In this document: positions 1-58,939 of the stretch, in pieces | How positions within the stretch are numbered: position 1 is the stretch's first letter | How the letters are laid out: every line of letters starts with the position of its first letter | Source: a bacterium | Lineage (GTDB): Bacteria; Bacillota_I; Bacilli_A; RF39; UBA660 | Assembly (NCBI GenBank): GCA_014846175.1 | Contig: RKAV01000041.1 | Span: 1-58,939 of the forward strand | DNA: 58,939 nt | Reading direction: 5' to 3' | The notes under the pieces: model-generated | Databases searched by the model: none | What the model was told of the DNA's origin: nothing | The model's input: only the letters and a program-made list of their open reading frames with translations | Made by a program: the position numbers and the translations under genes

Positions 1-419
1 ATCTTTATCTTATAAGTTAATGTTTTATTTTGATTAACTGATACTCCTGTAGTACTTGGGATAGTTGGACTATCAGAAGTGTAACCTATTTGAATAGTAT
101 TATCTGATAGATTATAGTAATAAATAGAGTTTTTAACTGTTCTATCATTAGTATTTGTTACTGTTAGAGTTATTGTATCACTATCTGTTGTTGGAGTGTA
201 TGTTAATACTCCTTGACCTGCAATAGTTACTGAGTTTGTTCCTATTGCTACAGTACCATATAAGTTACCTGTTACTACACTATATTTTTGTACTCCTTGT
301 ACTGTAAACCAAGCATAAGAGAAGTATCCTGCCATCATTAAAGCGCTTATTCCTAAGAGAATAAATATATAAGCTGTAGATATATTAGTAGTTGCTAACT
401 TCTTAAATAATCTTTTCAT
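1..419 (-). CDS. Secreted or membrane-anchored protein, N-terminal part only (gene runs off the left edge)
   Basis: Not in the ORF track. Minus-strand ATG at 419..417 follows an AAAGGGA RBS. Translation starts MKRLFKKLATTNISTAYIFILLGISALMMAGYFSYAWFTVQG: a basic n-region, a hydrophobic span and an AWFT motif reminiscent of SipW/TasA-type signals. A Thr/Ser/Asn-rich sequence follows and stays open to position 1. Confidence 0.55.
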   Translation of the reverse strand, partial: MKRLFKKLATTNISTAYIFILLGISALMMAGYFSYAWFTVQGVQKYSVVTGNLYGTVAIGTNSVTIAGQGVLTYTPTTDSDTITLTVTNTNDRTVKNSIYYYNLSDNTIQIGYTSDSPTIPSTTGVSVNQNKTLTYKIK

Positions 420-477
420 AAAATCATCCCTTTAGTATATAATATCACAAAAATGCCTGGTAAAAAATAAAAAAATA

Positions 478-1137
478 TTAACAGACTTCTATTAAATATT
501 TTTTATTCTTTTCTAATTCTTCTTTCTTTTCTTTTGATAAAGTATTATTTAATAATAAATTATTTATCTTTAATAATTCATTTCTATAGTATTTCTTTAT
601 AAGTTGATTATTCTTAGTCATTAGTATTGGACCTAGATATAGTTCTTTAGATGAATAGTTTATAGTTCCTTTAGAGAATAATAAAATATGATATATTTTA
701 TTATTCTCTTCTACTAATTCTTCATCTTTTAAATAATAACCTAACTTAGTAATAGTCTCTCTTACTTCCTTTACAAAGTTATTAGGTGATAAGATGATAG
801 TTTTAATATTAGTAAGATTAGATTTATTATCTATAAACATTTTATTTATAGTTAAACCACCCATCCCTGTTATAGTTATAGTATCTATTTTATCATTAAG
901 AGAATTAAGTCCATCTGCTTTTATTAGTTCTATTCTATTAGTTAATTTATAGTAGTTTATATTTTCTTTGGCTTGATTTAAAGGACCTGTTTTATTATCA
1001 GAAGCATAAACAAAAGGAAAGTTTTTATCTCTTAATAAGTAGATAGATAATTTTGCATGATCACACCCTATATCAAGAGGAATACTTCCCTTATCAATAT
1101 AATCTCCAACTAGTTTTAAACGTTTATTTATTTTCAT
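478..1137 (-). CDS. trmK: tRNA (adenine22-N1)-methyltransferase TrmK
   Basis: LDIGCDHAKLSIYLL SAM-methyltransferase motif. It sits immediately downstream of sigA, the conserved Firmicute dnaG-sigA-trmK order. Confidence 0.85.
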   Translation of the reverse strand: MKINKRLKLVGDYIDKGSIPLDIGCDHAKLSIYLLRDKNFPFVYASDNKTGPLNQAKENINYYKLTNRIELIKADGLNSLNDKIDTITITGMGGLTINKMFIDNKSNLTNIKTIILSPNNFVKEVRETITKLGYYLKDEELVEENNKIYHILLFSKGTINYSSKELYLGPILMTKNNQLIKKYYRNELLKINNLLLNNTLSKEKKEELEKNKKYLIEVC

Positions 1138-2231
1138 TAATCTGTTAAAAAATCCTTTAACTTACGTGATCTAGATGGATGTCTTAATTTTCTTAAAGCT
1201 TTTGCTTCTATTTGTCTAATTCTTTCTCTTGTAACACCAAATATTTGTCCTACTTCTTCAAGAGTTCTACATTGTCCATCATCTAGTCCAAAACGAAGTC
1301 TTAATACTTTTTCTTCCCTATCAGTTAATGTTAATAAAACTCCTGCTAGTTCTTCTTTTAATAATTCTTCAGTTGCATATTCTTCTGGACTAACAGTTCT
1401 CTCATCTCTTATAAAGTCTCCTAAATGAGAATCATCTTCTTCTCCAATTGGTGTTTCAAGTGAAACTGGATCTTGACTTATTTTATATACTTCTCTTACT
1501 TTATCAACTGAAATTCCTAATTTATTAGCTAATTCTTCATCAGTTGGTTCTCTATTTAAGTCTTGGGTTAGTTGACGTTGTACACGAGCAAGTTTATTAA
1601 TTGTTTCAACCATGTGTACAGGAACACGAATAGTTCTTGCTTGATCTGCTAATGCTCTTGTTATTGCTTGTCTAATCCACCAAGTTGCATAGGTTGAAAA
1701 CTTATACCCTTTTTCTGGATCAAACTTATCAACTGCTTTCATAAGTCCAATATTTCCTTCTTGAATAAGGTCTAGAAAAAGCATACCACGTCCAACATAA
1801 CGCTTAGCAATAGAAACAACTAGACGTAAGTTTGATTCTGCTAATATTCTTTTAGCTTCCTCATCACCTTCAAGGGCACGACGAGCATATTCAAATTCTT
1901 CATCAGAATTAAGTAGCGGTATTCTACCTATTTCTTTTAAATACATTCTAACTGGATCATTTATCTTAATATCTTTAGATAAAGTAATATTTTCAACTAA
2001 TGTATCTTCTGTTATTTCTTCACCACTTGCTTCTTCATCATTTGAATCTTCACTTACTATTTCAATACCAGCATCTACTAAGCTATTATATAAATCATCA
2101 AGACTATCACTATCTAGTTCTAATCCTTTTAATTCATTAGCCATTTCTTCATAAGTAATAAACCCCTTTGCACTACCCTTTTTTAAAAGACTTTCTTTTC
2201 TTTCTCCTATAGTTTTAATTTCATTTACCAT
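1137..2231 (-). CDS. sigA: Primary RNA polymerase sigma factor SigA/RpoD
   Basis: Regions 2-4 are recognisable ([44 protein letters not shown]). The likely start is the ATG at 2231 (MVNEIK) after a GGGGAG RBS, not the track start at 2246. Confidence 0.95.
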
Positions 2232-3960
2232 TTTGTTTCTCCCCAATTCTTAATTTTCTTACCTCTTCTGCAATCTTTGCTTGTTCTAATGGATCAACAG
2301 TATCTATTAATTTCTTATTTAATCTTTTGATTTGTTGTTTTCTACTATAATCTAGAATAACACTTGTATAATCAGAAATATCTTTTTTACTTACTTCCTT
2401 TTTTAAAGGATAAGATCCAATTTGTGATAAGAGTTTCAATAATTCCTCATTTGTACCAAGATAAGTATAAAAGTCAGCCCAATTTATAAAACCATTAGTT
2501 CTATAATAAGCTACTATCTCACTTTCTAATAATCTTAATTTATCAGTAGGAAAAACCAAATGTGCTTCTTCCACTTCTTCTATTACCCAAGGTAAATCAA
2601 TCATATAGGAAAGTAGTGCATAACTAGCTTTTTGATACTTATCTAGTTTTTCAGTGGGTGTCTTAGTTTCCATAATCTTTAAAGATTTAATCTCTTTTTT
2701 GCCTCTTAATTCCTGAAAACTTTTTTCCAAGGTATTATACCCTATTTCAAAGTTTTTTGCAAGGTCTTTTAAGATTATTTCTATTCTTATTGGATCTTCT
2801 ATTTCTTTTGTTTCTTCTAAAACTTTATGAATGTAGTCTGCTTTTTCTTCACTACTAGCAAAATTAACCTTACTTTTTAATCTTTTAATCTTATAATCTT
2901 TAAAGTAAATAGCACTATTAATTAAACTTATAAAAGCATCTTTTCCCTTTGTTAAAAGAAAACTATCTGGATCATCTGCTTCTGGTAATTCTATTACTTT
3001 AACTTCTATTCCTGCTTCTTGAAATAAGTTTCCTGCTGATAATGTAGCTTTTTGTCCTGCTTCATCACCATCAAAACATAGAATTATATTTAATGATAAT
3101 CTTTTTATATTATTAATATGGTCTTTAGTAAGAGCTGTTCCCATAGTAGCAATTGTATTATCAAAACCAAAAATACTAGCTCTTATAACATCCATAAAGC
3201 CTTCCATAATAATGATATTCTTACTAACTCTTACTGCTTCTTTAGCGATATGATAGTGATATAATAGTTTCCCTTTTTTAAATATTTCTGTTTCTTTCGT
3301 ATTTAAATATTTATTTTGTTTCCCACTAGTAATAATTCTTCCACTAAATCCTATCACTCTACCATTTAAGTCATGTAAAGGAAACATCAATCTATTATGA
3401 TATAAATCATTATTACCACTGCTTAATCCTACTTGGTTAAGTAAGTCTATTTGATAACCTTTATTTATTAAAAGGTTAGTTAAATTATTATTATCTAGTG
3501 ACCACCCAAGTTCAAACTTCTTAATAGTTTCTTCATCTATATTTCTATTTTCTAAATATTTTCTAGCATCTTTACCCATCGTACTCATCAAGTTATTCTG
3601 ATAATATTTTAAAGCTAGATTATATATTAGATACCATTTATCATATTTAGTTACTTTCTTTTCTTCATGATAACCTACTAAAGGAATACCTACTCTATCT
3701 GCTAATTCTTTTAATACTTCTCTAAATTCTTTATGTTCATAATCCATTAAAAAGTTAAAAACATTACCAGTAGCATGACAAGAAAAACAAGTATATATTT
3801 GTTTTTCTCTTGATACACTCATAGAAGGGTTAGTATCATCATGAAAAGGACATACACCAAAGTAGTTTTTACCACGAGCAACAAGAGGGATTTTTTCACT
3901 AATGATATCAACTATATCATTCTTTTGTCTAATTTCTTTTATGATATCTTGTTGATTCAT
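2221..3960 (-). CDS. dnaG: DNA primase DnaG
   Basis: N-terminal zinc finger [13 protein letters not shown]...CFSCH, a TOPRIM region ([16 protein letters not shown]), and synteny with sigA. Confidence 0.95.
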
Positions 3961-3975
3961 TATTATCCCTCCCTT

Positions 3976-4983
3976 CTATATTAAATTTTTTCTTGTATAA
4001 CTTGTAACATTTGGATAAGTATAAATATCAACAGTTCCTTGATTAACCATCTTGATAAATCCTAATCCATTAATACATAAATCTTCATCATATTTTATTT
4101 GATGCGTAGTCTTTCCCATCTCTTCTTTTAAATCCATTCTTTTACTAGCTATCTTTTTAATTTTTAAATCATTAGACATGTAAAAAGTAAAACTATTTTT
4201 TTCTCCACTTGTATAATCAATTCTTAATAAGTTATCTACTAAAATACTTTGACCTTTCTTAACTTGATAAGTCTTAGGTTTAATCTCTTTTCTAGGACTT
4301 ATTTTCTTTAAAACATTTTTATCAACTACATTAACTATACTACCCTTATCTACTAACCCTGGTGTATCTATTAAGGTTAGATAATCATTAAGTTCTATTC
4401 TAACTGTACTTAAAGTAGTAGCAGGCAGTGGTGAAATAGTTAATTCTTCAGTATTATCTGAATAATTAGAAATTAATTTATTAATTAAGGTACTCTTACC
4501 AGCATTAGTATGCCCTACTACATATACATCTTTACTTGTTTGATATAATTTAATTTGTTTTAATAAATAATCAATATTTTGATTTTTTTCTACACTGATA
4601 ACTATTATTTTTTCAAAAGGTATACCCATATTATTAAAGTAATCAAGTATTTTATTTTCTTTAACTGACTTTGGTAAAACATCTTTTTTATTTAAGACTA
4701 ATATCATTTTATTAGGAATATATTTTCTAATCTCTTCAAAGTCTTTTTCTATATTTAGTAAATCTGCTATATATAGAACTAAGTCTTTAGTCTCTCCTAC
4801 TTTTTTTAATATATCTATATATTCATCATTACTTTTAGTAACTACTTGATAATCACCATAATTCTTTATTCTAAAGCATCTTTGACAATAGTCTTGATCT
4901 AAATTAACACTATAACCTTCTTGTAGAACATTCTCATCTTGCAGTTTAACCCCACAACCTTTACAGTATTTTTCATCATTCAT
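3976..4983 (-). CDS. yqeH: Ribosome biogenesis GTPase YqeH (circularly permuted)
   Basis: CKGCG...CQRC zinc finger. G4 (NKKD) precedes G1 (GHTNAGKS) and DTPG. Overlaps yqeG. Confidence 0.9.
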   Translation of the reverse strand: MNDEKYCKGCGVKLQDENVLQEGYSVNLDQDYCQRCFRIKNYGDYQVVTKSNDEYIDILKKVGETKDLVLYIADLLNIEKDFEEIRKYIPNKMILVLNKKDVLPKSVKENKILDYFNNMGIPFEKIIVISVEKNQNIDYLLKQIKLYQTSKDVYVVGHTNAGKSTLINKLISNYSDNTEELTISPLPATTLSTVRIELNDYLTLIDTPGLVDKGSIVNVVDKNVLKKISPRKEIKPKTYQVKKGQSILVDNLLRIDYTSGEKNSFTFYMSNDLKIKKIASKRMDLKEEMGKTTHQIKYDEDLCINGLGFIKMVNQGTVDIYTYPNVTSYTRKNLI

Positions 4984-5500
4984 AATAGTATTTTCCTTTC
5001 TCTAATATTTTATATTCAGCCATTTTTTTCAGTATTCTTTTTTCTAAAAATCTATTAATACTAGTTATTTTAAATTCTTTATTAGATATTTTATCTACTA
5101 GTATTGTTTTTATATTTAGTTTTTTTGCTAATAACATATCAGTCATATACTGATCTCCTATTAAGAATACATTTTCTTTTGTTAAGTTATTTTCTTTAAG
5201 TAATTTTTTCATCTTTCTAGTATTTGGTTTTAATGCTAAGTAATAGTATTTAATACCTAACTTATCTCCAAACTGTTTAACTCTTTTTTTAGGACTATTA
5301 GAAAGAATAAAAAGATTAAAGTCTTTTTCTAAAGTCTTAAAGTATTTAATTACTTGCTCATTTGGATAATTTTCAGTGGTCATTGCTATTGTATTATCAA
5401 GATCAAATACTAAGGCTTTCACCCCTTGTTTCTTTAGTTTTAAAACAGGTATTTGATAAATATCTTTTATATAGATGTTAGGTCTATAATATTTTTTCAT
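4976..5500 (-). CDS. yqeG: YqeG-family HAD-IIIA phosphatase
   Basis: FDLDNT HAD motif I, GDQYMTD motif, and yqeG-yqeH synteny. Confidence 0.8.
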   Translation of the reverse strand: MKKYYRPNIYIKDIYQIPVLKLKKQGVKALVFDLDNTIAMTTENYPNEQVIKYFKTLEKDFNLFILSNSPKKRVKQFGDKLGIKYYYLALKPNTRKMKKLLKENNLTKENVFLIGDQYMTDMLLAKKLNIKTILVDKISNKEFKITSINRFLEKRILKKMAEYKILEKGKYYYE

Positions 5501-5510
5501 CTATTCACCT

Positions 5511-6911
5511 CTAATTATTAACTCTTTGTTTTATCATTTTAGTTCCTGGTGTTATCTTATCAAAATGATAACCATGTTCTTTACCATATTTAATAATTTG
5601 TCTTAAAGCATCTCTTGTATATGGTTTTATATCATGCATTAATACCATATTAGTTCTATCTTTTGATAAATTTCTTGTAACTTGATTTATAATACTTCCT
5701 GAATCTTTATATTCACCTGCATCACCACTAGATATATTCCAATCATAGTAGTAATATCCTTTTTCTATTACTTCGTTAGTTAAAGTAGACATTATTCCTT
5801 CTTGATAGTGTCTACTAATAGTATTACTACTACCTCCTGGGAATCTAATAATTCTACTATCATAACCAGTAATAGCTGCTACTCTATCATGAACTTTAGT
5901 TAAATCATTAAAATAAGCATCTACTGATTGATAGACTGTCTTATAATCATGAGAAAAAGTATGTAATGCCACCGTATGTCCTTCATCATATTCTCTTTTG
6001 ATTAAATCATCTGGTCCATTACCAGTTACAAAGAAAGTAGCTTTTACATTTTCTTCTTTTAAAATATCTAAAATAACATTAGTAGTACCATAATGTGGTC
6101 CATCATCAAAGGTTAAATAGATAGTACCTGGACTATCTCTTCTTACCATTTTAACTGTTCTTTTAGTTTCTGTTTTATTATGAAATTTATCTTCTACTGT
6201 ATAAGTTATTACTTGATCACTACTACTATTAGTATCAATACTACCACTAGTTATAACCATTCCTGTTATATCACCATCACAATTATCAATTGCTTTAAAC
6301 CCTGGTTCAACATAAGGTTCTCCTATATAGGAAAATACTATATCTCCACCAGTTAACTCAATCTTTGGAGCTTCCTTATCTCCTATTTCTATAGTTCTTT
6401 TAACACTAGTCTTATTATGAGCCTTATCTTCTACTTCATAAGTAATAGTATCTTTATCTTTTACTACTTTTACTTTCTTAGTTAAATCACCATCTATATT
6501 ATCAATCGCTTTATACCCTAATTCTTTATATTTACTATTAGGGCAAATATAAGTTTTTTTATCTCCTTCTAAAGTAATAACAGGGCTTTCTAAATCTTTA
6601 ACTTCTACTTTTCTTTTAGTACTAACAGTAATAAAAGGTCCTTTTACTTTATAAGTTAAGTAATATATACCATCTTTTTTATTATTAATCTTACCGGTTA
6701 CTTTTACTTTATCAGTTAAGTTATCAAAAATATAATTAGCTTGATATCCTGGTTCTTTATATTCACTATTTATATTTAACATAACAGTTGTTTTACCTTT
6801 TAGATTGATTCTTGGAATCAATAGAAAAAAGATAGAGATTATAACTACCAACATTATAAGAATGATAAGAACTATTTTTCGTTTCCAATTTGATTTATTA
6901 ACTTTTTCCAT
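5511..6911 (-). CDS. Membrane-anchored polysaccharide (NodB-type) deacetylase with three Ig-like repeats
   Basis: N-terminal TM segment and three (E/K)PG(Y/F)(K/Q)A..D..DGD repeats. The C-terminal NodB motifs are TFDDGP and HTFSH. Confidence 0.8.
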   Translation of the reverse strand: MEKVNKSNWKRKIVLIILIMLVVIISIFFLLIPRINLKGKTTVMLNINSEYKEPGYQANYIFDNLTDKVKVTGKINNKKDGIYYLTYKVKGPFITVSTKRKVEVKDLESPVITLEGDKKTYICPNSKYKELGYKAIDNIDGDLTKKVKVVKDKDTITYEVEDKAHNKTSVKRTIEIGDKEAPKIELTGGDIVFSYIGEPYVEPGFKAIDNCDGDITGMVITSGSIDTNSSSDQVITYTVEDKFHNKTETKRTVKMVRRDSPGTIYLTFDDGPHYGTTNVILDILKEENVKATFFVTGNGPDDLIKREYDEGHTVALHTFSHDYKTVYQSVDAYFNDLTKVHDRVAAITGYDSRIIRFPGGSSNTISRHYQEGIMSTLTNEVIEKGYYYYDWNISSGDAGEYKDSGSIINQVTRNLSKDRTNMVLMHDIKPYTRDALRQIIKYGKEHGYHFDKITPGTKMIKQRVNN

Positions 6912-7018
6912 AGTGCCTCTTTCCAGTTACTATATTATAACATAACTAATATTTTTTTAAAACAATAAACTTCACTAATTATTATACCACAGTAGTATAA
7001 GTTTTAAACCAAGATAAA

Positions 7019-7046
7019 AGTTCTTCTAACAAGTATTAGAAGAACT
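7019..7046 (-). terminator. Rho-independent terminator after the 104-aa membrane protein gene
   Basis: 11-bp stem AGTTCTTCTAA/TTAGAAGAACT with a 6-nt loop. It is followed on the minus strand by TTTTATCTT. Confidence 0.5.
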
Positions 7047-7052
7047 TCTAGT

Positions 7053-7367
7053 TTAGTTCTTTTTATTCTTGATTAACTTAATAACTTCACTATAGTTAAT
7101 AACTGCAACTACAATTAATGATACTTGTAAAATTAAAACTATTATAGCAAATATACTTCCATCTTTTAAAGAATTGATTAAATAATTTAATTCATTAACA
7201 TTTAATCTTCTTGCTAAAAATATAATTGAAGTTATTACTACTAATAGTATATAAACTAAACTACTAATACACTTCTTCCACTTTTTTGCTCTAAAAAACT
7301 TATAACATGTAACACAAACTATTGCTACTAATAAACATAAAACTACTAAATATATAAAATTAACCAT
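7053..7367 (-). CDS. Small integral membrane protein (3 predicted TM segments)
   Basis: Hydrophobic segments in the translation. Tightly packed 9 nt downstream of ldh. Confidence 0.5.
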   Translation of the reverse strand: MVNFIYLVVLCLLVAIVCVTCYKFFRAKKWKKCISSLVYILLVVITSIIFLARRLNVNELNYLINSLKDGSIFAIIVLILQVSLIVVAVINYSEVIKLIKNKKN

Positions 7368-7376
7368 AATTTCCTC

Positions 7377-8294
7377 CTAATACAACTCTGGTGGTAATAC
7401 TTCATCTACTGCTTCTTTTAAGACTTTAGTAACCATTACTAATTGTTTTTCTTCTTCTTCATTTAATTTAACTGGTATTTGTTTTATGATACCCTCTTTT
7501 CCAATAACTACTGGGGTGGAAAAGTATAAATCATAATCACTTTGATAATTAGAAACAGAATAAATTTTCTTTTCATCATTTAATATAACTTTAGTTAGTT
7601 CTAAAAGACAACAACTAACACCATGTGATGTATAACCTTTAGCATTTACTATCATACCACCCATTTTCTTAGTAATAGAGGAAAACTCATCTTTCTCTTC
7701 TTTAGTTAAGTAATTCTTTAAAGATGACATAGCAATATTAGCATTATTATAATAAACAAATTGACTATTTCCATGTTCTCCTAATACATAAAGGTTAATA
7801 TCATTACTAGAAATATTTATCTTTTTACTAATTAAACTTTTTAATCTAATAGTATCTAACATAGTACCCGTACCAATTACTTTTTGATAAGGATAAGATA
7901 AATAAGTAGCTGTTAACTGACTTATCACATCTACTGGATTAGTAGCTACTAAGATAATACCATTAAATGAAGTATTAGCAATAGAATCAGTTACTTCTTT
8001 AACCATTTTACTAGCACCAGCTAAATCTTCTAACCTACTTTTCTTACTTTGGGGAAGTCCAAGTGTTAAGACACATATATCAGCATCATTTAAAGCTTGA
8101 TAATTTCCTATCTTAATTGTTAATGATGAATCTATTAAAGTCATTCCTTGTTCTAAATCAAGTATTTCTCCTTTTAATTTTTCTATATCTTTATCAATTA
8201 ATACTACTTCCCCACTAATAGATTTATCAAATACTAACTTTTCTAAATAAGATAATCCAACATGTCCTAACCCTATAATCACAATCTTAGCCAT
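7377..8294 (-). CDS. ldh: L-lactate (L-2-hydroxyacid) dehydrogenase family
   Basis: N-terminal GLGHVG Rossmann motif, PQSKKSRLEDL substrate loop with Gln/Arg, and catalytic GEHGNSQ. Confidence 0.8.
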   Translation of the reverse strand: MAKIVIIGLGHVGLSYLEKLVFDKSISGEVVLIDKDIEKLKGEILDLEQGMTLIDSSLTIKIGNYQALNDADICVLTLGLPQSKKSRLEDLAGASKMVKEVTDSIANTSFNGIILVATNPVDVISQLTATYLSYPYQKVIGTGTMLDTIRLKSLISKKINISSNDINLYVLGEHGNSQFVYYNNANIAMSSLKNYLTKEEKDEFSSITKKMGGMIVNAKGYTSHGVSCCLLELTKVILNDEKKIYSVSNYQSDYDLYFSTPVVIGKEGIIKQIPVKLNEEEEKQLVMVTKVLKEAVDEVLPPELY

Positions 8295-8297
8295 TTT

Positions 8298-9581
8298 TTA
8301 TTCTTCCTTTCTAAATACTTTTATAAATCTAGTCCATACCTTTTCATTAGAATAATTTAAAATACCTACTTTATATACTTTCATACCATATTTAATTAAT
8401 AAATATAAAAGACCAATTAATAAGATAATAGCTATTGATATATCTAATATACTTATCTCTCCCATTATATATAAAGTTGGTGCTAAAAGGCAAGATATTA
8501 ATGGTAGATAAGCTACTATTTTTAAGAAAGTACTACCTTGAAACATACCAGCCATAATTGCTAAATAATAACCTGCTAAAAGAATAAAAACAATAGGAGT
8601 TTGTAACTGTTGAAAGTCTTCGATATTAGTAGTCATGGAAGCAAGTATTCCAGCAAGTAATGAATATGCTAAGAATGATAATATGATAAGTACTAATAAG
8701 AATGGTAGTAATGATACTATATCGTTAATTAAACCACTAGTAGATAGACTATTCCAAATACTAGTTATCTCACTAGGTATATTTAAACTTCCATTTCTAC
8801 TACTAATAAGGAATGCTATTAAACCATAGAGAAATAGTAATAAAGCTTGTAATAAAACAAATAAGTTATTAGCTATTATCTTAGCTAAAAGATGTACTTT
8901 AGGACTTACATTAGAAATAATTATTTCCATACTTTTAGTTGTTTTCTCTTCACATATTTCCCCACCTACCATCTGTACTAGAAAAACAATTAACATAAAG
9001 AATGGTAGTATTAAACTAGGAAAAACTGTACTCATTAATAAACTCATATTCTCATCTTGATTATTCTTATCACTTAAAACTTCTCTTTTAATATCTATAT
9101 TAGTAGATAGTAAATCTAATGTATTGGCATCTAGATTTAATTTTTCTATAAGTACTTGTTGTTTAGTAGTATTTAATCCTTGATAAATAACTTGATATAC
9201 ACTACTATCTATCTTTTTATTACTAGTAACTTTAGCTTTTAATAAGTTATCAGTAAGATTAAGACTGATAAGTATCTCATCATCTTTTAGTTTTTTCTTT
9301 TCTTTATTAATACTATTTACTACTATTTTTTTATCTTCTAATGCAAAAGTATTAATATTATTTTTTAAATAAGGATAAGAGATATTAGTCTTATCATAAA
9401 CAAGTACTTTTAATGGTTTATCAAATTCTCCTCCAAAGAAAGTTATAATTGAGTTTAGATTAAATAGAGCAAATAAAGCAAGAGCAAGTATTATATTGAT
9501 AACAATAAACCATTTAGATTTTAACTTTTTATTAAAACTTATCTTCATAAGGTAGAAAAACTTTCTAGTCATTATTAGCAC
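8298..9581 (-). CDS. ABC-2 type transporter permease (NatB-like)
   Basis: An N-terminal TM segment, a large extracytoplasmic loop and a C-terminal 5-TM bundle. Overlaps the upstream ATPase gene by 17 nt. Confidence 0.75.
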   Translation of the reverse strand: MLIMTRKFFYLMKISFNKKLKSKWFIVINIILALALFALFNLNSIITFFGGEFDKPLKVLVYDKTNISYPYLKNNINTFALEDKKIVVNSINKEKKKLKDDEILISLNLTDNLLKAKVTSNKKIDSSVYQVIYQGLNTTKQQVLIEKLNLDANTLDLLSTNIDIKREVLSDKNNQDENMSLLMSTVFPSLILPFFMLIVFLVQMVGGEICEEKTTKSMEIIISNVSPKVHLLAKIIANNLFVLLQALLLFLYGLIAFLISSRNGSLNIPSEITSIWNSLSTSGLINDIVSLLPFLLVLIILSFLAYSLLAGILASMTTNIEDFQQLQTPIVFILLAGYYLAIMAGMFQGSTFLKIVAYLPLISCLLAPTLYIMGEISILDISIAIILLIGLLYLLIKYGMKVYKVGILNYSNEKVWTRFIKVFRKEE

Positions 9582-10461
9582 CTACTTTCTCAATAAATAT
9601 TTCATTTAAAGTTGGTTCTATTACATCATACTTAGTAATATTATAGTCTTTTACTATTTTGAATATTGAATTTGCTATATCTAAACTTTTTATTTTTACT
9701 AAGTATTCTCCTCTATATTCTTCTAAAGAAATAACACCTTTTAGTTTTCTTATTTTATCAAGAGGAAGATTATCTCCCCTAAGTAAGATATTTTTCTTTT
9801 GATATTCATTCTTTATATCTTTTAAGTAACCTGATACTACCACTTTACCATGTGATAAGATAATAAGTTTTTCACAAAAGTCTTCTATTTGTTCCATTTG
9901 ATGAGAGGAGAAGATAATGGAAGAACCGTTACTTTGTAATTCTTTAATTGCTTTTTTTAAAAGTTCAACATTAATAGGATCAAGACCAGAAAATGGTTCA
10001 TCTAATATTAATAATTTAGGTTTATTAATAACTGCTGCAATAAATTGAATCTTTTGTTGATTACCTTTTGACAATTCTTTTATCTTTCTATTTTCATAGT
10101 CTGGTATTTGTAGTTTCTTTAACCATTTACGCATTTCTTTTATAATAGCTTCTTCTTCCATTCCTTTTAAGACACCATAAAGTAATATTTGGTCTTTAAC
10201 TGTCATCTTAGTAAGTAAACTTCTTTCTTCAGTAACATAACCTATTTTATCTGTTACGTTATAATCTATTGTTTTACCATCTAAAGTAACGCTACCACTA
10301 CTAGCATTAATAAGTCCTAAGATAATTCTAAAGGTAGTAGTTTTACCTGCTCCATTTTCTCCTAATAAACCAAATATTTCTCCTTTATCTACGTTAAATG
10401 ATAAGTTATCAACTGCTTTTAGTTTATTATAATACTTAGTAATATTCTCTACTTTTAACAT
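9565..10461 (-). CDS. ABC transporter ATP-binding protein (NatA-like)
   Basis: Walker A GENGAGKTT, signature LSKGNQQK, Walker B LLILDEP. Confidence 0.9.
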   Translation of the reverse strand: MLKVENITKYYNKLKAVDNLSFNVDKGEIFGLLGENGAGKTTTFRIILGLINASSGSVTLDGKTIDYNVTDKIGYVTEERSLLTKMTVKDQILLYGVLKGMEEEAIIKEMRKWLKKLQIPDYENRKIKELSKGNQQKIQFIAAVINKPKLLILDEPFSGLDPINVELLKKAIKELQSNGSSIIFSSHQMEQIEDFCEKLIILSHGKVVVSGYLKDIKNEYQKKNILLRGDNLPLDKIRKLKGVISLEEYRGEYLVKIKSLDIANSIFKIVKDYNITKYDVIEPTLNEIFIEKVGANND

Positions 10462-10553
10462 GTTTTTTTCTCCTTTACTAAAGTATAATTTATAAAATTA
10501 AAAATGTCTACCGCTCACATAAATAATTTTTTAATAAATTTTACAAAAAACAA

Positions 10554-10582
10554 TTGACAAACTGTCCTTTTATGGGTATTAT
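10554..10582 (+). promoter_or_regulatory. Candidate sigma-A promoter TTGACA-17-TATTAT with no plus-strand CDS downstream
   Basis: TTGACA at 10554..10559, exactly 17 nt of spacer, TATTAT at 10577..10582. Confidence 0.4.
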
Positions 10583-10589
10583 AAAAATC

Positions 10590-10688
10590 ACCAATTCGGA
10601 ATTAGGCGAATTGGTAGCTAGTATCACACTAGCCAACCCCTTTTTATTCTTTTTGGAAGTTAATAAAATAACTTCCTATTTTTTTTGC
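10590..10688 (+). ncRNA. Candidate ~100-nt small RNA (unclassified)
   Basis: It lies downstream of the promoter above. Hairpin CCAATTCG/CGAATTGG spans 10591..10614 and hairpin GCTAG/CTAGC spans 10617..10633. A CCCC/U-rich linker leads to GGAAGTTA/TAACTTCC (10655..10676), followed by TATTTTTTTT. Confidence 0.3.
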
Positions 10689-10689
10689 A

Positions 10690-10712
10690 CCAAAAAGAGA
10701 CCTAACGTCTCT
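10690..10712 (-). terminator. Terminator of the pyruvate:ferredoxin oxidoreductase gene
   Basis: The minus strand reads AGAGAC-GTTAG-GTCTCT followed by TTTTT. Confidence 0.6.
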
Positions 10713-10740
10713 AATTTAATAACCAATCAATAATATTATT

Positions 10741-13700
10741 TTAATTTTCCTTTGTTTCTAAGCTTTTATAATTATTATATCTTTCTTTAGCATTATTTAA
10801 GTTTTCATCAAGTAATTCTTTAGCATTACTATTTAACTTATCTAGTGATTTATATCTATCTTCACCTAGTAAAAACTCTTTATAGTTACTAAAGTCTGCT
10901 TTAGAATCCATCTTGAAGATACCAGTTTCTGGATTATAATGGAAGATTGGGAAATAACCTGTTTCTGTAGCATTTTTCTCTTCCATAATACTATTTTTCA
11001 TTCCCTTTAGAATACCTTGAGCAATACAAGGTGCATAAGCGATAATTAAACTTGGTCCGTTATACTTTTCTGCTTCATTTAATACTTTAATAGTAGTTTG
11101 AGGATTTGCTCCTAAGGAGATACATGCAACATAAACATTAGGGTAAGTTAGGGCGATTCTTGCTAAATCTTTCTTAGCAGTTTTTTTACCATTTGAAGCG
11201 AACTTACAAACAGCACCTATTCTACTTGATTTACTAGCTTGTCCACCAGTATTAGAATATACTTCTGTATCTAATACTAAAATATTGATATTTTCTCCAC
11301 TTGCTAGTACATGATCAATTCCATTATACCCTATATCATAAGCCCAACCATCTCCTCCGACAGTCCATAAAGAGATAGGAGTAATATATTTCTTAAGAGA
11401 TTTTAATGGTTTAATTTTTGTATGGGGAATAACTTCTAATAGTTTTGTAGCTGTTTCCATATTAATATTATCTAAATAAGCCCGGTATATTTCTTTTTCT
11501 TCTTCATCTACTTTAGATAAATTCTCGACTATTATTTGTTTTAACTGATTCTTTTTAACTTCATCTGCTATTTTAATACCCATACCAAACTCTGCATTAT
11601 CTTCAAATAAAGAATTAGCCCAAGGAACACTATAAGGTGTAGATGGTGAACTTGCTCCATAAATAGATGAACAACCAGTTGCATTAGCAATTACTAATCT
11701 ATCTCCAAATAATTGAGTGATTAATTTAAGATATGGTGTTTCTCCACAACCAGCACATGCTCCACTAAACTCAAATTTAGGATATTTAAACTGTGTTCCT
11801 TTAATAGTTGTTAATGGTAGAGGTGCTTTTTCTGTTACTTCCTTAAATAAATATTCATTATCATCTAATTCTTCTTTAATAAGACTTTTCTTAGCAATCA
11901 TTTCTAAAGCTTTAACTTTCTTCTTACCAGGACAAATATTAGCACATAATCCACAACCAGTACAATCTTTATAACTAACACCTACTGTATAGTAATATCC
12001 TTCTCCTAAACTAGTCTTAACTAACTTAGCTTTTAAACTTTCACTAGCTTTATCTTTCTCTTCTTCTGTTAATAAGAATGGTCTAATAACAGCATGAGGA
12101 CATACTAGTGAACATAAATTACAATTGATACAATTATCTTTATTATATAAAGGTACTATATCACTAATATCTCTTTTCTCAAGTTTTGATAAACCTGCTG
12201 GCATTGTACCATCTATCCTATCAAGAAAAGCACTAACTGGTAAGTCATTACCTTTTCTTTTATCTATTATCTTAAAGAAACTATCTGCTATATCATCTAC
12301 TTTAGCATAAGAATCATTACTTAGTGAATCAACAAATACACAAGAATTTACTCCTTCTTCTATTGCTTTAATATTCTTATCTATTAAGTTATTGCCTTTA
12401 TTTTTAAATCTTTCGATAAGTTTCTCTTTCATCTTACTACTAGCATAATCATAATTAATAACATGACCATACTTAAACATAATATTTTCCATAATAGAAC
12501 TAATCTTATTTCCTAGTCCAATTTTATTACTTATCTTATTAGCATCTACTATATATAGTTTAATATTATTATTCTTTAGATAATTAACCATCTCTTTAGT
12601 AAATAAGGTATTAACTTCTTCCTTACTCTTACTAGTATTAAGAATAAAGGTACCATTCTTCTCTATTGATGAAATTACATCAAACTTCTTAAGATAGGCA
12701 TCTTCTGTACATACTACTACTTTAGCTTTATCAACATAATAAGTAGATCTAATCTCATTCTTACTAAATCTTAAATGACTTATTGTTACTCCACCACTTT
12801 TCTTAGAGTCATATTGGAAATATCCTTGAACATAAGCCTCAGTTGCTTCTCCTGTTATTTTCATAAAGTCTTTACAAGCAGATACCATTCCATCACTACC
12901 ATAACCAAATACTTTAAAAGATGTTTGATTAGGAATAACTAGATTAAAGTTTTTATCATAAGGGATACTTAAGTTTGTAACATCATCTTCGATACCTATA
13001 GTAAAATTATGTCTTAAATTATCCATATTATCATATATAGCTTTTATCATACTAGGTGTTGTATTCTTACTAGATAATCCATATCTACCACCTACAACAC
13101 TTATTTTTTTATTAACATCTTTTATAATACTAGCAACATCTAAATATAATGGTTCCCCACTACTTCCTGGTTCTTTAGTACGATCAAGTACTGCTATTTT
13201 AGAAACAGTTTTAGGTATACTTTTTAAGAAATATTTACTAGAGAATGGTCTATATAAATGTACTTCAACAAATCCTACTTTTTCTCCTTTACTTATTAAA
13301 TAATCAACTGTTTCTTTAATAGTTTCAGAAACGCTTCCCATTGCTATAATTATTTTAGTAGCATTAGCTGCTCCATAATAATTAAAAGGGGCATAATTTT
13401 TACCTGTTAGTTTGTTAATTTCTTGCATATAATCATTTACTATATCAGGTAAAGCATCATAGTATTTGTTTCTAACTTCAGTTGCTTGGAAATAAATATC
13501 ATCATTCTCACTAGTTCCTCTAGTAACAGGATTACTTGGATGAAGTGACCTATTTCTAAAATCTGCTAGAGCTTTTTTATCTACTAGTCTTTTAACTTTA
13601 TCAGTATCAATAACTTCTACTTTTTGTAATTCATGACTAGTTCTAAATCCATCAAAGAAGTTTAGAAAAGGTACTCTTCCTTTAATAGCTGCTAAGTGGC

Positions 13701-14157
13701 TAACAGCTGTAAGATCCATTACTTGTTGAGGTGAGCTTTCAGAAAGAAAAGCAAAGCCTGTACTTCTAGCAGCATATATATCTTGATGATCTCCAAAAAT
13801 AGATAAAGCATGCGTAGCAAGACTTCTAGCTGCTACATGTATAACACAAGGTAACATCTCTCCTGCTATTTTATACATATTAGGTATCATTAATAGAAGA
13901 CCTTGACTAGCTGTAAAAGTAGTAGTTAAACATCCTGCTTGTAAAGAACCATGTACCATTCCAGCTGCCCCTGCTTCACTTTCCATTTCAACCACTCTAA
14001 CTCCTTGATTAAAGTAGTTTTTCTTTCCTTCATTAGACCATTTATCAACAAGCTCTGCCATAGGAGATGCTGGTGTTATCGGATAAATTCCTGCCACTTC
14101 CGTAAAATTATAAGCTACATAACTACAAGCTTCATTACCATCCATAATTTTTTTCAT
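10741..14157 (-). CDS. nifJ: Pyruvate:ferredoxin (flavodoxin) oxidoreductase, single-polypeptide PFOR
   Basis: About 1140 aa with two 4Fe-4S ferredoxin motifs (CINCNLCSLVCP, CTGCGLCANICP) and a C-terminal TPP domain (GGDGWAYDIG). The ATG at 14157 (MKKIMDG) has better RBS spacing than the TTG at 14166. Confidence 0.95.
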   Translation of the reverse strand: MKKIMDGNEACSYVAYNFTEVAGIYPITPASPMAELVDKWSNEGKKNYFNQGVRVVEMESEAGAAGMVHGSLQAGCLTTTFTASQGLLLMIPNMYKIAGEMLPCVIHVAARSLATHALSIFGDHQDIYAARSTGFAFLSESSPQQVMDLTAVSHLAAIKGRVPFLNFFDGFRTSHELQKVEVIDTDKVKRLVDKKALADFRNRSLHPSNPVTRGTSENDDIYFQATEVRNKYYDALPDIVNDYMQEINKLTGKNYAPFNYYGAANATKIIIAMGSVSETIKETVDYLISKGEKVGFVEVHLYRPFSSKYFLKSIPKTVSKIAVLDRTKEPGSSGEPLYLDVASIIKDVNKKISVVGGRYGLSSKNTTPSMIKAIYDNMDNLRHNFTIGIEDDVTNLSIPYDKNFNLVIPNQTSFKVFGYGSDGMVSACKDFMKITGEATEAYVQGYFQYDSKKSGGVTISHLRFSKNEIRSTYYVDKAKVVVCTEDAYLKKFDVISSIEKNGTFILNTSKSKEEVNTLFTKEMVNYLKNNNIKLYIVDANKISNKIGLGNKISSIMENIMFKYGHVINYDYASSKMKEKLIERFKNKGNNLIDKNIKAIEEGVNSCVFVDSLSNDSYAKVDDIADSFFKIIDKRKGNDLPVSAFLDRIDGTMPAGLSKLEKRDISDIVPLYNKDNCINCNLCSLVCPHAVIRPFLLTEEEKDKASESLKAKLVKTSLGEGYYYTVGVSYKDCTGCGLCANICPGKKKVKALEMIAKKSLIKEELDDNEYLFKEVTEKAPLPLTTIKGTQFKYPKFEFSGACAGCGETPYLKLITQLFGDRLVIANATGCSSIYGASSPSTPYSVPWANSLFEDNAEFGMGIKIADEVKKNQLKQIIVENLSKVDEEEKEIYRAYLDNINMETATKLLEVIPHTKIKPLKSLKKYITPISLWTVGGDGWAYDIGYNGIDHVLASGENINILVLDTEVYSNTGGQASKSSRIGAVCKFASNGKKTAKKDLARIALTYPNVYVACISLGANPQTTIKVLNEAEKYNGPSLIIAYAPCIAQGILKGMKNSIMEEKNATETGYFPIFHYNPETGIFKMDSKADFSNYKEFLLGEDRYKSLDKLNSNAKELLDENLNNAKERYNNYKSLETKEN

Positions 14158-14188
14158 CGTTATCAACTCTTTCCTTTATAATTTTTAT

Positions 14189-14893
14189 TTAATTGAAACT
14201 ATCTTCTACATAATTACCATTTTCATCATAATAAACTAAGTAACTATTAACAGTATTATCGCACTTTAAACAACTTATCTTATCATCAATAATCTTTAAA
14301 GCTGTTCTATTAGCTAGGGCATATACTTTCTTATTAGTATTAACTAAATCTTCTTTTAATTCCCCTTTCTTAGATAAATCATTATAATGAGGGCATATTG
14401 CTATATCAATAAAATTTAGTCCTTCTACAAAAGTATACCTATCAGATTCATCTCTTAGTTTTAAAGAATCAGAGTAACCTTCTTTTGCTAACATAATAGC
14501 TCCTGCTGACATACCTACTAAAACAGTTCCTTTTAAATAAGCATTCTTTAATAAAGATACTAAATCATATTCTTTTAAATTATTTACTAACTTAATAGTA
14601 TCTCCTCCACAAAAATAGATAATATCAGCATTATTTATCTTAGTTTCTACTATATCACGATTATTTATAATATTTTTCTTTTTTAAATAGGTACAATTAC
14701 ATCCTAAATCTTTATATATTTTTTTCATCGTATCATAATAAGAATCAGAAAAAGAACTTGCTAAACCAATAAATAAAAAGTTTGGTATTTCTTTATTAGT
14801 CATTTTTACGATTTCTTTATCAATTAATTCTGTTTCATAATTAGTAGTGCCACGACCTACGTCTCCACCACCTATTAATACTAGTTTTTTCAT
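14189..14893 (-). CDS. Peptidase S51 family (dipeptidase E / cyanophycinase-like)
   Basis: GMSAGAIM nucleophile-elbow motif and a downstream His (CPHYN), in the class I glutamine-amidotransferase-like layout. Confidence 0.8.
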   Translation of the reverse strand: MKKLVLIGGGDVGRGTTNYETELIDKEIVKMTNKEIPNFLFIGLASSFSDSYYDTMKKIYKDLGCNCTYLKKKNIINNRDIVETKINNADIIYFCGGDTIKLVNNLKEYDLVSLLKNAYLKGTVLVGMSAGAIMLAKEGYSDSLKLRDESDRYTFVEGLNFIDIAICPHYNDLSKKGELKEDLVNTNKKVYALANRTALKIIDDKISCLKCDNTVNSYLVYYDENGNYVEDSFN

Positions 14894-15273
14894 CCATCGT
14901 CACCTTCTTTTACTAAATATAATATTATTGTGTTTAACATTATTCCTATCATTACTAAACTTAATAAAATAAGATTTAATCTACAATAGCTTATGCTAAC
15001 AGTATATAAGTTAGTTGTTAATAATCTAGAATATACAATACCAATGTATATAGTTAAAGCAATTATTACTAAGTTATAGCTTTTTGTTATGATATATATT
15101 TTTCTCTTAGAAAAGATAGAAAATAAAACTAAGGTAATAAAAAGGAATAGTGTTAGTAAAAAGAAAACACCTACTTGTTCTGTTTTTAATACAAATGGTA
15201 AAAGAAAAATATTTATTATTAGATAGATTATAAAGAATAAACATCTAAGATAATAAAGTATTTTATTAAGCAT
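14890..15273 (-). CDS. Small integral membrane protein (4 TM)
   Basis: Four hydrophobic spans. Overlaps its neighbours by 8 nt and 4 nt, suggesting translational coupling. Confidence 0.55.
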   Translation of the reverse strand: MLNKILYYLRCLFFIIYLIINIFLLPFVLKTEQVGVFFLLTLFLFITLVLFSIFSKRKIYIITKSYNLVIIALTIYIGIVYSRLLTTNLYTVSISYCRLNLILLSLVMIGIMLNTIILYLVKEGDDG

Positions 15274-16195
15274 TATCTAATCCTCTATCTATTCCATCTT
15301 CTATTTCTTGTTTAAATTCTTTATCAAATCTTGGTAATTCTTTTTTGATAACATCAGAATAGACGTTTTTAGTATTTAATATTGCTTTTTTAACATCGAA
15401 GATATTAACATCTTTTCTATTATTGTAAAGAGCAAAAGAAAATGCTTGTTGAAGTATTGCTAAAGTTACATCTGGGTATCTTGCTCCTGTTTCATAAACT
15501 CTTCTATATTCACTAGTAAGGTCGGTTAAGAAAGCCATTATTTTTTCTTTAACATAAGGGTCATACATTAAAGTAGCTCCTGTTTTCTTTTCTATTTTAG
15601 GAAGAGTTCCCATACAAATAGCTATAGTTTCTTCTCTTGTTGGTTCTTTTACTTCTACTTTTTGAAAACGTCTAACAAAGGCTTTATCTCTTAAGATATA
15701 TTGTTCATATTCTTCTGTAGTTGTAGCACCTATTACTTTAATATCTCCTCTATCTAATCCTGGTTTAAACATATTAGCAAAGTCAAGAGCTTCTCCTTTA
15801 GTACCCATAAGAGTATGAATTTCATCTATAAAAAGGATTAAGTTATGATAGTTTTTTAATTCATCTAAGAGTATTTGAATCTTACTTTCACCAGTATCAG
15901 GATCCATTCCAAGTAAAGCTGACGTATTTACCTTTATAACTTGATAAGTTTTTAAAGCATCGGGAACATTACCAATTTGAATACGGTAAGCAAAACCTTC
16001 AACAATAGCAGTTTTACCAACACCAGGTTTACCAATTAAAATGGCTGATTTTTCAGGTGTTAAAAGAATAAGTGCTAATTGTTTAATCTCTTCTTCTCTA
16101 CCAATAGCAGGATTAGTTATATATTCTTTTTCCGTAAAGTTTTCCCCATAACTTTTTAAAATACTTATTTTACTTTTTCTTATTTCATTATTCAT
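15266..16195 (-). CDS. Stand-alone Clp/Hsp100-type AAA+ module (D1-like, 309 aa)
   Basis: The sequence AIGREEEIKQL..LIGKPGVGKTAIVEG..LFIDEIHTL..IGATT..FVRRFQKV matches the ClpA/B/C D1 signature. There is no N-domain, middle domain or D2. Confidence 0.8.
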   Translation of the reverse strand: MNNEIRKSKISILKSYGENFTEKEYITNPAIGREEEIKQLALILLTPEKSAILIGKPGVGKTAIVEGFAYRIQIGNVPDALKTYQVIKVNTSALLGMDPDTGESKIQILLDELKNYHNLILFIDEIHTLMGTKGEALDFANMFKPGLDRGDIKVIGATTTEEYEQYILRDKAFVRRFQKVEVKEPTREETIAICMGTLPKIEKKTGATLMYDPYVKEKIMAFLTDLTSEYRRVYETGARYPDVTLAILQQAFSFALYNNRKDVNIFDVKKAILNTKNVYSDVIKKELPRFDKEFKQEIEDGIDRGLDNA

Positions 16196-16251
16196 AGAGT
16201 TTCCCCTTTCTTTCGTATATTTAAATTATAACAAAAAAAAGAGTAAATAGC

Positions 16252-16280
16252 TTGCTTTTTTTAAAAAAACGTAGTATAAT
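16252..16280 (+). promoter_or_regulatory. Candidate sigma-A promoter of the adhesin gene
   Basis: TTGCTT (16252..16257), 17 nt of spacer, TATAAT (16275..16280). GAGGGGG RBS precedes the ATG at 16307. Confidence 0.5.
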
Positions 16281-16306
16281 ATGTAACTAAATGAGGGGGT
16301 TATATT

Positions 16307-17743
16307 ATGAAAAAGAATTTTAAATTTTATTTTCTATTTATTTTCATGCTACTTGCTATTGGTACAACAAATGTATATGCAGTAAGTAATTTAACTATCA
16401 CTAGTAAAGGTTATATAAGAACTAACTTTAGTGATGGTACACACAGAACAGAAGCGCAGTTCGGTACAAATAAAGGAACAGCTTACTGTATTACACCACA
16501 TAAAACAGGAGGAAATAAAGGAACTAGTTTACCTTATAGTAGTACTGTTAATTCAGGTCCAGTTTTATATTTATTAAATAATTCAAATAGTGATTATTTA
16601 ACTACACAACTTGCTATTTGGAAAGTAACTGATAATTACATTCCACCTGCTTATAACAAGAATAAAACACTTGTTAATAAAGTTAATGCTCTTGCTAACA
16701 AAGCTAAAAGCAATGCTAATTATTCAACTGCTAATCCAACTTTAAAGTTATCTAGTCCAACATTAAGTTTTAGTGAATCAAGTGATGGTAATTATTATGT
16801 ATCTAATACTATTACCGTAACTTCTAATGTCAATGTAACAGCAACTGTTTCTGGTAATGGAGCTAAGATTATTGCTAACGGAAAAAGTAGTAATTCACTT
16901 ACTTTAGCAAATAATACTAAGTTTTATGTTAGAATTGCCAAAAATAATGTTACATCTAATGCTAATATTAAGGTAACAGTTAAAGGTACAAAAAATAAAG
17001 TAGCATATCAAAGATATTCAGGTGGTAAATGGCAAGACTTAATTGTTTTAGTAAAAACGCCTAAGACAGTTAGTACAACTATTAGTGGTACAGTTAAACC
17101 AGTTACACATAAATGTGAATATACAAATGGTAAATATTATGATAAAGATGGTAAAATAACTGATAAAACTACTTATTCACTTCAATGTGAAAAACATACT
17201 TGTGAAAAAGTCGGTGATACTTACTTTGGTAAAGATGGTAAAGTAACCACTGAAGAGGGTTATAATCAACAATGTAAAGCTAAGACTTATACTTGTGAAA
17301 AAGTTGGCGACACTTACTATGGTAAAGATGGTAAAGTAACTACTGAAGAAGGCTATAACCAACAATGTAAAGCTAAGACTTATACTTGTGAAAAAGTTGG
17401 CGATACTTACTATGGTAAAGATGGTAAAGTAACTACTGAAGATGGCTATAACTTACAATGTAAGACTCATACTTGTGAAAAAGTTGGGGATACTTACTTT
17501 GATAAAGATGGTAAGATAACTACTGAAAGTAATTATAACTTACAATGTAAAACTCACACTTGTGAAATTGTAGGTAATAAATATTTTGATCCTAATGGTA
17601 ATGAAACAGATGAAGCAACTTACAAGTCACAATGTGAAACAGTAATAGAAGTTCCTAATACTGGTAGTTCTGATAACTTAGTATTTACTGTATTAGGTAT
17701 AGTTACTGTTACAGGTGTGGTATTAATGATTAAGAAATTCTAA
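16307..17743 (+). CDS. Cell-wall-anchored surface adhesin with thioester (TQXA) domain and Cys-bracketed repeats
   Basis: Signal peptide, Cys in GTAYCITP and TQLAIW (TQXA motif of Cys-Gln thioester domains). Six 29-31-aa repeats follow. The C-terminus has VPNTG, a hydrophobic span and KKF, which is sortase-signal-like. Confidence 0.8.
   Translation: MKKNFKFYFLFIFMLLAIGTTNVYAVSNLTITSKGYIRTNFSDGTHRTEAQFGTNKGTAYCITPHKTGGNKGTSLPYSSTVNSGPVLYLLNNSNSDYLTTQLAIWKVTDNYIPPAYNKNKTLVNKVNALANKAKSNANYSTANPTLKLSSPTLSFSESSDGNYYVSNTITVTSNVNVTATVSGNGAKIIANGKSSNSLTLANNTKFYVRIAKNNVTSNANIKVTVKGTKNKVAYQRYSGGKWQDLIVLVKTPKTVSTTISGTVKPVTHKCEYTNGKYYDKDGKITDKTTYSLQCEKHTCEKVGDTYFGKDGKVTTEEGYNQQCKAKTYTCEKVGDTYYGKDGKVTTEEGYNQQCKAKTYTCEKVGDTYYGKDGKVTTEDGYNLQCKTHTCEKVGDTYFDKDGKITTESNYNLQCKTHTCEIVGNKYFDPNGNETDEATYKSQCETVIEVPNTGSSDNLVFTVLGIVTVTGVVLMIKKF
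17114..17635 (+). repeat. Six tandem in-frame coding repeats (87-93 bp)
   Basis: ACTTGTGAAAAAG recurs at 17198, 17291, 17384, 17471 and 17558, giving periods of 93, 93, 87 and 87. The peptide unit is C-E-K-V-G-D-T-Y-(Y/F)-G-K-D-G-K-V-T-T-E-x-G-Y-N-x-Q-C. The central copies are nearly identical at DNA level. Confidence 0.9.
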
Positions 17744-17756
17744 TTATTATAAAAAG

Positions 17757-17789
17757 CAAGCAATATCATAGATATCTGCTTGTTTTTTT
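17757..17789. terminator. Bidirectional terminator between convergent genes
   Basis: Stem CAAGCA+ATATC / GATAT+TGCTTG, with an A-run before it and TTTTTTT after it. Confidence 0.6.
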
Positions 17790-17790
17790 G

Positions 17791-18176
17791 TTATACTATT
17801 TTGATAATTATTACATAAGCATTTATATCAGGTGCTGATGTTAATCTTGATTTTATACTTAATGTAATAGAATCATTTTCTATATCAGTTATTATATTCT
17901 TAAAATCACTTATTCTATTTAAACTGATTGTTTCTCCTTGTAATACTTCTAGATTATAAGTAGTTCCAACATCACTAAATTTATATCCATAAGTATGATT
18001 ATTACTTGTTCCACTTTTACCTCGTGGTATTCTAAATTCCAAGTTATGAATATGCCCTCTACCCTATCAATAACTTCAGCAGACATATCTTCATCTAAAG
18101 TAGTTGTTCTTTCAACTATGATCTTAGCTTCATTCATACCTTTTGGTCCTAAAACATAGCAGTTATTAAAATTCAA
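17791..18176 (-). pseudogene. Frameshifted ~128-aa gene of unknown function (two overlapping ORFs)
   Basis: ORFs 17949..18176 and 17791..18042 overlap in different frames. The first turns to low-complexity nonsense after ...AEVIDRVEG. The second frame reads protein-like (GHIHNLEFRIPRGKSGTSNNHTYGYKF...) only downstream of the G-runs at about 18055..18066. Confidence 0.45.
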
Positions 18177-18245
18177 TCTCTAATTCACGAAAAAATCACC
18201 TTCTCACTTATTTTATAGATAGTTAAAAAAACAAAAAAGAGACTT

Positions 18246-18569
18246 TTAGTCCCTATTGTAAATAAAACTTTTTTCGCCGTCAAAAACTAATATTTCTTTT
18301 TTCAAAGTTCTAGCTTGTTCTATACGTTTAATTGTTGATTCTCCAATATGTTTTGGTGTAACCAAACATACAATATCACAAAAAAGCAGTTTTTGATAAC
18401 ACATTTTATCTATTAATTCTTTATTTTTAATATAATCACTATAAACATAAAAAACTGGTTTAAAAACAATATACCCCAACTCTGTAAAATATATTTCTGC
18501 TTTTCTAAATATTTCATAATTACCTTTGGTACTACCAATTAGATGCACTACTTTAAAGGTACCTATCAT
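18246..18569 (-). CDS. Hypothetical 107-aa protein (tentatively nucleoside 2-deoxyribosyltransferase-like / DUF4406-like layout)
   Basis: Intact ORF with its own terminator. The family assignment rests only on a loose pattern (hLIGS...G..V..P...CD.v..v....GEST..EI..A) and is weak. Confidence 0.5.
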   Translation of the reverse strand: MIGTFKVVHLIGSTKGNYEIFRKAEIYFTELGYIVFKPVFYVYSDYIKNKELIDKMCYQKLLFCDIVCLVTPKHIGESTIKRIEQARTLKKEILVFDGEKSFIYNRD

Positions 18570-18668
18570 TTTTCCACCCCTAACTAAATTGACTTTTTAA
18601 ATTTTTTATAGAGAGTTTATCTATACTTTAATAACTGTTCTTTCTAATAAAAAGAGACTTTTCGTCTC

Positions 18669-20804
18669 CTATAATTCAAACTGTGAATTGTATAAGTCGG
18701 CATAGAAACCATTCTTTTTCATTAATTCTTCATGATTACCTGTTTCAATGATATTGCCATCTTTCATAACAAGTATTAAATCAGCATTTTTAATAGTTGA
18801 TAATCTATGAGCAATGATAAATGATGTTCTTCCTTCTGTTAACTTATCCATAGCCTTTTGTACTAATTCTTCTGTTCTTGTATCAACATTACTTGTTGCT
18901 TCATCAAGAATTAAGAATGGTGAATCTTCTATCATACCACGAGCAATAGTAAGTAACTGTCTTTGCCCTGCTGACACAGAATCATTTTCACCAATAACAC
19001 TATCAAAGCCATTAGGTAAAGTCTTAATAAAATGAGTAAGACCTACTGTGTCACAAACTTCTTTAACTGTTTCATCAGAAATATTTTCTCTATTATAAAT
19101 AATATTTTCTTTAACTGTACCATTGAATAACCAAGTGTCTTGTAAAACCATTGTAAATAAACTATGAACATTTTCTCTTGTAAGGTCATTAATAGAAACA
19201 TTATCTATTAAAATATCACCTTTATTAATTTCATAGAACTTCATAAGTAGATTAACCATCGTTGTTTTACCTGCTCCCGTTGGTCCAACGATTGCTATTT
19301 TTTGTCCATCTTTAACACTAGCAGTGAAATCTTTAATAATAGTTCTATCTTTATCATAACCGAAAGAAACGTGGTCAAAAGTAATATTACCTTTTACTTT
19401 TGCTTTATCTAATCTTTTTGTTTTATTAGTTTCTAAACTCATCTCTTCTTCATCTAAGAATTCAAATACTCTTTCACTTGCAGCTGCTGTTGATTGTAAA
19501 CTAGTAAAAGCTTGAGCGATTTGTGTTAGAGGTGAAGTAAATAATCTAACATAAGTAATAAATGCTACAATGACACCAAAGGTTATATGATTATTTAAAA
19601 CAAGTAATGCTCCCACAATACATACTGCTACATAACCAAAGTTTCCAATGAAAAACATAATTGGTTGCATAAGTCCTGATAAGAACTGACTTTTTCTATT
19701 AGCATTATAAACTTTCTCGTTATATTCATCAAACTTAGTATCAGATTCCTTTTTACCATTATATGCTTTTACTACTAAAAGTCCTGAATACACTTCTTCA
19801 ATATGTGAATTTAGTTTTCCAAGTTCTCTTTGTCTTGCTGCAAAATATTTTTGAGATTTAGAAAGAACTATAAAGATAATAACAAAACCAATTAAACTAG
19901 CAGAAATAGCTGTTAAAGCCATAATCCAGTTAGTTATAAACATCATTAGAATTGTACCTAATAATAATGTTATAGCACTAACTAATGAAGATAATGATTG
20001 GTTCATACTTTGTGCAATAGTATCAACATCATTAGTAACACGTGATAAAATATCACCTGTCTGATTCTTATCAAAATACTTAAGTGGTAGTTTATTAATC
20101 TTAGTAGAGATTCTACTTCTTAATTTTCTAGCAAAGTTATTAGAAACACTAGTCATTATAATTGATTCAATAAATGATAATAAAGCACTAACAATATATA
20201 AACAAGCTAAGAATAAACTTATCTTTTTAATCTTAGTCATATTCATAGTAGGTACAACTACTTTTTTAATATCTTTAGGCATTTCATCTATTTTCTTATA
20301 AAGTACTTTAACATCACTTGTATCTTTAATCTCACTTGTTACTTCTAAAAACTCTATTTGATCTTTTGTTGTAATCTTTTGATTTTTAACTGTAAACTCT
20401 TTAAAAATCATCTTTAAGGTCTTATCTGATAACTTACTTAAATTACTTACAATATCATCTTCACTACTAAACTGTAAAGCATTTAGAAAGTCTTGTTTTT
20501 CTTCGATTGTTAAATCTTCACTTTGTAATATTTCATCTACTTTAATATGTTGTAAATTAATTTTTATTCGCTCACTTACTTCTTCAAGATTTCTTGAATT
20601 AACAATTATACCTTCAGAAATAGTATCAGTTAATTTAGATAATTTATTAGGAGCAGCGATTGATAAGATTGATGATAAAACAGCAAAGATTAATGCCATT
20701 GCTATTAAGATTTGAAAACTTTTTAGTTCTTTGAAAAGACGTTTCATTGAACCAACAAAATCTTTAGACTTATCCATTTTAGGTCCACGTGGTCCGTTAT
20801 GCAT
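18669..20804 (-). CDS. ABC exporter, fused permease/ATPase (heterodimer subunit B) with ~130-aa insert between TM1 and TM2
   Basis: Six-TM exporter domain, Walker A GPTGAGKTT, signature VSAGQRQL, Walker B ILDEATS. Overlaps its partner by 8 nt. Confidence 0.9.
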   Translation of the reverse strand: MHNGPRGPKMDKSKDFVGSMKRLFKELKSFQILIAMALIFAVLSSILSIAAPNKLSKLTDTISEGIIVNSRNLEEVSERIKINLQHIKVDEILQSEDLTIEEKQDFLNALQFSSEDDIVSNLSKLSDKTLKMIFKEFTVKNQKITTKDQIEFLEVTSEIKDTSDVKVLYKKIDEMPKDIKKVVVPTMNMTKIKKISLFLACLYIVSALLSFIESIIMTSVSNNFARKLRSRISTKINKLPLKYFDKNQTGDILSRVTNDVDTIAQSMNQSLSSLVSAITLLLGTILMMFITNWIMALTAISASLIGFVIIFIVLSKSQKYFAARQRELGKLNSHIEEVYSGLLVVKAYNGKKESDTKFDEYNEKVYNANRKSQFLSGLMQPIMFFIGNFGYVAVCIVGALLVLNNHITFGVIVAFITYVRLFTSPLTQIAQAFTSLQSTAAASERVFEFLDEEEMSLETNKTKRLDKAKVKGNITFDHVSFGYDKDRTIIKDFTASVKDGQKIAIVGPTGAGKTTMVNLLMKFYEINKGDILIDNVSINDLTRENVHSLFTMVLQDTWLFNGTVKENIIYNRENISDETVKEVCDTVGLTHFIKTLPNGFDSVIGENDSVSAGQRQLLTIARGMIEDSPFLILDEATSNVDTRTEELVQKAMDKLTEGRTSFIIAHRLSTIKNADLILVMKDGNIIETGNHEELMKKNGFYADLYNSQFEL

Positions 20805-22557
20805 TTTCTAACTCCTCCTTTGATAATTGTGATAAAGCTATTTGCTTATAAACATCACAATTTTTTAATAATTCCTTATGAGTCCCCATTCCGACACAAT
20901 GTCCATTATCAAGAACAAGTATCTTATCGGCATTCATAATTGTACCTATTCTTTGAGCTACTATTAAACTAGTAGCATCTTTTGTATAATTCTTTAACTC
21001 TTTTCTTAAAATATAATCTGTTTTATAATCAAGAGCTGAAAATGAATCATCAAAGATATAAATTTCTGGATCTCTTGCAACTGCTCTTGCGATTGATAAA
21101 CGTTGCTTTTGACCTCCTGATACATTAGTTCCTCCTTGAGCGATTGAGGCATTATAAGTATTGTCCATTTTGGTAACAAACTCTTCTGCTTGAGCTACTT
21201 TAACAGCTTCTTTTATCTTCTTAGTAGTAATTTCTCCTTTTCCATTATCACCAAAAGAAATATTACTACTAACACTACCATGGAAAAGAGTAGCTTTTTG
21301 TGAAACATAACTAATCTTATTACGAAGTGAAGTTTGTTTATAATCTTTAACATTAACACCATCTACTAATACTTCACCATCAGTAGCATCATAAAATCTT
21401 GGTATTAAGTTAATAAGTGAACTTTTTCCACTTCCTGTTGAACCGATGAAAGCTACTGTTTCTCCCTTATTAGCTTTAAAAGAAATATCTCTTAGCAAGT
21501 ATTCTTCTGCATCTGGATACTTAAAAGAAACATTTTTAAACTCTACCGTACCAGTTTCTTCAGTAGCACCAGTGAAACTTCCATCTTGAATACTTAATTC
21601 TGTATCTAAAACTTCATTAATTCTTTTAGCGGAAACACTTGCTCTTGGTAACATCATAAATATCATAGCAAGCATTAAAAATGACATAATAACTTGCATT
21701 GAATAACTTGAAAATACTACCATATCAGAAAATAAACTTAACTTATCAGCCATTAAAGCTTTATTAATCAAATCTGCTCCAATAAAGTAAATACTAAGTG
21801 TTAAGAAATACATTACTAAATACATAACTGGTTGCATAATAGAAAAAGCCTTTTGATTAAATAATTGCATATTAGTCAATTCATCATTAACATTAGCAAA
21901 TTTATCTTCTTGATACTTTTCGGCATTAAAAGCTCTAACTACCCTAATACCAGTTAAATTTTCACGTGTTACCCCATTTAATTTATCAGTAAGTTTTTGT
22001 ACCTTTTTAAATCTTGGCATAACAACTCCTAATAAAATTAAGATAGTAACTAACAAAATAATTACTGCTATTGCTGTAACTGCACTCCAAGTAATGTTTT
22101 TATTAAGAATTTTAGTAACTGCCCAAATAGCAGTAATTGGAGCTTTTATTAATAATTGTAACCCCATTGAAATAAACATTTGAATTTGTGTTATATCATT
22201 TGTTGTACGTGTAATTAAACTACTAGTAGAAAAGTTTTTAACTTCAGCAATTCCTAAGTTCTCTACTTTATCAAATAACTTTTTTCTAATAGTTTTAGAA
22301 AAACTTGCTGATACATTAGAAGCTATATAACCAACTAAAATTGCTGATAATAAACTTCCAAAAGCACAAAGCAACATATAACCACCATTTTGCAAGATGG
22401 CACTCATTTTACTTCCTTCTGTTTGTACAAGTTTTGTAATTTCTGACATATAATCAGGTAATTTCAAATCTAACCAAACTTGTACTAAGATAAAGATTAA
22501 GGAAATAAAGATTAATAAGTAATCTTTTTTAGTAAAATTTTTAAACAGTTTAAACAT
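20797..22557 (-). CDS. ABC exporter, fused permease/ATPase (heterodimer subunit A)
   Basis: Walker A GSTGSGKSS, signature VSGGQKQRL, Walker B IFDDSFSALD. Confidence 0.9.
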   Translation of the reverse strand: MFKLFKNFTKKDYLLIFISLIFILVQVWLDLKLPDYMSEITKLVQTEGSKMSAILQNGGYMLLCAFGSLLSAILVGYIASNVSASFSKTIRKKLFDKVENLGIAEVKNFSTSSLITRTTNDITQIQMFISMGLQLLIKAPITAIWAVTKILNKNITWSAVTAIAVIILLVTILILLGVVMPRFKKVQKLTDKLNGVTRENLTGIRVVRAFNAEKYQEDKFANVNDELTNMQLFNQKAFSIMQPVMYLVMYFLTLSIYFIGADLINKALMADKLSLFSDMVVFSSYSMQVIMSFLMLAMIFMMLPRASVSAKRINEVLDTELSIQDGSFTGATEETGTVEFKNVSFKYPDAEEYLLRDISFKANKGETVAFIGSTGSGKSSLINLIPRFYDATDGEVLVDGVNVKDYKQTSLRNKISYVSQKATLFHGSVSSNISFGDNGKGEITTKKIKEAVKVAQAEEFVTKMDNTYNASIAQGGTNVSGGQKQRLSIARAVARDPEIYIFDDSFSALDYKTDYILRKELKNYTKDATSLIVAQRIGTIMNADKILVLDNGHCVGMGTHKELLKNCDVYKQIALSQLSKEELENA

Positions 22558-22559
22558 TT

Positions 22560-23243
22560 TTAATCATCCCTTCTTCCAAATATCATAATAAGTCTTATTA
22601 GTTCTAATAAAGTTGTCAATATACTAGCAACATAGGTTAAGGCAGCTGCCGTTAACATAACCTTTCCATCAACTAATTCTTTACTAGTAAAGAAATGAGC
22701 ATAATCAAGTTCTTTTAAAGCTCTTCTACTAGCATCTATTTCTACTGGTAAAGTTATTATTTGAAAGAATAAAATTACCATTTCAAGAATTATTCCTAGC
22801 CATACTAAACTAAATGATGAAAATAAACAACCAAAAACAATAGCAAAATAACCAAACTTAGACGAAAAATTAACAACTGGTATTAACTTATTCCTAAATC
22901 TTAAGAAAAAGTACCCTTCTTTATCTTGAATAGCATGACCACATTCATGGCATGCTACTGCTACACTAGCAATAGATGCTTCATCATAGTTAGTTTTTGA
23001 TAATCTGATAACTTTATTAGTAGGATCATAATGATCTGTTAAAAAACCATTAGTCCTCTCTATTTTTATATCAGAAAGACCATTTTTATCAAGTAAATAT
23101 CTTGCTGCTTCGCGTCCTGTCATTCCTCTTTTATTAGAAATCTTTTCATACTTCTTATAAGATGATGTTACAAAGACTTCTGCTAAAAAGGTAATAACTA
23201 CTCCAATAATAGTTAAACCATAAAGAATAAAAAAATTATCCAT
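22560..23243 (-). CDS. Membrane zinc metallopeptidase, YugP-like (Zn_peptidase_2)
   Basis: HECGHAIQ HExxH motif flanked by TM segments, about 227 aa. Confidence 0.8.
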   Translation of the reverse strand: MDNFFILYGLTIIGVVITFLAEVFVTSSYKKYEKISNKRGMTGREAARYLLDKNGLSDIKIERTNGFLTDHYDPTNKVIRLSKTNYDEASIASVAVACHECGHAIQDKEGYFFLRFRNKLIPVVNFSSKFGYFAIVFGCLFSSFSLVWLGIILEMVILFFQIITLPVEIDASRRALKELDYAHFFTSKELVDGKVMLTAAALTYVASILTTLLELIRLIMIFGRRDD

Positions 23244-23340
23244 TAACTAATCACCTCGGATAATATTTTACTATATATTTTTTATTATTTAATAATTAAA
23301 TTATTAAAAATTATTAAGAAAAGAAGAAGTTAATCTTCTC

Positions 23341-24582
23341 CTACAAATTCTTAGATATACTAAAATCAATATTAAAACCATTATCATTATAACCAGTTAT
23401 ACTTCCTTCATGCATTAAAACAAACTCTTTACAAATAGAAAGACCAAGTCCTGATATTTTTCTTGAATTATCAGTTGTAAAAAGTGGTTCAAATATTTTA
23501 TCAATTATCTTCTCATCTACCCCTTGACCATTATCTTTAAAGTGGAAAAAGAAGTTATCTTTATCACTAGTTATTTCTATTAATATGCACCCATTTTCAT
23601 TTAAATAACGCATACTATTAGATATTAAATTAGAAATTATTCGTTTAAACTTCACTATATCTAATTTAATAATTTCCTTTTCAATATTAGTTTTAATCAC
23701 TAATTCTACACCATTATTCATTAATTCTAATTTATAATCTTTTTCTATTTCTTCTACTAAATCTTTAATTTTAATTGCTGTAAGTTTTAGTTTTTGTCCT
23801 TTTTGATTAATTAAATAATCATCAAAAGTTGCTAAGACATTTTTTAAATGAAGGGCTTTCCCATATATCTTCTGATTATATTTTTTTATTTCTTCTTTTG
23901 TTAAATTATCTTCTTCTATTAAATCAGAATACCCAATAATAGAAGTTAAAGGAGTTTTTATATCATGTGAGATACTTGCTATTATTCTATTTTGTTCTTT
24001 CTTTTCTTCTTCTAAAGAATCAACTAATGCCACAAACTCATTTTGAATTAAAGCAAATTCATTTTCAGTGGGAACTGCTTCTGGTTTCTTTCCAAATTTA
24101 TAATTTCTTATTGCTTCTATTATTTTATTAACAGGTTTAATTATCTTATCACGAGCAAATAAAAATACTAAAAGCATACAGATAGTAAGTAGAATAGATT
24201 GAAGAACTAACAATTCAAGAATTAATCTTAAAATACTCATATTTTTATAAAAATAAGCACTAACTATATAGGGTTCATTATCTATAAAAACCTTTTTGGA
24301 AAACAAATATAAATCTTGTTTATCTTTGTTTATTTTTTCTTTTTCAATACTAAAAGTTATTTCTTTCTCTTTTTTTATCTTATCTAGAGCAATTATTAAA
24401 TCATCAAAGGACTGATAATTATCTTTTATCTCTTTAGTTACTATTTCTTTTTTTAAGTATCTTTTTTTATTAACCATTGGTTCTACATTACATAAAAACC
24501 AAAGAGCAAGTGTGAAGATATTAACTGTTGTAATAAATATTAAAGCAATAAGTATTTTTTTACTAATTGATTTCTTTTTCAT
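23341..24582 (-). CDS. Sensor histidine kinase
   Basis: Two TM segments, H-box SISHDIKTPLTSI, N-box LISNSMRY, G-boxes DNGQGV and GLGLSICKE. Confidence 0.85.
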   Translation of the reverse strand: MKKKSISKKILIALIFITTVNIFTLALWFLCNVEPMVNKKRYLKKEIVTKEIKDNYQSFDDLIIALDKIKKEKEITFSIEKEKINKDKQDLYLFSKKVFIDNEPYIVSAYFYKNMSILRLILELLVLQSILLTICMLLVFLFARDKIIKPVNKIIEAIRNYKFGKKPEAVPTENEFALIQNEFVALVDSLEEEKKEQNRIIASISHDIKTPLTSIIGYSDLIEEDNLTKEEIKKYNQKIYGKALHLKNVLATFDDYLINQKGQKLKLTAIKIKDLVEEIEKDYKLELMNNGVELVIKTNIEKEIIKLDIVKFKRIISNLISNSMRYLNENGCILIEITSDKDNFFFHFKDNGQGVDEKIIDKIFEPLFTTDNSRKISGLGLSICKEFVLMHEGSITGYNDNGFNIDFSISKNL

Positions 24583-24586
24583 TTAA

Positions 24587-25261
24587 CTAACTCCTCGCAA
24601 ACTTATATCCATATCCCCAAATGGTTATTATATATTGGTTAGTTGAATCTAATTTTTCTCTTAAGTTTTTAATATTAACTGCTACTATGCCAATATCACC
24701 ATAACTACTACCCCAAACTTTTTCAAATATTTGTTCTTTTGATAGAGCAATACCTGCATTTTCCATTAAATAAGTTAATAGTTCAAACTCTCTAGTTGAT
24801 ACTTCTACTCTCTTATTATTCTTATAGACTTCAAAGCTTTCTTTATTGATACTTATCTCTCCAATAGTAATAATATTTTTACTTATTTTATTTCTGGATT
24901 GAAGTCTTAGGTGAGATTTTATTTTTAATATTAATTCAGTGTTATCAAATGGTTTAGTAATATAATCATCTCCCCCAATTTCATAACCAACCATTTTATC
25001 AACTAATTCTTTTTTAGCTGATAGAAAAACAATAGGACAAGTAACTTTATCTCTTATTTTAATACATAACTCTGTTCCACTAATATTCGGCATCATTATA
25101 TCAAGAAGTATTAAATCATAATTAGTTTTTCCTTCTTCTATTTTAGTTAGTGCTTCTAAAGAATCATTTATTATTTCTGAATCTATCTTTTCTTTTCTTA
25201 ATATTAAAGCTACTAACTCTGCTATATCTTTATCATCATCTATTATTAATATTTTCGGCAT
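24587..25261 (-). CDS. OmpR-family response regulator
   Basis: Receiver domain (DD..., LLDIMMP, K) with a winged-helix C-terminus (WGYGYKF). Confidence 0.9.
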   Translation of the reverse strand: MPKILIIDDDKDIAELVALILRKEKIDSEIINDSLEALTKIEEGKTNYDLILLDIMMPNISGTELCIKIRDKVTCPIVFLSAKKELVDKMVGYEIGGDDYITKPFDNTELILKIKSHLRLQSRNKISKNIITIGEISINKESFEVYKNNKRVEVSTREFELLTYLMENAGIALSKEQIFEKVWGSSYGDIGIVAVNIKNLREKLDSTNQYIITIWGYGYKFARS

Positions 25262-25375
25262 CTAATCACTTCTTTCTTGCAATTTATTATATCAAATAAT
25301 AGAATTTTTAAGTTAATTTCTTTGCTTTTTGACTATTTTTTTCATATAATAGTTAGCACAAGGAGAAAAGATAAT

Positions 25376-26125
25376 ATGATTAATGAACTAAAAGAAAACA
25401 AACACTTAAATAGATTAGAATTTTTAACTTTAACTAAAAATTATTTAACAACTTATCTTGCTTCACTTACTAAGCCTGAGGAAAAAGATAATAGAAAAGT
25501 TTTACTATCTTCTTTAAAAGAATATTTACTAATAACTAAAGAAGAAAATTCTTATCTTTCTTATATTATTAATAATTTTGATAATATCAAAGATACTGAA
25601 GCATTAGAAAATATAATAATGGAAATTAACTTTTTAAATGAAACCACTTTTAAACATTATAATTCTTTAGGTGAGGAGTATTTAACAGCTTTAGAAGATG
25701 GAAGTAGTTATACTTTTCCTGAAAAGAAATTTTCATCTATCACACATGATAAATCAATCGTTCAAGAAGTTGTCGGTCTTACACTTACAAAGGAAGATTT
25801 AATTAACTATTATCATCAATATGATGCTATTTATTATTTGATGGATCATTCTAAGACCATTGATGTTGATTTTAAAAAAGGCATTGATTTCTATGGATGT
25901 TATCCATATGTAGAAAATGATATTCTAAAGGAAATAAATATCTGTGTACCAAAAATTAAGAATCTTACAACTATGAAAATAAACATACATGAATATAAAC
26001 ATGGTATAGATTTATACCCTTATTTAGGAAAGTCTTATATTGAACAAGATTATGAAGTGCTAGCAAGAAATGAAGAGATTAATTTTCAAAAAACTTTATC
26101 ATTAAAAAAAGGAAAAGTTAAATAA
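25376..26125 (+). CDS. Hypothetical protein with C-terminal HExxH motif
   Basis: The ATG at 25376 follows an AAGGAGAAAAG RBS; the track start at 25277 is unlikely. HEYKHGID is followed by EQDYE, a minimal gluzincin-like signature. Confidence 0.55.
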   Translation: MINELKENKHLNRLEFLTLTKNYLTTYLASLTKPEEKDNRKVLLSSLKEYLLITKEENSYLSYIINNFDNIKDTEALENIIMEINFLNETTFKHYNSLGEEYLTALEDGSSYTFPEKKFSSITHDKSIVQEVVGLTLTKEDLINYYHQYDAIYYLMDHSKTIDVDFKKGIDFYGCYPYVENDILKEINICVPKIKNLTTMKINIHEYKHGIDLYPYLGKSYIEQDYEVLARNEEINFQKTLSLKKGKVK

Positions 26126-26143
26126 TGCTTTTCCTATTTTTTT
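26110..26143. terminator. Bidirectional terminator containing both convergent stop codons
   Basis: Stem AGGAAAAG (26110..26117) / CTTTTCCT (26128..26135), with an A7 run before and a T7 run after. TAA at 26123..26125 lies in the loop; the minus-strand TAG at 26134..26136 straddles the 3-prime arm. Confidence 0.55.
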
Positions 26144-27720
26144 ACTAAAACTTTTTCTTTTTCTACTGTTTTATAATTAGCAGGGTTATCCAATGTTTCT
26201 TTAGATACTATTACTTCTTTATATTTTCCTTTATTAATAACTACATCATCATAAGCCATCCATGTACTTTCTAAAGTTAGACCTGCTAGACCTCTTGCTC
26301 CATATTTTAATTCATAAGCCTTATTAGCAATAGCATCTATATAACTATCAGTAGCAGTTAGTTTTACTCCTACTTTTTGAAAATGAGTTTGTTCCTTTTT
26401 TAAAGGTGATTCCAAAGACTTAGTATATACATCCTTTAAATCTTCTTTACTTAAATCATTTAAATGAATAATAGTTGGAAATCTTCCCATAAATTCTCTT
26501 GGCATACCTACACTATAAAAGTCTTCTATTGAAGGAGTATTATTTTTGCTTTCTTCTTTAGTTTTAAATCCTACTGATTCTTTCCTATTATTAAATTTCT
26601 CATAAAGGTCAGCAAATGCTCCTCCTGCTAATACTATCATTTTAGATGTATCAATATTAACACTATTAGCTAGATATGGATGCTGAATATCACTTGTAGC
26701 ATTATAAGTAGTACCATCTAAAAACTTTAATAATGTATTTAAAACTCCTTGGCCTGCTACATCAGATTTAGAATCTGATCCTTTTTTATCTATTTCATCA
26801 AAATAGATTATTGCATGTTCTGTTTTTTCGATATATCTATCACAATTAACATAAAGATCCCATAAATATTCTTCAATATTTTTACCTACATAACCAGGCA
26901 TAGTTAATTGTGTAGAATCAATTATCATAAATGGCAAATCTAACTGTTCTGCTGCTAAACTTAATAATTTAGTTTTACCAACACCAGTTGCTCCTGTTAT
27001 TAAAATACCTGGTCTATTCTTCTTTAATTCATCATCTGTATCAGATAATTTTCTAGTAAGTTCTACAAGTAATCTTCTAGTAGGTGCATCTTGTGCTATT
27101 AATACTTTCGTTATCTCCTTATATATCTTGTTAATATCTATAATATTATTTGAAGATACAACTTCTTGCTCTGATAATTTTTCATCAATCATTTTAGTTA
27201 TTTCATCATACTTTTCTCTATCATTATTAATGCTATCTCTTAGAATTTTTAACTGACTAGCTGTATATCTATCATTTTTTACATCTTCTACTAATAAATC
27301 AAACTCTTCTTTTTGAGTTAATTTTTTGTTTTCAATTGGTTTAGCATTTTCATAATCTATTCCTTGATTACTAAAATCAACTATAAAGTAAGCTGGTTTT
27401 CCATCAACTACACTTACAAAGTAAGCAAAATTACTTATATACTTTCCATAATCATAAATAGCTTCGTATACATCAATATCACCATAACATTCTCTTAATT
27501 CTTTCCGTGTAACAATCTTATTATAAGCATACGGTATTTCTGATGTTAACTGACAGGTATCAAGCATAGAACAATATTCTTCTTCATCAGCATCATCAGT
27601 GAATATTCCTGTTTTTTCATCATAACTACCCGTGACAGCTCTTAAAGGACTAAAAACAAAAGTATTCTTTCCAATATAATGTCTTGCTAAAATTACTGTA
27701 ACATAAAAATCTTCTTCCAT
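26134..27720 (-). CDS. ClpX-like AAA+ unfoldase paralogue with a non-canonical N-terminal domain
   Basis: It aligns by eye to ClpX: GATGVGKT, pore loop PGYVG, YFDEIDK, IDTSKMIVLAGGAF, VGF (IGF-loop position), REFMGRFP, GARGL. The first ~200 aa have no C4 zinc finger. Confidence 0.85.
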   Translation of the reverse strand: MEEDFYVTVILARHYIGKNTFVFSPLRAVTGSYDEKTGIFTDDADEEEYCSMLDTCQLTSEIPYAYNKIVTRKELRECYGDIDVYEAIYDYGKYISNFAYFVSVVDGKPAYFIVDFSNQGIDYENAKPIENKKLTQKEEFDLLVEDVKNDRYTASQLKILRDSINNDREKYDEITKMIDEKLSEQEVVSSNNIIDINKIYKEITKVLIAQDAPTRRLLVELTRKLSDTDDELKKNRPGILITGATGVGKTKLLSLAAEQLDLPFMIIDSTQLTMPGYVGKNIEEYLWDLYVNCDRYIEKTEHAIIYFDEIDKKGSDSKSDVAGQGVLNTLLKFLDGTTYNATSDIQHPYLANSVNIDTSKMIVLAGGAFADLYEKFNNRKESVGFKTKEESKNNTPSIEDFYSVGMPREFMGRFPTIIHLNDLSKEDLKDVYTKSLESPLKKEQTHFQKVGVKLTATDSYIDAIANKAYELKYGARGLAGLTLESTWMAYDDVVINKGKYKEVIVSKETLDNPANYKTVEKEKVLVKK

Positions 27721-27917
27721 AACATATCCCCCATTGCATTAAAGAACTACTTTCATAGTAACTCTTATTTCTTATTATAAATAGTTATTAGGTAAATTGC
27801 AAAACTTTTCGTAAATATTAATCTTTATTAGCATAAAATAACAATATAGGTAACTACCTACACAAATAAGTATTATCAGAATACCTTATATTAGATAATA
27901 GATAAGAGGTGGATAAA

Positions 27918-28322
27918 ATGAATACAAAGGAAAACTGTTGTTTTTCTAAACTATTAAAAGTAATTGATATTTTACAGAAAAACTCTTGTGGAGAACTTTG
28001 TAATGAAGAATCATGTACTAGACCATTCTTAGGAGGAAGTCCTACTATCATTTGTTATAATACAAGACCTGTAACTTTTTACACTTGTAATGGTAGTATA
28101 TTTACAGCAAGTTATCAAGTTGGAGGTAATAATAAAACATCCAGTGTTTTTAGAGTAGAAAGTGTAGATGGCTGTTGTGTAAAATGTAGAATATTAGAGA
28201 GTAATCCTGATCAAAGTGATTTAACAAGAAGTTATCTAGCAACTAATCAATTTATAACTATTAATTTAAACTGTATTTGTGTCATTAGCTGTCTTGCTGA
28301 TATTATCATTGATAGTTTATAA
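27918..28322 (+). CDS. Cys-rich spore coat/exosporium protein, CotY/CotZ/ExsY family (paralogue 1)
   Basis: The pattern C..L..I..LQ....C.....C..P.LG......YNTRP...Y...SSVFRVE..DGCC.KCR.L....T..F.TINL.C.C.I.CL.D matches B. subtilis CotZ/CotY. The ATG at 27918 follows an AGAGGTGG RBS. Confidence 0.75.
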   Translation: MNTKENCCFSKLLKVIDILQKNSCGELCNEESCTRPFLGGSPTIICYNTRPVTFYTCNGSIFTASYQVGGNNKTSSVFRVESVDGCCVKCRILESNPDQSDLTRSYLATNQFITINLNCICVISCLADIIIDSL

Positions 28323-28339
28323 AAGAAAGGAAAGATATT

Positions 28340-28753
28340 ATGTGTTTTAATCAAGACGATTCTAAAAGAACCTGCTTAACAAACATTTTAGATACTATTC
28401 TTTGCTTACAGGAAAAGAAAGATTCTTGTTGTGAAGAAGGTGGTTGTGATAAACCATATTTAGGACCTACACCTAATCTTGTTTGTTATAACACTAGACC
28501 AATCAATTTCTATAATTGTATGAGTGGAACACTTTGGACTTTTCCTTATACTTTAGGAGAAACAAGTAATACCTCAAGCGTCTTTAGAGTTGAAAATATG
28601 GAAGATAATTGTTGCACTTGTAGAGTTCTTGCCCCTAACCCCGTAGTAAATAGTGAAGAACCTTATCTTAGTACTAATTCCTTTTTTACCATTAATCTAG
28701 ATTGTGTTTCAGCAATAAAATGTTTAGCAGATACTTTTGTAAGTGGAGTTTAA
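28340..28753 (+). CDS. Cys-rich spore coat/exosporium protein, CotY/CotZ/ExsY family (paralogue 2)
   Basis: It has the same motif skeleton as the upstream gene (YNTRP, SSVFRVEN, CCTCRVL, FTINLDC...KCLAD) and lies 17 nt downstream of it. Confidence 0.75.
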   Translation: MCFNQDDSKRTCLTNILDTILCLQEKKDSCCEEGGCDKPYLGPTPNLVCYNTRPINFYNCMSGTLWTFPYTLGETSNTSSVFRVENMEDNCCTCRVLAPNPVVNSEEPYLSTNSFFTINLDCVSAIKCLADTFVSGV

Positions 28754-28759
28754 AAAAGG

Positions 28760-28787
28760 CTTCATCATGATTGATGAAGTTTTTTTA
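28760..28787. terminator. Terminator after the cotZ-like pair (overlaps the 3-prime end of the convergent ORF)
   Basis: Stem CTTCATCA / TGATGAAG with loop TGAT, followed by T8. Confidence 0.6.
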
Positions 28788-29088
28788 TTTCTAGTGATGT
28801 AATTGTTGCTATAGGAATAATTTCATTATCTAAAGTTATGATATTACTACCCATCCTAGCAGCTAGAAAAGTATTAATAGTTTTTCCAGCAAAAGAAATA
28901 GTAACTGGTATATTAAAAGGATATCCTCTAGTTTTAAAGATTGAATTAATTTTATCTTCAATACTTACTTTATCTATTTTTTCTTCTTCTTTAATAATTG
29001 GTTTCTTTATATTAGATGCCTTATAATAACTAATATTATTACTAGAAACATTACTACTTACCTTAAATATTGGTGGTAAATTCTTCAT
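28765..29088 (-). CDS. Hypothetical 107-aa protein
   Basis: Intact ORF with a GGAGGAG RBS. No recognisable motif. Confidence 0.5.
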   Translation of the reverse strand: MKNLPPIFKVSSNVSSNNISYYKASNIKKPIIKEEEKIDKVSIEDKINSIFKTRGYPFNIPVTISFAGKTINTFLAARMGSNIITLDNEIIPIATITSLEIKKLHQS

Positions 29089-29175
29089 ACTTAGCTCCTC
29101 CTAATTAATTTTATGTTTTTCTTAATAAAACTTGCTAATATTTGATATAATAATAATGGCTTGTGAGGTGAATGT

Positions 29176-30327
29176 ATGTTTAAAAAAAATAAAATAGATT
29201 TTAGTATCTTAGGATTTGTTTTAATGTTCTTTTTAATTAGTGTTATTACTATTAATAGTGCACTTACTTATTTACCAAAAGATGTTGGTAATTTAGCTTT
29301 AAAACAAATAATCTGGTATTTAGCTGGTTTTATTTTAATACTTATAATTTTTAAAGTTAAAAATGAATACTTATATAGGAATGCTTGGTTTTTCTATATA
29401 TTATGTAATTTACTACTATTATGCCTTTTGTTATTTGCACCGGCTATTAATAATAGTAAATGTTGGTTTATTATACCTAAGATTGGTAGTTTTCAGCCTA
29501 GTGAATTTACAAAAATAAGTTTAATGTTAGTACTTGGTAGTATGATTAATAATTTTAGATTAGATTATGAAGAACCTAGTATAAAGGAAGAATTTATTTT
29601 TTTAATAAAGACCTTTATTGTTGTATTAATTCCTAGTATTTTAACTTTTCTAGAACCTGATACAGGTGCTGTTATTATTTATTTTATAATTTATATTGCT
29701 ATGTTATTTGCATCAGGTATTAGATTAAGATGGTTTGCTATTATAGGAAGTATTGCTCTTTTAACAGTAGGATTAGTCTTAGGATGTTACTTTATTAGTG
29801 AAAAGTTATTTGTATCTATCTTTGGTAATAATTTATACTACCGATTTGAAAGAGTATTTAACTGGAAGAGTGGTAATGGATTACAACTTGAAAATGCTCT
29901 TTCTGCTATAGGATCTGCTGGTGTATTTGGACATGGTTATAATAAGACACCTATTTATTTTCCTGAGTCTGGAACAGATTTTATCTTTGCTGTTTTTGCT
30001 AGTAATTTTGGACTTTTAGGTTGTTTTTCACTATTATTATTATTAATATTATTTGATGGTAAATTATTCTTAATTGCTATTAAAAAGATACCTTTAACTG
30101 ATAAATTTGTTTTAGCAGGAATAATTGGAATGCTTATTTTTCAACAAATACAAAATATTGGTATGACTATTGGTCTATTACCAATAACAGGTATTACTCT
30201 TCCTTTTATTAGTTATGGAGGAAGTAGTTTATTATCATATATGATTTTAATTGGAATCATTCTAAATATTAAGGAAGAACATTCTAATTATCAATATAGT
30301 TATAAGAAAAAAGGATTATTTTGCTAA
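29176..30327 (+). CDS. SEDS-family peptidoglycan glycosyltransferase (FtsW/RodA/SpoVE)
   Basis: About 10 TM segments and the C-terminal LPITGITLPFISYGGSS signature. Confidence 0.9.
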   Translation: MFKKNKIDFSILGFVLMFFLISVITINSALTYLPKDVGNLALKQIIWYLAGFILILIIFKVKNEYLYRNAWFFYILCNLLLLCLLLFAPAINNSKCWFIIPKIGSFQPSEFTKISLMLVLGSMINNFRLDYEEPSIKEEFIFLIKTFIVVLIPSILTFLEPDTGAVIIYFIIYIAMLFASGIRLRWFAIIGSIALLTVGLVLGCYFISEKLFVSIFGNNLYYRFERVFNWKSGNGLQLENALSAIGSAGVFGHGYNKTPIYFPESGTDFIFAVFASNFGLLGCFSLLLLLILFDGKLFLIAIKKIPLTDKFVLAGIIGMLIFQQIQNIGMTIGLLPITGITLPFISYGGSSLLSYMILIGIILNIKEEHSNYQYSYKKKGLFC

Positions 30328-31337
30328 TCCTTTTTTAGTACTTCTTGATAAACTTCTTTTAACTGTTTACCTACTGTTTTAATATCTTTTTCTTTAGCTT
30401 TCTTTAAAGCATTATTAGTTAATGATGGTAGTTCTTTTTCTACTATTTTTTTAGTTTTATCTACAAACTCTTCTACATTTTTAGCTTTATAAACATCTAC
30501 GTCTTCTTTAAACCAATCTTTAAATATCTCTATATCTCTAACTAGTATAGGACACTTCATAGCACATGCTTCAATAATTGGTATTCCTTCTGTTTCTTCT
30601 AAGGTTGGAAATAAAAATAAGTCACAACCACCTAAGGCTTCTCTTATATATTTTTGATCAACATGACCAGCAAAAGTTAAGTTAGGAAGTTTTGTTTCTA
30701 CGGCATGTCTAGCATCAGGAGTTGCTGCTGCTAAAGGACTTGATCCAAACCAAATAAATTTGTAGTCCGGTAATTTTTTAGCTACTTCAACAAAATCAAC
30801 AATACCCTTTCTTCTACTATATATACCTATTCCTACTATTACTTTATCCGTATCTTTATAATTATATCTTTTTCTAAATGATTCACGATACTTCTTATCT
30901 GGTGTAAAGAAATCTAATTCTAAGCCATTAGAAATAGCTACTATTTTTTTACCTTTTAGTCCCTTATAACCTTCAAGTATCTTTTTAGAATAAACAGTTG
31001 GTGTAACAATAATATCTCCTAGTTTATAGCATTTTACTATCCACCATTTAAATAATTTACTAGTTAAGTGTCCACCAACAAAACCATCTTTATAATCTTC
31101 TTCCGTTGAATGGGCATGATAAACTATTTTTATTCCTTTTCTTTTTAATTTCTTAGCTAGAAAGTAAGACTTTAAGAAGTAAGTATTAATATGTGCTATA
31201 TCATAATCATTTTCTTTTACATCTCTTGTATAATCAACTTTTGCAAATTGCAAAGCTTTTTCTTGATGAAGAATAGCTTTTCCTAATCCACTTACTCCTA
31301 TTACTTTTAACCCTTCAGCATACAACAAAACTTTCAT
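30324..31337 (-). CDS. GT4-family glycosyltransferase
   Basis: GT-B fold pattern with an E-x7-E motif (EETEGIPIIEA). Confidence 0.8.
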   Translation of the reverse strand: MKVLLYAEGLKVIGVSGLGKAILHQEKALQFAKVDYTRDVKENDYDIAHINTYFLKSYFLAKKLKRKGIKIVYHAHSTEEDYKDGFVGGHLTSKLFKWWIVKCYKLGDIIVTPTVYSKKILEGYKGLKGKKIVAISNGLELDFFTPDKKYRESFRKRYNYKDTDKVIVGIGIYSRRKGIVDFVEVAKKLPDYKFIWFGSSPLAAATPDARHAVETKLPNLTFAGHVDQKYIREALGGCDLFLFPTLEETEGIPIIEACAMKCPILVRDIEIFKDWFKEDVDVYKAKNVEEFVDKTKKIVEKELPSLTNNALKKAKEKDIKTVGKQLKEVYQEVLKKD

Positions 31338-31407
31338 AATTTTCTTCCTTTCTTAAGTTGAGTATATCATACTTTTTTTTATAATAATAGAAAAAGTAGA
31401 ATTTAAT

Positions 31408-32574
31408 CTACTTCTTTTGAAACGTTTTATTAATAGTTTTCTTTCCAACATAGAAATAATCATAAGGACTTCTATTAGTCAAATATTTATTTGCTCTTTT
31501 TAGCAATCTATCTTTTTTATCTTGTGATGATTGTTTATCTTTTTCTTTTTCTATTATAGTAGATGCTATATCAAGAACTAATTCATCACCTATAAGAGCT
31601 GGATTATTTATTTCTAAAACATGATTAAGTTCATACATATCTCTATCAATATTAATCATAGAATCATTAATTTCATAATCATTCTTTATTGCATTCATTA
31701 TATTATTATTAAATTTCAAGTATTCTTCCTCATCATAATGAATATCTACTTGACGCATATTTCTTTTAAAAAATGCTTGAAGAGCAGTTAATTCTTCTTC
31801 ATTTATTTCTTCTATTGGTTTATAAAAAAATTTAGATTTTACTGGTTTTACATAACTTACATTAGCATAATTCTTAATAGTTTTTTTGATTTTACCATTA
31901 ATTAATTCTGATATTCTTAATCCTAAGAAATTCGGTGCTCCACAAACGTATACTTGTGTATTAGTTTTATTTATTCTATTATTTGTTTGAATATATTTAA
32001 GTACAGATTCTAAACCTACTGTATCTCTATTTACTCCATGCATTAGTTGCTGTGTTAATTTACCATTACGTGTTATAGCATCAAGAAATGATCCTGTGCA
32101 ACCATTATAAATGATAATATTAGCTATATTAGAATTATTATCTAATGCCAAATCTCTTAGTCCTTTATTCATATCAGCTTCTTTTTTAGGATAGTATTCA
32201 TCAATATTAGCAGGTGTAAGTCCATGAACTACCATACTAGTAGCTGAACCTGAATAATCACTTCTATTCATCTTATACATTTCATTTTCTGTTATGTTTG
32301 AAGCTAACCATTCAAATATATGTTCATCGTTATTATTTTGTGCTCTAGCAAAATGATATCTTTCAAGCTCTATATCATATTCTTTCATAATATTTTCAAT
32401 GCTACCATTTCTTAAAAGTAATGGTTTTACTGTTCTTACCATTGAATATCCAGAAGCGATTGAGTTACCTAAACTAATCAAACGTAAATTAGTTATTGAA
32501 GACTTACTAGCTTTTAATATTTGTGCTACTTCTTCATTTAATCTTTTTTGTTTATCAATTATTAGACTTTCCAT
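31408..32574 (-). CDS. Hypothetical protein, possibly SGNH/GDSL-hydrolase-like
   Basis: The block LISLGNSIASGYS resembles GDSL block I. The rest is unassigned. Confidence 0.45.
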   Translation of the reverse strand: MESLIIDKQKRLNEEVAQILKASKSSITNLRLISLGNSIASGYSMVRTVKPLLLRNGSIENIMKEYDIELERYHFARAQNNNDEHIFEWLASNITENEMYKMNRSDYSGSATSMVVHGLTPANIDEYYPKKEADMNKGLRDLALDNNSNIANIIIYNGCTGSFLDAITRNGKLTQQLMHGVNRDTVGLESVLKYIQTNNRINKTNTQVYVCGAPNFLGLRISELINGKIKKTIKNYANVSYVKPVKSKFFYKPIEEINEEELTALQAFFKRNMRQVDIHYDEEEYLKFNNNIMNAIKNDYEINDSMINIDRDMYELNHVLEINNPALIGDELVLDIASTIIEKEKDKQSSQDKKDRLLKRANKYLTNRSPYDYFYVGKKTINKTFQKK

Positions 32575-32633
32575 ATTATCCCCCCTAAATGTTCACTAAT
32601 TATAACATATTTTTATTTTTTTGTCAAAAAGTG

Positions 32634-32663
32634 TTGACATATCTTATATTTCTATGTTAAACT
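32634..32663 (+). promoter_or_regulatory. Candidate promoter of tRNA-Ala
   Basis: TTGACA (32634..32639), 18 nt of spacer, TGtTAAACT extended -10, ending 12 nt before the tRNA. Confidence 0.5.
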
Positions 32664-32675
32664 TAATGTGTTGTT

Positions 32676-32751
32676 GGGGAATTAGCTCAGCTGGGAGAGC
32701 GTCTGCTTTGCACGCAGAAGGTCAGGAGTTCGATCCTCCTATTCTCCACCA
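32676..32751 (+). tRNA. tRNA-Ala (anticodon UGC), CCA encoded
   Basis: The cloverleaf folds by hand: acceptor GGGGAAT/ATTCTCC with the G3:U70 Ala identity pair, anticodon loop TT-TGC-AC, T-arm AGGAG-TTCGATC-CTCCT, 3-prime ACCA. Confidence 0.95.
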
Positions 32752-32763
32752 TAATTAGTAATC

Positions 32764-32789
32764 ACTAACTAGAAATAGTTAGTTTTTTT
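32764..32789 (+). terminator. Terminator after tRNA-Ala
   Basis: Stem ACTAACTA / TAGTTAGT with loop GAAA, followed by T7. Confidence 0.6.
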
Positions 32790-32790
32790 G

Positions 32791-33267
32791 TTATGTTATA
32801 TCTTTTAAATCAAAATCAATTACTTTTTTTAATTCATCTAAAGTAGTCTCTACTTGATAGCCTATTTTTCCTCCACTAAATATTAACTTATCATAATTTT
32901 TAGCAGTGTTATCAATAACAGTCTTAAAACTTTTTTTCATTCCTACCGGAGAACATCCACCATGAATATAGCCAGTGAGTGCTAATAGTTCTTTTGATTT
33001 TACCATTTCTATATTTTTTTCATTAACAGCTTTACTAGCTTTTTTTAAATTTAGTTCTTTATTTACTGGTACTAAAAAAACATAATGATTATTTGTTTTA
33101 CCTATGGTAACTAAAGTTTTAAAAGTAAGATTTGGATCTTCATTTAGAGCTTTAGCTACTTCCATTCCACTAATAGCACCAGTTTCTAAATAGTTATAAC
33201 TTTTATATTTAACTTTCTTTTGTTCTAATATACGCATTACATTTGTTTTTTCATCTTTTATTTTCAT
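32791..33267 (-). CDS. ybaK: Cys-tRNA(Pro)/Cys-tRNA(Cys) deacylase YbaK/EbsC
   Basis: 158 aa with the characteristic GYIHGGCSPVGMKK motif. Confidence 0.85.
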   Translation of the reverse strand: MKIKDEKTNVMRILEQKKVKYKSYNYLETGAISGMEVAKALNEDPNLTFKTLVTIGKTNNHYVFLVPVNKELNLKKASKAVNEKNIEMVKSKELLALTGYIHGGCSPVGMKKSFKTVIDNTAKNYDKLIFSGGKIGYQVETTLDELKKVIDFDLKDIT

Positions 33268-33325
33268 TTAGTTCACCTTTTTTCTACAATAAAAGAGCCT
33301 AAAAAGACTCTTAGTATCAATATAT

Positions 33326-33402
33326 TGGGGCGGCGTATGAGGATCGAACTCATGCATACTGGTGCCACAAACCAGCGTGTTAACCACTTCACCAACGCCG
33401 CC
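33326..33402 (-). tRNA. tRNA-His (anticodon GUG) with encoded G-1 and CCA
   Basis: The minus strand reads G-GCGGCGT...CTGGT-TT-GTG-GC-ACCAG...ATGAG-TTCGATC-CTCAT-ACGCCGC-C-CCA. An extra 5-prime G pairs with C73, the tRNA-His hallmark. Confidence 0.95.
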
Positions 33403-33420
33403 ATCTCTAACAACAAGTTT

Positions 33421-33449
33421 ATTTTACCAAAATTAGACACATCTTGCAA
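33421..33449 (-). promoter_or_regulatory. Candidate promoter of tRNA-His
   Basis: The minus strand reads TTGCAA (33449..33444), 17 nt of spacer, then TGgTAAAAT extended -10 (hexamer 33426..33421). Confidence 0.55.
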
Positions 33450-33485
33450 CCTTTTTTTCATATTTTTTAATTTCTTTTTATAAAT

Positions 33486-33527
33486 TAGCACTCTTTATTG
33501 ACAAGTGCCAAAGAAAGTGGTATAACA
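33486..33527 (+). promoter_or_regulatory. CIRCE-like inverted repeat overlapping the hsp20 promoter
   Basis: TTAGCACTC-tttattgac-AAGTGCCAA spans 33486..33512. Against the CIRCE consensus TTAGCACTC-N9-GAGTGCTAA the left arm matches 9/9 and the right arm 7/9. TTGACA (33499..33504), 17 nt of spacer, TATAAC (33522..33527). Confidence 0.6.
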
Positions 33528-33552
33528 TAATTGTGAAAGGAAAGTGATAATT

Positions 33553-33939
33553 ATGTTACCAAGAAGATTTTATTTTGATAACGCATTAGATGATTTATTT
33601 GAAGATGAAGGAGCTAAGATGAAGTGTGATATCTATGAAAAAGATAATACTTATCATGTAGATATGGATTTACCAGGTTTCAAGAAAGAAGAAATAAAAG
33701 TTGAATGCAACAAAGGAAACTTAATCGTTAGTGCTGAGAAAAAGCATGAAGAAGAAGAAAAAGATAAGAGCAAAAAATATCTTCGCCGTGAAAGAGTTTA
33801 TGGAAAATACTCTCGTAGTTTCTATCTAGGAGATGTAGATGAAGACAATATTGAAGCATCTTATAATAATGGTACTTTACATATTGCTGTTCCAAAAATT
33901 GATGAAAATAAAAATAAAAAACTTATTGATATTAAATAG
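33553..33939 (+). CDS. Small heat-shock protein (Hsp20/alpha-crystallin family)
   Basis: Alpha-crystallin domain (YHVDMDLPGFKKEEIKV...GTLHIAVPK). The ATG at 33553 follows an AAAGGAAAG RBS. Confidence 0.9.
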   Translation: MLPRRFYFDNALDDLFEDEGAKMKCDIYEKDNTYHVDMDLPGFKKEEIKVECNKGNLIVSAEKKHEEEEKDKSKKYLRRERVYGKYSRSFYLGDVDEDNIEASYNNGTLHIAVPKIDENKNKKLIDIK

Positions 33940-33940
33940 T

Positions 33941-33968
33941 AAAAAGGAACCAACAAGGTTCCTTTTTT
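33941..33968. terminator. Bidirectional terminator between hsp20 and the alarmone synthetase gene
   Basis: Stem AGGAACC / GGTTCCT, with A5 before and T6 after. Confidence 0.6.
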
Positions 33969-34596
33969 ATATAATTTCTTGATCTTCAATAATAGTTCGC
34001 ATTTGATTATTCATATCAACCATTTTATGATCTAAGTTATTTATATCAAGAGCACACTTATACATATTCTCTTGGATATCTTTAGGAATATCACCTTCAA
34101 ACTTATATCTTATCTTATGATCTAAACTAGCCCAAAAATCCATAGCAACCGTTCTAATTTGAATTTCTGCTTCTACCATTTCTACCCCATCTATTAAATA
34201 AACAGGAACATAAACAAGTAAATGATAACTTGAATAACCACTATCTTTAGGAGTTGAAATATAATCCTTTTTAGTATGAACTGTTATTTGATCACTATCT
34301 TCAAGTAATTTTACTATTGTATAAACATCTGATAAAAAAGAACAAACTATTCTTACTCCAACTGCATCATGAATATGATCTTCAATATTAGAAACAGTTA
34401 CTTCATAATCCCTACTTTTAAGTTTATTTACAATACTATCATAACTTTTAATTCTACTTTTCACATGTTCAACTGGATTATAATGATTTTTAAATTCAAA
34501 ATCTTGTAATAAAATAGCTATTTGTGTTTCTAGTGTTTTTAAAGCAGCGTTATACTTAAGTAATAATTCCTCATAGTCTTCTGTTAATTCTTCCAA
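33967..34596 (-). CDS. Small alarmone synthetase (RelP/RelQ-type GTP pyrophosphokinase)
   Basis: RelA/SpoT synthetase motifs DAVGVRIVC, YSSYHLLV and EIQIRTVAMDFWASLDHKIRYK. The start is probably the TTG at 34596, which lies 6 nt after AGGAGGG (track start 34614). Confidence 0.85.
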   Translation of the reverse strand: MEELTEDYEELLLKYNAALKTLETQIAILLQDFEFKNHYNPVEHVKSRIKSYDSIVNKLKSRDYEVTVSNIEDHIHDAVGVRIVCSFLSDVYTIVKLLEDSDQITVHTKKDYISTPKDSGYSSYHLLVYVPVYLIDGVEMVEAEIQIRTVAMDFWASLDHKIRYKFEGDIPKDIQENMYKCALDINNLDHKMVDMNNQMRTIIEDQEII

Positions 34597-34623
34597 AAAA
34601 TTCCCTCCTAGCAAAAAATAGAC

Positions 34624-35064
34624 TTAAGATTCGTCCAAGTCCAACATATCTATTTCTTCTACTACTGCTAATTGTTGTTCAACAATAATCTTTAATTTTC
34701 TTTTAAATATTTTAATATTTTTTTCTAACACATCAGCTTGCTGTTCAATTTTTTCTGATCTAATAAGAGCATCATTAACTATTCTAGAAGCATTATTTTT
34801 AGCATCACTAATTATTACATTAGCTTCTCCTCTAGCAAGACGTTTAATATTATCACTAGTTCTAAAAGCATTAACTAAAGATTTATCAATATTTTCTTCT
34901 AAACCTTTATAGCTTTCTAGTTGTTCTTTTAACTTTTTAATCTCATCTTTTTGTTCCTGACACTTATTAACAATGCCTTCCGTTTCTTTAACGACATTTT
35001 CAATAAAAGCATTTACTTCACTTTTATTGTAACCATTAGCCTCATAATGAAACTTATCCATCAC
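34624..35064 (-). CDS. DivIVA-domain protein
   Basis: N-terminal F..EANGYNKSEVNAFIENV DivIVA motif followed by coiled coil. Adjacent to sepF. Confidence 0.75.
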   Translation of the reverse strand: MMDKFHYEANGYNKSEVNAFIENVVKETEGIVNKCQEQKDEIKKLKEQLESYKGLEENIDKSLVNAFRTSDNIKRLARGEANVIISDAKNNASRIVNDALIRSEKIEQQADVLEKNIKIFKRKLKIIVEQQLAVVEEIDMLDLDES

Positions 35065-35087
35065 ATAGCCCCCTTTTGGGTTAGTTA

Positions 35088-35519
35088 TTACCAGTCAAAC
35101 TCATCATCATCGTCTTGTTTTGTCTTTTTGCCTGGTTTTGCTGGTACATCATCAGAAATTTTTCCCTCAACATTTACATTATTTGGTGTACATAAAAAGA
35201 TTCCTCCACCTAACTTTTGTAAATCTCCACCAATAGCATAAAGAGTCCCTGATAGAAAATCTACTATTCTTTTTCCTTGATCTGGAGTTACTCTTTTTAA
35301 GTTAACTACTACTGCATTTCTATCTTTTAAGTGGTCTGCTATTTGTTGTGATTCTGAATAAGCACGTGGCTCAAGTAACATCATCTTACTACCAGCTACA
35401 CCATTTTCGTCTTCATATTCTTCTCTTGACACTTTGTAATACTCCTCCTCTTTTACTTCTTCATTTACTGTTGTATCGTCTTGTCCCATTAATTTTTTTA
35501 ATTTATCGTTGAAAGCCAT
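35088..35519 (-). CDS. sepF: Cell division protein SepF
   Basis: The C-terminal SepF core is recognisable: VVVNLKRV...[29 protein letters not shown]. Confidence 0.85.
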
Positions 35520-35647
35520 ATTGCTTAACCTCCTACCTAACTACTATTAATAATAACATATTTTTCTAAAAAGGAAAAGACTTTTTTAAACCTCCTAGAT
35601 AATCTAGACACTTTTATTGTATAATTAGTCTAGAAAGGTGGTTTATA

Positions 35648-36208
35648 ATGAATATCTTTAACTATTTAGAATATAATTCTTTAATTATTTTATCTTTCTT
35701 TTTTATCTCCTTAGCAACACTTATACTAAATATATTAACTAAAGGAAAAAGTAATGATTTGTTTTTTTCAACTTACCGTAGTAGTTTATTAAATCCACTT
35801 ACTTATATAAGATTAGTTACACATATTTTTGGTCATGCTAATTGGAGCCATTTTACTCATAATTTTCTTTATATCTTATTAATTGGCCCAATGATAGAAG
35901 AAAAGTATGGTAGTATTAATCTTTTAATAATGATTTTAATAACTGCTATTATTATTGGAATATTTAATTCTATTTTTACAAAGAATAAAATACTAGGAGC
36001 TAGTGGTATAACTTTTATGTTAATTGTTTTATCATCATTTGTTAATTTTTCCACTAATAAGATACCATTAACTTTTATTCTTATTATACTTTTTTATATA
36101 GTTGATGAAGTGAAACTATTAGGTCAAAAGGATTCTATAAGTCATGGAAGTCATTTCCTTGGAGCTTTATGTGGTTTTATTTTTTCTTACATTATATTTC
36201 CCTCTTGA
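35648..36208 (+). CDS. Rhomboid-family intramembrane serine protease
   Basis: Six TM segments, with the GASG catalytic Ser motif and a His in HFLGALCG. Confidence 0.8.
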   Translation: MNIFNYLEYNSLIILSFFFISLATLILNILTKGKSNDLFFSTYRSSLLNPLTYIRLVTHIFGHANWSHFTHNFLYILLIGPMIEEKYGSINLLIMILITAIIIGIFNSIFTKNKILGASGITFMLIVLSSFVNFSTNKIPLTFILIILFYIVDEVKLLGQKDSISHGSHFLGALCGFIFSYIIFPS

Positions 36209-37971
36209 TACCAAACACTACTAACATCAACGTTATTAGATAATGGTTCTGGATTTGCTTTTTGAAAATACATACTAACAGGTACTTTAAAAGCATTTCC
36301 AAAAGCTATACAGTTACCTGGTTTTAAGTTTTTAAGTTCTTCTACCATTTCTATAGATACATTTGGAACCATTTCTTTTATATATTGTAAATCTTTGGGA
36401 TGAAGGGTTCTTAAAACTATAAAGTTAGAACACTGAGAAATAGCAGTATCAGAAAGTTCACTAGGTCTTTGCGTAATAAGTCCTAGTAATGTTCCATACT
36501 TTCTTCCCTCTTTAGTAATTCTATCAAAAATGTTATAACCAAGTATTTCCGTATCTGTATCTTTTTGTACATATCTATGTGCTTCTTCAATAATAATATG
36601 AAAAGGCATACTACCACGATTTGGATTTTCTACTGTATAATCAAAGATTAATTTAGATAAAACTTTAGTAATTACTTTAGCAAGTCGATCATCTATATAA
36701 CTAATATTAAAATTTGCTATTTGACAGTGATTACCATTTATATCCGTAAATAAATCACTTATATAAGTTGCTCTATCTATGTAAGATTTAGAATCAAAGA
36801 AGACATGATTAGGACTATTTACTAAGCTATGAAGTCTAACACTTAAAACATTAGCATAGTCATAAACTTTATCGCTTTTTAAAACGCCTTCACTAATTAA
36901 AGCAAAATCCATAGCTGTTTCTAAGTCTTTTAATGTATAAGCAATAAATTTATCTGTCTTAGGAATCTCTTCTTTATCTTCCATAATAAATTGTTTTAAA
37001 AAGTTTACTACTAATTCCATTTCTACTAGTTTGCCCATCTTATCAATATAAAGACATTGTTTTAAAGTTCTAGTATATCCTGGTTGTACTATTAAACTTT
37101 CAAGTGACAAGTCTTTTGTATTAAATTTAGTAAGAATAGCAATTACTTGATCTCTTATCTTAGTAGATTGTGCCCCACTTAAAAGTATATCTTCTGTAGC
37201 TCTTGCAATTATATCATTCTTATACTTTAAGACCATTTCATTTTCTCCTGTTAAAATAGGAACTAAGGTTAAAGCTTTCTCAATAATTGGTAACTGATTA
37301 GTAGATGTTGCATCTAAAAGTAAAGCAATATCATCAACTCCTAATAACCATAATGGTATATTTATAAAATCACTATTAGCATCACTAACTTGGGTATTAG
37401 TGGTATATGTCTTATAGTGCATATTAGGATTAACTTGATCTATATCTTTTAAAGCTCTTGTATATTCACCATAAGCATCAAACATAACAACATGAGCACC
37501 TACTGGGCTTGCTGTTTGACTAGCAAAAACATTTTGAAAAATTCTACTTACAGTAAAACTTTTTCCTGCTCCACTATTACCTAAAATAGCAAAATGATTA
37601 CTAAAGAAAGAATTAATATTAACATGAATTGGATAATTTTGATATATAGTTGAATAACCAAAAAGCACTTCACCTTTATCTGGTGTTTGTTTTCCTAAAA
37701 TAAGTGCTAACTCTTCCATATTAACTATTCTAACACTAGATCTAAAAGATGGTTTACTACTAACCCCTGGAATAAAAGTATTATTTTTTATTTCTCCTAC
37801 AATATTAGATTTCATAACTATTTTCGTAGTACTTACTATTTGTCCTACTATCTTATTATTTTCATCTTCAAATATTACATGTAAATCAACTAAATTTGTT
37901 TGTTTAGCCAAATCAATAGTTAAATTAACAAAGACATTGTTATCAACTATTTCTTTAATATCACCTAACAT
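36187..37971 (-). CDS. HerA/FtsK-type (DUF87) ATPase, no adjacent nuclease partner
   Basis: N-terminal barrel-like region, Walker A GNSGAGKS, Walker B HIIIEEAHRY, and GLITQRPSELS. Confidence 0.8.
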   Translation of the reverse strand: MLGDIKEIVDNNVFVNLTIDLAKQTNLVDLHVIFEDENNKIVGQIVSTTKIVMKSNIVGEIKNNTFIPGVSSKPSFRSSVRIVNMEELALILGKQTPDKGEVLFGYSTIYQNYPIHVNINSFFSNHFAILGNSGAGKSFTVSRIFQNVFASQTASPVGAHVVMFDAYGEYTRALKDIDQVNPNMHYKTYTTNTQVSDANSDFINIPLWLLGVDDIALLLDATSTNQLPIIEKALTLVPILTGENEMVLKYKNDIIARATEDILLSGAQSTKIRDQVIAILTKFNTKDLSLESLIVQPGYTRTLKQCLYIDKMGKLVEMELVVNFLKQFIMEDKEEIPKTDKFIAYTLKDLETAMDFALISEGVLKSDKVYDYANVLSVRLHSLVNSPNHVFFDSKSYIDRATYISDLFTDINGNHCQIANFNISYIDDRLAKVITKVLSKLIFDYTVENPNRGSMPFHIIIEEAHRYVQKDTDTEILGYNIFDRITKEGRKYGTLLGLITQRPSELSDTAISQCSNFIVLRTLHPKDLQYIKEMVPNVSIEMVEELKNLKPGNCIAFGNAFKVPVSMYFQKANPEPLSNNVDVSSVWYQEGNIM

Positions 37972-38031
37972 TTAATCACCCTCTACTCTTATTGTTATAA
38001 TAATTGTAGCAAATTTCTAACTAAAAAACAA

Positions 38032-38592
38032 TTAGTTTACCTTTTCTTTATAATAATTTAAAGTTTCAATAGTATTAGGATGAATATACTTACCTTCACT
38101 AGTTAGTTTTTTTATTTTTGTTTCTAAACAAAGAATAACAGCTTTATCTAAATCTTGATAAGCAATATTTCTCTCTGCTTCTATACCTTGATAGTTCTTT
38201 CCTGGTTCTATCTTATCAGCTAAATAAATAATTTTTTCTAAATTACTCATATTAGGTCTACCTGCAGTATGATAATAAATAGCATTAACCATATCTTTAT
38301 TAAAATGATACTTTTCTTTAGTTAATATAGCTCCTATTACACCATGAATAAACTTTTTATTATTAGAATTTAACCATTCTCTATCTAAGTTATGTTCTTT
38401 TATAAATAATTCATTTTCTTTAGTTGTAAACTCCTTTGCTATATCATGTGTAAGCCCTGCTAAATAGGCTTCTTCCTCATTTATTTTATAATGTTTAGCT
38501 AAATCTTTAGCTACTTCTGCTACTCTTAATGAATGATTATAACGATATTCACTAAGTAATGTTTTTAAATCTTTTTTTATTTCTTCTATCAT
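38032..38592 (-). CDS. yqeK: HD-domain bis(5-prime-nucleosyl)-tetraphosphatase YqeK
   Basis: H...HD motifs (HSLRVAEVA, THDIAK) in a YqeK-like length of 186 aa. Confidence 0.8.
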   Translation of the reverse strand: MIEEIKKDLKTLLSEYRYNHSLRVAEVAKDLAKHYKINEEEAYLAGLTHDIAKEFTTKENELFIKEHNLDREWLNSNNKKFIHGVIGAILTKEKYHFNKDMVNAIYYHTAGRPNMSNLEKIIYLADKIEPGKNYQGIEAERNIAYQDLDKAVILCLETKIKKLTSEGKYIHPNTIETLNYYKEKVN

Positions 38593-38608
38593 AACAATCC
38601 CTTAATTA

Positions 38609-39865
38609 TTATGACATAATTTCTCCTTTTGGTAAAGTAATATTTACTAAAGTCCACTCTCCTTCCTTAGAGGTATAAGTAATATTCCCATTATGTAATT
38701 TAACTATTTCTTTAGATAAACAAGTTCCAAGGCCTGTTCCTTTCTCTTTAGTTGTAAAAAACATTTGACCAATTTTATCAAGTTGTTCTTGACTCATTCC
38801 TTTACCATTATCTCTTATTTTTATTGATATATCATGTCCTAAATCTTTTACCGTAACTTCAATTTTATTTTGTTCTTTATTACTATCTTTCGCTTCAAGG
38901 GCATTTTTTAGTATATTTATAAGGACTTGTTTTAAACGATTATAATCTGCTTCCATATATAATTCTTCATAAGGAATATTATAATTAACAACTATTCTTC
39001 TATCATAAAATAAGGGCTTTAAAGCTTGATCTAATTCTTCTAAAAGCATTACTAAATCTATCTCTTCTTTTTCTATTTTAATCTTAGTATAATCTAAAAA
39101 ATCATCCATCAATATTAATGTTCTATTTATTTCTCCTTTAATAATAGGAATATATTTAATACATTTCTTTTTATCATTGACATCTAACATATCAAGATAC
39201 CCTTTACATACAGCGATTGGATTTTTAATTTCATGTGTTACTTTAAATAGCGATGCTCTTAATTCCTTTTCTTTTTCTACTGCATAAAGGCTGTTATTAA
39301 AATCTACAATTTTCTCACCCTTGTTTAAAAAATAAAGAATAATAAAACTTGCTACATAAATAACAATAATAAGAAAGATTATATAAGTAATATTATCATA
39401 GTAGTTTCTAGTAGGTGATATGAAGAAAAAGACTTTTATAGTTAAAAAGAAACTGTTAATAACAATAAAACCATGTATTAAATTGAGGAAAGAAAACTTA
39501 TTTTTCTTAAGATAAAAGTAATAGATGAAATAAATAATATATTCTATTATTAATAGTGTTGGTGTAATAAAGAGGAATAATGTTTGGTAATATATTAAAA
39601 CAATAGAAATAAATATACTTAACTCTGTTTTCTTTTTAGAAAATGCTAGTAGTAATGGTATATCAAAAAGCATAGTTGGATAATGATGATGTAATGGTAG
39701 TCCATAACGAAGTATAAAGTATAAGGAAGATGTAATTGCTATTTCAAAAGCGATAGTATTTTCTTCTTGTTGAATATTCTTACGATATGTTATGTAAATA
39801 AGATATAAGGAAATGGGAAATAATAAATATATACAATTATTCAAGATTATTTCAAAATACGACAT
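38609..39865 (-). CDS. Orphan membrane sensor histidine kinase (no adjacent response regulator)
   Basis: About 6 TM segments, H-box THEIKNPIAV, N-box ILKNALEA, DNGKGM and GTGLGTCLSKE. Confidence 0.8.
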   Translation of the reverse strand: MSYFEIILNNCIYLLFPISLYLIYITYRKNIQQEENTIAFEIAITSSLYFILRYGLPLHHHYPTMLFDIPLLLAFSKKKTELSIFISIVLIYYQTLFLFITPTLLIIEYIIYFIYYFYLKKNKFSFLNLIHGFIVINSFFLTIKVFFFISPTRNYYDNITYIIFLIIVIYVASFIILYFLNKGEKIVDFNNSLYAVEKEKELRASLFKVTHEIKNPIAVCKGYLDMLDVNDKKKCIKYIPIIKGEINRTLILMDDFLDYTKIKIEKEEIDLVMLLEELDQALKPLFYDRRIVVNYNIPYEELYMEADYNRLKQVLINILKNALEAKDSNKEQNKIEVTVKDLGHDISIKIRDNGKGMSQEQLDKIGQMFFTTKEKGTGLGTCLSKEIVKLHNGNITYTSKEGEWTLVNITLPKGEIMS

Positions 39866-39900
39866 AAGAACCTCCTTAATAGAATTATATGTATCTTGTT

Positions 39901-39917
39901 TGTCGAATTTTGTCGAA
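39901..39917 (+). promoter_or_regulatory. Two tandem perfect Spo0A-box heptamers upstream of the orphan kinase
   Basis: TGTCGAA occurs at 39901..39907 and 39911..39917, a 10-bp register. The boxes lie 36-52 nt upstream of the kinase ATG, over the expected -35 of a TATAAT at 39889..39884 (minus strand). Confidence 0.5.
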
Positions 39918-39945
39918 ATATGAAGAAAAGTAAGAGAACTTTCCC

Positions 39946-41826
39946 TTACTTTGCTAATAAGTCACAAATTAGATTACTTAATTCAGTTGGATTATCTACT
40001 GATAGTCCTTCTATTAGTCTTGCTTCTTGATATAGTACTTTACTATATTTATCTAAAGTATCAAAGTCTTTATTGTTATATAACTCTTCCATTTTCTTAG
40101 TAATTGGATGATTCATATTAATTTCCATTACTGTTTCTGCTTTAACATTTTGATTATTTGGCATAGATTGTAAGACTTTCTCCATCTCTGTTGATACTTC
40201 ACCTTTAGTCTTTAAACATACTGGGTGATTTTTTAAATGATTAGTAAAGGTTACATCTACTACAGAATCTGTTAGAGTCTCTTTCATCTTTCCTAACATA
40301 TCTTTATAAGAAGTATTAGCTTCTTCTAGTTCCTTCTTCTCTTCTTCAGTAGAAAGGTCTAGTTTTTCATCTGCTACATTCATAAAAGTTTTATCTGCAT
40401 ACATATTTAATGTTTTAATAGTAAACTCATCTAAATATTCGGTTAAGTATAATACTTCATAACCTTTTTCTTTAACAGCATCTACTTGTGGAAGCATCTC
40501 ACATTTCTCTAAGCTTTCTGAACAAGCATAATAAATGTTTTTCTGATCACTTTTCATTCTACTAACATATTCTTTTAAGGTTGTATATTTCTTATCATTT
40601 GATGAATTAAATAGTAATAAGTCTTGTAGTAAATCTTTTTTCATACCATAAGTAGAATAAATTCCATACTTTAATTGCATACCAAAGTCTTTATAGAATT
40701 TCTCATAGTTTTCTCTATCTTTTGTAAGCATAGTCTCTAATTCTTTTTTGATTTTTGACTCTAAACTCTTTTCAATAGCTTGAATTTGATAGTTTTCTTG
40801 TAAAGTTTCTCTTGAGATATTTAATGATATATCTTCACTATCAACTAATCCTTTAACGAAACTAAAGTAGTCTGGTAATAAATCACTACACTTATCCATA
40901 ATTAGAACCCCTTTAGAATATAGTTGTAGTCCTTTTTCATAGTCTTTTGAATAGTAATTATATGGAGCATGAGAAGGGATAAATAATAAAGTTTGATAAC
41001 TAGTTCTTCCTTCTACTTCACTACGAATTACTTTTAATGGTTTTTCATAATCATAGAATTTATCAGTATAAAAGTCTTGATAATCTTCATCAGTTACTTC
41101 ACTCTTTGGCTTTTTCCAAATAGGTGTCATACTGTTTAATGTCTTATCAGTACTTACTGTCTCTTCTTTATCGTCTTCGCCTTTCTTAGTTTCTTCTACC
41201 ATCATCTTAACTGGGTATGGTATATAGTCAGAATACTTTTTAATTAATCTTTCAAGTGTATATGTTTCTAAGAAATCACTATACTTATTATCTTCTGTAT
41301 CTTCCTTTAAGTATAAAGTAATCTCAGTACCAGTATCTTTTTTATCTGACTTACTAATAGTATAACCACTAGCTCCTTCACTTTCCCAAGTATTAGCCTC
41401 ACTATCACTATCTAATGGTTTACTATTTACTACTACTTTATCGCTTACCATAAAGGCAGAATAAAATCCTACTCCGAACTGTCCAATTATTGATAAGTTT
41501 TTTTCATCTTTCATATTTTCTTTGAATAGTTCAGAACCACTCTTAGCGATTGTACCTAAGTTATTTTCTAACTCTTCACTAGTCATACCAATACCATTAT
41601 CTTTAATAGTTAAAGTCCTATTTTCTTTATCTGGTATTAATCTAATCTCTAAGTCTTCTTTCTTTATTTTAATTTTTGTATCTGTTAGTGACTTATAATA
41701 TAATTTATCAAGTGCATCACTAGCATTAGAGATTAACTCTCTTAAAAATATTTCTTGATTTGTATAGATGGAATGAATCATCATATCTAATAGTTTTTTT
41801 GATTCTGCTTTAAATTGTTTTTTCAT
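39946..41826 (-). CDS. htpG: Molecular chaperone HtpG (Hsp90)
   Basis: N-terminal ELISNASDALDK GHKL motif and a full length of 626 aa. Confidence 0.95.
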   Translation of the reverse strand: MKKQFKAESKKLLDMMIHSIYTNQEIFLRELISNASDALDKLYYKSLTDTKIKIKKEDLEIRLIPDKENRTLTIKDNGIGMTSEELENNLGTIAKSGSELFKENMKDEKNLSIIGQFGVGFYSAFMVSDKVVVNSKPLDSDSEANTWESEGASGYTISKSDKKDTGTEITLYLKEDTEDNKYSDFLETYTLERLIKKYSDYIPYPVKMMVEETKKGEDDKEETVSTDKTLNSMTPIWKKPKSEVTDEDYQDFYTDKFYDYEKPLKVIRSEVEGRTSYQTLLFIPSHAPYNYYSKDYEKGLQLYSKGVLIMDKCSDLLPDYFSFVKGLVDSEDISLNISRETLQENYQIQAIEKSLESKIKKELETMLTKDRENYEKFYKDFGMQLKYGIYSTYGMKKDLLQDLLLFNSSNDKKYTTLKEYVSRMKSDQKNIYYACSESLEKCEMLPQVDAVKEKGYEVLYLTEYLDEFTIKTLNMYADKTFMNVADEKLDLSTEEEKKELEEANTSYKDMLGKMKETLTDSVVDVTFTNHLKNHPVCLKTKGEVSTEMEKVLQSMPNNQNVKAETVMEINMNHPITKKMEELYNNKDFDTLDKYSKVLYQEARLIEGLSVDNPTELSNLICDLLAK

Positions 41827-41865
41827 ATATAACGTCCTCCTTGTTAGTTCTTCCTAACAATTAGT

Positions 41866-41907
41866 AGAATATCACTAGAATTAGCAATTGTCAATATAGA
41901 GTGCTAA
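41866..41907 (-). promoter_or_regulatory. CIRCE-like inverted repeat overlapping the htpG promoter
   Basis: The minus strand reads TTAGCACTC-tatattgac-AATTGCTAA (41907..41881); the left arm matches 9/9 and the right arm 7/9. TTGACA (41894..41889), 17 nt of spacer, TATTCT (41871..41866). Confidence 0.6.
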
Positions 41908-41971
41908 TTATTTTTATTTAATATTATAATAGTAAAAGATAGGTAAAAGTTTGCCTATCTTTAAGTCATAA

Positions 41972-42964
41972 TTAAATCTTATAATACATTTGATTTTTAC
42001 TATTTGGTTTATCAGGAATTGTTAATTTTATTAAGTTTCTCTCTATAGCAGGATGTAGATATTTATTTCTTAATGTATCTTTTGATTTAATATTTAATTT
42101 AGTCATTATTAAATTAGCAGTTAGAGGTACGTTTCGTTCCATAATATTTAATAATTTATTTATATTAATTTCTTCTTCACCAATGGGAATGCTAGGTACA
42201 CTAAGAGCTTCATCTAATGTTTCATCAATCATTTTAAGCATAAATTCAATAAATTCAGTGGAATCTCCTTTATTATTGCAATTAGCAATAACTTTATAAT
42301 AATCAGATTGAAATTTATGTATTTGAGACTCTATTGGTAAATATTCAAATATTTCTTTCCAATTATATAGTAATATATTTTGCCATAATCTAGCAGTTCT
42401 TCCATTTCCGTCACTAAAAGGATGAATGAAAACAAACTCATAATGAAATATACTTGAAAGTATTAATGGATGTACTTTTTCTTTATTATCTCTCATCCAA
42501 GTAAATAACTGATTTATTAAATCACTAACTCTTTCTGGTGGTGGACACATGAAAATACACTTATCCCCATCAAAGACACCCTCATTACCTCTTCTAAATT
42601 CACCTGATTCATCTACCGTTAGAAAAGTCATAACACCATGTATTCTTTTTAAGTCTTCTATAGAGTATGGATTTATTAAAGAAAGCATTTCATATGCCTT
42701 ATAAGCATTTTTTACCTCTTGGATATCCTTTTGTGGTCCTATAACTAGTTTACCATCTATTACATCCTTTACCTGTTCTAACGTTAAATTGTTATTTTCT
42801 ATTGCTAAGGATGAATGTATAGAGTTAATCTTTGTTTGTTTTCTTAAATACGGCTTTTTATTTAAATTAGAGTAATTATCTAATTTAGAGATTTTTAAAG
42901 AAATGTTTGATACTCTTGTTAGCATCTCTTGTGTAATAGAAAAAGGTGGAACATAGTTTTCCAT
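41972..42964 (-). CDS. Fic-family protein (class II, N-terminal inhibitory helix) with C-terminal wHTH-like tail
   Basis: Canonical HPFSDGNGRTARL Fic motif and an N-terminal SLAIEN matching the (S/T)xxxE(G/N) auto-inhibition motif. Confidence 0.9.
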   Translation of the reverse strand: MENYVPPFSITQEMLTRVSNISLKISKLDNYSNLNKKPYLRKQTKINSIHSSLAIENNNLTLEQVKDVIDGKLVIGPQKDIQEVKNAYKAYEMLSLINPYSIEDLKRIHGVMTFLTVDESGEFRRGNEGVFDGDKCIFMCPPPERVSDLINQLFTWMRDNKEKVHPLILSSIFHYEFVFIHPFSDGNGRTARLWQNILLYNWKEIFEYLPIESQIHKFQSDYYKVIANCNNKGDSTEFIEFMLKMIDETLDEALSVPSIPIGEEEININKLLNIMERNVPLTANLIMTKLNIKSKDTLRNKYLHPAIERNLIKLTIPDKPNSKNQMYYKI

Positions 42965-43074
42965 TAATTATCACCTCACTAATATCATATATATTATATC
43001 ATATTCTAAGAAATTCAGCAATTCAACTTACCTAAATCTTGCATAAATCTTACCTAAAAAGAAAAAGCAAGAAC

Positions 43075-43251
43075 TTAATTAATTGCTTTTCCATTTACAT
43101 ATAGTTTATAATCATTAAAATCTATATTACTATAAGATGTATCACTATCATCTAAACTTGAGACATAACTATCACCTGTTAATTTAATCTTAGAAGTTTT
43201 ATCTAGTACTAATTTTATAGATTTAGCTTTATTATTATTATTAATAGTACA
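43075..43251 (-). pseudogene. 3-prime remnant (58 codons, no start) of a secreted beta-helix-type protein gene
   Basis: Minus-strand frame CTINNNNKAKSIKLVLDKTSKIKLTGDSYVSSLDDSDTSYSNIDFNDYKLYVNGKAIN* is preceded directly by an in-frame TAA. It resembles, from memory, C-termini of clostridial Cthe_2159-like carbohydrate-binding proteins. Confidence 0.4.
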
Positions 43252-43266
43252 TTAAAAAAGAAAGAT

Positions 43267-44106
43267 TTATTTATTTTTATCTTTCTTATCATAATCTTCT
43301 AAAAAGCTTTTATATACCCCATTAGTTTTAGTTCCTAAAACACAATCTAAATTTACATTATCTAAGCTCTTGAAGATGTTATAATCAGCATTTTTATTAA
43401 TCTTTCTTAGATTCTTAATTAGTTCTTTCATTTCTTTTCGTTTACTAGTTCCATCATTTATTAAGGAACAACCTTCTGTGAAACGGCAAGCACAATTAAT
43501 AAATGTTAATTCATTGTTATTACGCCAAGAGATAATTGATTCTTCTTTTACTAAATATAATGGCCTAATAAGTTCAATACCTTCAAAGTTATCACTATGA
43601 AGTTTAGGCATCATAGTCTTTATTTCTGAACCATATAGCATTGATAAAAGGGTTGTTTCAATTACATCATCAAAGTGATGACCTAGAGCTATTTTATTAC
43701 ATCCTAGCTCTTTTGCTTTACTATATAAGAAACCTCTTCGCATTCTAGCACACATATAACAAGGACTAGAATCTATTTGACTTACTACATCAAAGATATC
43801 ACTTTCAAATATCTCAATAGGAATATTTAGTATTTTAGCATTATCTTCTATCATAGCTCGATTATACTCGTTATACCCTGGATCCATTACTACATATCTA
43901 GCGGTAAACTTAACTTTGCCATGACGAATTAATTCCTGTATACATTTAGCTAGTAGGAATGAATCTTTTCCTCCTGATATACAAACCATTACATTATCAT
44001 TTTCTTTGATTAATTCATATTCACTAACTGCTTTTATAAATTTAGAAAATATATCTTTACGATATTTCTTTATAATACTTCTCTCTATTTCTTTATACTT
44101 CTCCAT
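43267..44106 (-). CDS. PP-loop ATPase, TtcA-like tRNA 2-thiolation enzyme
   Basis: SGGKDS PP-loop and conserved Cys pairs (SSPCYMCARMRRG, NCACRF). Overlaps the cysteine desulfurase gene by 14 nt. Confidence 0.8.
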   Translation of the reverse strand: MEKYKEIERSIIKKYRKDIFSKFIKAVSEYELIKENDNVMVCISGGKDSFLLAKCIQELIRHGKVKFTARYVVMDPGYNEYNRAMIEDNAKILNIPIEIFESDIFDVVSQIDSSPCYMCARMRRGFLYSKAKELGCNKIALGHHFDDVIETTLLSMLYGSEIKTMMPKLHSDNFEGIELIRPLYLVKEESIISWRNNNELTFINCACRFTEGCSLINDGTSKRKEMKELIKNLRKINKNADYNIFKSLDNVNLDCVLGTKTNGVYKSFLEDYDKKDKNK

Positions 44107-45232
44107 GATAAATCTCCTTATATATTAAATCAAATACTTTCAAAAACTCTTCTACTTCTTCCTTGGTAGTCTTATATGATAAACTTACTCTAATTGATGA
44201 TGATGCTTTTTGTTTATCTTTAGTTAAGGCATATACTAGTTTAGATGGTGTTGTGATGGGACAACATGAAGTTTTAGCTGAAAGAATGATATTATGCTCT
44301 TCAAACTTATCTAAGATAGTAAGAGATTTTTCTCCTATAAGACTAAAGTTTATGATGGATGGTAATGAATTTTCTCTACTGTTGATAGAAACGTTTTTAT
44401 ATTCACTTAGATGTGATTTAATCATATCACCTAATTCTTTTAGATAGTTATATCTTGCTTCTTGATTAGTAAGTGCTATCTCTAAAGCTTTTTCTAAGGC
44501 TAAGACATTGGCAAGTGATGGAGTTCCAGCTCGATAAATGGTTGTAGATTTACCTCCTTCTATTAATGGAGTTAGTCTAACATTTTTCTTTTTTACTAAG
44601 ATACCAAAGTTATCTAAGCCATGAAACTTATGAGGATTTATAGTGATAAGGTCTACATTACTATAATCGATTGTTACCTTTCCAATAGACTGAGTAGCAT
44701 CAGTATGAAAGTGACAGTTAGGATAGTCTTTTAAAATAGATGCTATTTCTTCTACCGGCTGTCTAAGGGCTAGTTCACTATCTACTGAGGTAACACTTAC
44801 TAAAATAGTATCATCTCTTAACATATTCTTTAAAGATTCTATATCTACTATACCTTTATCAGTTACAGGAATAACTTCAACTTCAAAACCAAGACGCTCT
44901 AAACTAACTACTGAGCTAGTAATAGAATTATGTTCTAAGCTGCTAATCAAGATATGTTTACCATAGTTTTTATAACTAAGACATAGTCCTTTAATTGCTA
45001 AGTTATTAGATTCAGTTGCACCTGAGGTATAAATAATCTCATCTTTTAACACTTTAAGCATATTAGTAATTCTTAAAGTACTATCACTTATCATTTTATT
45101 TTCTTCTCTTCCTAGTTTATGAATTGAATTTGGATTAGCATAATACTTTTTAGTAGTATTATAAAAGATATCTAATACTTCATCTTCTACAAAACTAGCT
45201 GCTACATTATCTAAATAAATCAAGTATACCAT
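44093..45232 (-). CDS. Cysteine desulfurase (class V aminotransferase, NifS/IscS-like)
   Basis: PLP-lysine motif NPHKFHG, with GATESNN and a Cys-containing C-terminal loop. Confidence 0.85.
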   Translation of the reverse strand: MVYLIYLDNVAASFVEDEVLDIFYNTTKKYYANPNSIHKLGREENKMISDSTLRITNMLKVLKDEIIYTSGATESNNLAIKGLCLSYKNYGKHILISSLEHNSITSSVVSLERLGFEVEVIPVTDKGIVDIESLKNMLRDDTILVSVTSVDSELALRQPVEEIASILKDYPNCHFHTDATQSIGKVTIDYSNVDLITINPHKFHGLDNFGILVKKKNVRLTPLIEGGKSTTIYRAGTPSLANVLALEKALEIALTNQEARYNYLKELGDMIKSHLSEYKNVSINSRENSLPSIINFSLIGEKSLTILDKFEEHNIILSAKTSCCPITTPSKLVYALTKDKQKASSSIRVSLSYKTTKEEVEEFLKVFDLIYKEIYHGEV

Positions 45233-45265
45233 CCCTTTCTTAAAGTCTATCTTATTATAAAGAGA

Positions 45266-46546
45266 TTAATTTTCACTGTCAACATTGTTTTCTTCATCTT
45301 TTTTATTCTGCTCTTCTGCAAATAGTTTAGCCATTGTTTCACTATTTCTTGTTAATCTTTTTATAGTTAACTCTTCTGCTTTATTATTAGCAAGTCTTAA
45401 GTTTCTATCACTAGAGATTAGGGCATCTTTTGTCTTTTGTAAATGGTCAATTGTTTTATCTATTTCTTCTATTGCTTTACTAAACTTTTCAGATGCTATT
45501 CGATAGTTCTTAGCAAATCCACTTTTGAAAGCATTCATATTCTCTTCAAAGTGAGATATATCAATATTTTGATTTTGTAGAACAAGCATTTCCTTTTTAT
45601 ATTCTAAAGCATTAAGAGCAGCTCCTCTAATTAAGGTTATTAAAGGAATAAAAAACTGTGGTCTAATAACATACATCTTAGGATAACGATAAGAAACATC
45701 TACTATGCCCATATTATAATAATCATTATCAATTTCAAGTAAGGAAACAAGTACAGCGTATTCACATTTTTTCTCTTTCCTATCTTTATCTAGTTCTTTA
45801 AAGAAGTCTTCATTTTTATGTTTAGTAGCTGTCATATCTGCTTCATTTTTCATCTCAAACATGATAGATACAATCTCTGTTTTCTCATCATCATAGTCTC
45901 TAAAGATAAAGTCACCTTTAGAGCCTGTTCTTGCATCATTATCTTTTTCAAAGTAAGCATTAGGAAATAATGGTCTTAAGGTATTAAACTCATTATTACA
46001 ATGTACTTCTAGACTTTCTCCTATCATCTTAGTTGATTGTCTTGCTTTCATATCTTTATAATAAGCAATCATTTCATCTTTATCTTTTAGTTTATTTTCA
46101 TACACATCTTTGATATTTTTTTCTTTTAAGGCATACTCTTTACTATCTAATTCTAGCTGACTTTTCAAACTAGAAATATTCTTATCTTTTTCATTTTCTA
46201 GTTCTTTAATTTTAATATTTAGCTTTGCTATTTCTTCTTTATATTCATTAGCTGTTTTAATCTTAGTATTTTCAATCAAACTATCTTCTAGTTGTTTTTT
46301 ACTTTTTAATTCTTCATTTAGTTTTGTTATCTCTAAATCTTTTTCTTTTAGCATCGTACTTAATTTCTTTTCAAGTTCATTCTCAGCTAGTTTTATTGCT
46401 TGGTTCTTATCTTTTTCATATTGTTCTTGTCTTGTTGCTATCTCATTTTTAAATTCACTATCTCTTACTTGTTTTACGATAGAGTCATATTGTTTCTCAT
46501 CAATTTTAAAAACTGTTCCACAATTAGGACATTTTATTTCATTCAT
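45266..46546 (-). CDS. DUF2130-family protein (N-terminal zinc ribbon + long coiled coil)
   Basis: MNEIKCPNCGTVFKIDEKQYDSIV start typical of DUF2130. Coiled-coil middle and a C-terminal globular part. Confidence 0.7.
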   Translation of the reverse strand: MNEIKCPNCGTVFKIDEKQYDSIVKQVRDSEFKNEIATRQEQYEKDKNQAIKLAENELEKKLSTMLKEKDLEITKLNEELKSKKQLEDSLIENTKIKTANEYKEEIAKLNIKIKELENEKDKNISSLKSQLELDSKEYALKEKNIKDVYENKLKDKDEMIAYYKDMKARQSTKMIGESLEVHCNNEFNTLRPLFPNAYFEKDNDARTGSKGDFIFRDYDDEKTEIVSIMFEMKNEADMTATKHKNEDFFKELDKDRKEKKCEYAVLVSLLEIDNDYYNMGIVDVSYRYPKMYVIRPQFFIPLITLIRGAALNALEYKKEMLVLQNQNIDISHFEENMNAFKSGFAKNYRIASEKFSKAIEEIDKTIDHLQKTKDALISSDRNLRLANNKAEELTIKRLTRNSETMAKLFAEEQNKKDEENNVDSEN

Positions 46547-46560
46547 AGTTTTACACCTTT

Positions 46561-46735
46561 CTATTTAGTTTTTTCTTTAAGATCTTTAAACTTAGATTTA
46601 AAAGTATCTATATAATCTTTACTAATAATAATTTTATTATCTTCATTAGCTTTTACTGTTAGATATTTATTTCTTTACTTTCTTAGTTTTAGTACTACAA
46701 CCATTAACAGTTAAAACTATGATTAAGATAAGAAT
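46561..46735 (-). pseudogene. Decayed small lipoprotein gene (no start codon, internal frameshift)
   Basis: The minus strand reads LILILIIVLTVNGCSTKTKKVKK* (lipobox L-T-V-N-G-C) without an upstream ATG. After a frame change it reads NKYLTVKANEDNKIIISKDYIDTFKSKFKDLKEKTK*. Confidence 0.4.
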
Positions 46736-46742
46736 AAGCTAA

Positions 46743-46979
46743 CTAATTTTCTTCATTACTTACTCCTTCATATTTATATCCTAAAGAGTTGATAGTACTT
46801 TCTACCACTTTGATATTTAACTCTTTATCACTTAAAATGGTAACACTATTATTATTAAGATTTACTTTTACTTTTCTTATATCATCTAAACTTTCTAGAG
46901 CTTTAGTTACTTTATCAGCACAGTGGTTACAACTCATTCCTTCTACTTTAATTATAGTTTTAATCTTCTTATTAAACAT
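46743..46979 (-). CDS. copZ: Copper chaperone CopZ (HMA domain)
   Basis: GMSCNHCADKV metal-binding motif in a 78-aa protein directly downstream of copA. Confidence 0.9.
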   Translation of the reverse strand: MFNKKIKTIIKVEGMSCNHCADKVTKALESLDDIRKVKVNLNNNSVTILSDKELNIKVVESTINSLGYKYEGVSNEEN

Positions 46980-46982
46980 TTC

Positions 46983-49172
46983 TTATTTCCCTTCTAATTT
47001 TATTTTTCTAAGTCTTAGAGCATTGATTACAACTGTTAAACTACTTAAAGTCATAGCAAAAGAAGCAATCATTGGATTCATTATAATATTAAATTTAGCA
47101 AATAGTCCTATAGCAATTGGTATCATTAAGATATTGTAAAAGAAGGAAAAGAAAAGGTTTTGTTTTATATTTCTAATAGTTTTCTTACTTATGATAAATA
47201 GATTAAGAATACTTTCTAAATTATCATTCATTAAGATAATATCACTAGAATTATTAGCTATATCAGTACCACTTGCAATTGCTACACCAATAGTAGCAGT
47301 AGCAAGACTTGGGGCATCATTTATCCCATCTCCTACCATCATTACTTTTCTATTTTCTTTTAATAATTCTTTTATAATTGTTGTTTTCTCTTTAGGAAGA
47401 AGTGATGCTTTTACTTCATCAAGTGCTAAATCTTTACTAATAATATTAGCTGTTTCTTTATTATCACCAGTTAACATTAAAACTTTTTTATTACTTTTCT
47501 TTAACTTTTTAATAACTTCTCTAGCATTACTTCTTAGCGTATCTTTAACACCTATTAAAGCGATTACTTTTCTTTCTTCTACTACATAGATTACACTATT
47601 ACCCTCTCTTACTAGTCTATTAAAGTCTAGTGAATGAATATCATAAATCATTAATTGGTCTACTAACTTATCATTTCCTAGATAGTATTTCTTATCATTA
47701 ATAGTACCACTTACTCCTAGTCCTGCTATATTATTAAATTTAGTTACAGTAAGATCTGATTTACCCTTAAAAGCTTTAGCGATAGGATGCGTTGATTTAT
47801 TCTCTAAACTTGTTACTAATTCTAATATTTTCTTATCAGGATAATCACTATAATTATAAATAGTTGATACTTGTAAATTACCATAAGTTAGAGTACCTGT
47901 TTTATCAAAGACAATAGTATCAATACTGTTAAGTAATTCTAATGATTCACTATTTTTTATTAATAAACCTTTCTTAGCACAGAATCCTTCAGTAACAATA
48001 ACAGCTAAAGGGGTGGCAAGACCAAGAGAACAAGGACATGCTACTACTAAGACAGTTACAAATCTAGTTAAAGCTATATCTAAATTATTTGTTAATAGAT
48101 TAAAAATTAAGGTTAGAAAAGCGATAAGCAGAATACTTGGTACAAAGATAGAACTTACTTTATCTGCTACTTTAGCAATAGCTGGTTTAGTATTAGTAGC
48201 TTCTACTACTAGTCTTACTATTTCGGAGATAGTTGAATCTTTACCAATATTAATTGCTTCATAGGTTATATAACCATTAGTATTAATACTACCTGCTATT
48301 ACTTTATCACCTATTTTTTTCTTGATTAGTTTACTCTCTCCAGTTATAAAAGCTTCATCAAAGTAAGCACTTCCACTGATAATATTACCATCAACTGCTA
48401 TTTTTTCACCTGGTTTACAAATTAAAGTGTCGTGTTTTTTAACTTCATCAATACTAATTTCTTTTTCCCCTTCTGTAGTTTTCAATAAAGCTTTAGTTGG
48501 AGTCACTTGAACTAGTTCTTTAATAGCTTCCCTCGTTTTAGATTTACTCTTAGTATCAATAAATCTTCCTAGTTTGACAAAGTAGATAACAATACAAAAT
48601 GATTCATAGTAAAGACTTTCTACATAACTTGTTTGTCCTTTAATTATCATAATGGTATTAAAGATACTATAAATAAGACTTGCTAAAACACCAATAGAAA
48701 CTAAAGTATCCATATTAGGTGATTTATGAACAAGATTTAAATAACCACTTTTTAGAATATCTTTTCCATAGTAAAGATAAGGAAGAGATAGTATTAGTAA
48801 AGTAATAGCATAATTAACAGGATACTTTTCCATATTAAGAAGTGGTATAATAGAAAGACCTACCATGTGTGACATAGAAATATAAAGTATTAAAATAGAA
48901 AGGATAGTATAAAAGACAAATAATCTTTTATTAAGTTTCTCTTTCTTAAAGACCTTTTCTTCTGAATAAATGCCAAGACTTTTATACCCTGCTTCTTCAA
49001 TAAATCTTTCTAAATCGTTTAAAGATAGTGTTTCATCATACATAATAGTAGCAGTTGCTAAGACAAGATTAACTGAAGCATCTACTACTCCTTTTTGTTT
49101 ATTTAAATACTTTTCTAATGCCGATGAACAAGCGCTACAACTCATTCCTTCAATACTTAAAATTACTTTCAT
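46983..49172 (-). CDS. copA: Copper-translocating P1B-type ATPase CopA
   Basis: N-terminal HMA motif GMSCSACSS, CPC in the TM region, DKTGTLT and GDGINDAP. Confidence 0.95.
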   Translation of the reverse strand: MKVILSIEGMSCSACSSALEKYLNKQKGVVDASVNLVLATATIMYDETLSLNDLERFIEEAGYKSLGIYSEEKVFKKEKLNKRLFVFYTILSILILYISMSHMVGLSIIPLLNMEKYPVNYAITLLILSLPYLYYGKDILKSGYLNLVHKSPNMDTLVSIGVLASLIYSIFNTIMIIKGQTSYVESLYYESFCIVIYFVKLGRFIDTKSKSKTREAIKELVQVTPTKALLKTTEGEKEISIDEVKKHDTLICKPGEKIAVDGNIISGSAYFDEAFITGESKLIKKKIGDKVIAGSINTNGYITYEAINIGKDSTISEIVRLVVEATNTKPAIAKVADKVSSIFVPSILLIAFLTLIFNLLTNNLDIALTRFVTVLVVACPCSLGLATPLAVIVTEGFCAKKGLLIKNSESLELLNSIDTIVFDKTGTLTYGNLQVSTIYNYSDYPDKKILELVTSLENKSTHPIAKAFKGKSDLTVTKFNNIAGLGVSGTINDKKYYLGNDKLVDQLMIYDIHSLDFNRLVREGNSVIYVVEERKVIALIGVKDTLRSNAREVIKKLKKSNKKVLMLTGDNKETANIISKDLALDEVKASLLPKEKTTIIKELLKENRKVMMVGDGINDAPSLATATIGVAIASGTDIANNSSDIILMNDNLESILNLFIISKKTIRNIKQNLFFSFFYNILMIPIAIGLFAKFNIIMNPMIASFAMTLSSLTVVINALRLRKIKLEGK

Positions 49173-49312
49173 AATTAGCTTTTCCTTTCAATTTTTATTA
49201 TCTATTTCTTATATAATATTAAGTCTACGAATAATAAGGTTCTTTTTATATATTTTACTTTGATACTACTCCCCACGTCTTATGGATATCTCTATTCCAT
49301 CTTTACTACCCA

Positions 49313-49341
49313 ATTATAGGGGGCGAGGATATTTATGTCAA
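49313..49341 (-). promoter_or_regulatory. Consensus sigma-A promoter of copA-copZ with overlapping C/G-tract operator-like element
   Basis: The minus strand reads TTGACA (49341..49336), 17 nt of spacer, TATAAT (49318..49313). The -10 is embedded in CGCCCCCTATAATTGGGTA, a CsoR-operator-like C-tract/AT/G-tract pseudo-palindrome. Confidence 0.6.
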
Positions 49342-49376
49342 TAGTAAGAAAGAAAAAGGCCATATTAATGACCTAA
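49342..49376 (-). terminator. Terminator of the dam gene
   Basis: The minus strand has stem AGGTCAT / ATGGCCT (one G:U pair) with loop TAAT, followed by TTTTTCTTTCTT. It starts inside the stop codon. Confidence 0.5.
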
Positions 49377-50233
49377 TCTGTTTCATCAAATAACTTTTTA
49401 TTTTCGTAATTAGTTATAATTACTTCTTCTACTTTTCCCCTTTTTTTCCCGTTAGCATTAATATTTCTTTTAGCTTCTATTATATGGATATTGTAGTCTT
49501 TATATAAATCTTTTATTAGTGGTGTATTATAATTAGATAGCATTACATAACACCCTCTATCAGCTAGTTCTTTATATACTTTAGCAAGTCTAATTTGTTC
49601 ATCTTTACCAAAGCCATTTTCTGTATAACTAGTAAATATTTGTTTTTCTGAATCATAAGGTGGATCAAAGTAGATGAAGTCATTCTTATTAGCAGTTTTA
49701 ACTGCTTCTTCAAAATCTGTATTTAATATGGTTATATCATTAAAGTTTAAATATGAATGAATAATACCAAGATTTTGTCCTTCATAAGTATTTACTTTTA
49801 TTTTTTTACCAAATGGTACATTAAATTCATTCTTACTATTAACTCTATATAAACCGTTGAAACAAGCTTTATTTAGATAAATTGTTCTAGCCGCTCTTTT
49901 ATAATCAGCCATTCGTTTAAATTTAGCTTTATCCCTATCTTTATTTCGTATCTCATAATAATAATCTTCACTATGATTTGTCTCATGATGATTTAATTCA
50001 TTACACATCTTAGTAAACTTTGTTTCATCTTTTATACAGTTAAAGATATTCATTAATTCTTCATTATAATCATTTATCACTGCTTTTCTTGGTGATAACT
50101 CAAATAATAAAGCTCCTCCACCAACAAATGGCTCATAGTATGTATTATATTCATCAGGGGCATATAGTTTTAGTTTATCAATTACTTGTCTTTTACCACC
50201 AGCCCACTTTACAAATGGTTTTCCTTTTATCAT
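49373..50233 (-). CDS. dam: Dam-family DNA adenine-N6 methyltransferase (GATC-type), no recognisable cognate endonuclease
   Basis: FVKWAGGKRQ, EPFVGGGALLF (SAM motif I) and DPPY (motif IV), in the alpha-class order. Confidence 0.9.
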   Translation of the reverse strand: MIKGKPFVKWAGGKRQVIDKLKLYAPDEYNTYYEPFVGGGALLFELSPRKAVINDYNEELMNIFNCIKDETKFTKMCNELNHHETNHSEDYYYEIRNKDRDKAKFKRMADYKRAARTIYLNKACFNGLYRVNSKNEFNVPFGKKIKVNTYEGQNLGIIHSYLNFNDITILNTDFEEAVKTANKNDFIYFDPPYDSEKQIFTSYTENGFGKDEQIRLAKVYKELADRGCYVMLSNYNTPLIKDLYKDYNIHIIEAKRNINANGKKRGKVEEVIITNYENKKLFDETD

Positions 50234-50281
50234 GTATTTGCCTCCTAGTTAAGTTTCATATCAATTATTGTATCAAAAATA

Positions 50282-50311
50282 TTACTAATTGTCAGTACTA
50301 ACAATTAGTAA
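50282..50311. repeat. Perfect 11-bp inverted repeat between the 871-aa ORF and dam
   Basis: TTACTAATTGT (50282..50292), 8-nt loop, ACAATTAGTAA (50301..50311). The minus strand continues TATTTTT, so it may be a terminator or an operator. Confidence 0.5.
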
Positions 50312-50401
50312 ATATGATAATTCATAATGATACAGTAAATTTTCAAATTGATGACTACTAATGCATTATATTGTTTACTATTTACTTGCTAAAAAACATA
50401 T

Positions 50402-53017
50402 CTAATTTATAGCATTAGTATTTTTCTGTAATTTTTTTTCTAATACTTTTGGTTGTTCCTCTTTATTTAACAATGTCATATAACTATTAAACTCTTCTAT
50501 TGCTCTATAATCATTTTTTAAGCATTCGCCAATTCTTTCTTGATATGTTCGGGCTATATACCAATCCTTAGAATAATAAACATTTTTTATTGAATATTTA
50601 CTTATTGGTATATAATCTGTAGGATTAATTGAGTAATTTATAGAGTTTATTACGTTAATTACATTTTCATCATTATTATTATATCCATCTATAAAAAAAT
50701 CAGCAAATTTTATTTCATTCCTAGGATCCATATATGAAACATCTGGATTTTTTGACTTAATATTTCTAAGGTCAAAATTATTATCTTTATATACAATATC
50801 CAAAGTTCTGTGATAGATATCTGTATCTTTATATACCTCATCATCTTTTTCAAATATAGTAGGAGTTGGATAATCTTTTGGAAAATGAGTTGTATTTGGC
50901 TTTAAGTATGAATCACTACCAATACATGCTAAATTAATTGGTTCATTACTTTGTTTAGTAATTTCTACTATCTTTTCTATTCCTTCTTTAAATGTAGTAG
51001 ATATTAAACGACCATTAGCTTCTATTTCTTTATCTACACACTCAATACTATTAGCTATTAGTACATTCCCATTTCTTTTCAACGGACAAAAAGCAGCAAT
51101 ATCACCTGATTTATCATATATTATCAATATTCTACCATTTCTACAAAGTGCTGCATGTAACAAATGATTATGTGCTATATCAAGTGTCCTAATACAACAA
51201 TTAGCTTTATATCCTAGCTCAAATATTTGTGGGTCATCTAATTTCATAGTTTCATAAGTATAACCTCTTGTAGAAGTTCCTTTTACATAAGGGATACTAG
51301 ATTCAACTCTTTTTTTCATTTGTGAATATATTTCAACGATTTTTTTTAATATTTCATTATTACTATTCTGTGTTTTATTTCCCAAAATAATATTTTCTAA
51401 AAAACTATTATTATTTAATAAGTAATTATCTGGAGTTATTATTTTTCTATCTATATCATATTTTTCTGTTTCTAATATTGCATTTACTTTCTTTAATGTA
51501 ATTTTATTATGACATTTTTCTAATATTTCATCATAATTGTTATACAAGTAATACCATGTTTTATATAATTCAGAATTCTTATCATTAAGTATATTTATAA
51601 AATGATTATTATTTGGTGTTTCAAACATAAAGTTAATAAATCTTTTATCTATAATAGGTAAGAATTTACTTCCTTCAGCTTTCATTTCAACTCTTGTTAT
51701 ATCAGTCTTAGCAACATTATCTAAAAACATTTTGTTATATTGCCCATATTTACCACTTAATATTTCTATGCTTCTTTCATATCCAAATATAAAGTACATT
51801 TTGATACATAACCCATATATTGTAGACAATTCATCTTGAGTCTTATCTTCTAAAAATTTAGATAATTTATTAATATGTTTAACATTTACTTTAGATAATT
51901 GTTCTAGAGTCATGCCATGAAGATATCTAGCGTTAGGAAGTGCAATATTAAATTTTAAATAAAACATTAATTTTAAATCTTTTGTTATTTCATCATAATT
52001 ATTAGTTAAATAATTTATATCTCTGTAACTTATTAAACCATTATTTAAATTTCTTTTTAATGTGTTATAGATCATCTCTTGATTAACAGAACCATTTTTT
52101 AATATACGACCAGTTAAATATTTTAAAAATTTCTCTTTAATTGTCTCTTCCTGATTTTCATTTAATAAGATATCATATATTTCTTTCTCTAGGTTAGCTT
52201 GTCTATGAAAGTTTGGATGTCTAAATTGATTTTCTATTTTTTCTCTTATTAATTCGTCTCTAGCTTTTATTTCAGCAAAGAGTTTTTCAAACGACTTACC
52301 ATTCTTAACTATATTATCTGATATATATTTTTTTATATCATTATTATCAATACTATCATTAATATAATTAAGAAAAAATAACTCTTCTGAATTTAATTGT
52401 TTCATTATACTGCTATTAATTCTATCTTTATCAGAACCAAATAGGACTCCTTCTATATTGCTATATCTTTCTCTAAAATCGGTAGGAAGAAGCACCTCCC
52501 TAGTATAAAAATTTAATTTTTCTATTATTTTTAACTGTCTGTCAGTAGGCAATAAGTTAAATTCTTTACTTTTTACTACCTCATCAAAGACTTTTTTTAA
52601 ATCGTATGAATGGAAAAATTTGTCTTCAACTTTATTTTCATTCATGACAATATATAGAAAATATTTATTACTATATATTTGTTTCTTTATAGTTTGTGAT
52701 TTTATATCTTTGTTCAATTTTTCAATATTTTTTATCGTCTGTTCAGTGCAAACAAAGTTATTTAAACTTAATGTTCCTAAAATTAATATTTTTTGAATTT
52801 TATCATTAGTCCATAATTTATTTTGCATAGTGAAACCTGAACTTCTAAAAGTAGAATTGATGGTATTACTATCTAAATTTGAAATAAATTCAATTATACT
52901 CGAATCTATTATTGTATTTATTTGTTCATCTGTTAATTTTTTTAAAGTATTAATCAATTTTTTAGTTTTATACGATCTAATTTTTTTAAGATTTATTTGT
53001 GTAATATTGCTTTGCAT
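50402..53017 (-). CDS. Large ORFan protein (871 aa), Asn/Lys/Ile-rich helical N-terminus and a Cys/His-bearing C-terminal domain
   Basis: Uninterrupted ORF. The ATG at 53017 (MQSNITQ) follows a GAAGGAGAAA RBS (track TTG start 53032). The C-terminal block is GYKANCCIRTLDIAHNHLLHAALCRNG...AAFCPLKRNG...NSIECVD. I could not assign a family. Confidence 0.7.
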   Translation of the reverse strand: MQSNITQINLKKIRSYKTKKLINTLKKLTDEQINTIIDSSIIEFISNLDSNTINSTFRSSGFTMQNKLWTNDKIQKILILGTLSLNNFVCTEQTIKNIEKLNKDIKSQTIKKQIYSNKYFLYIVMNENKVEDKFFHSYDLKKVFDEVVKSKEFNLLPTDRQLKIIEKLNFYTREVLLPTDFRERYSNIEGVLFGSDKDRINSSIMKQLNSEELFFLNYINDSIDNNDIKKYISDNIVKNGKSFEKLFAEIKARDELIREKIENQFRHPNFHRQANLEKEIYDILLNENQEETIKEKFLKYLTGRILKNGSVNQEMIYNTLKRNLNNGLISYRDINYLTNNYDEITKDLKLMFYLKFNIALPNARYLHGMTLEQLSKVNVKHINKLSKFLEDKTQDELSTIYGLCIKMYFIFGYERSIEILSGKYGQYNKMFLDNVAKTDITRVEMKAEGSKFLPIIDKRFINFMFETPNNNHFINILNDKNSELYKTWYYLYNNYDEILEKCHNKITLKKVNAILETEKYDIDRKIITPDNYLLNNNSFLENIILGNKTQNSNNEILKKIVEIYSQMKKRVESSIPYVKGTSTRGYTYETMKLDDPQIFELGYKANCCIRTLDIAHNHLLHAALCRNGRILIIYDKSGDIAAFCPLKRNGNVLIANSIECVDKEIEANGRLISTTFKEGIEKIVEITKQSNEPINLACIGSDSYLKPNTTHFPKDYPTPTIFEKDDEVYKDTDIYHRTLDIVYKDNNFDLRNIKSKNPDVSYMDPRNEIKFADFFIDGYNNNDENVINVINSINYSINPTDYIPISKYSIKNVYYSKDWYIARTYQERIGECLKNDYRAIEEFNSYMTLLNKEEQPKVLEKKLQKNTNAIN

Positions 53018-53383
53018 AGTTTTCTCCTTCAAAAGTAAGATATATTATAACATTAAACTATATGAAATTACACATAAATAAAGAAATTAAGAAGCCGTTA
53101 AAGGAAAAACAAGATTATTATGGAAAAGATAAAAAAATATCACAAATTGAATCCAGTTCCCAGTTTTATTGTAAATGAACATGTGGGATTTTTAAGATTT
53201 AGAAAGAAGGAAAGTACTCCTGAAATGGATTGTCCATACTATGGTGGTACTATGTTTTCTCTTGATTTAAGCTAAAAAATTGAAGTTTTGCTTTAATATT
53301 TTTGTTGGTTGGTTTAATTTTAATAAACCCACTTTTCTTTCAGTAATGATCTAAACGCACTTTCCTTATATATAAAAAAGATG

Positions 53384-53413
53384 ATGACCTAGTCCATTAA
53401 AGGACTAGGTCAT
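53384..53413. repeat. Hairpin repeat copy 1 (terminator of the 297-aa ORF)
   Basis: ATGACCTAGTCCATTAAAGGACTAGGTCAT with an 11-bp stem, A6 before and T6 after. It matches copy 2 at 27/28 positions. Confidence 0.85.
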
Positions 53414-53416
53414 TTT

Positions 53417-54310
53417 TTAATTATTAACTTCTCTCATGACATAAACAAGATCTTTATGCCAATTTTCGTTATGATTAATTTTCTTAATAATATACTTTGA
53501 AGAAAGTAAATCACCTTTTGACATTTTTGATAGTTCCTCCCAATTTTTTACTGGTATCACGTAAGTAGCATTTCCATAATAGCTTGATTCTAGACAACAA
53601 TACTTATTAAATATAAATGCATAATAGCCTGTAAACCCGCCTGTACCACAGAATATATAAATAGGATTAAATTTATTTAACGTCTCTATTCTGTATTCTT
53701 CAAATCCTTTATTCTTACTTTTATGTTTCTTTTTATCTTTTAAAGATTTTATATCTATTTTTATGCCTTTAGGAAGAATTTCCCAATTACATCGTTTAAT
53801 TAATAAATTATCTTTGACAAGATCTAAATCTTCATTAAAGATTTCGCAATAACCAAAGACTTCAAGAAACATATTAATTATCTGTTTTAAAAGACTTTTA
53901 TTAGAATAATCTTTTATATTAGCTATTATAAATTTCCTATCATTTTTATCTTTTGTTAATACCATTTCTATATTTGTTGGACTTACTTCTATTTTAGGAT
54001 ATGCATATCTGTATACATCACTATATCCGGTATGTTCATATCCACCCCAATCTAGTAAAGACCATTCTCTTGTTGTTATATATCTATATACTTTTTCACT
54101 ACTTTTATCTGCATATGAATAACCTTCAGTATTTCTTCTACAATTAATCCCATAATGTGGTGAAGGTTCTATTGATAATCCTTCTTCAAATTCATCTATT
54201 CCTAATTTTTTATATTCATCTTCTGTAATTCTAATTCCAATATAGATTTTCTTACTATCAATTTTGTCTAAAAAATCTATGGAATTAATACGTTTCTTTG
54301 CAATAACCAT
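53417..54310 (-). CDS. ORFan protein, 297 aa
   Basis: Intact ORF with a strong AAGGAGG RBS, 48 nt downstream of the 58-aa gene. No recognisable motif. Confidence 0.7.
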   Translation of the reverse strand: MVIAKKRINSIDFLDKIDSKKIYIGIRITEDEYKKLGIDEFEEGLSIEPSPHYGINCRRNTEGYSYADKSSEKVYRYITTREWSLLDWGGYEHTGYSDVYRYAYPKIEVSPTNIEMVLTKDKNDRKFIIANIKDYSNKSLLKQIINMFLEVFGYCEIFNEDLDLVKDNLLIKRCNWEILPKGIKIDIKSLKDKKKHKSKNKGFEEYRIETLNKFNPIYIFCGTGGFTGYYAFIFNKYCCLESSYYGNATYVIPVKNWEELSKMSKGDLLSSKYIIKKINHNENWHKDLVYVMREVNN

Positions 54311-54358
54311 ATTTTTTCCTCCTTAGCTAGTAAGTAGGAACTACAAGCAAACAACTAA

Positions 54359-54535
54359 CTAATTATTTTCTTTTCTAACACCTTTAAACTTGTCACCGCT
54401 AGTTTTAACATCCATAAATTTTCCAGTGGATGTGTTTCTTTTTACATACAAGTTTGTCTTACCATTAAATGTTTGAGAACGGCCTTTTACTGCTCCAACT
54501 CTTGCATTATCACCTTTTGGTTTATTTACTGCCAT
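54359..54535 (-). CDS. Small basic protein, 58 aa (missed by the ORF track)
   Basis: The ATG at 54535 lies 5 nt after AGGAGGTG. Translation: MAVNKPKGDNARVGAVKGRSQTFNGKTNLYVKRNTSTGKFMDVKTSGDKFKGVRKENN*. Confidence 0.7.
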   Translation of the reverse strand: MAVNKPKGDNARVGAVKGRSQTFNGKTNLYVKRNTSTGKFMDVKTSGDKFKGVRKENN

Positions 54536-54794
54536 AAAGCACCTCCTATTTACATACTCGGAGATTCCTTTTTCTAAAAAATACCTATTTTTTGATCAAA
54601 GACTTGCAATTTTTTTAAATTATTGCTAAGATATTTATAGAACAAGGGTGTCTACTGTTTATCTCCTGTTCTTCATATAGTTTACTTGTGTATTCTATAT
54701 CTTGTGTTGCTATGTAGTTCGTACCTACATATGCATAGAGTATTTGTATTGCTAGCAAATACTTTTTTATTTGCCAAATAATCTATGCAACTTA

Positions 54795-54823
54795 ATAGTA
54801 TCATATTCTTCAAAAATAAGCAA
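54795..54823 (-). promoter_or_regulatory. Candidate promoter giving a ~250-nt leader for the 58-aa/297-aa operon
   Basis: The minus strand reads TTGCTT (54823..54818), 17 nt of spacer, then TGaTACTAT extended -10 (hexamer 54800..54795). Confidence 0.4.
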
Positions 54824-54886
54824 TTTTTGTCGTAAAAAAATCTGCTTTTTTGTTATTTTTATTAGTTTTCTTAGTTAATATATCAA

Positions 54887-54914
54887 ATGACCTAGTCCAT
54901 TAAATGACTAGGTC
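54887..54914. repeat. Hairpin repeat copy 2 (terminator of the RloB-like gene)
   Basis: ATGACCTAGTCCATTAAATGACTAGGTC with a 9-bp stem. It lies directly 3-prime of the minus-strand stop at 54920. Confidence 0.85.
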
Positions 54915-54919
54915 TCTTT

Positions 54920-55531
54920 CTATTTTTCTAATTCATCTATTATTTGATAAACATCTGAGTGAGGATTAGCTTCAACTGATTGAATATCTCTATTATTTTC
55001 TTTTTGATATTTTTCCAATTTTTTAGCATTATCATATGCTTTTTTAGTTTTATCAACAATAATTGGATACATATTACAATTCTTAGTATATTTTGGAAAA
55101 TGCTCTTTTAATCTTTTTATTACTGCATCGCTATTCATGTTAGCAGTCGTATATTCATAATGTAATAAAAACCACGTTTCTATACAAGGTGAAGATGTAA
55201 TTACGACTACACTATTATTTTGTGCTAATTTTATTGTTTCTTTTATTTGAGTGTTTTTACTAGAATTAACATCTGTATCAAATATACAAAATGCTCTATC
55301 ATCATCTTCTAATACTAATCTTAATTCTTTCGCTTTATCTATTGTTTGTTTAACTAAATTTACTGGATCTGTTTCATTACCAGGAACTACTTTAATTGTA
55401 TAATTTTTATCTATACCTTTAAAGCTATCAAAATAATTTCTTTCAGTTTTATTTTTACCCTCATAAGCTACTAATATTACTCTTTTTGATCTACGGTCAT
55501 TTCTATTTCTTTGTCTATCTCTACTGCTCAT
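54920..55531 (-). CDS. RloB-like TOPRIM-type protein (AbiLii / split OLD-nuclease module)
   Basis: VILVAYEGKNKTERNYF (Toprim Glu), AFCIFDTDVN (DxD) and SSPCIETWFLLHYEY match the RloB pattern ILV.CEG.KTE..YF / vFD.D / NPCFE.WlLLHF. Confidence 0.8.
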   Translation of the reverse strand: MSSRDRQRNRNDRRSKRVILVAYEGKNKTERNYFDSFKGIDKNYTIKVVPGNETDPVNLVKQTIDKAKELRLVLEDDDRAFCIFDTDVNSSKNTQIKETIKLAQNNSVVVITSSPCIETWFLLHYEYTTANMNSDAVIKRLKEHFPKYTKNCNMYPIIVDKTKKAYDNAKKLEKYQKENNRDIQSVEANPHSDVYQIIDELEK

Positions 55532-55533
55532 AT

Positions 55534-56778
55534 TTACTCTTTAAAGTCATCAAAATTATTTACTAAGAATGGCACAGCACCATATCTTCCTAATAAATAA
55601 CCCTTCTCAACATTTTCAGATTTTCTTATAGAGAAGTCATCTAAAGCATATAATGTACTTTCTCCATTTTCTGGATTCTTTTCCGTAAACCATATTTGAT
55701 CTCTTCTTAGTAACTCTAAATCTAATAAATTAGTATCATGTGTATTAAATATTAACTGAGCATTATTTTTGTTCAAATCTGGATCATTAAATAATTCAAC
55801 TATATATTTGACAATATATGGGTGCAAGCTTTTATCAAACTCATCAATTAATAATACTTTACCATTATCAATTACATCTTTAATAACTGGTATAAATGAA
55901 AATATTACTTGTGTACCTAATGATTCTTCCGAAATATCAAAATCATATTTATCGCCATTTGCAATATGAGTTGTATTTACTTTAAACATAGGTGTATTTG
56001 TTGGTATAAATGGTCTCATAATATCAGGTAATGTACTAATTAATTCATCCGTCATTTTTTCTTGTATAACCTTATAACCTTTAATATTAAAATCTGCTTT
56101 TTCTAAAAATTTAAGTGCAAATTTTTCTAAAGTTTTATCCTTATCATTATAATACATATTATAAGAATAATTATTTAATTGTTCATATGACATTACTACG
56201 CCTAGTTTCTCAGTTAAAAAATCAAATGCTGGTTTTGTTTTTTCAAAATTCCAATTAGTTGCTGTTGTTATAAAAAATTTATTGGCAGTATTCTTTTCTT
56301 TAACATCATTTAAAAATTTTTCATCACTTACATTAAATGAATATTCATTTATATTTTCTCTATTAAATATTTTAACTGGTCTGCCATTTGGATAATATGT
56401 TAAATATTCTTTATAAATATTTTTAGCATCTGCTTCAAACCCATATATATACCTTACACCATCAATTAGAAATTTTATTTCAAACCCACTTGGCTTCTTT
56501 ATAGTTTCTTTATCTAACTTAAATGGTATTATTGGTAACAAAACATTTGGATTAATAAAATTTGATTGTCTTATCATATTACTTATTAAAGCTAATATTT
56601 TAAATAAATTACTTTTACCAGATGCGTTTGCACCATATAATGCAGTCATCTTTAATAGCTTTTCATTTCCTATACTTGTAAAATTATCTTCCAAAGTATT
56701 GTCTGAAGATGCAATCATTGAAAAAGTATTTTTTTCTTTAAATGATAAAAAATTTGTAATGCTAAATTCTATTAACAT
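55534..56778 (-). CDS. ABC/SMC-like AAA ATPase (AAA_15/21 type; AbiLi/AriA-like)
   Basis: Walker A GANASGKSN, Walker B LLIDEFDKSLHP, then QLIFNTHD. The ATG at 56778 (MLIEFSITNF) follows an AGAGGAG RBS. The stop is 2 nt from the RloB-like start. Confidence 0.8.
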   Translation of the reverse strand: MLIEFSITNFLSFKEKNTFSMIASSDNTLEDNFTSIGNEKLLKMTALYGANASGKSNLFKILALISNMIRQSNFINPNVLLPIIPFKLDKETIKKPSGFEIKFLIDGVRYIYGFEADAKNIYKEYLTYYPNGRPVKIFNRENINEYSFNVSDEKFLNDVKEKNTANKFFITTATNWNFEKTKPAFDFLTEKLGVVMSYEQLNNYSYNMYYNDKDKTLEKFALKFLEKADFNIKGYKVIQEKMTDELISTLPDIMRPFIPTNTPMFKVNTTHIANGDKYDFDISEESLGTQVIFSFIPVIKDVIDNGKVLLIDEFDKSLHPYIVKYIVELFNDPDLNKNNAQLIFNTHDTNLLDLELLRRDQIWFTEKNPENGESTLYALDDFSIRKSENVEKGYLLGRYGAVPFLVNNFDDFKE

Positions 56779-56802
56779 ATAAATCATCTCCTCTTTGTAT
56801 AT

Positions 56803-56832
56803 ATTATATGCATATTTTTGAATAAAAATCAA
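56803..56832 (-). promoter_or_regulatory. Candidate promoter of the ATPase/RloB pair
   Basis: The minus strand reads TTGATT (56832..56827), 18 nt of spacer, TATAAT (56808..56803). Confidence 0.5.
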
Positions 56833-56905
56833 TTTTTTAACAATTATTATTAATTTTTTGTATTTTTTTTGCAATTTTTACATTTTATTTAGCTATTTGT
56901 ACCAG

Positions 56906-57220
56906 CTAGTAATCTAATAAATAATTAACTTCAGAAAGAAAATCATCTATTTTATCTATTAAATCATTATCTAAATAAACATGCTTGCAATCTTTTATTA
57001 ATCCATGTTCATCTTTTGGTAATTCATCTCTTGCTTTTTCAAACTCAGTATAAGTATATAATTTGCCATTACATAGAATCCTTACATTATTATCATATCC
57101 TTTATATAATTCTCTACGCCAGTTCTTTATATCATCTAAAACTGATAGTATTTTATGTCTAGAAGCCACTATTTCCATTTCTCTAGAACTTTCAGTTTCA
57201 AATACGTATTTATCATTCAT
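56906..57220 (-). CDS. Hypothetical 104-aa acidic protein
   Basis: Intact ORF whose start overlaps the upstream stop by 8 nt (ATGAATGA). Confidence 0.6.
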   Translation of the reverse strand: MNDKYVFETESSREMEIVASRHKILSVLDDIKNWRRELYKGYDNNVRILCNGKLYTYTEFEKARDELPKDEHGLIKDCKHVYLDNDLIDKIDDFLSEVNYLLDY

Positions 57221-57413
57221 CTTTTTTATCCTCCTTCTCTACTTCAGATAATTCTTCATAATCTTCTTCATATCCTAATCTTCTTAAATAATCTTTTCCA
57301 CCATCAACTGCAACTGCACCACATTTACAAAATTCAAAATCATGTCTATAAGTAGATTCAATAACATCTCCACATTTTTTACATTTAATTTTATTAACTA
57401 TTATCTTATTCAT
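57213..57413 (-). CDS. 66-aa zinc-ribbon protein with acidic tail
   Basis: CKKCGDVIES...HDFEFCKCG supplies four Cys ligands. The start overlaps the AbiEi-like stop by 8 nt (ATGAATAA). Confidence 0.6.
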   Translation of the reverse strand: MNKIIVNKIKCKKCGDVIESTYRHDFEFCKCGAVAVDGGKDYLRRLGYEEDYEELSEVEKEDKKDE

Positions 57414-58032
57414 AAAACCACTCCAATAAATCCATTACTTCTTTTTTAATACCCATTTTATCTGCATACTTATAAAGTTTAACAAGATCTTTATCTTTTC
57501 TCTTAATATATTCTCTTAAACTATATTTAATATGTTCATTATCCATTCTTTTTTTAGACCTTATAATATCACATATACATCTTTCAATATCATACACTCT
57601 AACAATATTTCCAAATGGTGTTTTGACTTCTGTTAATCCTAATTCATATATATCATCAGAAACATAAAACACATTATGATTTTTCAACTTAATACTATTA
57701 TAATTTTTCTTAACAGTTACATCATATTTACTATCAGGAACTTTTATAGAAAGTCCATGAAAGTACAATGCAGTCATATGAGAATATATAATACCTGGCA
57801 AATTCAAATTAAGTACATAATAAGAATCTGGAAATTTATTAACATCAAGATATATTCCATTATCAAGTTTTTCTATTATTCCTCTATCTAACATAATATT
57901 AAGGTAGATTCTATGAATACCTAATTCAGTTAATTGCTTAGATGTAATGTATCCATTATTAATCTTCATAAGTTCTTGTATTATCTCAATATTACTTTGA
58001 TCTTTAAACTCTTTTATAGTCATCTTTTCCAT
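57406..58032 (-). CDS. AbiEi-like (type IV TA antitoxin-family) wHTH regulator
   Basis: The N-terminus IIQELMKINNGYITSKQLTELGIHRIYLNIMLDRGIIEKLDNGIYLD fits the AbiEi_4 N-terminal domain pattern. The ATG at 58032 has better RBS spacing than 58038. Confidence 0.65.
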   Translation of the reverse strand: MEKMTIKEFKDQSNIEIIQELMKINNGYITSKQLTELGIHRIYLNIMLDRGIIEKLDNGIYLDVNKFPDSYYVLNLNLPGIIYSHMTALYFHGLSIKVPDSKYDVTVKKNYNSIKLKNHNVFYVSDDIYELGLTEVKTPFGNIVRVYDIERCICDIIRSKKRMDNEHIKYSLREYIKRKDKDLVKLYKYADKMGIKKEVMDLLEWFYE

Positions 58033-58207
58033 ATACATTCTCCTTTTGACTTTTACACCTTTATTTTATATTTTATCAGTATAAATGTCAATATCATTAT
58101 AAAAATAAAATACTAATAATTTATATAAAAATTAGTATTTTTTTAAATTTACATACCTAGCTTAGTACCTAAAAATATTTAATAGGTTTAAACACTTTAA
58201 AATAAGC

Positions 58208-58232
58208 AAAAAAAGTGGAGCCTTTCGGCTCC
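58208..58232 (-). terminator. Strong rho-independent terminator (GAAA tetraloop)
   Basis: The minus strand reads GGAGCC-GAAA-GGCTCC followed by ACTTTTTTT. Confidence 0.7.
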
Positions 58233-58356
58233 TTCAGGGGGCGGTTAGAATTCACGTACTTCAAAGTTTATATAAATACTTTTTCGTTTATTTAAAAGGA
58301 TTTAAAAGTAAATAAAATAACTAAATATTATAAGAATTTTAAATTCTTGGTAGTTG

Positions 58357-58393
58357 AAAAGGTAGTTGAGATATTTCTTAACTACCTTTTTTT
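58357..58393. terminator. Bidirectional terminator downstream of the right-edge gene
   Basis: Stem AGGTAGTT / AACTACCT, with A4 before and T7 after. Confidence 0.55.
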
Positions 58394-58435
58394 ATGACAA
58401 GATGACAATATTACTGATGGTGCCTCAAACAAGTG

Positions 58436-58939
58436 TCATTTTGTCATTTTTTCTTCTTTAAACTCATTTATTAATGCTATAAATTCATCATCAGACATTT
58501 TTACATATATTCTACTACAGTATTTTTTTTGGAATAACATCACATTATGTACTGATAAACCACAATTTTTAATTATTAATATTTTCCTTTTTCTAGTTGC
58601 TTTTTTATCCTTATTATTTTTAAAAAATATTCTAATAAATAGTACTTCATATTTTGAATACAACTCTATTAAATATTCTAATGGTATAATTAATATTAAA
58701 TATACAATTGGAATCATGAAACTTATAAAAGTATTCAAAACATTTAATTCTTTATACTCTCTTAATCCAAGTTTAAAAGTTTCATAAAAGAACCAAATAC
58801 TAATAATTACAAATATTGTTTGCATAAACTTATGTACAATTTTGTATTCTTCTTTTCTTTCAGCAACAGCATCAACTAATTCTTCAAAATTATCTTCACC
58901 AATGTACTTTATGAGTTCTTGTGGTTCTGATTTAATTTT
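58436..58939 (-). CDS. Membrane protein of unknown function, C-terminal part (ORF open to the right edge)
   Basis: The 38 codons upstream of the track ATG (58825) are in frame and stop-free to 58939 (KIKSEPQELIKYIGEDNFEELVDAVAERKEEYKIVHKF-MQT...). There are two TM segments. Confidence 0.55.
   Translation of the reverse strand, partial: KIKSEPQELIKYIGEDNFEELVDAVAERKEEYKIVHKFMQTIFVIISIWFFYETFKLGLREYKELNVLNTFISFMIPIVYLILIIPLEYLIELYSKYEVLFIRIFFKNNKDKKATRKRKILIIKNCGLSVHNVMLFQKKYCSRIYVKMSDDEFIALINEFKEEKMTK

Follow-up and report, generated by a model that had tools for sequence, protein, structure and literature searches.

The DpnII cassette of Streptococcus pneumoniae consists of DpnM, a Dam-type methylase, together with DpnA and the endonuclease DpnB, the type IV toxin-antitoxin system AbiE consists of AbiEi and AbiEii, and lactococcal AbiL is plasmid-borne. 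AbiL combines an ABC ATPase with a nuclease of TOPRIM/OLD-like type, and its place is in one group with PARIS (PMC13064643, PMC11464382). RloB belongs to the TOPRIM superfamily and has the catalytic E and DxD residues (PMC12065111). PDC-S38 is a 'phage defence candidate' of PADLOC that was obtained by guilt-by-embedding and is listed as single-gene (Payne et al. 2024); neither the searchable literature nor the supplementary files of the PADLOC embedding paper mention it.

Relatives of these systems lie side by side in the DNA analysed here, contig RKAV01000041.1 of assembly GCA_014846175.1 (58,939 nt, hereafter the window), whose host would belong to a Bacilli lineage of the human gut that is uncultured and has 'Clostridium sp. 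CAG:451' as a relative. Positions 49342-58939 very probably form one end, that next to copA, of a chromosomal hot spot whose content varies between strains. The hot spot would be a mosaic of self-contained defence cassettes and, judged from related contigs, would span the interval from the cop operon to recG. As in other defence islands and integrative mobilizable elements (IMEs), defence genes are clustered, the cargo inside the conserved flanks is replaced from strain to strain, and allelic versions of the region include genes for a transposase, an integrase and a relaxase; unlike these, the window carries no compositional signature, att sites or integrase. The island itself is an ordinary kind of defence hot spot. 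It was found in a poorly studied, uncultured gut lineage, and the cop operon-recG interval offers a mapped locus at which strain-level turnover of defence genes can be read in metagenomes.

Results

A sequence-only reading had placed ten open reading frames to the right of the copA promoter and had proposed that housekeeping content gives way there to defence and mobile content. All ten were recovered in place and on the minus strand, and the switch is seen exactly upstream of the cop operon promoter (49313-49341, minus strand; TTGACA-17-TATAAT, 12 of 12 positions of the sigma-70 consensus, with a C-rich operator-like spacer). The left flank encodes HSP90, SepF, DivIVA, RelA/SpoT, FtsW, ClpB, a NifS-like protein, a DUF2130 protein and CopA/CopZ, and upstream of the promoter follow restriction-modification, abortive-infection and mobile-element genes. 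The cop promoter marks the left edge of the variable DNA. It is conserved in the related contigs L001-L006 and in L029, drives csoR in L001 and L004, and in the window stands 141 nt ahead of copA, after a csoR remnant; in L002 a GmrSD gene sits exactly between dam and this promoter, with the insertion junction directly upstream of the -35 element.

In sibling genomes the flanks are about 96-98% identical, and the cargo differs at three indel points, at 49.2-49.35 kb, at 50.32 kb and from approximately 53.1 kb onwards. The alternative cargo comprises GmrSD (twice), a DpnII restriction endonuclease with methyltransferase, HNH type IV-like enzymes and the NUDIX candidate PDC-S07. Upstream of the 871-aa gene described below, the gene content of L003 and L006 is quite different, L004 retains a remnant of dam only, and L007 and L009 lose synteny at about 49200-49220. 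The proposed island beside copA stands, because gene order is not conserved among the related contigs (L001-L004, L006, L007, L009) and because the profile matches are to defence rather than housekeeping families, with PADLOC E-values of 2.3e-97 for AbiLi, 1.4e-22 for AbiLii, 3e-60 for AbiEi, 4.2e-30 for PDC-S38 and 1.4e-95 for the type II methyltransferase model MTase_II. Most of its genes had been described as unassigned, but profile searches name six of the ten. The region would fall into five parts, each with its own promoter and/or terminator: dam, the 871-aa gene, a PDC-S38/orf297 pair, an AbiEi-DUF7695-orf104-AbiLi-AbiLii block and a membrane-protein gene.

The compositional arguments for an island fared less well. 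G+C is lower, as predicted (24.4% in 49173-58939 vs. 26.9% to the left), but per gene the difference is not significant (Mann-Whitney p = 0.12) and GC3 is unchanged, so that neither measure shows a significant shift in base composition or codon usage as an island signature. Long spacers of 127-399 bp do exist, although they are not significantly longer than those of the core (p = 0.22), and the proteins are indeed rich in Asn/Lys/Ile/Tyr (fractions of 0.30-0.39), but CopA (0.32) and CopZ (0.38) are similarly so. An Rfam scan of 46-58.9 kb (E<=1) found no known RNA family in the long spacers, its sole match being a chance miRNA-like hit.

The gene next to the cop promoter (49373-50233, minus strand, 286 aa), followed by a terminator-like hairpin at 49374-49357, encodes a predicted Dam/DpnM-type N6-adenine methyltransferase of the GATC family, the specificity being that expected of the family. 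The protein matches PF02086 (1.5e-60), TIGR00571 dam (4.7e-83) and MTase_II, and its translation contains the FxGxG motif (EPFVGGG) and the DPPY motif. It had been called an orphan, and it is solitary in this genome, with no cognate restriction endonuclease in the window. Only L001 carries the DpnII endonuclease (PF04556, 1.4e-73); there a dam gene with 98.6% amino acid identity to that of the window is preceded by an N6_N4 methyltransferase and this endonuclease. The point of difference lies between dam and the 871-aa gene at 50316-50332, where L001 has a 4.5-kb insert with GmrSD, the DpnA-like N6/N4 methylase and the DpnII endonuclease (blastn breakpoints: window 50316 = L001 7367, window 50332 = L001 2822). 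The window thus resembles the pneumococcal DpnII cassette in its Dam/D12-class methylase, which is most similar to type II restriction-modification methylase models, and L001 resembles it in having an N6_N4 methyltransferase and a DpnII-family endonuclease beside the same dam, but the window carries the methylase alone. The order of the pneumococcal genes is other than the DpnA-like, DpnII, Dam order of L001. For L004, replacement of dam by a DpnI-type cassette, a situation known from pneumococcus, was considered and rejected, as there were no Pfam hits. The dam gene of the window would be the methylase gene of a DpnII-type cassette, which one sibling genome still has in its complete form, and Dam would, going by its family, keep GATC methylated; the locus may show in nature how a DpnII-type system decays until an orphan Dam methylase is left.

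The next gene (50402-53032, minus strand) encodes 876 aa from a TTG, or 871 aa if translation starts at the ATG at 53017, the start that was called in L029. Its product matches no Pfam or NCBIfam family, and it had been taken for an ORFan; it has, however, 138 full-length homologues with 53-95% identity and is conserved in the lineage. The AlphaFold2 model (pLDDT 83) has a long helical N-terminal region and a predicted domain of GNAT-like fold near residues 580-710. In Foldseek searches of the PDB the best matches are GNAT acetyltransferases (E about 0.01, probability 1.0), and nearly all of the top 25 are GNATs, but with E-values of 0.01-0.06 and TM-scores (target) of 0.3-0.57; the protein has no Pfam GNAT match, and a sequence-profile search of the PDB with the family gave nothing. 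Relatives with 76% and 55% identity have other genomic locations, again beside defence genes, and the gene adjoins variable DNA at several unrelated genomic positions. Together with dam it is found at 96-99% identity in all four close relatives whose sequence reaches that far. On homology and gene order the 871-aa gene, with its putative GNAT-like domain, is lineage-conserved backbone bordering variable DNA, not cargo. As dam and the 871-aa gene are fixed in the close relatives, approximately 3.7 kb of the 'island' behaves as core, and the freely swapping part starts near 53.1 kb.

Within that part, a 58-aa gene (54359-54535, minus strand) with an AGGAGG Shine-Dalgarno sequence is followed by orf297 (53417-54310, minus strand, 297 aa), likewise with a strong Shine-Dalgarno sequence. 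The 58-aa protein is strongly basic (pI 10.6) and fits the PDC-S38 model over 57 of 57 positions, besides matching phrog_12550 (6.9e-25); by this profile it is the PADLOC candidate PDC-S38. The fit to the PADLOC model is end to end, but instead of standing as a single gene it forms, in the window and in related loci, the upstream half of a pair with a protein of about 300 aa that PADLOC does not model. Homologues of PDC-S38 occur solo in prophages of Streptococcus and Staphylococcus, and all loci whose 297-aa protein shares 59% or more identity with that of the window have the two as a pair; in nearly all metagenome loci a small basic ORF lies ahead of the orf297 homologue. A 292-aa gene near a prophage homologue of PDC-S38 was tried as a relative of orf297 and rejected (hhalign probability 0.04). 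The proposal of an ORFan pair was therefore right as to the pairing, which recurs in metagenome loci, and wrong as to the ORFans, as both proteins belong to large families.

The 297-aa protein matches nothing in Pfam, NCBIfam, PADLOC or PHROG, although it has 186 homologues. Clustered at 50% identity (E<=1e-3), its family gives 2037 clusters, the proteins being of about 300 aa in nearly every case; this very large family (at least 2,000 clusters) has neither a Pfam model nor a fold match. The AlphaFold2 model (pLDDT 83) predicts two alpha/beta domains joined by a Lys-rich linker. Foldseek against the PDB and BFVD returned no credible fold match, and sequence-profile searches of the PDB with family alignments A2 and A3 returned nothing. 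A possible lead is the EH-signature domain (a conserved Glu...His network) of Zorya ZorC: five of 58 family members match the PADLOC ZorC model (best 2.5e-5), with the ZorC structure 8r68 at rank 10 (probability 0.28) in Foldseek, and Pfam EH_Signature has no match in the family. E241, H280 and W284 are invariant in alignment A2. The pair is bracketed by two copies of a repeat of about 30 nt, both of which are terminator hairpins on the minus strand: copy 1 after orf297 (53384-53413) and copy 2 after AbiLii (54889-54914). The hairpin pattern is observed twice against an expectation of zero, the direct repeat (D1) having a spacing of 1503 nt. L002, without the pair, has only copy 2 and carries a degenerate transposase-like ORF pair at this position. 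PDC-S38 and orf297 would accordingly make up a 1.5-kb cassette between hairpin repeats.

AbiLi (55534-56874, minus strand) is 446 aa long, or 414 aa from its likely start, the ATG at 56778, as called in L029; it matches PF13304 (4.7e-42) and the PADLOC AbiLi model and has a Walker A (GANASGKS) and a Walker B motif (LLIDEFD). AbiLii (54920-55531, minus strand, 203 aa) lies immediately downstream on the same strand with a gap of 2 nt, matches PF13707 RloB (2e-38) and retains a conserved Glu (VAYEGK) and a DxD (FDTDV). Judged by gene content, the AAA_21 ABC ATPase AbiLi and the RloB/TOPRIM-like AbiLii are a complete AbiL system. The earlier description as a split OLD-family pair was correct in its two-gene ATPase/TOPRIM composition, but AbiL is the better name; a class 1 OLD protein, with ATPase and TOPRIM in one polypeptide, was rejected, since there are two ORFs and the ATPase matches the PADLOC Old model at only 1.5e-6. 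The adjacent, co-oriented genes are as in lactococcal AbiL, PARIS AriA/AriB, RloAB, HEC-01 and MADS3-4. Unlike lactococcal AbiL, the pair is part of a five-gene block headed by AbiEi, DUF7695 and orf104, is followed by the PDC-S38/orf297 pair, and is chromosomal or IME-borne instead of on a plasmid, in a lineage of gut Bacilli metagenome-assembled genomes. By analogy with PARIS, the AbiLi sensor would hold the AbiLii nuclease inactive until a phage cue.

The five-gene block is preceded by a promoter-like site (58063-58091, minus strand; TTGACA-17-TAAAAT, 11/12). Its first gene (57406-58038, minus strand, 210 aa) matches AbiEi over 190 of 198 positions and PF13338 at 1.4e-5, and its product is, on these matches, a winged-helix regulator/antitoxin of the AbiEi family that would, as expected of the family, repress its own operon. 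The DUF7695 gene (57213-57413, minus strand, 66 aa) overlaps its neighbours by 8 nt on each side and is translationally coupled; the protein (PF24749, 5.7e-29; phrog_7042) is a four-Cys zinc ribbon with partial homologues in phages and small mobilizable plasmids. The third gene of the operon, orf104 (56906-57220, minus strand, 104 aa), encodes an acidic protein (pI 4.9) that fell into no family in Pfam, PADLOC, NCBIfam and PHROG searches and has only 53 homologues, at 92% identity sitting in the same five-gene block; the whole block recurs at approximately 92% identity in another context. An AbiEi-like regulator with two tiny coupled ORFs, as anticipated, is therefore borne out. In contrast to AbiE, where AbiEi is joined by AbiEii, the full-length AbiEi-family protein heads an operon with a zinc ribbon and an acidic 104-aa protein downstream, and none of the ten ORFs of 49342-58939 matches a model of the AbiEii/DUF1814 nucleotidyltransferase.

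At the right end, the 3' part of a hydrophobic membrane-protein gene is listed at 58436-58825 (minus strand, 129 aa, a minimum); the frame has no upstream stop and stays open to the window end at 58939, and L029 has a gene of 294 aa there. It has no family match and so remains an unassigned membrane protein, as first described. The terminator hairpin after it (58217-58232, minus strand) is also a cassette boundary, similarity to L024-L028 beginning at 58228. L029 is 99.987% identical to the window over 15.4 kb; the window departs from L029 and L024 at 58874, 66 nt before its end. Beyond the shared part L029 continues with UDG, HAD nucleotidase, HTH, AAA_25 and Mob_Pre genes, and past the membrane-protein segment that they share with the window, L024-L026 have recG, then an integrase, Mob_Pre and other genes. 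The right boundary, which had been placed outside the window, is probably at the integrase next to recG, to go by these other contigs. The window itself has neither an integrase nor a relaxase gene, no tRNA and no att repeat that could be recognised; comparison of the recG/integrase junction of L024 with the window or L029 yielded chance-level 12-20-mers only, and the 9.7-kb region has no nucleotide match among deposited plasmids and phages.

Discussion

PDC-S38 is listed as a single-gene candidate and is usually half of a gene pair. My tentative proposal, which I would hold to be more doubtful than probable, is that the basic ORF and the orf297-family protein of about 300 aa are a new, widespread anti-phage module, acting either by itself or in a four-gene system with split ABC-ATPase/TOPRIM nucleases of the AbiL/HEC-01 type, for which it would be a sensor/targeting pair that binds nucleic acid. 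If true, PDC-S38 would have to be redefined. The four-gene form, in which PDC-S38 and orf297 are accessory subunits of the neighbouring ATPase/TOPRIM pair and the 297-aa protein with its basic partner might bind nucleic acid and target or license the TOPRIM nuclease, seems to me rather unlikely for the window. It draws on more than 40 of about 76 metagenome loci in which an AAA_15/21 ATPase gene (HEC-01A 8e-29, AbiLi 9e-22) and a DUF4276 TOPRIM-like gene come immediately before a 41-aa basic ORF and an orf297 homologue (34-39% identity); the shared DNA extends from about 100 nt before the ATPase gene to the orf297 stop and occurs in at least eight flanking contexts at 76-98% nucleotide identity. 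In one lineage the pairs are joined in a compact mobile four-gene cassette, and the window shares this gene order with another ATPase/TOPRIM subfamily in place. However, the 41 ATPase/TOPRIM-linked loci represent a few related lineages and not 41 independent events. AbiLi-like genes adjoin the module in L072, L076 and L086, whereas the AbiL block occurs without it in L002 and L118-L121, and orf297 homologues at 48-64% identity adjoin type I/IIG or type III restriction-modification genes, AAA_13 or an AAA+/subtilase pair, or lie among housekeeping genes with no ATPase/TOPRIM pair. In the window, moreover, AbiLii and PDC-S38 are 384 nt apart, with a terminator hairpin between them. HEC-01 alone gave no protection in E. 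coli, an inactivity that a missing sensor pair, if the proposal is true, could explain. Somewhat less doubtful, if still short of probable, is that AbiEi, DUF7695 and orf104 form a toxin-antitoxin-like or regulatory head, a putative DNA-binding antitoxin with a small acidic partner, which would either control AbiL or be independent of it. A near-consensus promoter precedes the three genes, which are translationally coupled through 8-nt overlaps, and conservation elsewhere extends to all five genes of the block. Homologues of orf104 with 61% identity have an XRE-HTH gene as their coupled neighbour instead, and other effectors, Abi_2 or AAA_13, follow; such swapping of partners is typical of toxin-antitoxin and regulatory modules. 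Against this, the AbiEii toxin is absent from the ten ORFs, the acidity of orf104 is unlike most toxins, its family is tiny, and AbiL at 52-54% identity stands without an AbiEi head in L013.

On a larger scale, strains would exchange the cassettes of the hot spot through integrative elements and through recombination at or close to terminator hairpins, with the membrane-protein gene leading into a mobilizable-element backbone (HTH regulator, AAA_25, Mob_Pre relaxase), as L029 suggests. Alternatively, everything from approximately 53.1 kb rightward could be the cargo end of one IME beside recG, mobilised in trans by a conjugative element, with no piecemeal hot spot; this I consider a serious competitor, although I lean slightly against it. 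L029 runs on into AAA_25 and Mob_Pre, a tyrosine integrase abuts recG and is followed by Mob_Pre and AAA_25 in L024-L026, and the interval from recG to the 871-aa gene is nearly empty in L006, all as would befit a single element. However, a search for att direct repeats shared by the recG/integrase junction and the DNA that lies upstream of the 871-aa gene found none, no integrase is seen in the lineage of the window itself, and a second, fragmented integrase in L024 implies tandem accretion. The cassettes also swap independently, the PDC-S38/orf297 pair against the transposase remnant and the AbiE/AbiL block against genes for 589 and 165 aa in L024, which fits the mosaic hot spot better. A decayed prophage, finally, is very improbable. 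Five genes have PHROG matches, mostly to families of unknown function, and there are the prophage-borne homologues of PDC-S38, but capsid, tail, terminase, portal and lysis genes are absent, none of 50,697 phage records matches at the nucleotide level, and a search of 2.9 million viral contigs gave a single hit for the orf297 family; in L029 the adjacent backbone, with its Mob_Pre and AAA_25 genes, is plasmid- or IME-like.

Results and discussion

All ten open reading frames that the sequence-only reading had listed for 49342-58939 were recovered on the minus strand in the same positions, and the housekeeping content it described further left was borne out (HSP90, SepF, DivIVA, RelA/SpoT, FtsW, ClpB, a NifS-like aminotransferase, DUF2130 and CopA/CopZ). 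Some ORF ends can be read in more than one way: the 871-aa ORF gives 876 aa from a TTG further upstream, AbiLi is 414 aa long when started at the ATG that gene callers use on the near-identical twin contig L029 and 446 aa when started at a TTG, and the last ORF, 58436-58825, has no in-frame upstream stop and extends past the window end. At the left edge, there is a perfect sigma-70 consensus promoter (49341-49313, minus strand), with a dam terminator hairpin just to its right.

For comparison I used CopA-anchored loci from other genomes, which show the host to belong to an uncultured lineage of gut Bacilli that is related to 'Clostridium sp. CAG:451'. Four relatives are 96-98% identical to the window over copA, dam and the 871-aa gene, and differ at three points. 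Directly upstream of the cop promoter, L002 carries an inserted gene for a GmrSD type IV restriction enzyme, which separates dam from the -35 element; at 50316-50332, L001 has a 4.5-kb insert; and beyond about 53.06-53.1 kb each genome has wholly different content. Here L003 has an HNH type IV-like enzyme, a NUDIX PDC-S07 protein, two methylases and other genes, and in L006 a D12 methylase and an HNH protein are all that precedes recG. L002 keeps the AbiL block, with 53100-54834 replaced by a degenerate two-piece transposase-like ORF, putatively IS30-like from reading its translation. In L007 and L009 (CopA 63% and 80% identical), synteny ends at about 49200. Given this differing content, gene order beside copA is not conserved, and the families found there are defence-related rather than housekeeping. 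The proposed defence-like island is thus real and its interpretation supported, with corrected boundaries, weaker evidence from composition and sharper names.

As to composition, the G+C content is indeed lower in the island (24.4% vs 26.9%), but the per-gene difference is not significant (p = 0.12), GC3 does not change between island and left side, and the case from composition is weak. The spacers, which had been described as longer in the island, do not differ significantly in length (p = 0.22).

The twin contig L029, 99.987% identical to 43417-58873, continues beyond the window with a 294-aa membrane protein, small ORFs, ASCH, UDG and a UMPH-1/HAD nucleotidase, and further on with an HTH regulator, AAA_25 and a Mob_Pre relaxase. 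Three other contigs, L024-L026, have only a 650-bp membrane-protein segment (58228-58876) in common with the window, flanked on its far side by recG, a tyrosine integrase, Mob_Pre and AAA_25, and on its near side by a second, broken integrase and then the arrangement of L003. From these gene contents, the hot spot appears to run from cop to recG and to gather integrative and mobilizable elements. Neither att repeats nor a tRNA target were found. The second tyrosine integrase of L024 (13052-14172), fragmented into 120 aa and a 208-aa Arm-DNA-binding piece downstream of the first element, points to integrative elements having accumulated in tandem in the interval from recG to the 871-aa gene. 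The last 66 nt of the window (58874-58939) differ from L029 and L024 with the frame still open, so that the departure falls inside the membrane-protein ORF, representing either a recombination junction in this gene or an assembly join; I therefore infer the onward content of this exact genome.

The similarity breakpoints coincide with terminators, which lie on the minus strand after the membrane gene (58217-58232), after AbiLii (54889-54914) and after the 297-aa gene (53384-53413). One and the same hairpin, ATGACCTAGTCC-ATTAAA-GGACTAGGTCAT, makes up the latter two, which are 1503 nt apart; no occurrence is expected by chance, and two are present in the window. As L002, which does not have the S38/297 genes, has a single copy, this suggests that the S38/297 unit was gained or lost as a cassette with its own terminator. 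Turnover of the hot spot would proceed through integrative and mobilizable elements and through recombination at cassette borders.

The dam product is a Dam/D12-class methylase (PF02086, 1.5e-60; TIGR00571, 4.7e-83), with a type II restriction-modification methylase as best PADLOC model (1.4e-95). Because the L001 insert encodes a DpnII endonuclease besides GmrSD and an N6/N4 methylase, the apparently orphan Dam of the window is the methylase member of a DpnII-type cassette, without the matching endonuclease in this genome's copy. By methylating its site it would shield the host from DpnII-type enzymes circulating in the population, such as that of L001. In L004, dam is reduced to its last 90 codons.

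The 871-aa protein was thought to be an ORFan; it has 138 full-length homologues of 53-95% identity in the lineage. At 76% and 55% identity the gene is found elsewhere in the chromosome, where neither dam nor copA accompanies it; MmeI, DUF3800, AAA_13 and TnpV lie directly upstream in one setting, and an SLFN-like helicase, AbiL, MazG and UDG in a second. Each time it stands next to variable defence genes, as if it were a marker of an insertion hot spot, and I regard it as part of the conserved backbone, with variable DNA at its border again and again. Its AF2 model (pLDDT 83) has alpha/beta domains after a long helical stretch, with GNAT acetyltransferases as the sole consistent Foldseek matches, at weak E-values. 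These homologues of 76% and 55% identity (L010-L015) come from related genera, and in one of their neighbourhoods the gene lies directly after a DUF87 gene that has its counterpart at window 36187-37971. In L006 (6133-8748) the gene is split into ORFs of 232 and 557 aa, a frameshift pseudogene or a sequencing error, hinting that it may be dispensable.

The pair described as a split OLD-family ATPase/TOPRIM is of ATPase and TOPRIM-type families, and its more exact name is AbiL (AbiLi 2.3e-97, AbiLii 1.4e-22, PADLOC profiles). AbiLi is an AAA_21 ABC ATPase with Walker A and B, and AbiLii matches Pfam RloB (2e-38), with the Glu and DxD present. AbiL is grouped with PARIS and other ABC-ATPase/TOPRIM systems (PMC13064643; PMC11464382), and RloB and DUF4276 are TOPRIM-superfamily effectors (PMC12065111). 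By analogy with PARIS, I infer that AbiLi would sense a phage cue and free the AbiLii TOPRIM nuclease, leading to abortive infection. The AbiEi-like regulator with two tiny coupled ORFs is confirmed as a full-length AbiEi of 210 aa (3e-60), together with a 66-aa DUF7695 zinc ribbon and an acidic 104-aa protein; no AbiEii is present among the ten ORFs. The two small ORFs each overlap their neighbours by 8 nt, and the three genes show translational coupling and share a near-consensus promoter, from which AbiEi probably autoregulates the operon. With 53 matches, the 104-aa family is tiny. At 92% identity its members are in the same five-gene block (AbiEi-DUF7695-orf104-AbiLi-AbiLii) in another context, and at 61% identity the coupling is to an XRE-HTH gene instead, with Abi_2 or AAA_13 effectors behind it. 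Such an exchange of partners would fit a regulatory or toxin-antitoxin-like head module of defence operons. In another lineage (L118-L121), a 465-aa DUF8370/DUF8371 protein (12447-13844) comes after the five-gene block, in the place of the window's S38/297 pair.

In this pair, the 58-aa protein matches PADLOC PDC-S38 from end to end (4.2e-30) and also phrog_12550; PDCs are 145 candidates from 'guilt-by-embedding' (bioRxiv 10.1101/2024.01.29.577857). The 297-aa protein, like the 871-aa, 104-aa and membrane proteins, has no family match, and neither has any of 58 diverse members of its family in Pfam. It is no ORFan either, having 186 close homologues, and an exhaustive profile search widened this to 2037 clusters at 50% identity, of which 311 reach E<=1e-30; almost all are about 300 aa long, and there are no fusions. 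In nearly every one of 80 returned metagenome loci with enough upstream DNA, the homologue is preceded on the same strand, 50-120 nt upstream, by a tiny basic, almost acid-free ORF, whose sequence class follows the divergence of the large protein: 57-58 aa of PDC-S38 type where the partner is at least 59% identical to that of the window, 24-25 aa (MAKKKCNKSVHVKAHNRCRPGTHKK) at about 50%, and 41 aa (MAVHHGGKVGSAAKKLASKSTSK...) at 34-39%. Both window genes have strong Shine-Dalgarno sequences. Most neighbours of the pair have defence or mobile-element roles: type I/IIG and type III restriction-modification, AAA_13, AAA+/subtilase, PLD-helicase, SMODS, integrases, relaxases and ArdC-type polyvalent proteins. 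In the AF2 model of the 297-aa protein (pLDDT 83), a disordered Lys-rich linker connects two domains, and neither PDB nor BFVD has a matching fold. Five of the 58 members match the PADLOC ZorC model (best 2.5e-5), ZorC 8R68 is at Foldseek rank 10 (prob 0.28), and E241, H280 and W284, invariant in the family alignment A2, may be set beside the EH-signature domain of Zorya ZorC, which binds DNA (PMC11946911). These are weak hints of a link between the family and ZorC, and I regard them as a lead rather than a result.

More than 40 loci have the pair directly behind two genes, one for an AAA_15/21 ATPase (HEC-01A-like, AbiLi 9e-22) and one for a DUF4276 TOPRIM-like protein. What these loci share extends from about 100 nt before the ATPase gene to where the orf297 homologue ends, and its flanks are of at least eight kinds, among them ArdC-polyvalent/relaxase elements, RtcB, flagellin and integrase. 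This is a mobile 3.3-kb four-gene cassette of ATPase, DUF4276, 41-aa basic ORF and orf297 homologue, exemplified with sharp borders by L092 (3590-6900) and about 40 other loci (L016, L058, L065-L114). The window has the same gene order, with the AbiL (RloB) subfamily instead. That AbiL and S38/297 would form an obligatory four-gene system is nevertheless doubtful, since AbiL is found without the pair (L002, L118-L121), the pair without any ATPase/TOPRIM genes, and PDC-S38 homologues solo in Streptococcus and Staphylococcus prophages. The module of small basic ORF and 300-aa protein is undescribed and, with the four-gene split OLD-like association, the most interesting content of the island. 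The solo homologues (Streptococcus phage Javan48, L123 4001-4171; Staphylococcus phage phiSP119-3, L124 4001-4171) are 60-71% identical, in lysogeny/early regions, and have no orf297-like partner beside them.

The 399-nt spacer ahead of the 871-aa gene contains a 51-aa plus-strand ORF (53120-53275) without a family, which is annotated as a gene on several contigs (L029-L034) and may not be a real one. In L001 (8398-9998) and L004 (3025-4625), csoR (Trns_repr_metal, 5.5e-28) and an HMA-DsbD_2 membrane protein gene lie between the cop promoter and copA. The window (49173-49312), L002, L003 and L006 have kept the promoter, a C-rich operator-like spacer and about 85 nt of the decayed csoR 5' end (ATG to ATA), having lost both genes, so that copA here is without its adjacent repressor.

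Follow-up and report, generated by a model that had tools for sequence, protein, structure and literature searches.

A PDC-S38-headed two-gene cassette as a candidate defence module in an integrase-bordered cargo slot of gut Bacilli

Integrative elements and satellites carry integrase-adjacent defence hotspots, such as those of P2 and P4, in which varied known defence systems occupy one fixed place beside a conserved integrase. Integron cassettes are a second point of reference: short units, some with defence cargo, that lie between direct copies of an imperfect palindrome (attC) near a tyrosine recombinase. Here, we describe a 1.5-kb two-gene cassette that shares these respective features with both. 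It lies in a stretch of 58,939 nucleotides, called the window below (GenBank assembly GCA_014846175.1, contig RKAV01000041.1; GTDB lineage Bacillota_I, Bacilli_A, RF39, UBA660), and the closest named relative of the window lineage is the MAG 'Bacilli bacterium RGIG4820'. A megablast search with positions 49000-58939 against phage and plasmid collections gave no match. Unlike the P2/P4 hotspots, the slot has as its boundary a palindrome containing the integrase stop codon, its hosts are uncultured low-GC gut Bacilli, and in the window the integrase appears to have been lost and two boundaries to be stacked. The features of the locus, in the direction of transcription, are as follows.

55534-56874, minus strand: AbiLi/AAA_21, upstream neighbour of the cassette
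54920-55531, minus strand: AbiLii/RloB, upstream neighbour of the cassette
54887-54914, no strand assigned: hairpin copy 2, a 9-bp stem with one G-to-T change in an arm; predicted AbiL operon terminator
54795-54823, minus strand: putative sigma-70-type promoter (TTGCTT, 17-nt spacer, TG-extended TACTAT)
54536-54788, minus strand: structured 5′ leader of ~255 nt, predicted from fold and covariation
54788-54775 paired with 54746-54733, minus strand: P1, the 5′-terminal helix of the leader
54729-54713, minus strand: invariant UGUAG-N7-CUACA hairpin of the leader
54565-54560 paired with the Shine-Dalgarno sequence at 54546-54541, minus strand: anti-SD helix of the leader
54359-54535, minus strand: first gene, a 58-aa basic protein with full-length matches to PADLOC PDC-S38 and phrog_12550
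54334-54344, minus strand: hairpin motif GTAG-TTC-CTAC between the 58-aa and 297-aa genes
53417-54310, minus strand: second gene, a 297-aa protein of a large unnamed family of ~300-aa proteins
53384-53413, no strand assigned: hairpin copy 1, a 12-6-12 palindrome ATGACCTAGTCC-ATTAAA-GGACTAGGTCAT with A and T runs on its flanks

Taken as a whole, the locus is on balance probably an anti-phage-defence-type unit in an integrase-bordered slot, with a portable head and stacked boundaries. According to this model, the 1.5-kb interval would be a self-contained transcription unit in a cargo slot of a rumen/gut Bacilli defence island, transcribed in the order TG-extended promoter, folded leader, PDC-S38, short hairpin, 297-aa protein, and palindromic bidirectional terminator. 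The repeated hairpin would be the 3′ end and terminator of a tyrosine integrase gene family, at which defence cargo is exchanged. Two cargo modules would be stacked, AbiE/AbiL and then the cassette, with copy 2 as the earlier boundary, and the integrase would have been lost from the window. The leader may hold translation low until some signal melts the RBS-sequestering helix. The 297-aa protein may be an effector or sensor whose EH-like C-terminal domain contacts nucleic acid, and PDC-S38 may be an accessory or regulatory head that likewise binds nucleic acid.

A first-pass annotation of this DNA had reported that a 28-mer with 27/28 identity brackets the cassette. This was borne out, with an exact copy at 53384-53411 and a copy with one mismatch at 54887-54914; the 58.9 kb contain only these two copies (against an expected 0), no match arose in shuffled versions of the window, and the only further hit is the palindrome matching itself on the opposite strand. 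On the minus (gene) strand, copy 1 folds into a 12-bp stem (-21.4 kcal/mol, z -7.7) that begins 4 nt past the stop codon of the 297-aa ORF (53417-54310), and copy 2 folds into a 9-bp stem (-17.2 kcal/mol, z -5.5) that begins 6 nt past the stop codon of the RloB ORF (54920-55531). The hairpins are thus directly 3′ of minus-strand stop codons, as had been noted, while the 9- to 11-bp stems given earlier are corrected to 12 and 9 bp. A terminator scan called both copies on both strands (4 sites versus 0.6 expected), and both have the GC-containing stem, T run, and immediately preceding stop codon of intrinsic terminators; the gene-strand T run after copy 2 is weak. Copy 1 is predicted to act as a bidirectional terminator. 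On the plus strand, copy 1 reads ...KKDDDLVH-stop, the final codons of a tyrosine integrase, the rest of which the window lacks. Copy 2 reads ...NDLVH-stop, with nothing of an integrase left apart from the palindrome, and we read it as a relic of an earlier slot boundary.

The exact palindrome is present in ~38 low-GC contigs. In 29 of these, an ORF ending in ...DLDNKKEDDLV(L/H)-stop or ...KTKNKDDLVL-stop enters the hairpin, with its stop codon inside the loop. One hairpin arm and the loop code for the C terminus and stop codon of a tyrosine integrase in ~30 gut/rumen contigs; full-length copies are 402 to 422 aa long and have the tyrosine-recombinase catalytic region, and integrases adjoining other cassette lineages match Pfam Phage_integrase. 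The loop sequence differs among contigs, and the in-frame stop codon is retained. The hairpin is therefore not a generic repeat at gene ends, the outcome named in the first-pass annotation as one that would count against its proposal, but an integrase 3′ end in these ~30 contigs. The search for the 28-mer in relatives that it had recommended showed that the palindrome marks the ends of cassettes or modules, with relatives diverging just outside copy 1. Relatives L001 and L011 (94 to 98% identity) have only positions 53366-58241 in common with the window; their synteny with it breaks at 53366, and they retain integrase remnants after copy 1. Recombination at a shared terminator module, as first proposed, stands insofar as the palindrome is a module boundary with swapped cargo, but the element is not merely a terminator, since it encodes the integrase C terminus. 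Cassette lineages L006 and L057 instead close with an ordinary hairpin of another kind, which does not overlap the integrase. Slot neighbours recovered via the palindrome, without a protein search, included Shedu, PARIS, Avs4, Hachiman, and Gabija/OLD-like genes.

The gene convergent to the integrase varies by contig, and the same hairpin terminates at least 12 other unrelated cargo genes. When twelve different convergent neighbours were scanned for defence families, matches were obtained to SduA (E = 3e-44), AriAB (2.5e-73), Avs4 (2e-31), HamB (8e-25), GajA (1e-17), and Old (2e-17). Since the hairpin is an integrase end and the gene facing it changes from contig to contig, often being a recognised defence gene, we conclude that the cassette lies in a genuine slot for defence cargo. 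If this is correct, the integrase-terminal palindrome would provide a sequence landmark for defence cargo in uncultured gut Bacilli.

Tyrosine-recombinase core sites consist of inverted arms around a spacer, an architecture with which the 12-bp inverted arms and 6-nt spacer of the palindrome agree. The palindrome could accordingly be a loxP- or dif-like core site, with the 1.5-kb cassette having arrived through site-specific recombination in an integron-like manner, leaving a site on either side. It always abuts the integrase gene, cargo changes exactly at it, synteny is lost within ~18 nt of it, and copy 2 has no integrase residue beyond it. We nevertheless regard this explanation as rather unlikely. 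No integron-like arrays were found, with a maximum of two hairpins per locus examined; the cassette brings along a promoter, which integron cassettes do not; and the ordinary hairpins of L006 and L057 end cassettes without any such site. In addition, a variable loop with a kept stop codon suits a coding end plus terminator equally well. Integron cassettes differ further in that the sites here are plain 12-6-12 palindromes without attC features and the integrase is convergent, at the downstream end; no promoterless attC array was present, and the adjacent tyrosine recombinase was found in relatives and is absent from the window. Under the preferred reading of the palindrome as an integrase gene end where cargo is exchanged, the order of insertion can only be inferred, since no locus has more than two hairpins and no empty site was found.

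The empty site in question is one in which AbiL abuts the left flank or the integrase directly. A strain without the cassette was sought, as the first-pass annotation had proposed, and was not found: 21/21 contigs with this exact RloB protein also have the cassette. Such co-occurrence would be expected if the cassette were an accessory of an AbiL-type ATPase+Toprim system and the true unit comprised four genes, and a Lachnospiraceae/Roseburia member of the 297-aa family is again located behind an ABC-ATPase and a RloB/DUF4276-like gene (~200 aa). However, AbiL is set apart from the cassette by the copy 2 terminator and a distinct promoter, and L006-L013, L057-L064, and L139-L146 have the cassette without any AbiL. 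ATPase+Toprim pairs are among the commonest defence-island genes, so chance adjacency is likely, and a four-gene unit seems improbable.

The 58-aa protein was identified as PDC-S38, one of 145 phage defence candidates in PADLOC, where it is listed as a single-gene candidate (Payne et al. 2024, bioRxiv 10.1101/2024.01.29.577857). Residues 1-57 aligned with model positions 1-57 of 57 (E = 4.2e-30), and the match to phrog_12550 had an E value of 7e-25. The ORF is preceded by AGGAGG, 7 nt upstream, in agreement with the strong RBS reported earlier for this basic protein. Both genes had been called ORFans in the first-pass annotation, a description that no longer applies, as they have hundreds to thousands of relatives. 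PDC-S38 proteins are 72 to 91% identical among 22 sampled sequences ranging from Bacilli to Bacteroidota. The predicted structure consists of one helix followed by four beta-strands (AF2 pLDDT 70), and neither Foldseek with this model nor a PDB sequence profile gave a match. Consistent with guilt-by-embedding, PDC-S38 adjoins restriction-modification and other defence genes: AbiL upstream in the window, and MwoI restriction-modification, an SLFN helicase, and CBASS or Pycsar in relatives. In contrast with the PADLOC listing, the window copy has a conserved structured leader and leads a two-gene operon.

We find PDC-S38 at the front of CBASS, Pycsar-like, and DUF8370 operons; literature searches on PDC-S38 and on DUF8370 returned no mention of this. 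The CBASS and Pycsar-like operons are in other phyla. In Flavobacteriia, an identical PDC-S38 protein precedes a CBASS operon at some loci and PycTM plus a cyclase at others. The DUF8370 gene that PDC-S38 also heads is unrelated to the 297-aa family. If confirmed, the presence of PDC-S38 before unrelated immune operons would suggest a common regulatory or sensing step that is missing from CBASS and Pycsar models.

PDC-S38 also occurs by itself, flanked by a promoter and a terminator of its own, on plasmids and in prophages of Streptococcus (among them the Javan48 type of S. agalactiae) and Staphylococcus. The prophage copies are located in lysogeny modules, and this solo occurrence argues against a purely regulatory role. 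Conversely, 35 of 38 genome loci of the 297-aa family lack PDC-S38, and the family occurs solo on small plasmids. The 58-aa and 297-aa genes are thus not a fixed pair, as had been supposed. Together with the single-gene modeling of PDC-S38 in PADLOC, these distributions leave a sizeable minority chance that the two genes are independent, with an autonomous PDC-S38 sharing only its promoter with a 297-aa protein that is a separate single-gene system. Independence would not account for the gene after PDC-S38 lying 0 to 60 nt away on the same strand with no terminator between, for retention of the intergenic hairpin motif through effector swaps, or for PDC-S38 always being first in an operon and never last.

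Leaders that occlude the RBS, such as ribosomal-protein leaders and riboswitch platforms, are long structured 5′UTRs whose final helix pairs with the RBS and which show compensatory change. The 351-nt stretch at 54536-54886 is comparable. It has no conserved ORF, which upholds the noncoding character of the ~350-bp leader proposed earlier, but it includes the promoter, and the conserved 5′UTR itself is ~255 nt. The promoter scored 8/12, under the scan threshold, and was called from conservation alone: its architecture (-35 TTGnnn, 17-nt spacer, TG-extended -10) is kept in 6/6 cassette lineages. The leader has a folding energy of -55.8 kcal/mol versus -38.0 ± 4.0 for shuffles (z -4.45). The consensus from six lineages comprises four helices; of its 29 pairs, 7 show compensatory changes. 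In the alignment, 92% of cells are paired versus 36 to 52% in slid controls, and the covariation was reached by 0/500 shuffles (six lineages only).

These features make the leader a candidate new cis-regulatory RNA, which, if real, would be linked to immunity genes. In contrast with the known RBS-occluding leaders, it is limited to one lineage of PDC-S38 cassettes and has no Rfam match; a search with 54536-54788 gave no family, and the sole weak matches (E of ~1 to 4) fall on hairpins. A leader HMM run over all DNA gathered for the analysis gave 57 matches, with PDC-S38 directly after each. The UGUAG-N7-CUACA motif was absent at PDC-S38 loci of Flavobacteriia, of streptococcal and staphylococcal prophages, and of plasmids. 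Since PDC-S38 loci of other phyla lack the leader, it is not essential to PDC-S38 function. Binding of PDC-S38 to the UGUAG-N7-CUACA hairpin was also considered and was downgraded because the motif is missing at these loci.

The intergenic hairpin motif persists, intact or with one or two bases changed, both ahead of 297-aa family genes and ahead of the unrelated DUF8370. Positions 54330-54805 of the window share 80.5% identity with L065-L070, in which DUF8370 comes next. Leader, PDC-S38, and intergenic hairpin thus appear to form a portable 5′ head behind which the gene is exchangeable. DUF8370 was tried as a divergent member of the 297-aa family and rejected (hhalign probability 0.1%). A broader proposal, which we consider doubtful, is that PDC-S38 is a universal portable head gating abortive-infection-type effectors and that the palindrome is a shuffling site for heads and effectors. 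The gated effectors would be CBASS, Pycsar, DUF8370, or the ~300-aa EH-like family, and the gut Bacilli version would bring its own previously undescribed riboregulatory leader. If true, immunity genes would be exchanged here through a system of modular cassettes, in a phylum not known to have integrons.

The 297-aa protein belongs to a family with 2025 representatives. The first-pass annotation had recognised no motif in it, and likewise no match was found in Pfam, NCBIfam, PHROGs, or PADLOC. The AF2 model (pLDDT 84) has two domains and a disordered Lys-rich linker at residues 183-200. The fold search suggested earlier for both proteins yielded no significant match: for the 297-aa model, Foldseek against PDB and BFVD gave nothing below an E value of 0.01, and PDB sequence profiles from two family alignments gave no match. 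Residues E241 and H280 are invariant among 32 family sequences, with H280 merely near-invariant in the wider alignment A4.

In type I Zorya, the DNA-binding subunit is ZorC, which bears the EH signature, and its residues E400 and H443, 43 residues apart, are needed for DNA binding (PMC11946911). The invariant Glu and His of the 297-aa family are 39 residues apart, in a protein half the size. Four of 25 distant family members matched the PADLOC ZorC model PDLC00614 (E = 2.5e-5 to 4e-3), always through their C-terminal 60 to 70 aa and at model positions 381-452 of 465. The window protein itself matched no ZorC, Pfam, or PDB model, no family member had any Pfam match, EH_Signature included, even at an E value of ≤10, and the Foldseek match of the 297-aa model to ZorC 8r68 was not significant (rank 19, E = 0.89). 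No Zorya genes were present at 40 genome loci inspected; the window neighbours are AbiL, AbiEi, an 876-aa ORF, and a D12 methylase, with no ZorA, ZorB, or ZorD. The comparison suggests a faint resemblance of the 297-aa C terminus to the EH signature of ZorC.

Type I restriction genes and an SLFN-type helicase are found beside members of the 297-aa family, as are ATPase+Toprim pairs. In L. cremoris SK11, plasmid 5 carries the family member WP_011669131.1, which begins 18 nt past the gene of the Type ISP enzyme LlaGI and has no small partner gene; a solitary member is carried by an 8.6-kb Acinetobacter plasmid. A small basic protein upstream of a larger one could instead indicate a pair that is not anti-phage, such as a toxin-antitoxin or addiction system or a function in mobile-element biology (anti-restriction, nucleoid-like protein); both genes occur on plasmids, in prophages, and in integrase-bordered islands, and known toxin-antitoxin pairs adjoin on some plasmids. 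Such a role is hardly likely. A dedicated antitoxin would not partner CBASS, PycTM, DUF8370, and the 297-aa family at 72 to 91% identity, nor would it occur solo, and the gene behind LlaGI lacks a small partner altogether. Type II toxin-antitoxin systems are dedicated co-evolving pairs; here the small gene has unrelated partners or none, and the large gene occurs solo. Moreover, the slot otherwise holds bona fide defence genes. The cassette is a candidate defence module, well supported by association, its function being assigned through guilt by association. The same suggestion in the first-pass annotation stands on this basis, several slot cargo genes being known defence proteins. If the assignment is correct, the 297-aa family would be a new effector family, testable through homologues in culturable strains.

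The family ranges over small plasmids and restriction contexts from Lactococcus to Acinetobacter and Leptospira. In a distant Lachnospiraceae and Roseburia clade (35 to 39% identity), the family member lies behind a different small ORF.

The 28-mer ATGACCTAGTCCATTAAAGGACTAGGTC matched the 58.9-kb window exactly at 53384-53411 (copy 1) and with one mismatch at 54887-54914 (copy 2). Apart from its own palindromic self-match, the window held no further match, and shuffled sequences gave none, confirming the near-identical pair that the first-pass annotation had described as bracketing a 1.5-kb cassette. The content reported for the interval was also accurate: a 351-nt stretch without a conserved ORF, a 58-aa ORF with AGGAGG 7 nt upstream, and a 297-aa ORF. 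On the minus (gene) strand, copy 1 forms a 12-bp stem (-21.4 kcal/mol, z -7.7) beginning 4 nt past the stop of the 297-aa ORF, and copy 2 forms a 9-bp stem (-17.2 kcal/mol, z -5.5) beginning 6 nt past the RloB (AbiLii) stop. Both copies were terminator-like on both strands in a consensus scan. Read on the plus strand, copy 1 encodes KKDDDLVH-stop and copy 2 NDLVH-stop; no integrase body is left at either copy in the window.

Of the contigs in public collections that matched the pattern GACCTAGTC-N8-GACTAGGTC, about 38 had 23-28% G+C and a gut or rumen origin. In 29 of these 38, an ORF runs into the palindrome and has its TAA stop within the loop. These integrase ORFs end in ...DLDNKKEDDLV[L/H]-stop or ...KTKNKDDLVL-stop, and those of full length (402-422 aa) carry the tyrosine-recombinase catalytic region ...HDFRHSCASLL...YLGHSKI...YSHMY. 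The gene converging across the palindrome varies between contigs, and twelve different convergent neighbors were scanned against PADLOC.

Convergent cargo at the palindrome, with PADLOC match and E value
Shedu SduA, 3e-44
PARIS AriAB, 2.5e-73
Avs4, 2e-31
Hachiman HamB, 8e-25
Gabija GajA, 1e-17
Old, 2e-17

The palindrome serves an integrase gene family as both 3′ end and terminator and forms a fixed boundary beside which the defense cargo varies. Because integrase ORFs end in it and the convergent cargo varies, it is not a generic genome-wide repeat at many unrelated gene ends. The palindrome itself may also be a recombinase core site, having a 12-6-12 layout like that of lox or dif. The cassette lies at this integrase-terminal palindrome, where the usual cargo is known defense systems, and a defense-island cassette beside an integrase is an arrangement of a known kind. 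The slot cargo and the neighbors support, by association, the proposal that the gene pair is a candidate defense module; that it acts against phages is suggested by this association together with weak homology.

Two related loci, L001 and L011 (94-98% identity), have only 53366-58241 in common with the window. They diverge from it just outside copy 1, where they retain degraded integrase remnants. L116 carries an unrelated cargo gene of 106 aa with a final 20 nt similar to the RloB 3′ end; the hairpin and an integrase come next, an order that fits copy 2 as a former integrase boundary. Copy 2 would be a relic of an earlier boundary, with the AbiE/AbiL genes and the cassette stacked. No locus had more than two hairpin copies. 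The suggested search for strains lacking the cassette found no empty site, since all 21 contigs with an identical RloB carry it. The hairpin boundary is a rearrangement hotspot. In one metagenome copy (L109, 4468-4700), the sequence beyond the hairpin of the 297-aa gene looks, by eye, like the end of an rve-type IS transposase, where the integrase otherwise stands.

Neither gene is an ORFan, as had been supposed. The 58-aa protein gave a full-length match to PADLOC PDC-S38 (E 4e-30) and also matched phrog_12550. PDC-S38 is already catalogued, as one of 145 PADLOC candidates from "guilt by embedding" (Payne et al. 2024, bioRxiv 10.1101/2024.01.29.577857). The family comprises at least 611 clusters. 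A 22-sequence sample from Bacilli and Bacteroidota was 72-91% identical to the window protein, and more distant copies (48-71%) occur on plasmids of Klebsiella, Yersinia, Clavibacter, and Hymenobacter and in Streptococcus and Staphylococcus prophages. In Flavobacteriia, an identical PDC-S38 protein heads a CBASS operon (LRAT, NUDIX, SMODS, E2) at some loci and a PycTM-plus-cyclase operon at others; in both settings, an M78-peptidase gene and the partner genes upstream of it (an HTH gene in L051) are oriented divergently from PDC-S38. In gut Bacilli, the next gene encodes either the 297-aa family or a 292-aa DUF8370 protein; the latter was considered as a relative of the 297-aa family and rejected as unrelated. 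Prophage lysogeny modules and one Yersinia plasmid carry PDC-S38 as a single-gene unit that has a promoter and terminator of its own. These contexts suggest that it is an accessory or regulatory head and not a partner dedicated to one gene; it may also function independently of the 297-aa gene. The AF2 model (pLDDT 70), one helix followed by four strands, had no structural match. A literature search by the name PDC-S38 found nothing, and the literature searched held no account of it as the opening gene shared by CBASS, Pycsar-like, and other operons.

From promoter through structured leader, PDC-S38, and an exchangeable second gene to the terminator, the cassette forms an insulated unit whose 5′ head is portable. 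DNA homology between cassettes (about 69%, and 80% to the DUF8370 cassettes) extends from the coding region up to 54805-54823, taking in the promoter and the entire upstream untranslated region. Six distinct lineages have in common a -35 box (TTGnnn), a 17-nt spacer, and a TG-extended -10 box, then a 5′-terminal 12-bp helix, the invariant hairpin UGUAG-N7-CUACA, and two more helices, the last of them pairing with the Shine-Dalgarno sequence. Folding energy for the window leader is -55.8 kcal/mol, versus -38.0 ± 4.0 for shuffles (z -4.45). Its RNAalifold consensus has 29 pairs, 7 with compensatory changes; 92% of alignment cells are paired, versus 36-52% with partners slid, and none of 500 shuffles reached the observed covariation. 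Drawn from six sequences, the structure is suggestive rather than firm, and the leader may gate translation. A leader HMM found 57 copies in the DNA searched, all 57 followed by PDC-S38; the leader was not found at PDC-S38 loci outside the gut Bacilli lineage. A related GTAG...CTAC motif lies between the two genes whichever effector comes second, with one or two base changes in some lineages. The swap junction with the DUF8370 cassettes falls about 20 nt ahead of the second gene's ATG.

The 297-aa family was absent from the four protein-family libraries searched (Pfam, NCBIfam, PHROG, and PADLOC, where the window protein had no match), and the leader from these and Rfam. The family itself is large, with 186 clusters in a word-indexed search and 2025 representatives, nearly all of about 300 aa, in a full HMM scan (E ≤ 1e-3). 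Named hosts include Roseburia hominis, Roseburia zhanii, Hespellia, and [Clostridium] polysaccharolyticum, and plasmids of L. cremoris SK11, Latilactobacillus sakei, B. thuringiensis, Leptospira interrogans, and Acinetobacter johnsonii carry members. Neighbors are typical of defense islands: type I restriction S, M, and R genes, an SLFN-type helicase, and ATPase-Toprim pairs. One member stands alone on an 8.6-kb plasmid. On L. cremoris SK11 plasmid 5 (NC_008507.1; L166, 100-5711), the 303-aa member WP_011669131.1 (hhalign probability 99.95%) starts 18 nt past LlaGI, a well-studied Type ISP restriction enzyme, and so offers a tractable system for the family.

In the AF2 model of the 297-aa protein (pLDDT 84, pTM 0.56), a disordered Lys-rich linker joins a beta-rich N-domain to an alpha/beta C-domain, and nothing in PDB or BFVD matched it significantly. 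In 4 of 25 distant members, the C-terminal 60-70 residues matched the PADLOC ZorC "EH signature" model (best E 2.5e-5), all within positions 381-452 of 465. The window protein itself did not match this model, EH_Signature was unmatched, and Pfam gave nothing for any family member even at E ≤ 10. ZorC (8r68) ranked 19th in Foldseek (E 0.89). E241 and H280 are invariant across 32 family sequences, and H280 is nearly so in a wider alignment; in ZorC, E400 and H443 are required for DNA binding and defense (PMC11946911). This weak resemblance in sequence is the sole functional lead and would make the protein a nucleic-acid-binding effector or sensor.

Upstream of distant members (35-52% identity), other small basic ORFs take the place of PDC-S38, at about 100-260 nt in L024, L027, L028, L041-L043, L046, and L047, and also in L026 and L014. 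These include a 41-48-aa Ser/Lys-rich peptide (MAVHHGGKVGKAGKTLASKSSSKQSKSK...) and one reading MANKIRTSKSVAKK...; the ORF of L014 looks YjzC-like by eye. In other lineages of the cassette (L057-L064, L139-L146), a convergent tyrosine integrase, often truncated, lies 14-17 nt past the stop; L139 keeps a complete one (431 aa), behind which lies an 84-aa ORF. The L057 terminator hairpin differs in sequence (AACCGGTGA...TCATCGGTT) and does not overlap the integrase ORF.

The segment 53366-58241 acts as one 4.9-kb unit that includes both hairpins; in L001 and L011 it has different flanks and lies directly downstream of recG. Besides AbiLi, AbiLii, PDC-S38, and the 297-aa gene, it holds the following.

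57406-58038: AbiEi-like gene, AbiEi-type antitoxin or regulator (PADLOC E 3e-60)
57213-57413: DUF7695 zinc-ribbon-like ORF
56906-57220: unassigned 104-aa ORF just upstream of AbiL

The AbiEi-like gene has no AbiEii partner and may regulate the AbiL operon. DUF7695 also lies just upstream of the cassette leader in L139-L145. The longest AbiLi ORF (55534-56874; 446 aa, TTG start) exceeds the 414-417-aa product called in all related contigs by 32 codons; translation probably begins at the internal ATG of MIYMLIEF....

The cassette may work together with AbiL-type ATPase-Toprim pairs; a distant Lachnospiraceae clade shows this adjacency again. At Lachnospiraceae and Roseburia loci (L024, L027, L041-L043, L047, L048; about 3700-5600), the 297-aa family gene comes after two others, one for an ABC-type ATPase (about 439 aa) and one, of about 200 aa, showing RloB/DUF4276-like motifs. 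This arrangement mirrors the AbiL adjacency of the window, although these ATPases have only a remote relationship to AbiLi (E 0.015-0.08).

Immediately left of copy 1, an 876-aa ORF (50402-53032) without a Pfam match adjoins a D12-class adenine methyltransferase gene (49373-50233), and the two may form another defense-type module. At that position, L001 carries a D12 methylase, then 74-aa, 860-aa, 632-aa, and 301-aa ORFs, and then DUF6339.

Follow-up and report, generated by a model that had tools for sequence, protein, structure and literature searches.

The operon consists of three overlapping genes on the minus strand

The window, by which we mean the whole 58,939-nucleotide stretch of DNA that was analyzed, contains close to its end three open reading frames lying one behind the other on the minus strand, as the sequence-only reading had described them. 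The first (57406..58032) encodes an AbiEi protein of 208 aa, the second (57213..57413) a 66-aa four-Cys protein of the DUF7695 family and the third (56906..57220) an acidic orphan protein of 104 aa that carries the motif WRRxLYKGYD. Two start codons were considered for abiEi, the ATG at 58038 (giving 57406..58038) and the ATG at 58032; the latter is preferred because a GGAG is located 7 nt upstream of it and the resulting 208-aa product has the same length as the homologues. The stop codon of abiEi overlaps the start of the DUF7695 gene by 8 nt (ATGAATAA), and the stop codon of the DUF7695 gene overlaps the start of the 104-aa gene by 8 nt as well (ATGAATGA). Both overlaps, already recognized in that first reading, are exact, and they are unchanged in 10 of 10 related loci compared. 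The 104-aa gene is preceded by an AGGAGG 9 nt upstream of its start.

Within the clade, pairwise dN/dS values are 0.08 for AbiEi, 0.10 for DUF7695 and 0.10 for the 104-aa protein, showing that all three open reading frames are real genes under purifying selection. The identity matrices of AbiEi and DUF7695 correlate with a Pearson r of 0.85, and the two genes are inherited together. A reading in genetic code 4 was discarded: the stop codon of the DUF7695 gene is a TGA, but a TAA comes directly after it, and long open reading frames stay open with table 11, so that code 4 changes nothing. A scan of 56700..58939 against Rfam yielded no credible match.

The promoter region resembles that of canonical abiE loci

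The best sigma-70-like site in the region, with 11 of 12 matches, is the operon promoter TTGACA-17-TAAAAT (58063..58091, minus strand), which lines up with the promoter that precedes canonical abiE in the same clade. Cross-locus alignment revealed an operator-like inverted repeat around its -10 box (58046..58091, minus strand), the halves of which are IR1 (TTGACATTTATACTGA, 58076..58091) and IR2 (AAGGTGTAAAAGTCAA, 58046..58061), both on the minus strand. In the canonical relatives such a repeat brackets the -10 box at a fixed position, and 14-16 of 16 nucleotides are complementary (mean 14.6 of 16). IR1 and IR2 of the window are found at the homologous position and are complementary in 11 of 16 nucleotides, which by count is the chance level (shuffled mean 11.1). 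The layout of promoter and inverted repeat is common to the window's clade and the canonical loci. Since the repeat of the window is by count no better than shuffled sequence, continued autorepression by AbiEi is not secure, and the repeat was set aside as proof of autoregulation.

Just 5' of the -35 box lies an AT-rich palindrome with a T-run (AATACTAAT-N13-ATTAGTATT, 58104..58144, minus strand). This inverted repeat (I3) is 14 nt long, 93% complementary and kept in 12 of 14 loci belonging to the window's clade; its possible roles are those of an insulating hairpin or of a second operator. Further upstream, a conserved boundary segment of approximately 105 nt (58137..58241, minus strand) combines a C-rich motif, a terminator hairpin with a T-run (GGAGCCGAAAGGCTCC, 58217..58232, minus strand) and AGGTAC repeats. 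Similarity to the loci with the same three genes (the trio) and to canonical AbiE loci begins at about 58241 in blastn comparisons, and the boundary segment marks the point from which other AbiEi loci are homologous. An exact copy of the boundary motif sits at the corresponding place of L059, L062, L069, L072 and L075, and another lies between recG and the DUF7695 gene of L153.

The first gene encodes a full-length AbiEi

The Pfam model AbiEi_4 (PF13338) matches residues 21-64 of the first protein with 25.5 bits, barely above the cut-off of 25. Altogether 21 AbiEi models of PADLOC match, the best being PDLC02225 (3e-60, residues 16-209 of 210), and comparison with PDB entries gave 6Y8Q, the AbiEi of S. 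agalactiae (3.4e-36, about residues 16-206), and 9HLO (2.7e-36, aligned from residue 16 to 206). The AbiEi-like regulator postulated beforehand is a genuine AbiEi of full length, comprising the wHTH and the AbiEi C-terminal domain.

The motifs of the C-terminal domain are the same in toxin-less clades as in AbiEii-linked relatives. Eight fixed differences distinguish AbiEi of toxin-less loci from AbiEii-linked AbiEi, most of them within residues 52-82; those of the window's clade are situated near the wHTH and the linker, outside the toxin-facing C-terminal domain. In S. agalactiae, AbiEi represses its promoter via inverted repeats, and the C-terminal domain is needed for this repression (PMC3985639). 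An AbiEi homologue of JCVI-syn3.0 is still quasi-essential after deletion of the toxin (PMC13621843).

DUF7695 takes the place of AbiEii in two AbiEi clades

In agreement with the missing nucleotidyltransferase noted earlier, AbiEii (PF08843) was found neither in the open reading frames of the operon nor in the window, which ends 900 bp upstream of the operon, nor in the 1.2-Mb assembly (93% complete, 92 contigs), although a copy in an unassembled part is conceivable. The position usual for AbiEii is occupied by DUF7695. The partners of AbiEi were surveyed in 80 loci with AbiEi identities of 64-97%. AbiEii is intact in about 38-41 of these loci, the range resulting from the treatment of three loci cut by a contig end, and it is broken in 10 of the 80. 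AbiEii is followed by DUF7695 in 6 loci; DUF7695 alone follows AbiEi in 13, DUF7695 together with the 104-aa gene in 9, and a Bro/DinD-like gene and then DUF7695 in 2. Overall, DUF7695 is encoded within 1.2 kb downstream of AbiEi in 30 of the 80 loci, and the link between the small genes and AbiEi-like genes is non-random. Neither of the two results named beforehand as refuting the sequence-only reading was obtained. A protein of 284 aa encoded behind AbiEi in some loci (cluster 4) was considered as a divergent AbiEii; its sequence reads as Bro/DinD-like instead.

In most of the close AbiEi relatives, with identities of 64-76%, a canonical AbiEii occupies the equivalent overlap, and for one AbiEi with 76% identity the AbiEii gene is joined by an overlap of 8 nt. 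The AbiEi tree contains two well-supported AbiEii-less clades, one of 14 rows that includes the window (100/100) and one of 11 rows (100/97). In both clades, DUF7695 starts in the overlap that is otherwise used by AbiEii.

DUF7695 is a probable virus-type zinc ribbon and the 104-aa protein an orphan

The 66-aa protein, predicted as a four-Cys zinc ribbon, matches the Pfam family DUF7695 (PF24749) over profile positions 1-58 of 58 (100 bits, cut-off 25, 5.7e-29). The domain of about 58 residues has the four Cys and the motif DGG..Y(L/I)(R/K)R; C11, C14, C29, C31, G38, G39, Y42 and R45 are invariant. The protein of the window has a basic core and an acidic tail, and its AF2 model (pLDDT 88) is all-beta. 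Foldseek matched this model only to viral DUF7695 proteins (E 4e-6, query-normalised TM 0.77-0.86 for the top three); against the PDB, just weak generic zinc-finger fragments were obtained. The family corresponds to PHROG 7042 and is widespread in viruses and mobile elements. In an unbiased sample, 21 of 27 DUF7695 loci are without AbiEi, and the family is present in lytic phages too. The partners vary, with genes for an MmeI-like methyltransferase, AAA_13, AAA_14, Bro/DinD and phage replication proteins lying 3' of DUF7695. No mention of DUF7695 was found in the literature that was searched, and its links to AbiEi and AbiL loci are new information.

The third protein is indeed acidic (pI 4.9, net charge -7). 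It has 70 representative homologues (E<=1e-3) and an alpha/beta AF2 model (pLDDT 78). It belongs to no family in Pfam, NCBIfam, PHROGs or PADLOC, a Foldseek search of the model against the PDB returned nothing below E 1, and neither these resources nor PDB sequences linked it to a known toxin family or fold. A match to arginase in a PDB sequence profile search (E 0.028) was judged to be due to chance. Truncated copies of the gene occur in 3 of 10 trio loci and in L022-25, where AbiEi and DUF7695 are intact. A homologue with 61% identity follows an XRE HTH gene and overlaps it by 11 nt, a gene with 70% identity has DUF7695 before it and another AAA_21+RloB pair after it, and further relatives follow metallophosphoesterases without an adjacent regulator overlap. 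For the distant homologue P0305, no locus was found in genome contigs. The family is rare and often truncated.

The neighbouring AbiL cassette is exchanged independently

Downstream of the operon, the minus strand encodes an AbiLi-like AAA_21 ABC-type ATPase (55534..56781; PF13304 3.7e-42, PADLOC AbiLi 9.7e-96) and its partner, an AbiLii-like RloB protein (54920..55531; PF13707 2e-38, PADLOC AbiLii 1.4e-22). The gap of 124 nt before abiLi contains a promoter-like site (TTGATT-18-TATAAT, 56803..56832, minus strand). No terminator was found between the 104-aa gene and abiLi; the first terminator-like hairpin 3' of the operon promoter is located after abiLii (54889..54914, minus strand).

Across loci, trios that are more than 90% identical are followed by AbiL pairs with identities of 99%, 46%/30% or 25%. 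Homology between loci with different AbiL types ends directly after the stop codon of the 104-aa gene. The conserved unit ends at this codon, and past it AbiL cassettes of different types, each with its own promoter, replace one another. The promoter-like site is part of the swapped cassette, and abiLi and abiLii form a neighbouring cassette outside the conserved unit of the trio.

In an unbiased sample of 301 genomes of the family, DUF7695 is found up to about 2.5 kb upstream of RloB in 7 of 36 loci; the remaining 29 RloB loci have no DUF7695 nearby. Ten genomes of this sample hold both DUF7695 and RloB, which are adjacent in 7 of them. Arrangements of the type RecG>DUF7695>AbiLi>AbiLii without AbiEi also exist, with AbiLi proteins 25-55% identical to that of the window, and every intact 104-aa gene of the trio clade precedes an ATPase pair, of which there are three unrelated types. 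Because most RloB loci lack DUF7695 and AbiL pairs as little as 25% identical stand behind trios of more than 90% identity, the trio does not appear to be an obligatory, co-evolving part of AbiL.

The trio and the AbiL pair could nevertheless constitute one five-gene defence system, with AbiEi controlling transcription and DUF7695 and/or the 104-aa protein serving as sensor, adaptor or brake for the ATPase and the RloB/TOPRIM effector. The uninterrupted path from the 104-aa gene to the terminator after abiLii would suit such a system, as would the ATPase pair behind every intact 104-aa gene of the clade, the 70%-identical gene that again stands with DUF7695 and AAA_21+RloB, the frequent adjacency of DUF7695 and RloB and the arrangements headed by RecG. 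All of these points, however, fit plain co-location in one island slot equally well. Moreover, the small genes vary independently of AbiL, the break in homology coincides exactly with the stop codon of the 104-aa gene and every AbiL type comes with a promoter of its own, the majority of RloB loci do without DUF7695, and DUF7695 precedes many genes other than those of AbiL. We consider a five-gene system unlikely, although it is the alternative to which we attach most weight.

Discussion

On balance, we slightly favor the view that the locus is an AbiE operon minus its toxin, now maintained at the border of a defence island as a leader operon headed by AbiEi. AbiEi would still bind DNA and repress its own promoter (58091..58063), by analogy with the AbiEi of S. 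agalactiae, where repression acts via inverted repeats and requires the C-terminal domain. It would thereby determine how much is made of the two small proteins, which are translationally coupled, and perhaps how much read-through reaches abiL. The DUF7695 zinc ribbon would be of viral or mobile-element origin and would already have been a habitual neighbour 3' of abiE in this lineage; it is probably a nucleic-acid- or protein-binding accessory factor rather than a toxin. The 104-aa protein would be a dispensable accessory, usually encoded last in regulator-led operons before ABC-type defence ATPases.

Several points speak against a leader operon. Coupling of DUF7695 to AbiEi in both toxin-less clades is also expected of a true partner, including a toxin, and toxin genes are expected to decay just as the 104-aa gene does, which is frequently lost from loci that keep the genes upstream of it. 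The trio may also be bound functionally to AbiL and form no separate unit, since no terminator precedes abiLi and DUF7695 is enriched upstream of AbiL-like systems.

The sequence-only reading had proposed that the small proteins are a replacement toxin set or else a phage-derived regulatory module. The first proposal does not agree with the distribution of DUF7695, which mostly occurs without AbiEi, is found in lytic phages and also follows intact AbiEii (6 loci), nor with that of the 104-aa gene, which is often truncated beside intact AbiEi and DUF7695 and has a relative paired with XRE. The second comes nearer to the evidence. The position of the trio directly before an AbiL system, at the rim of a slot where cassettes are swapped, had not been noted in that reading. 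Taken as a non-canonical toxin-antitoxin (TA) module or one for abortive infection, the first proposal would have a new small toxin, most likely the 104-aa protein, replace AbiEii and be neutralised by AbiEi or by the basic/acidic DUF7695. The strictly kept 8-nt coupling, as in abiEi-abiEii, is consistent with this, and so are the antitoxin-then-toxin layout of the XRE gene and the 61%-identical homologue, the resemblance of the 104-aa truncations to toxin decay, and the full conservation, without AbiEii, of the C-terminal domain that neutralises the toxin in AbiE. Conservation of this domain requires no toxin, however, since repression needs it too (PMC3985639), and DUF7695 needs no antitoxin, because phages and most genomic loci carry it by itself. 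The proposed toxin is itself acidic, resembles no known toxin fold or family and is also encoded behind metallophosphoesterases, where it overlaps no adjacent regulator gene. A TA module is thus improbable in our view.

We give less credence still to the more speculative idea that AbiEi and DUF7695, whether or not joined by the 104-aa protein, form a portable control head for AbiL-type ABC-ATPase/TOPRIM and related abortive-infection effectors. Here, toxin-free AbiEi would gate transcription, the zinc ribbon would have the effector or a phage cue as its ligand, and lytic phages would use their many DUF7695 copies as mimics to disarm the control head or set it off.

Least probable of all is an orphan AbiEi kept as an anti-addiction or anti-defence factor against AbiEii of incoming or competing mobile elements, a role proposed for orphan antitoxins on mobile elements (PMC11541004), with DUF7695 and the 104-aa protein as unrelated passengers: canonical abiE pairs with AbiEi of 64-76% identity abound in the same gut Bacilli, so cross-reacting AbiEii toxins circulate, and AbiEi persists in the 10 loci with broken AbiEii, but the strict coupling of DUF7695 and its co-inheritance over about 35% sequence divergence are left unexplained, and none of the fixed AbiEi differences of the window's clade falls in the toxin-facing C-terminal domain.

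A toxin-free leader operon, the reading preferred here, is of interest because both the literature and defence-finding software regard AbiEi as half of the AbiE system. Toxin-less AbiEi, closely related to canonical AbiEi proteins, is under strong selection in two clades and many gut species, always coupled to the viral zinc-ribbon domain DUF7695, and it offers a natural test case for roles of AbiEi beyond toxin neutralisation, the same question that arises from the AbiEi homologue of JCVI-syn3.0. The loci further provide a first genomic context for DUF7695, through its ties to AbiE and AbiL loci, and show cleanly where the boundary of cassette exchange lies in a defence island of gut Bacilli with small genomes. 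They also warn that an AbiEi match alone is insufficient for annotation of a TA system.

Comparison with known systems

The AbiE type IV TA system consists of AbiEi (COG5340) and AbiEii (DUF1814) and was described in S. agalactiae and L. lactis (Dy et al. 2014, PMC3985639). As in AbiE, the AbiEi of the window is full-length and encoded by the first gene, behind a TTGACA/TAAAAT promoter flanked by inverted half-sites, the start of the following gene overlaps the end of abiEi by 8 nt, and the operon resides in a mobile or defence island. Unlike AbiE, operon and assembly have no AbiEii match, the 66-aa DUF7695 comes second and the 104-aa orphan third, and the inverted repeat of the promoter is degenerate. 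Having no toxin, the operon cannot work in the way that defines a type IV TA system.

A second likeness is to AbiL (AAA_21 ATPase AbiLi plus RloB protein AbiLii) and its two-gene ATPase/TOPRIM relatives, for instance PARIS (AriA/AriB): the cassette at 54920..56781 matches the AbiLi and AbiLii models, and DUF7695 lies upstream of roughly one fifth of the AAA_21+RloB pairs in this bacterial family. AbiL and PARIS are described as systems of two genes that include neither AbiEi nor a zinc ribbon nor the 104-aa protein. The AbiL cassette of the window has a promoter to itself and is exchanged separately from the trio.

Regulator-led defence islands include those with the WYL regulators BrxR/CapW and those with CapH/CapP before CBASS. 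To our knowledge, a role as leader regulator of a defence island has not been described for the AbiEi family. Unlike these regulators, the AbiEi of the window has no signal-sensing domain or protease partner, and its control of the cargo is a candidate function only. What the window shares with the BrxR/CapW and CapH/CapP islands is a DNA-binding regulator at the 5' edge that stays constant while the defence cargo varies.

Results

The trio consists of three genes, and its first gene encodes an AbiEi protein without the toxin

The sequence-only reading had proposed three overlapping ORFs, and these were recovered on the minus strand as ORF1 (57406..58038, 210 aa in the longest ATG reading), ORF2 (57213..57413, 66 aa) and ORF3 (56906..57220, 104 aa). 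The overlaps ORF1/ORF2 and ORF2/ORF3 are ATGAATAA and ATGAATGA, both letter-identical in ten related loci. For ORF1 we prefer the ATG at 58032, which has a GGAG 7 nt 5' of it; the resulting 208 aa agree with the length of homologues. Pairwise dN/dS values among related loci are 0.08 for ORF1, 0.10 for ORF2 and 0.10 for ORF3, and the three ORFs are real genes.

ORF1 scores above the Pfam AbiEi_4 cut-off (25.5 bits vs 25) and is matched by 21 PADLOC AbiEi models (best 3e-60, residues 16-209). Comparison with solved structures yielded S. agalactiae AbiEi (6Y8Q) and AbiGI (9HLO), each at ~3e-36 and with both domains covered. The HMM check thus confirmed the earlier description of ORF1 as AbiEi-like; it belongs to the AbiEi protein family. 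The nucleotidyltransferase toxin AbiEii (PF08843) had been called absent, and indeed no match to PF08843 was detected in the operon or in the whole 1.2-Mb, 93%-complete assembly. Since the toxin is absent, the trio lies outside the AbiE system as defined.

Genes following abiEi in related loci

We surveyed 80 genomic loci (L-numbers) with an AbiEi 64-97% identical to ORF1, sorted by the gene 3' of abiEi. Intact AbiEii with the same 8-nt overlap follows in about 38-41 of the 80, depending on how three loci cut by contig ends are counted. AbiEii is broken in ten (L048, L054, L058, L059, L060, L074, L084-L087), where abiEii is split or a stub of 30-90 codons and abiEi is full length. DUF7695, the family of ORF2, comes immediately after abiEi in 13 loci and together with the 104-aa gene in nine; six loci have AbiEii and then DUF7695 ~30-50 nt further on, and two a Bro/DinD-like gene followed by DUF7695. 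One AbiEi relative (76% identical) has canonical AbiEii behind it, another (74%) has DUF7695, a truncated 104-aa gene and AbiL downstream.

The toxin-less loci fall into two starred clades of a maximum-likelihood tree: that of the window (14 rows, support 100/100) and a second one (11 rows, support 100/97) in prophage-like settings. Second-clade neighbours are, as we read their sequences, presumably a serine recombinase on one side and a LysM-repeat lysin-like gene on the other; in L082, L088, L097, L098, L104 and L162 we take the order to be serine recombinase, AbiEi, DUF7695, Bro/DinD-like, 259-aa protein and LysM-repeat lysin-like. The DUF7695 start overlaps the abiEi stop by 8 nt in both clades, and AbiEi and DUF7695 identities are correlated (Pearson r 0.85). 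Keeping the antitoxin after toxin loss is common in the lineage of these AbiEi loci. The simplest history would be an ancestral order abiEi-abiEii-DUF7695 with subsequent loss of abiEii, which would have put the native DUF7695 start (M-x-K-I-I) into the abiEi overlap register.

DUF7695 occurs in several mobile settings

ORF2 is a full-length DUF7695 protein (PF24749, 5.7e-29) with invariant cysteines C11, C14, C29 and C31, a basic core and an acidic tail. Its AF2 model is all-beta (pLDDT 88); a PDB fold search with this model gave no significant neighbour. The fold matches viral DUF7695 proteins from a Tetraselmis virus and from Klebsiella, Proteus, Providencia and Vibrio phages, and tblastn located the core in Geobacillus virus E3 and Bacillus anthracis phages. 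No mention of DUF7695 was found in a literature search.

DUF7695 is carried by 28 of 301 genomes sampled evenly from the taxonomic family of the window's organism. AbiEi lies upstream in 6 of ~27 usable loci; an AbiLi-like ATPase (25-100% identical to the query types) follows in 9/27, some of these reading RecG>DUF7695>AbiLi>AbiLii without AbiEi. RloB was found at 36 loci in 33 genomes of this sample, seven of these loci with DUF7695 within ~2.5 kb upstream, and ten genomes have both. Further settings are TnpV, DUF6809, DUF7695 and then an MmeI-like methyltransferase, and a phage early-gene setting between YopX and DnaB. DUF7695 also occurs joined to another zinc ribbon of the type CxxC...CxxC (136-144 aa; L061, L066, L069, L072, L081) and as part of a 454-aa protein with a large C-terminal region not assigned to a family (L098 and L104 at 6600-7964). 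From this occurrence beyond AbiEi it follows that DUF7695 is a promiscuous mobile-element protein, enriched beside AbiE and AbiL and required by neither.

Candidate island edge and exchange of the AbiL cassette

Upstream homology with other loci starts at ~58241, where a boundary segment of 105 nt (58137-58241) holds a C-rich motif (CCCCCTGAAGGAGCCGAAAGGCTCC), AGGTAC repeats and the terminator 5' of the operon promoter (58232..58217, minus strand). Many loci conserve this segment 5' of abiEi, and in many genomes recG is the gene immediately before it; the gene upstream of it in the window encodes a membrane protein and is not recG. The segment may mark the island edge or serve as an attachment site; an sRNA is less likely. 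Many related loci terminate with a tyrosine integrase on the opposite strand.

The L022-L025 type, a widespread human-gut variant (187 blocks of the collection), is flanked by housekeeping genes, and no integrase is present in these loci. The locus is a mosaic: in DNA it is 89% identical to the window over the full 3.2 kb, yet only ~75% in abiEi. Its DUF7695, truncated 104-aa gene and AbiL are far closer to the window than its abiEi, and the apparent recombination breakpoint is within abiEi or at its end.

Downstream of the trio lies the AbiL cassette, abiLi (AAA_21 ATPase, 55534..56781) and abiLii (RloB, 54920..55531). The ATPase pairs behind trios >90% identical are 99%, 46%/30% or 25% identical to that of the window, and homology between loci ends directly after the 104-aa stop codon; the 104-aa gene is typically the last gene before a defence cassette. 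The terminator next after the operon promoter (54914..54889, minus strand) comes only after abiLii, and a promoter-like site is supplied by each AbiL type (in the window TTGATT-18-TATAAT, 56832..56803). We consider it somewhat probable that the trio descends from an AbiE operon that lost its toxin and now sits at the recG-side boundary of an integrative defence island. A functional five-gene AbiL variant made up of trio and AbiL is unlikely.

The gap ahead of abiLi (56782-56905) contains short repeats (TGCAAAAAAAATACAAAAAA), and with the other AbiL type the corresponding gap contains GTGAAAAAATCAC; both are possible cassette-specific operators. L006 (at 6434-8351) and L120, otherwise typical trio loci, carry a third ATPase of 391 aa, 25% identical to AbiLi, with a 264-aa partner that gave no match to RloB.

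The 104-aa protein

ORF3 (pI 4.9) matched no family in the four libraries searched, and its AF2 model (pLDDT 78) no fold in the PDB. A profile search retrieved 70 representative relatives, ~100 aa long and sharing the motif WRRxLYKG(Y/K)D; the family is present in 3/399 genomes of the class. At L110-L112 an XRE HTH gene (114 aa) and a 61%-identical relative share an 11-nt overlap, and the pair is followed by an AAA_13 ATPase or an Abi_2 protein; the 104-aa gene thus has a second regulator-led layout. A 70%-identical relative is preceded by DUF7695 and followed by another AAA_21+RloB pair; the two genes ahead of an 83%-identical one presumably resemble metallophosphoesterases, judging by their sequences. 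The gene is truncated in three of ten trio-clade loci and in the L022-type locus, and many database clusters of the family are <75 aa on long contigs. A reading of the trio as a new small-toxin TA is quite improbable.

Predicted promoter and operator, and retention of AbiEi

The operon promoter TTGACA-17-TAAAAT (58091..58063, minus strand) ranks first among the promoter-like sites of the region; a second AT-rich palindrome (58104..58144) lies upstream of it. In all locus classes the -10 sits between two operator-like inverted-repeat arms, IR1 (in the window 58076..58091) and IR2 (in the window 58046..58061), the -35 TTGAC forms the outer end of IR1, and a GTCAA just 5' of the ribosome-binding site that of IR2. 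Canonical loci have a mean of 14.6/16 complementary positions at constant spacing, compared with 11.1/16 in the shuffled control, where 13 is reached by only 5.5%; the inner positions co-change across groups (CTAATGA/TCATTAG vs CTACTGA/TCAGTAG). The IR1/IR2 layout mirrors the operator of S. agalactiae, where transcription is repressed by AbiEi bound to two inverted repeats (PMC3985639). Because IR2 has drifted in the window's clade to 11/16 complementary positions, chance level by count, we infer rather than conclude that AbiEi autorepresses the trio promoter.

The C-terminal-domain motifs of AbiEi are unaltered in loci without AbiEii, and only eight fixed differences, mostly in residues 52-82, separate the window's clade from canonical AbiEi proteins. 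Retention of an orphan AbiEi antitoxin against foreign AbiEii is very unlikely.

Discussion

In the toxin-less AbiE descendant that we favour, AbiEi would be retained most likely as repressor of its own promoter, and DUF7695 and the 104-aa protein would be co-expressed with it. The trio would then represent a conserved recG-side island edge with an exchangeable AbiL cassette behind.

Our literature search found nothing on an AbiEi-DUF7695 pairing without AbiEii, on a link between DUF7695 and AbiL or on the 104-aa family. AbiEi, DUF7695 and AbiL all have catalogue entries already, and orphan antitoxins are familiar as a general phenomenon; what is new is a stable, translationally coupled AbiEi-DUF7695 pair in the absence of AbiEii, together with the association of DUF7695 with AbiL-like loci and the small family of 104-aa proteins.
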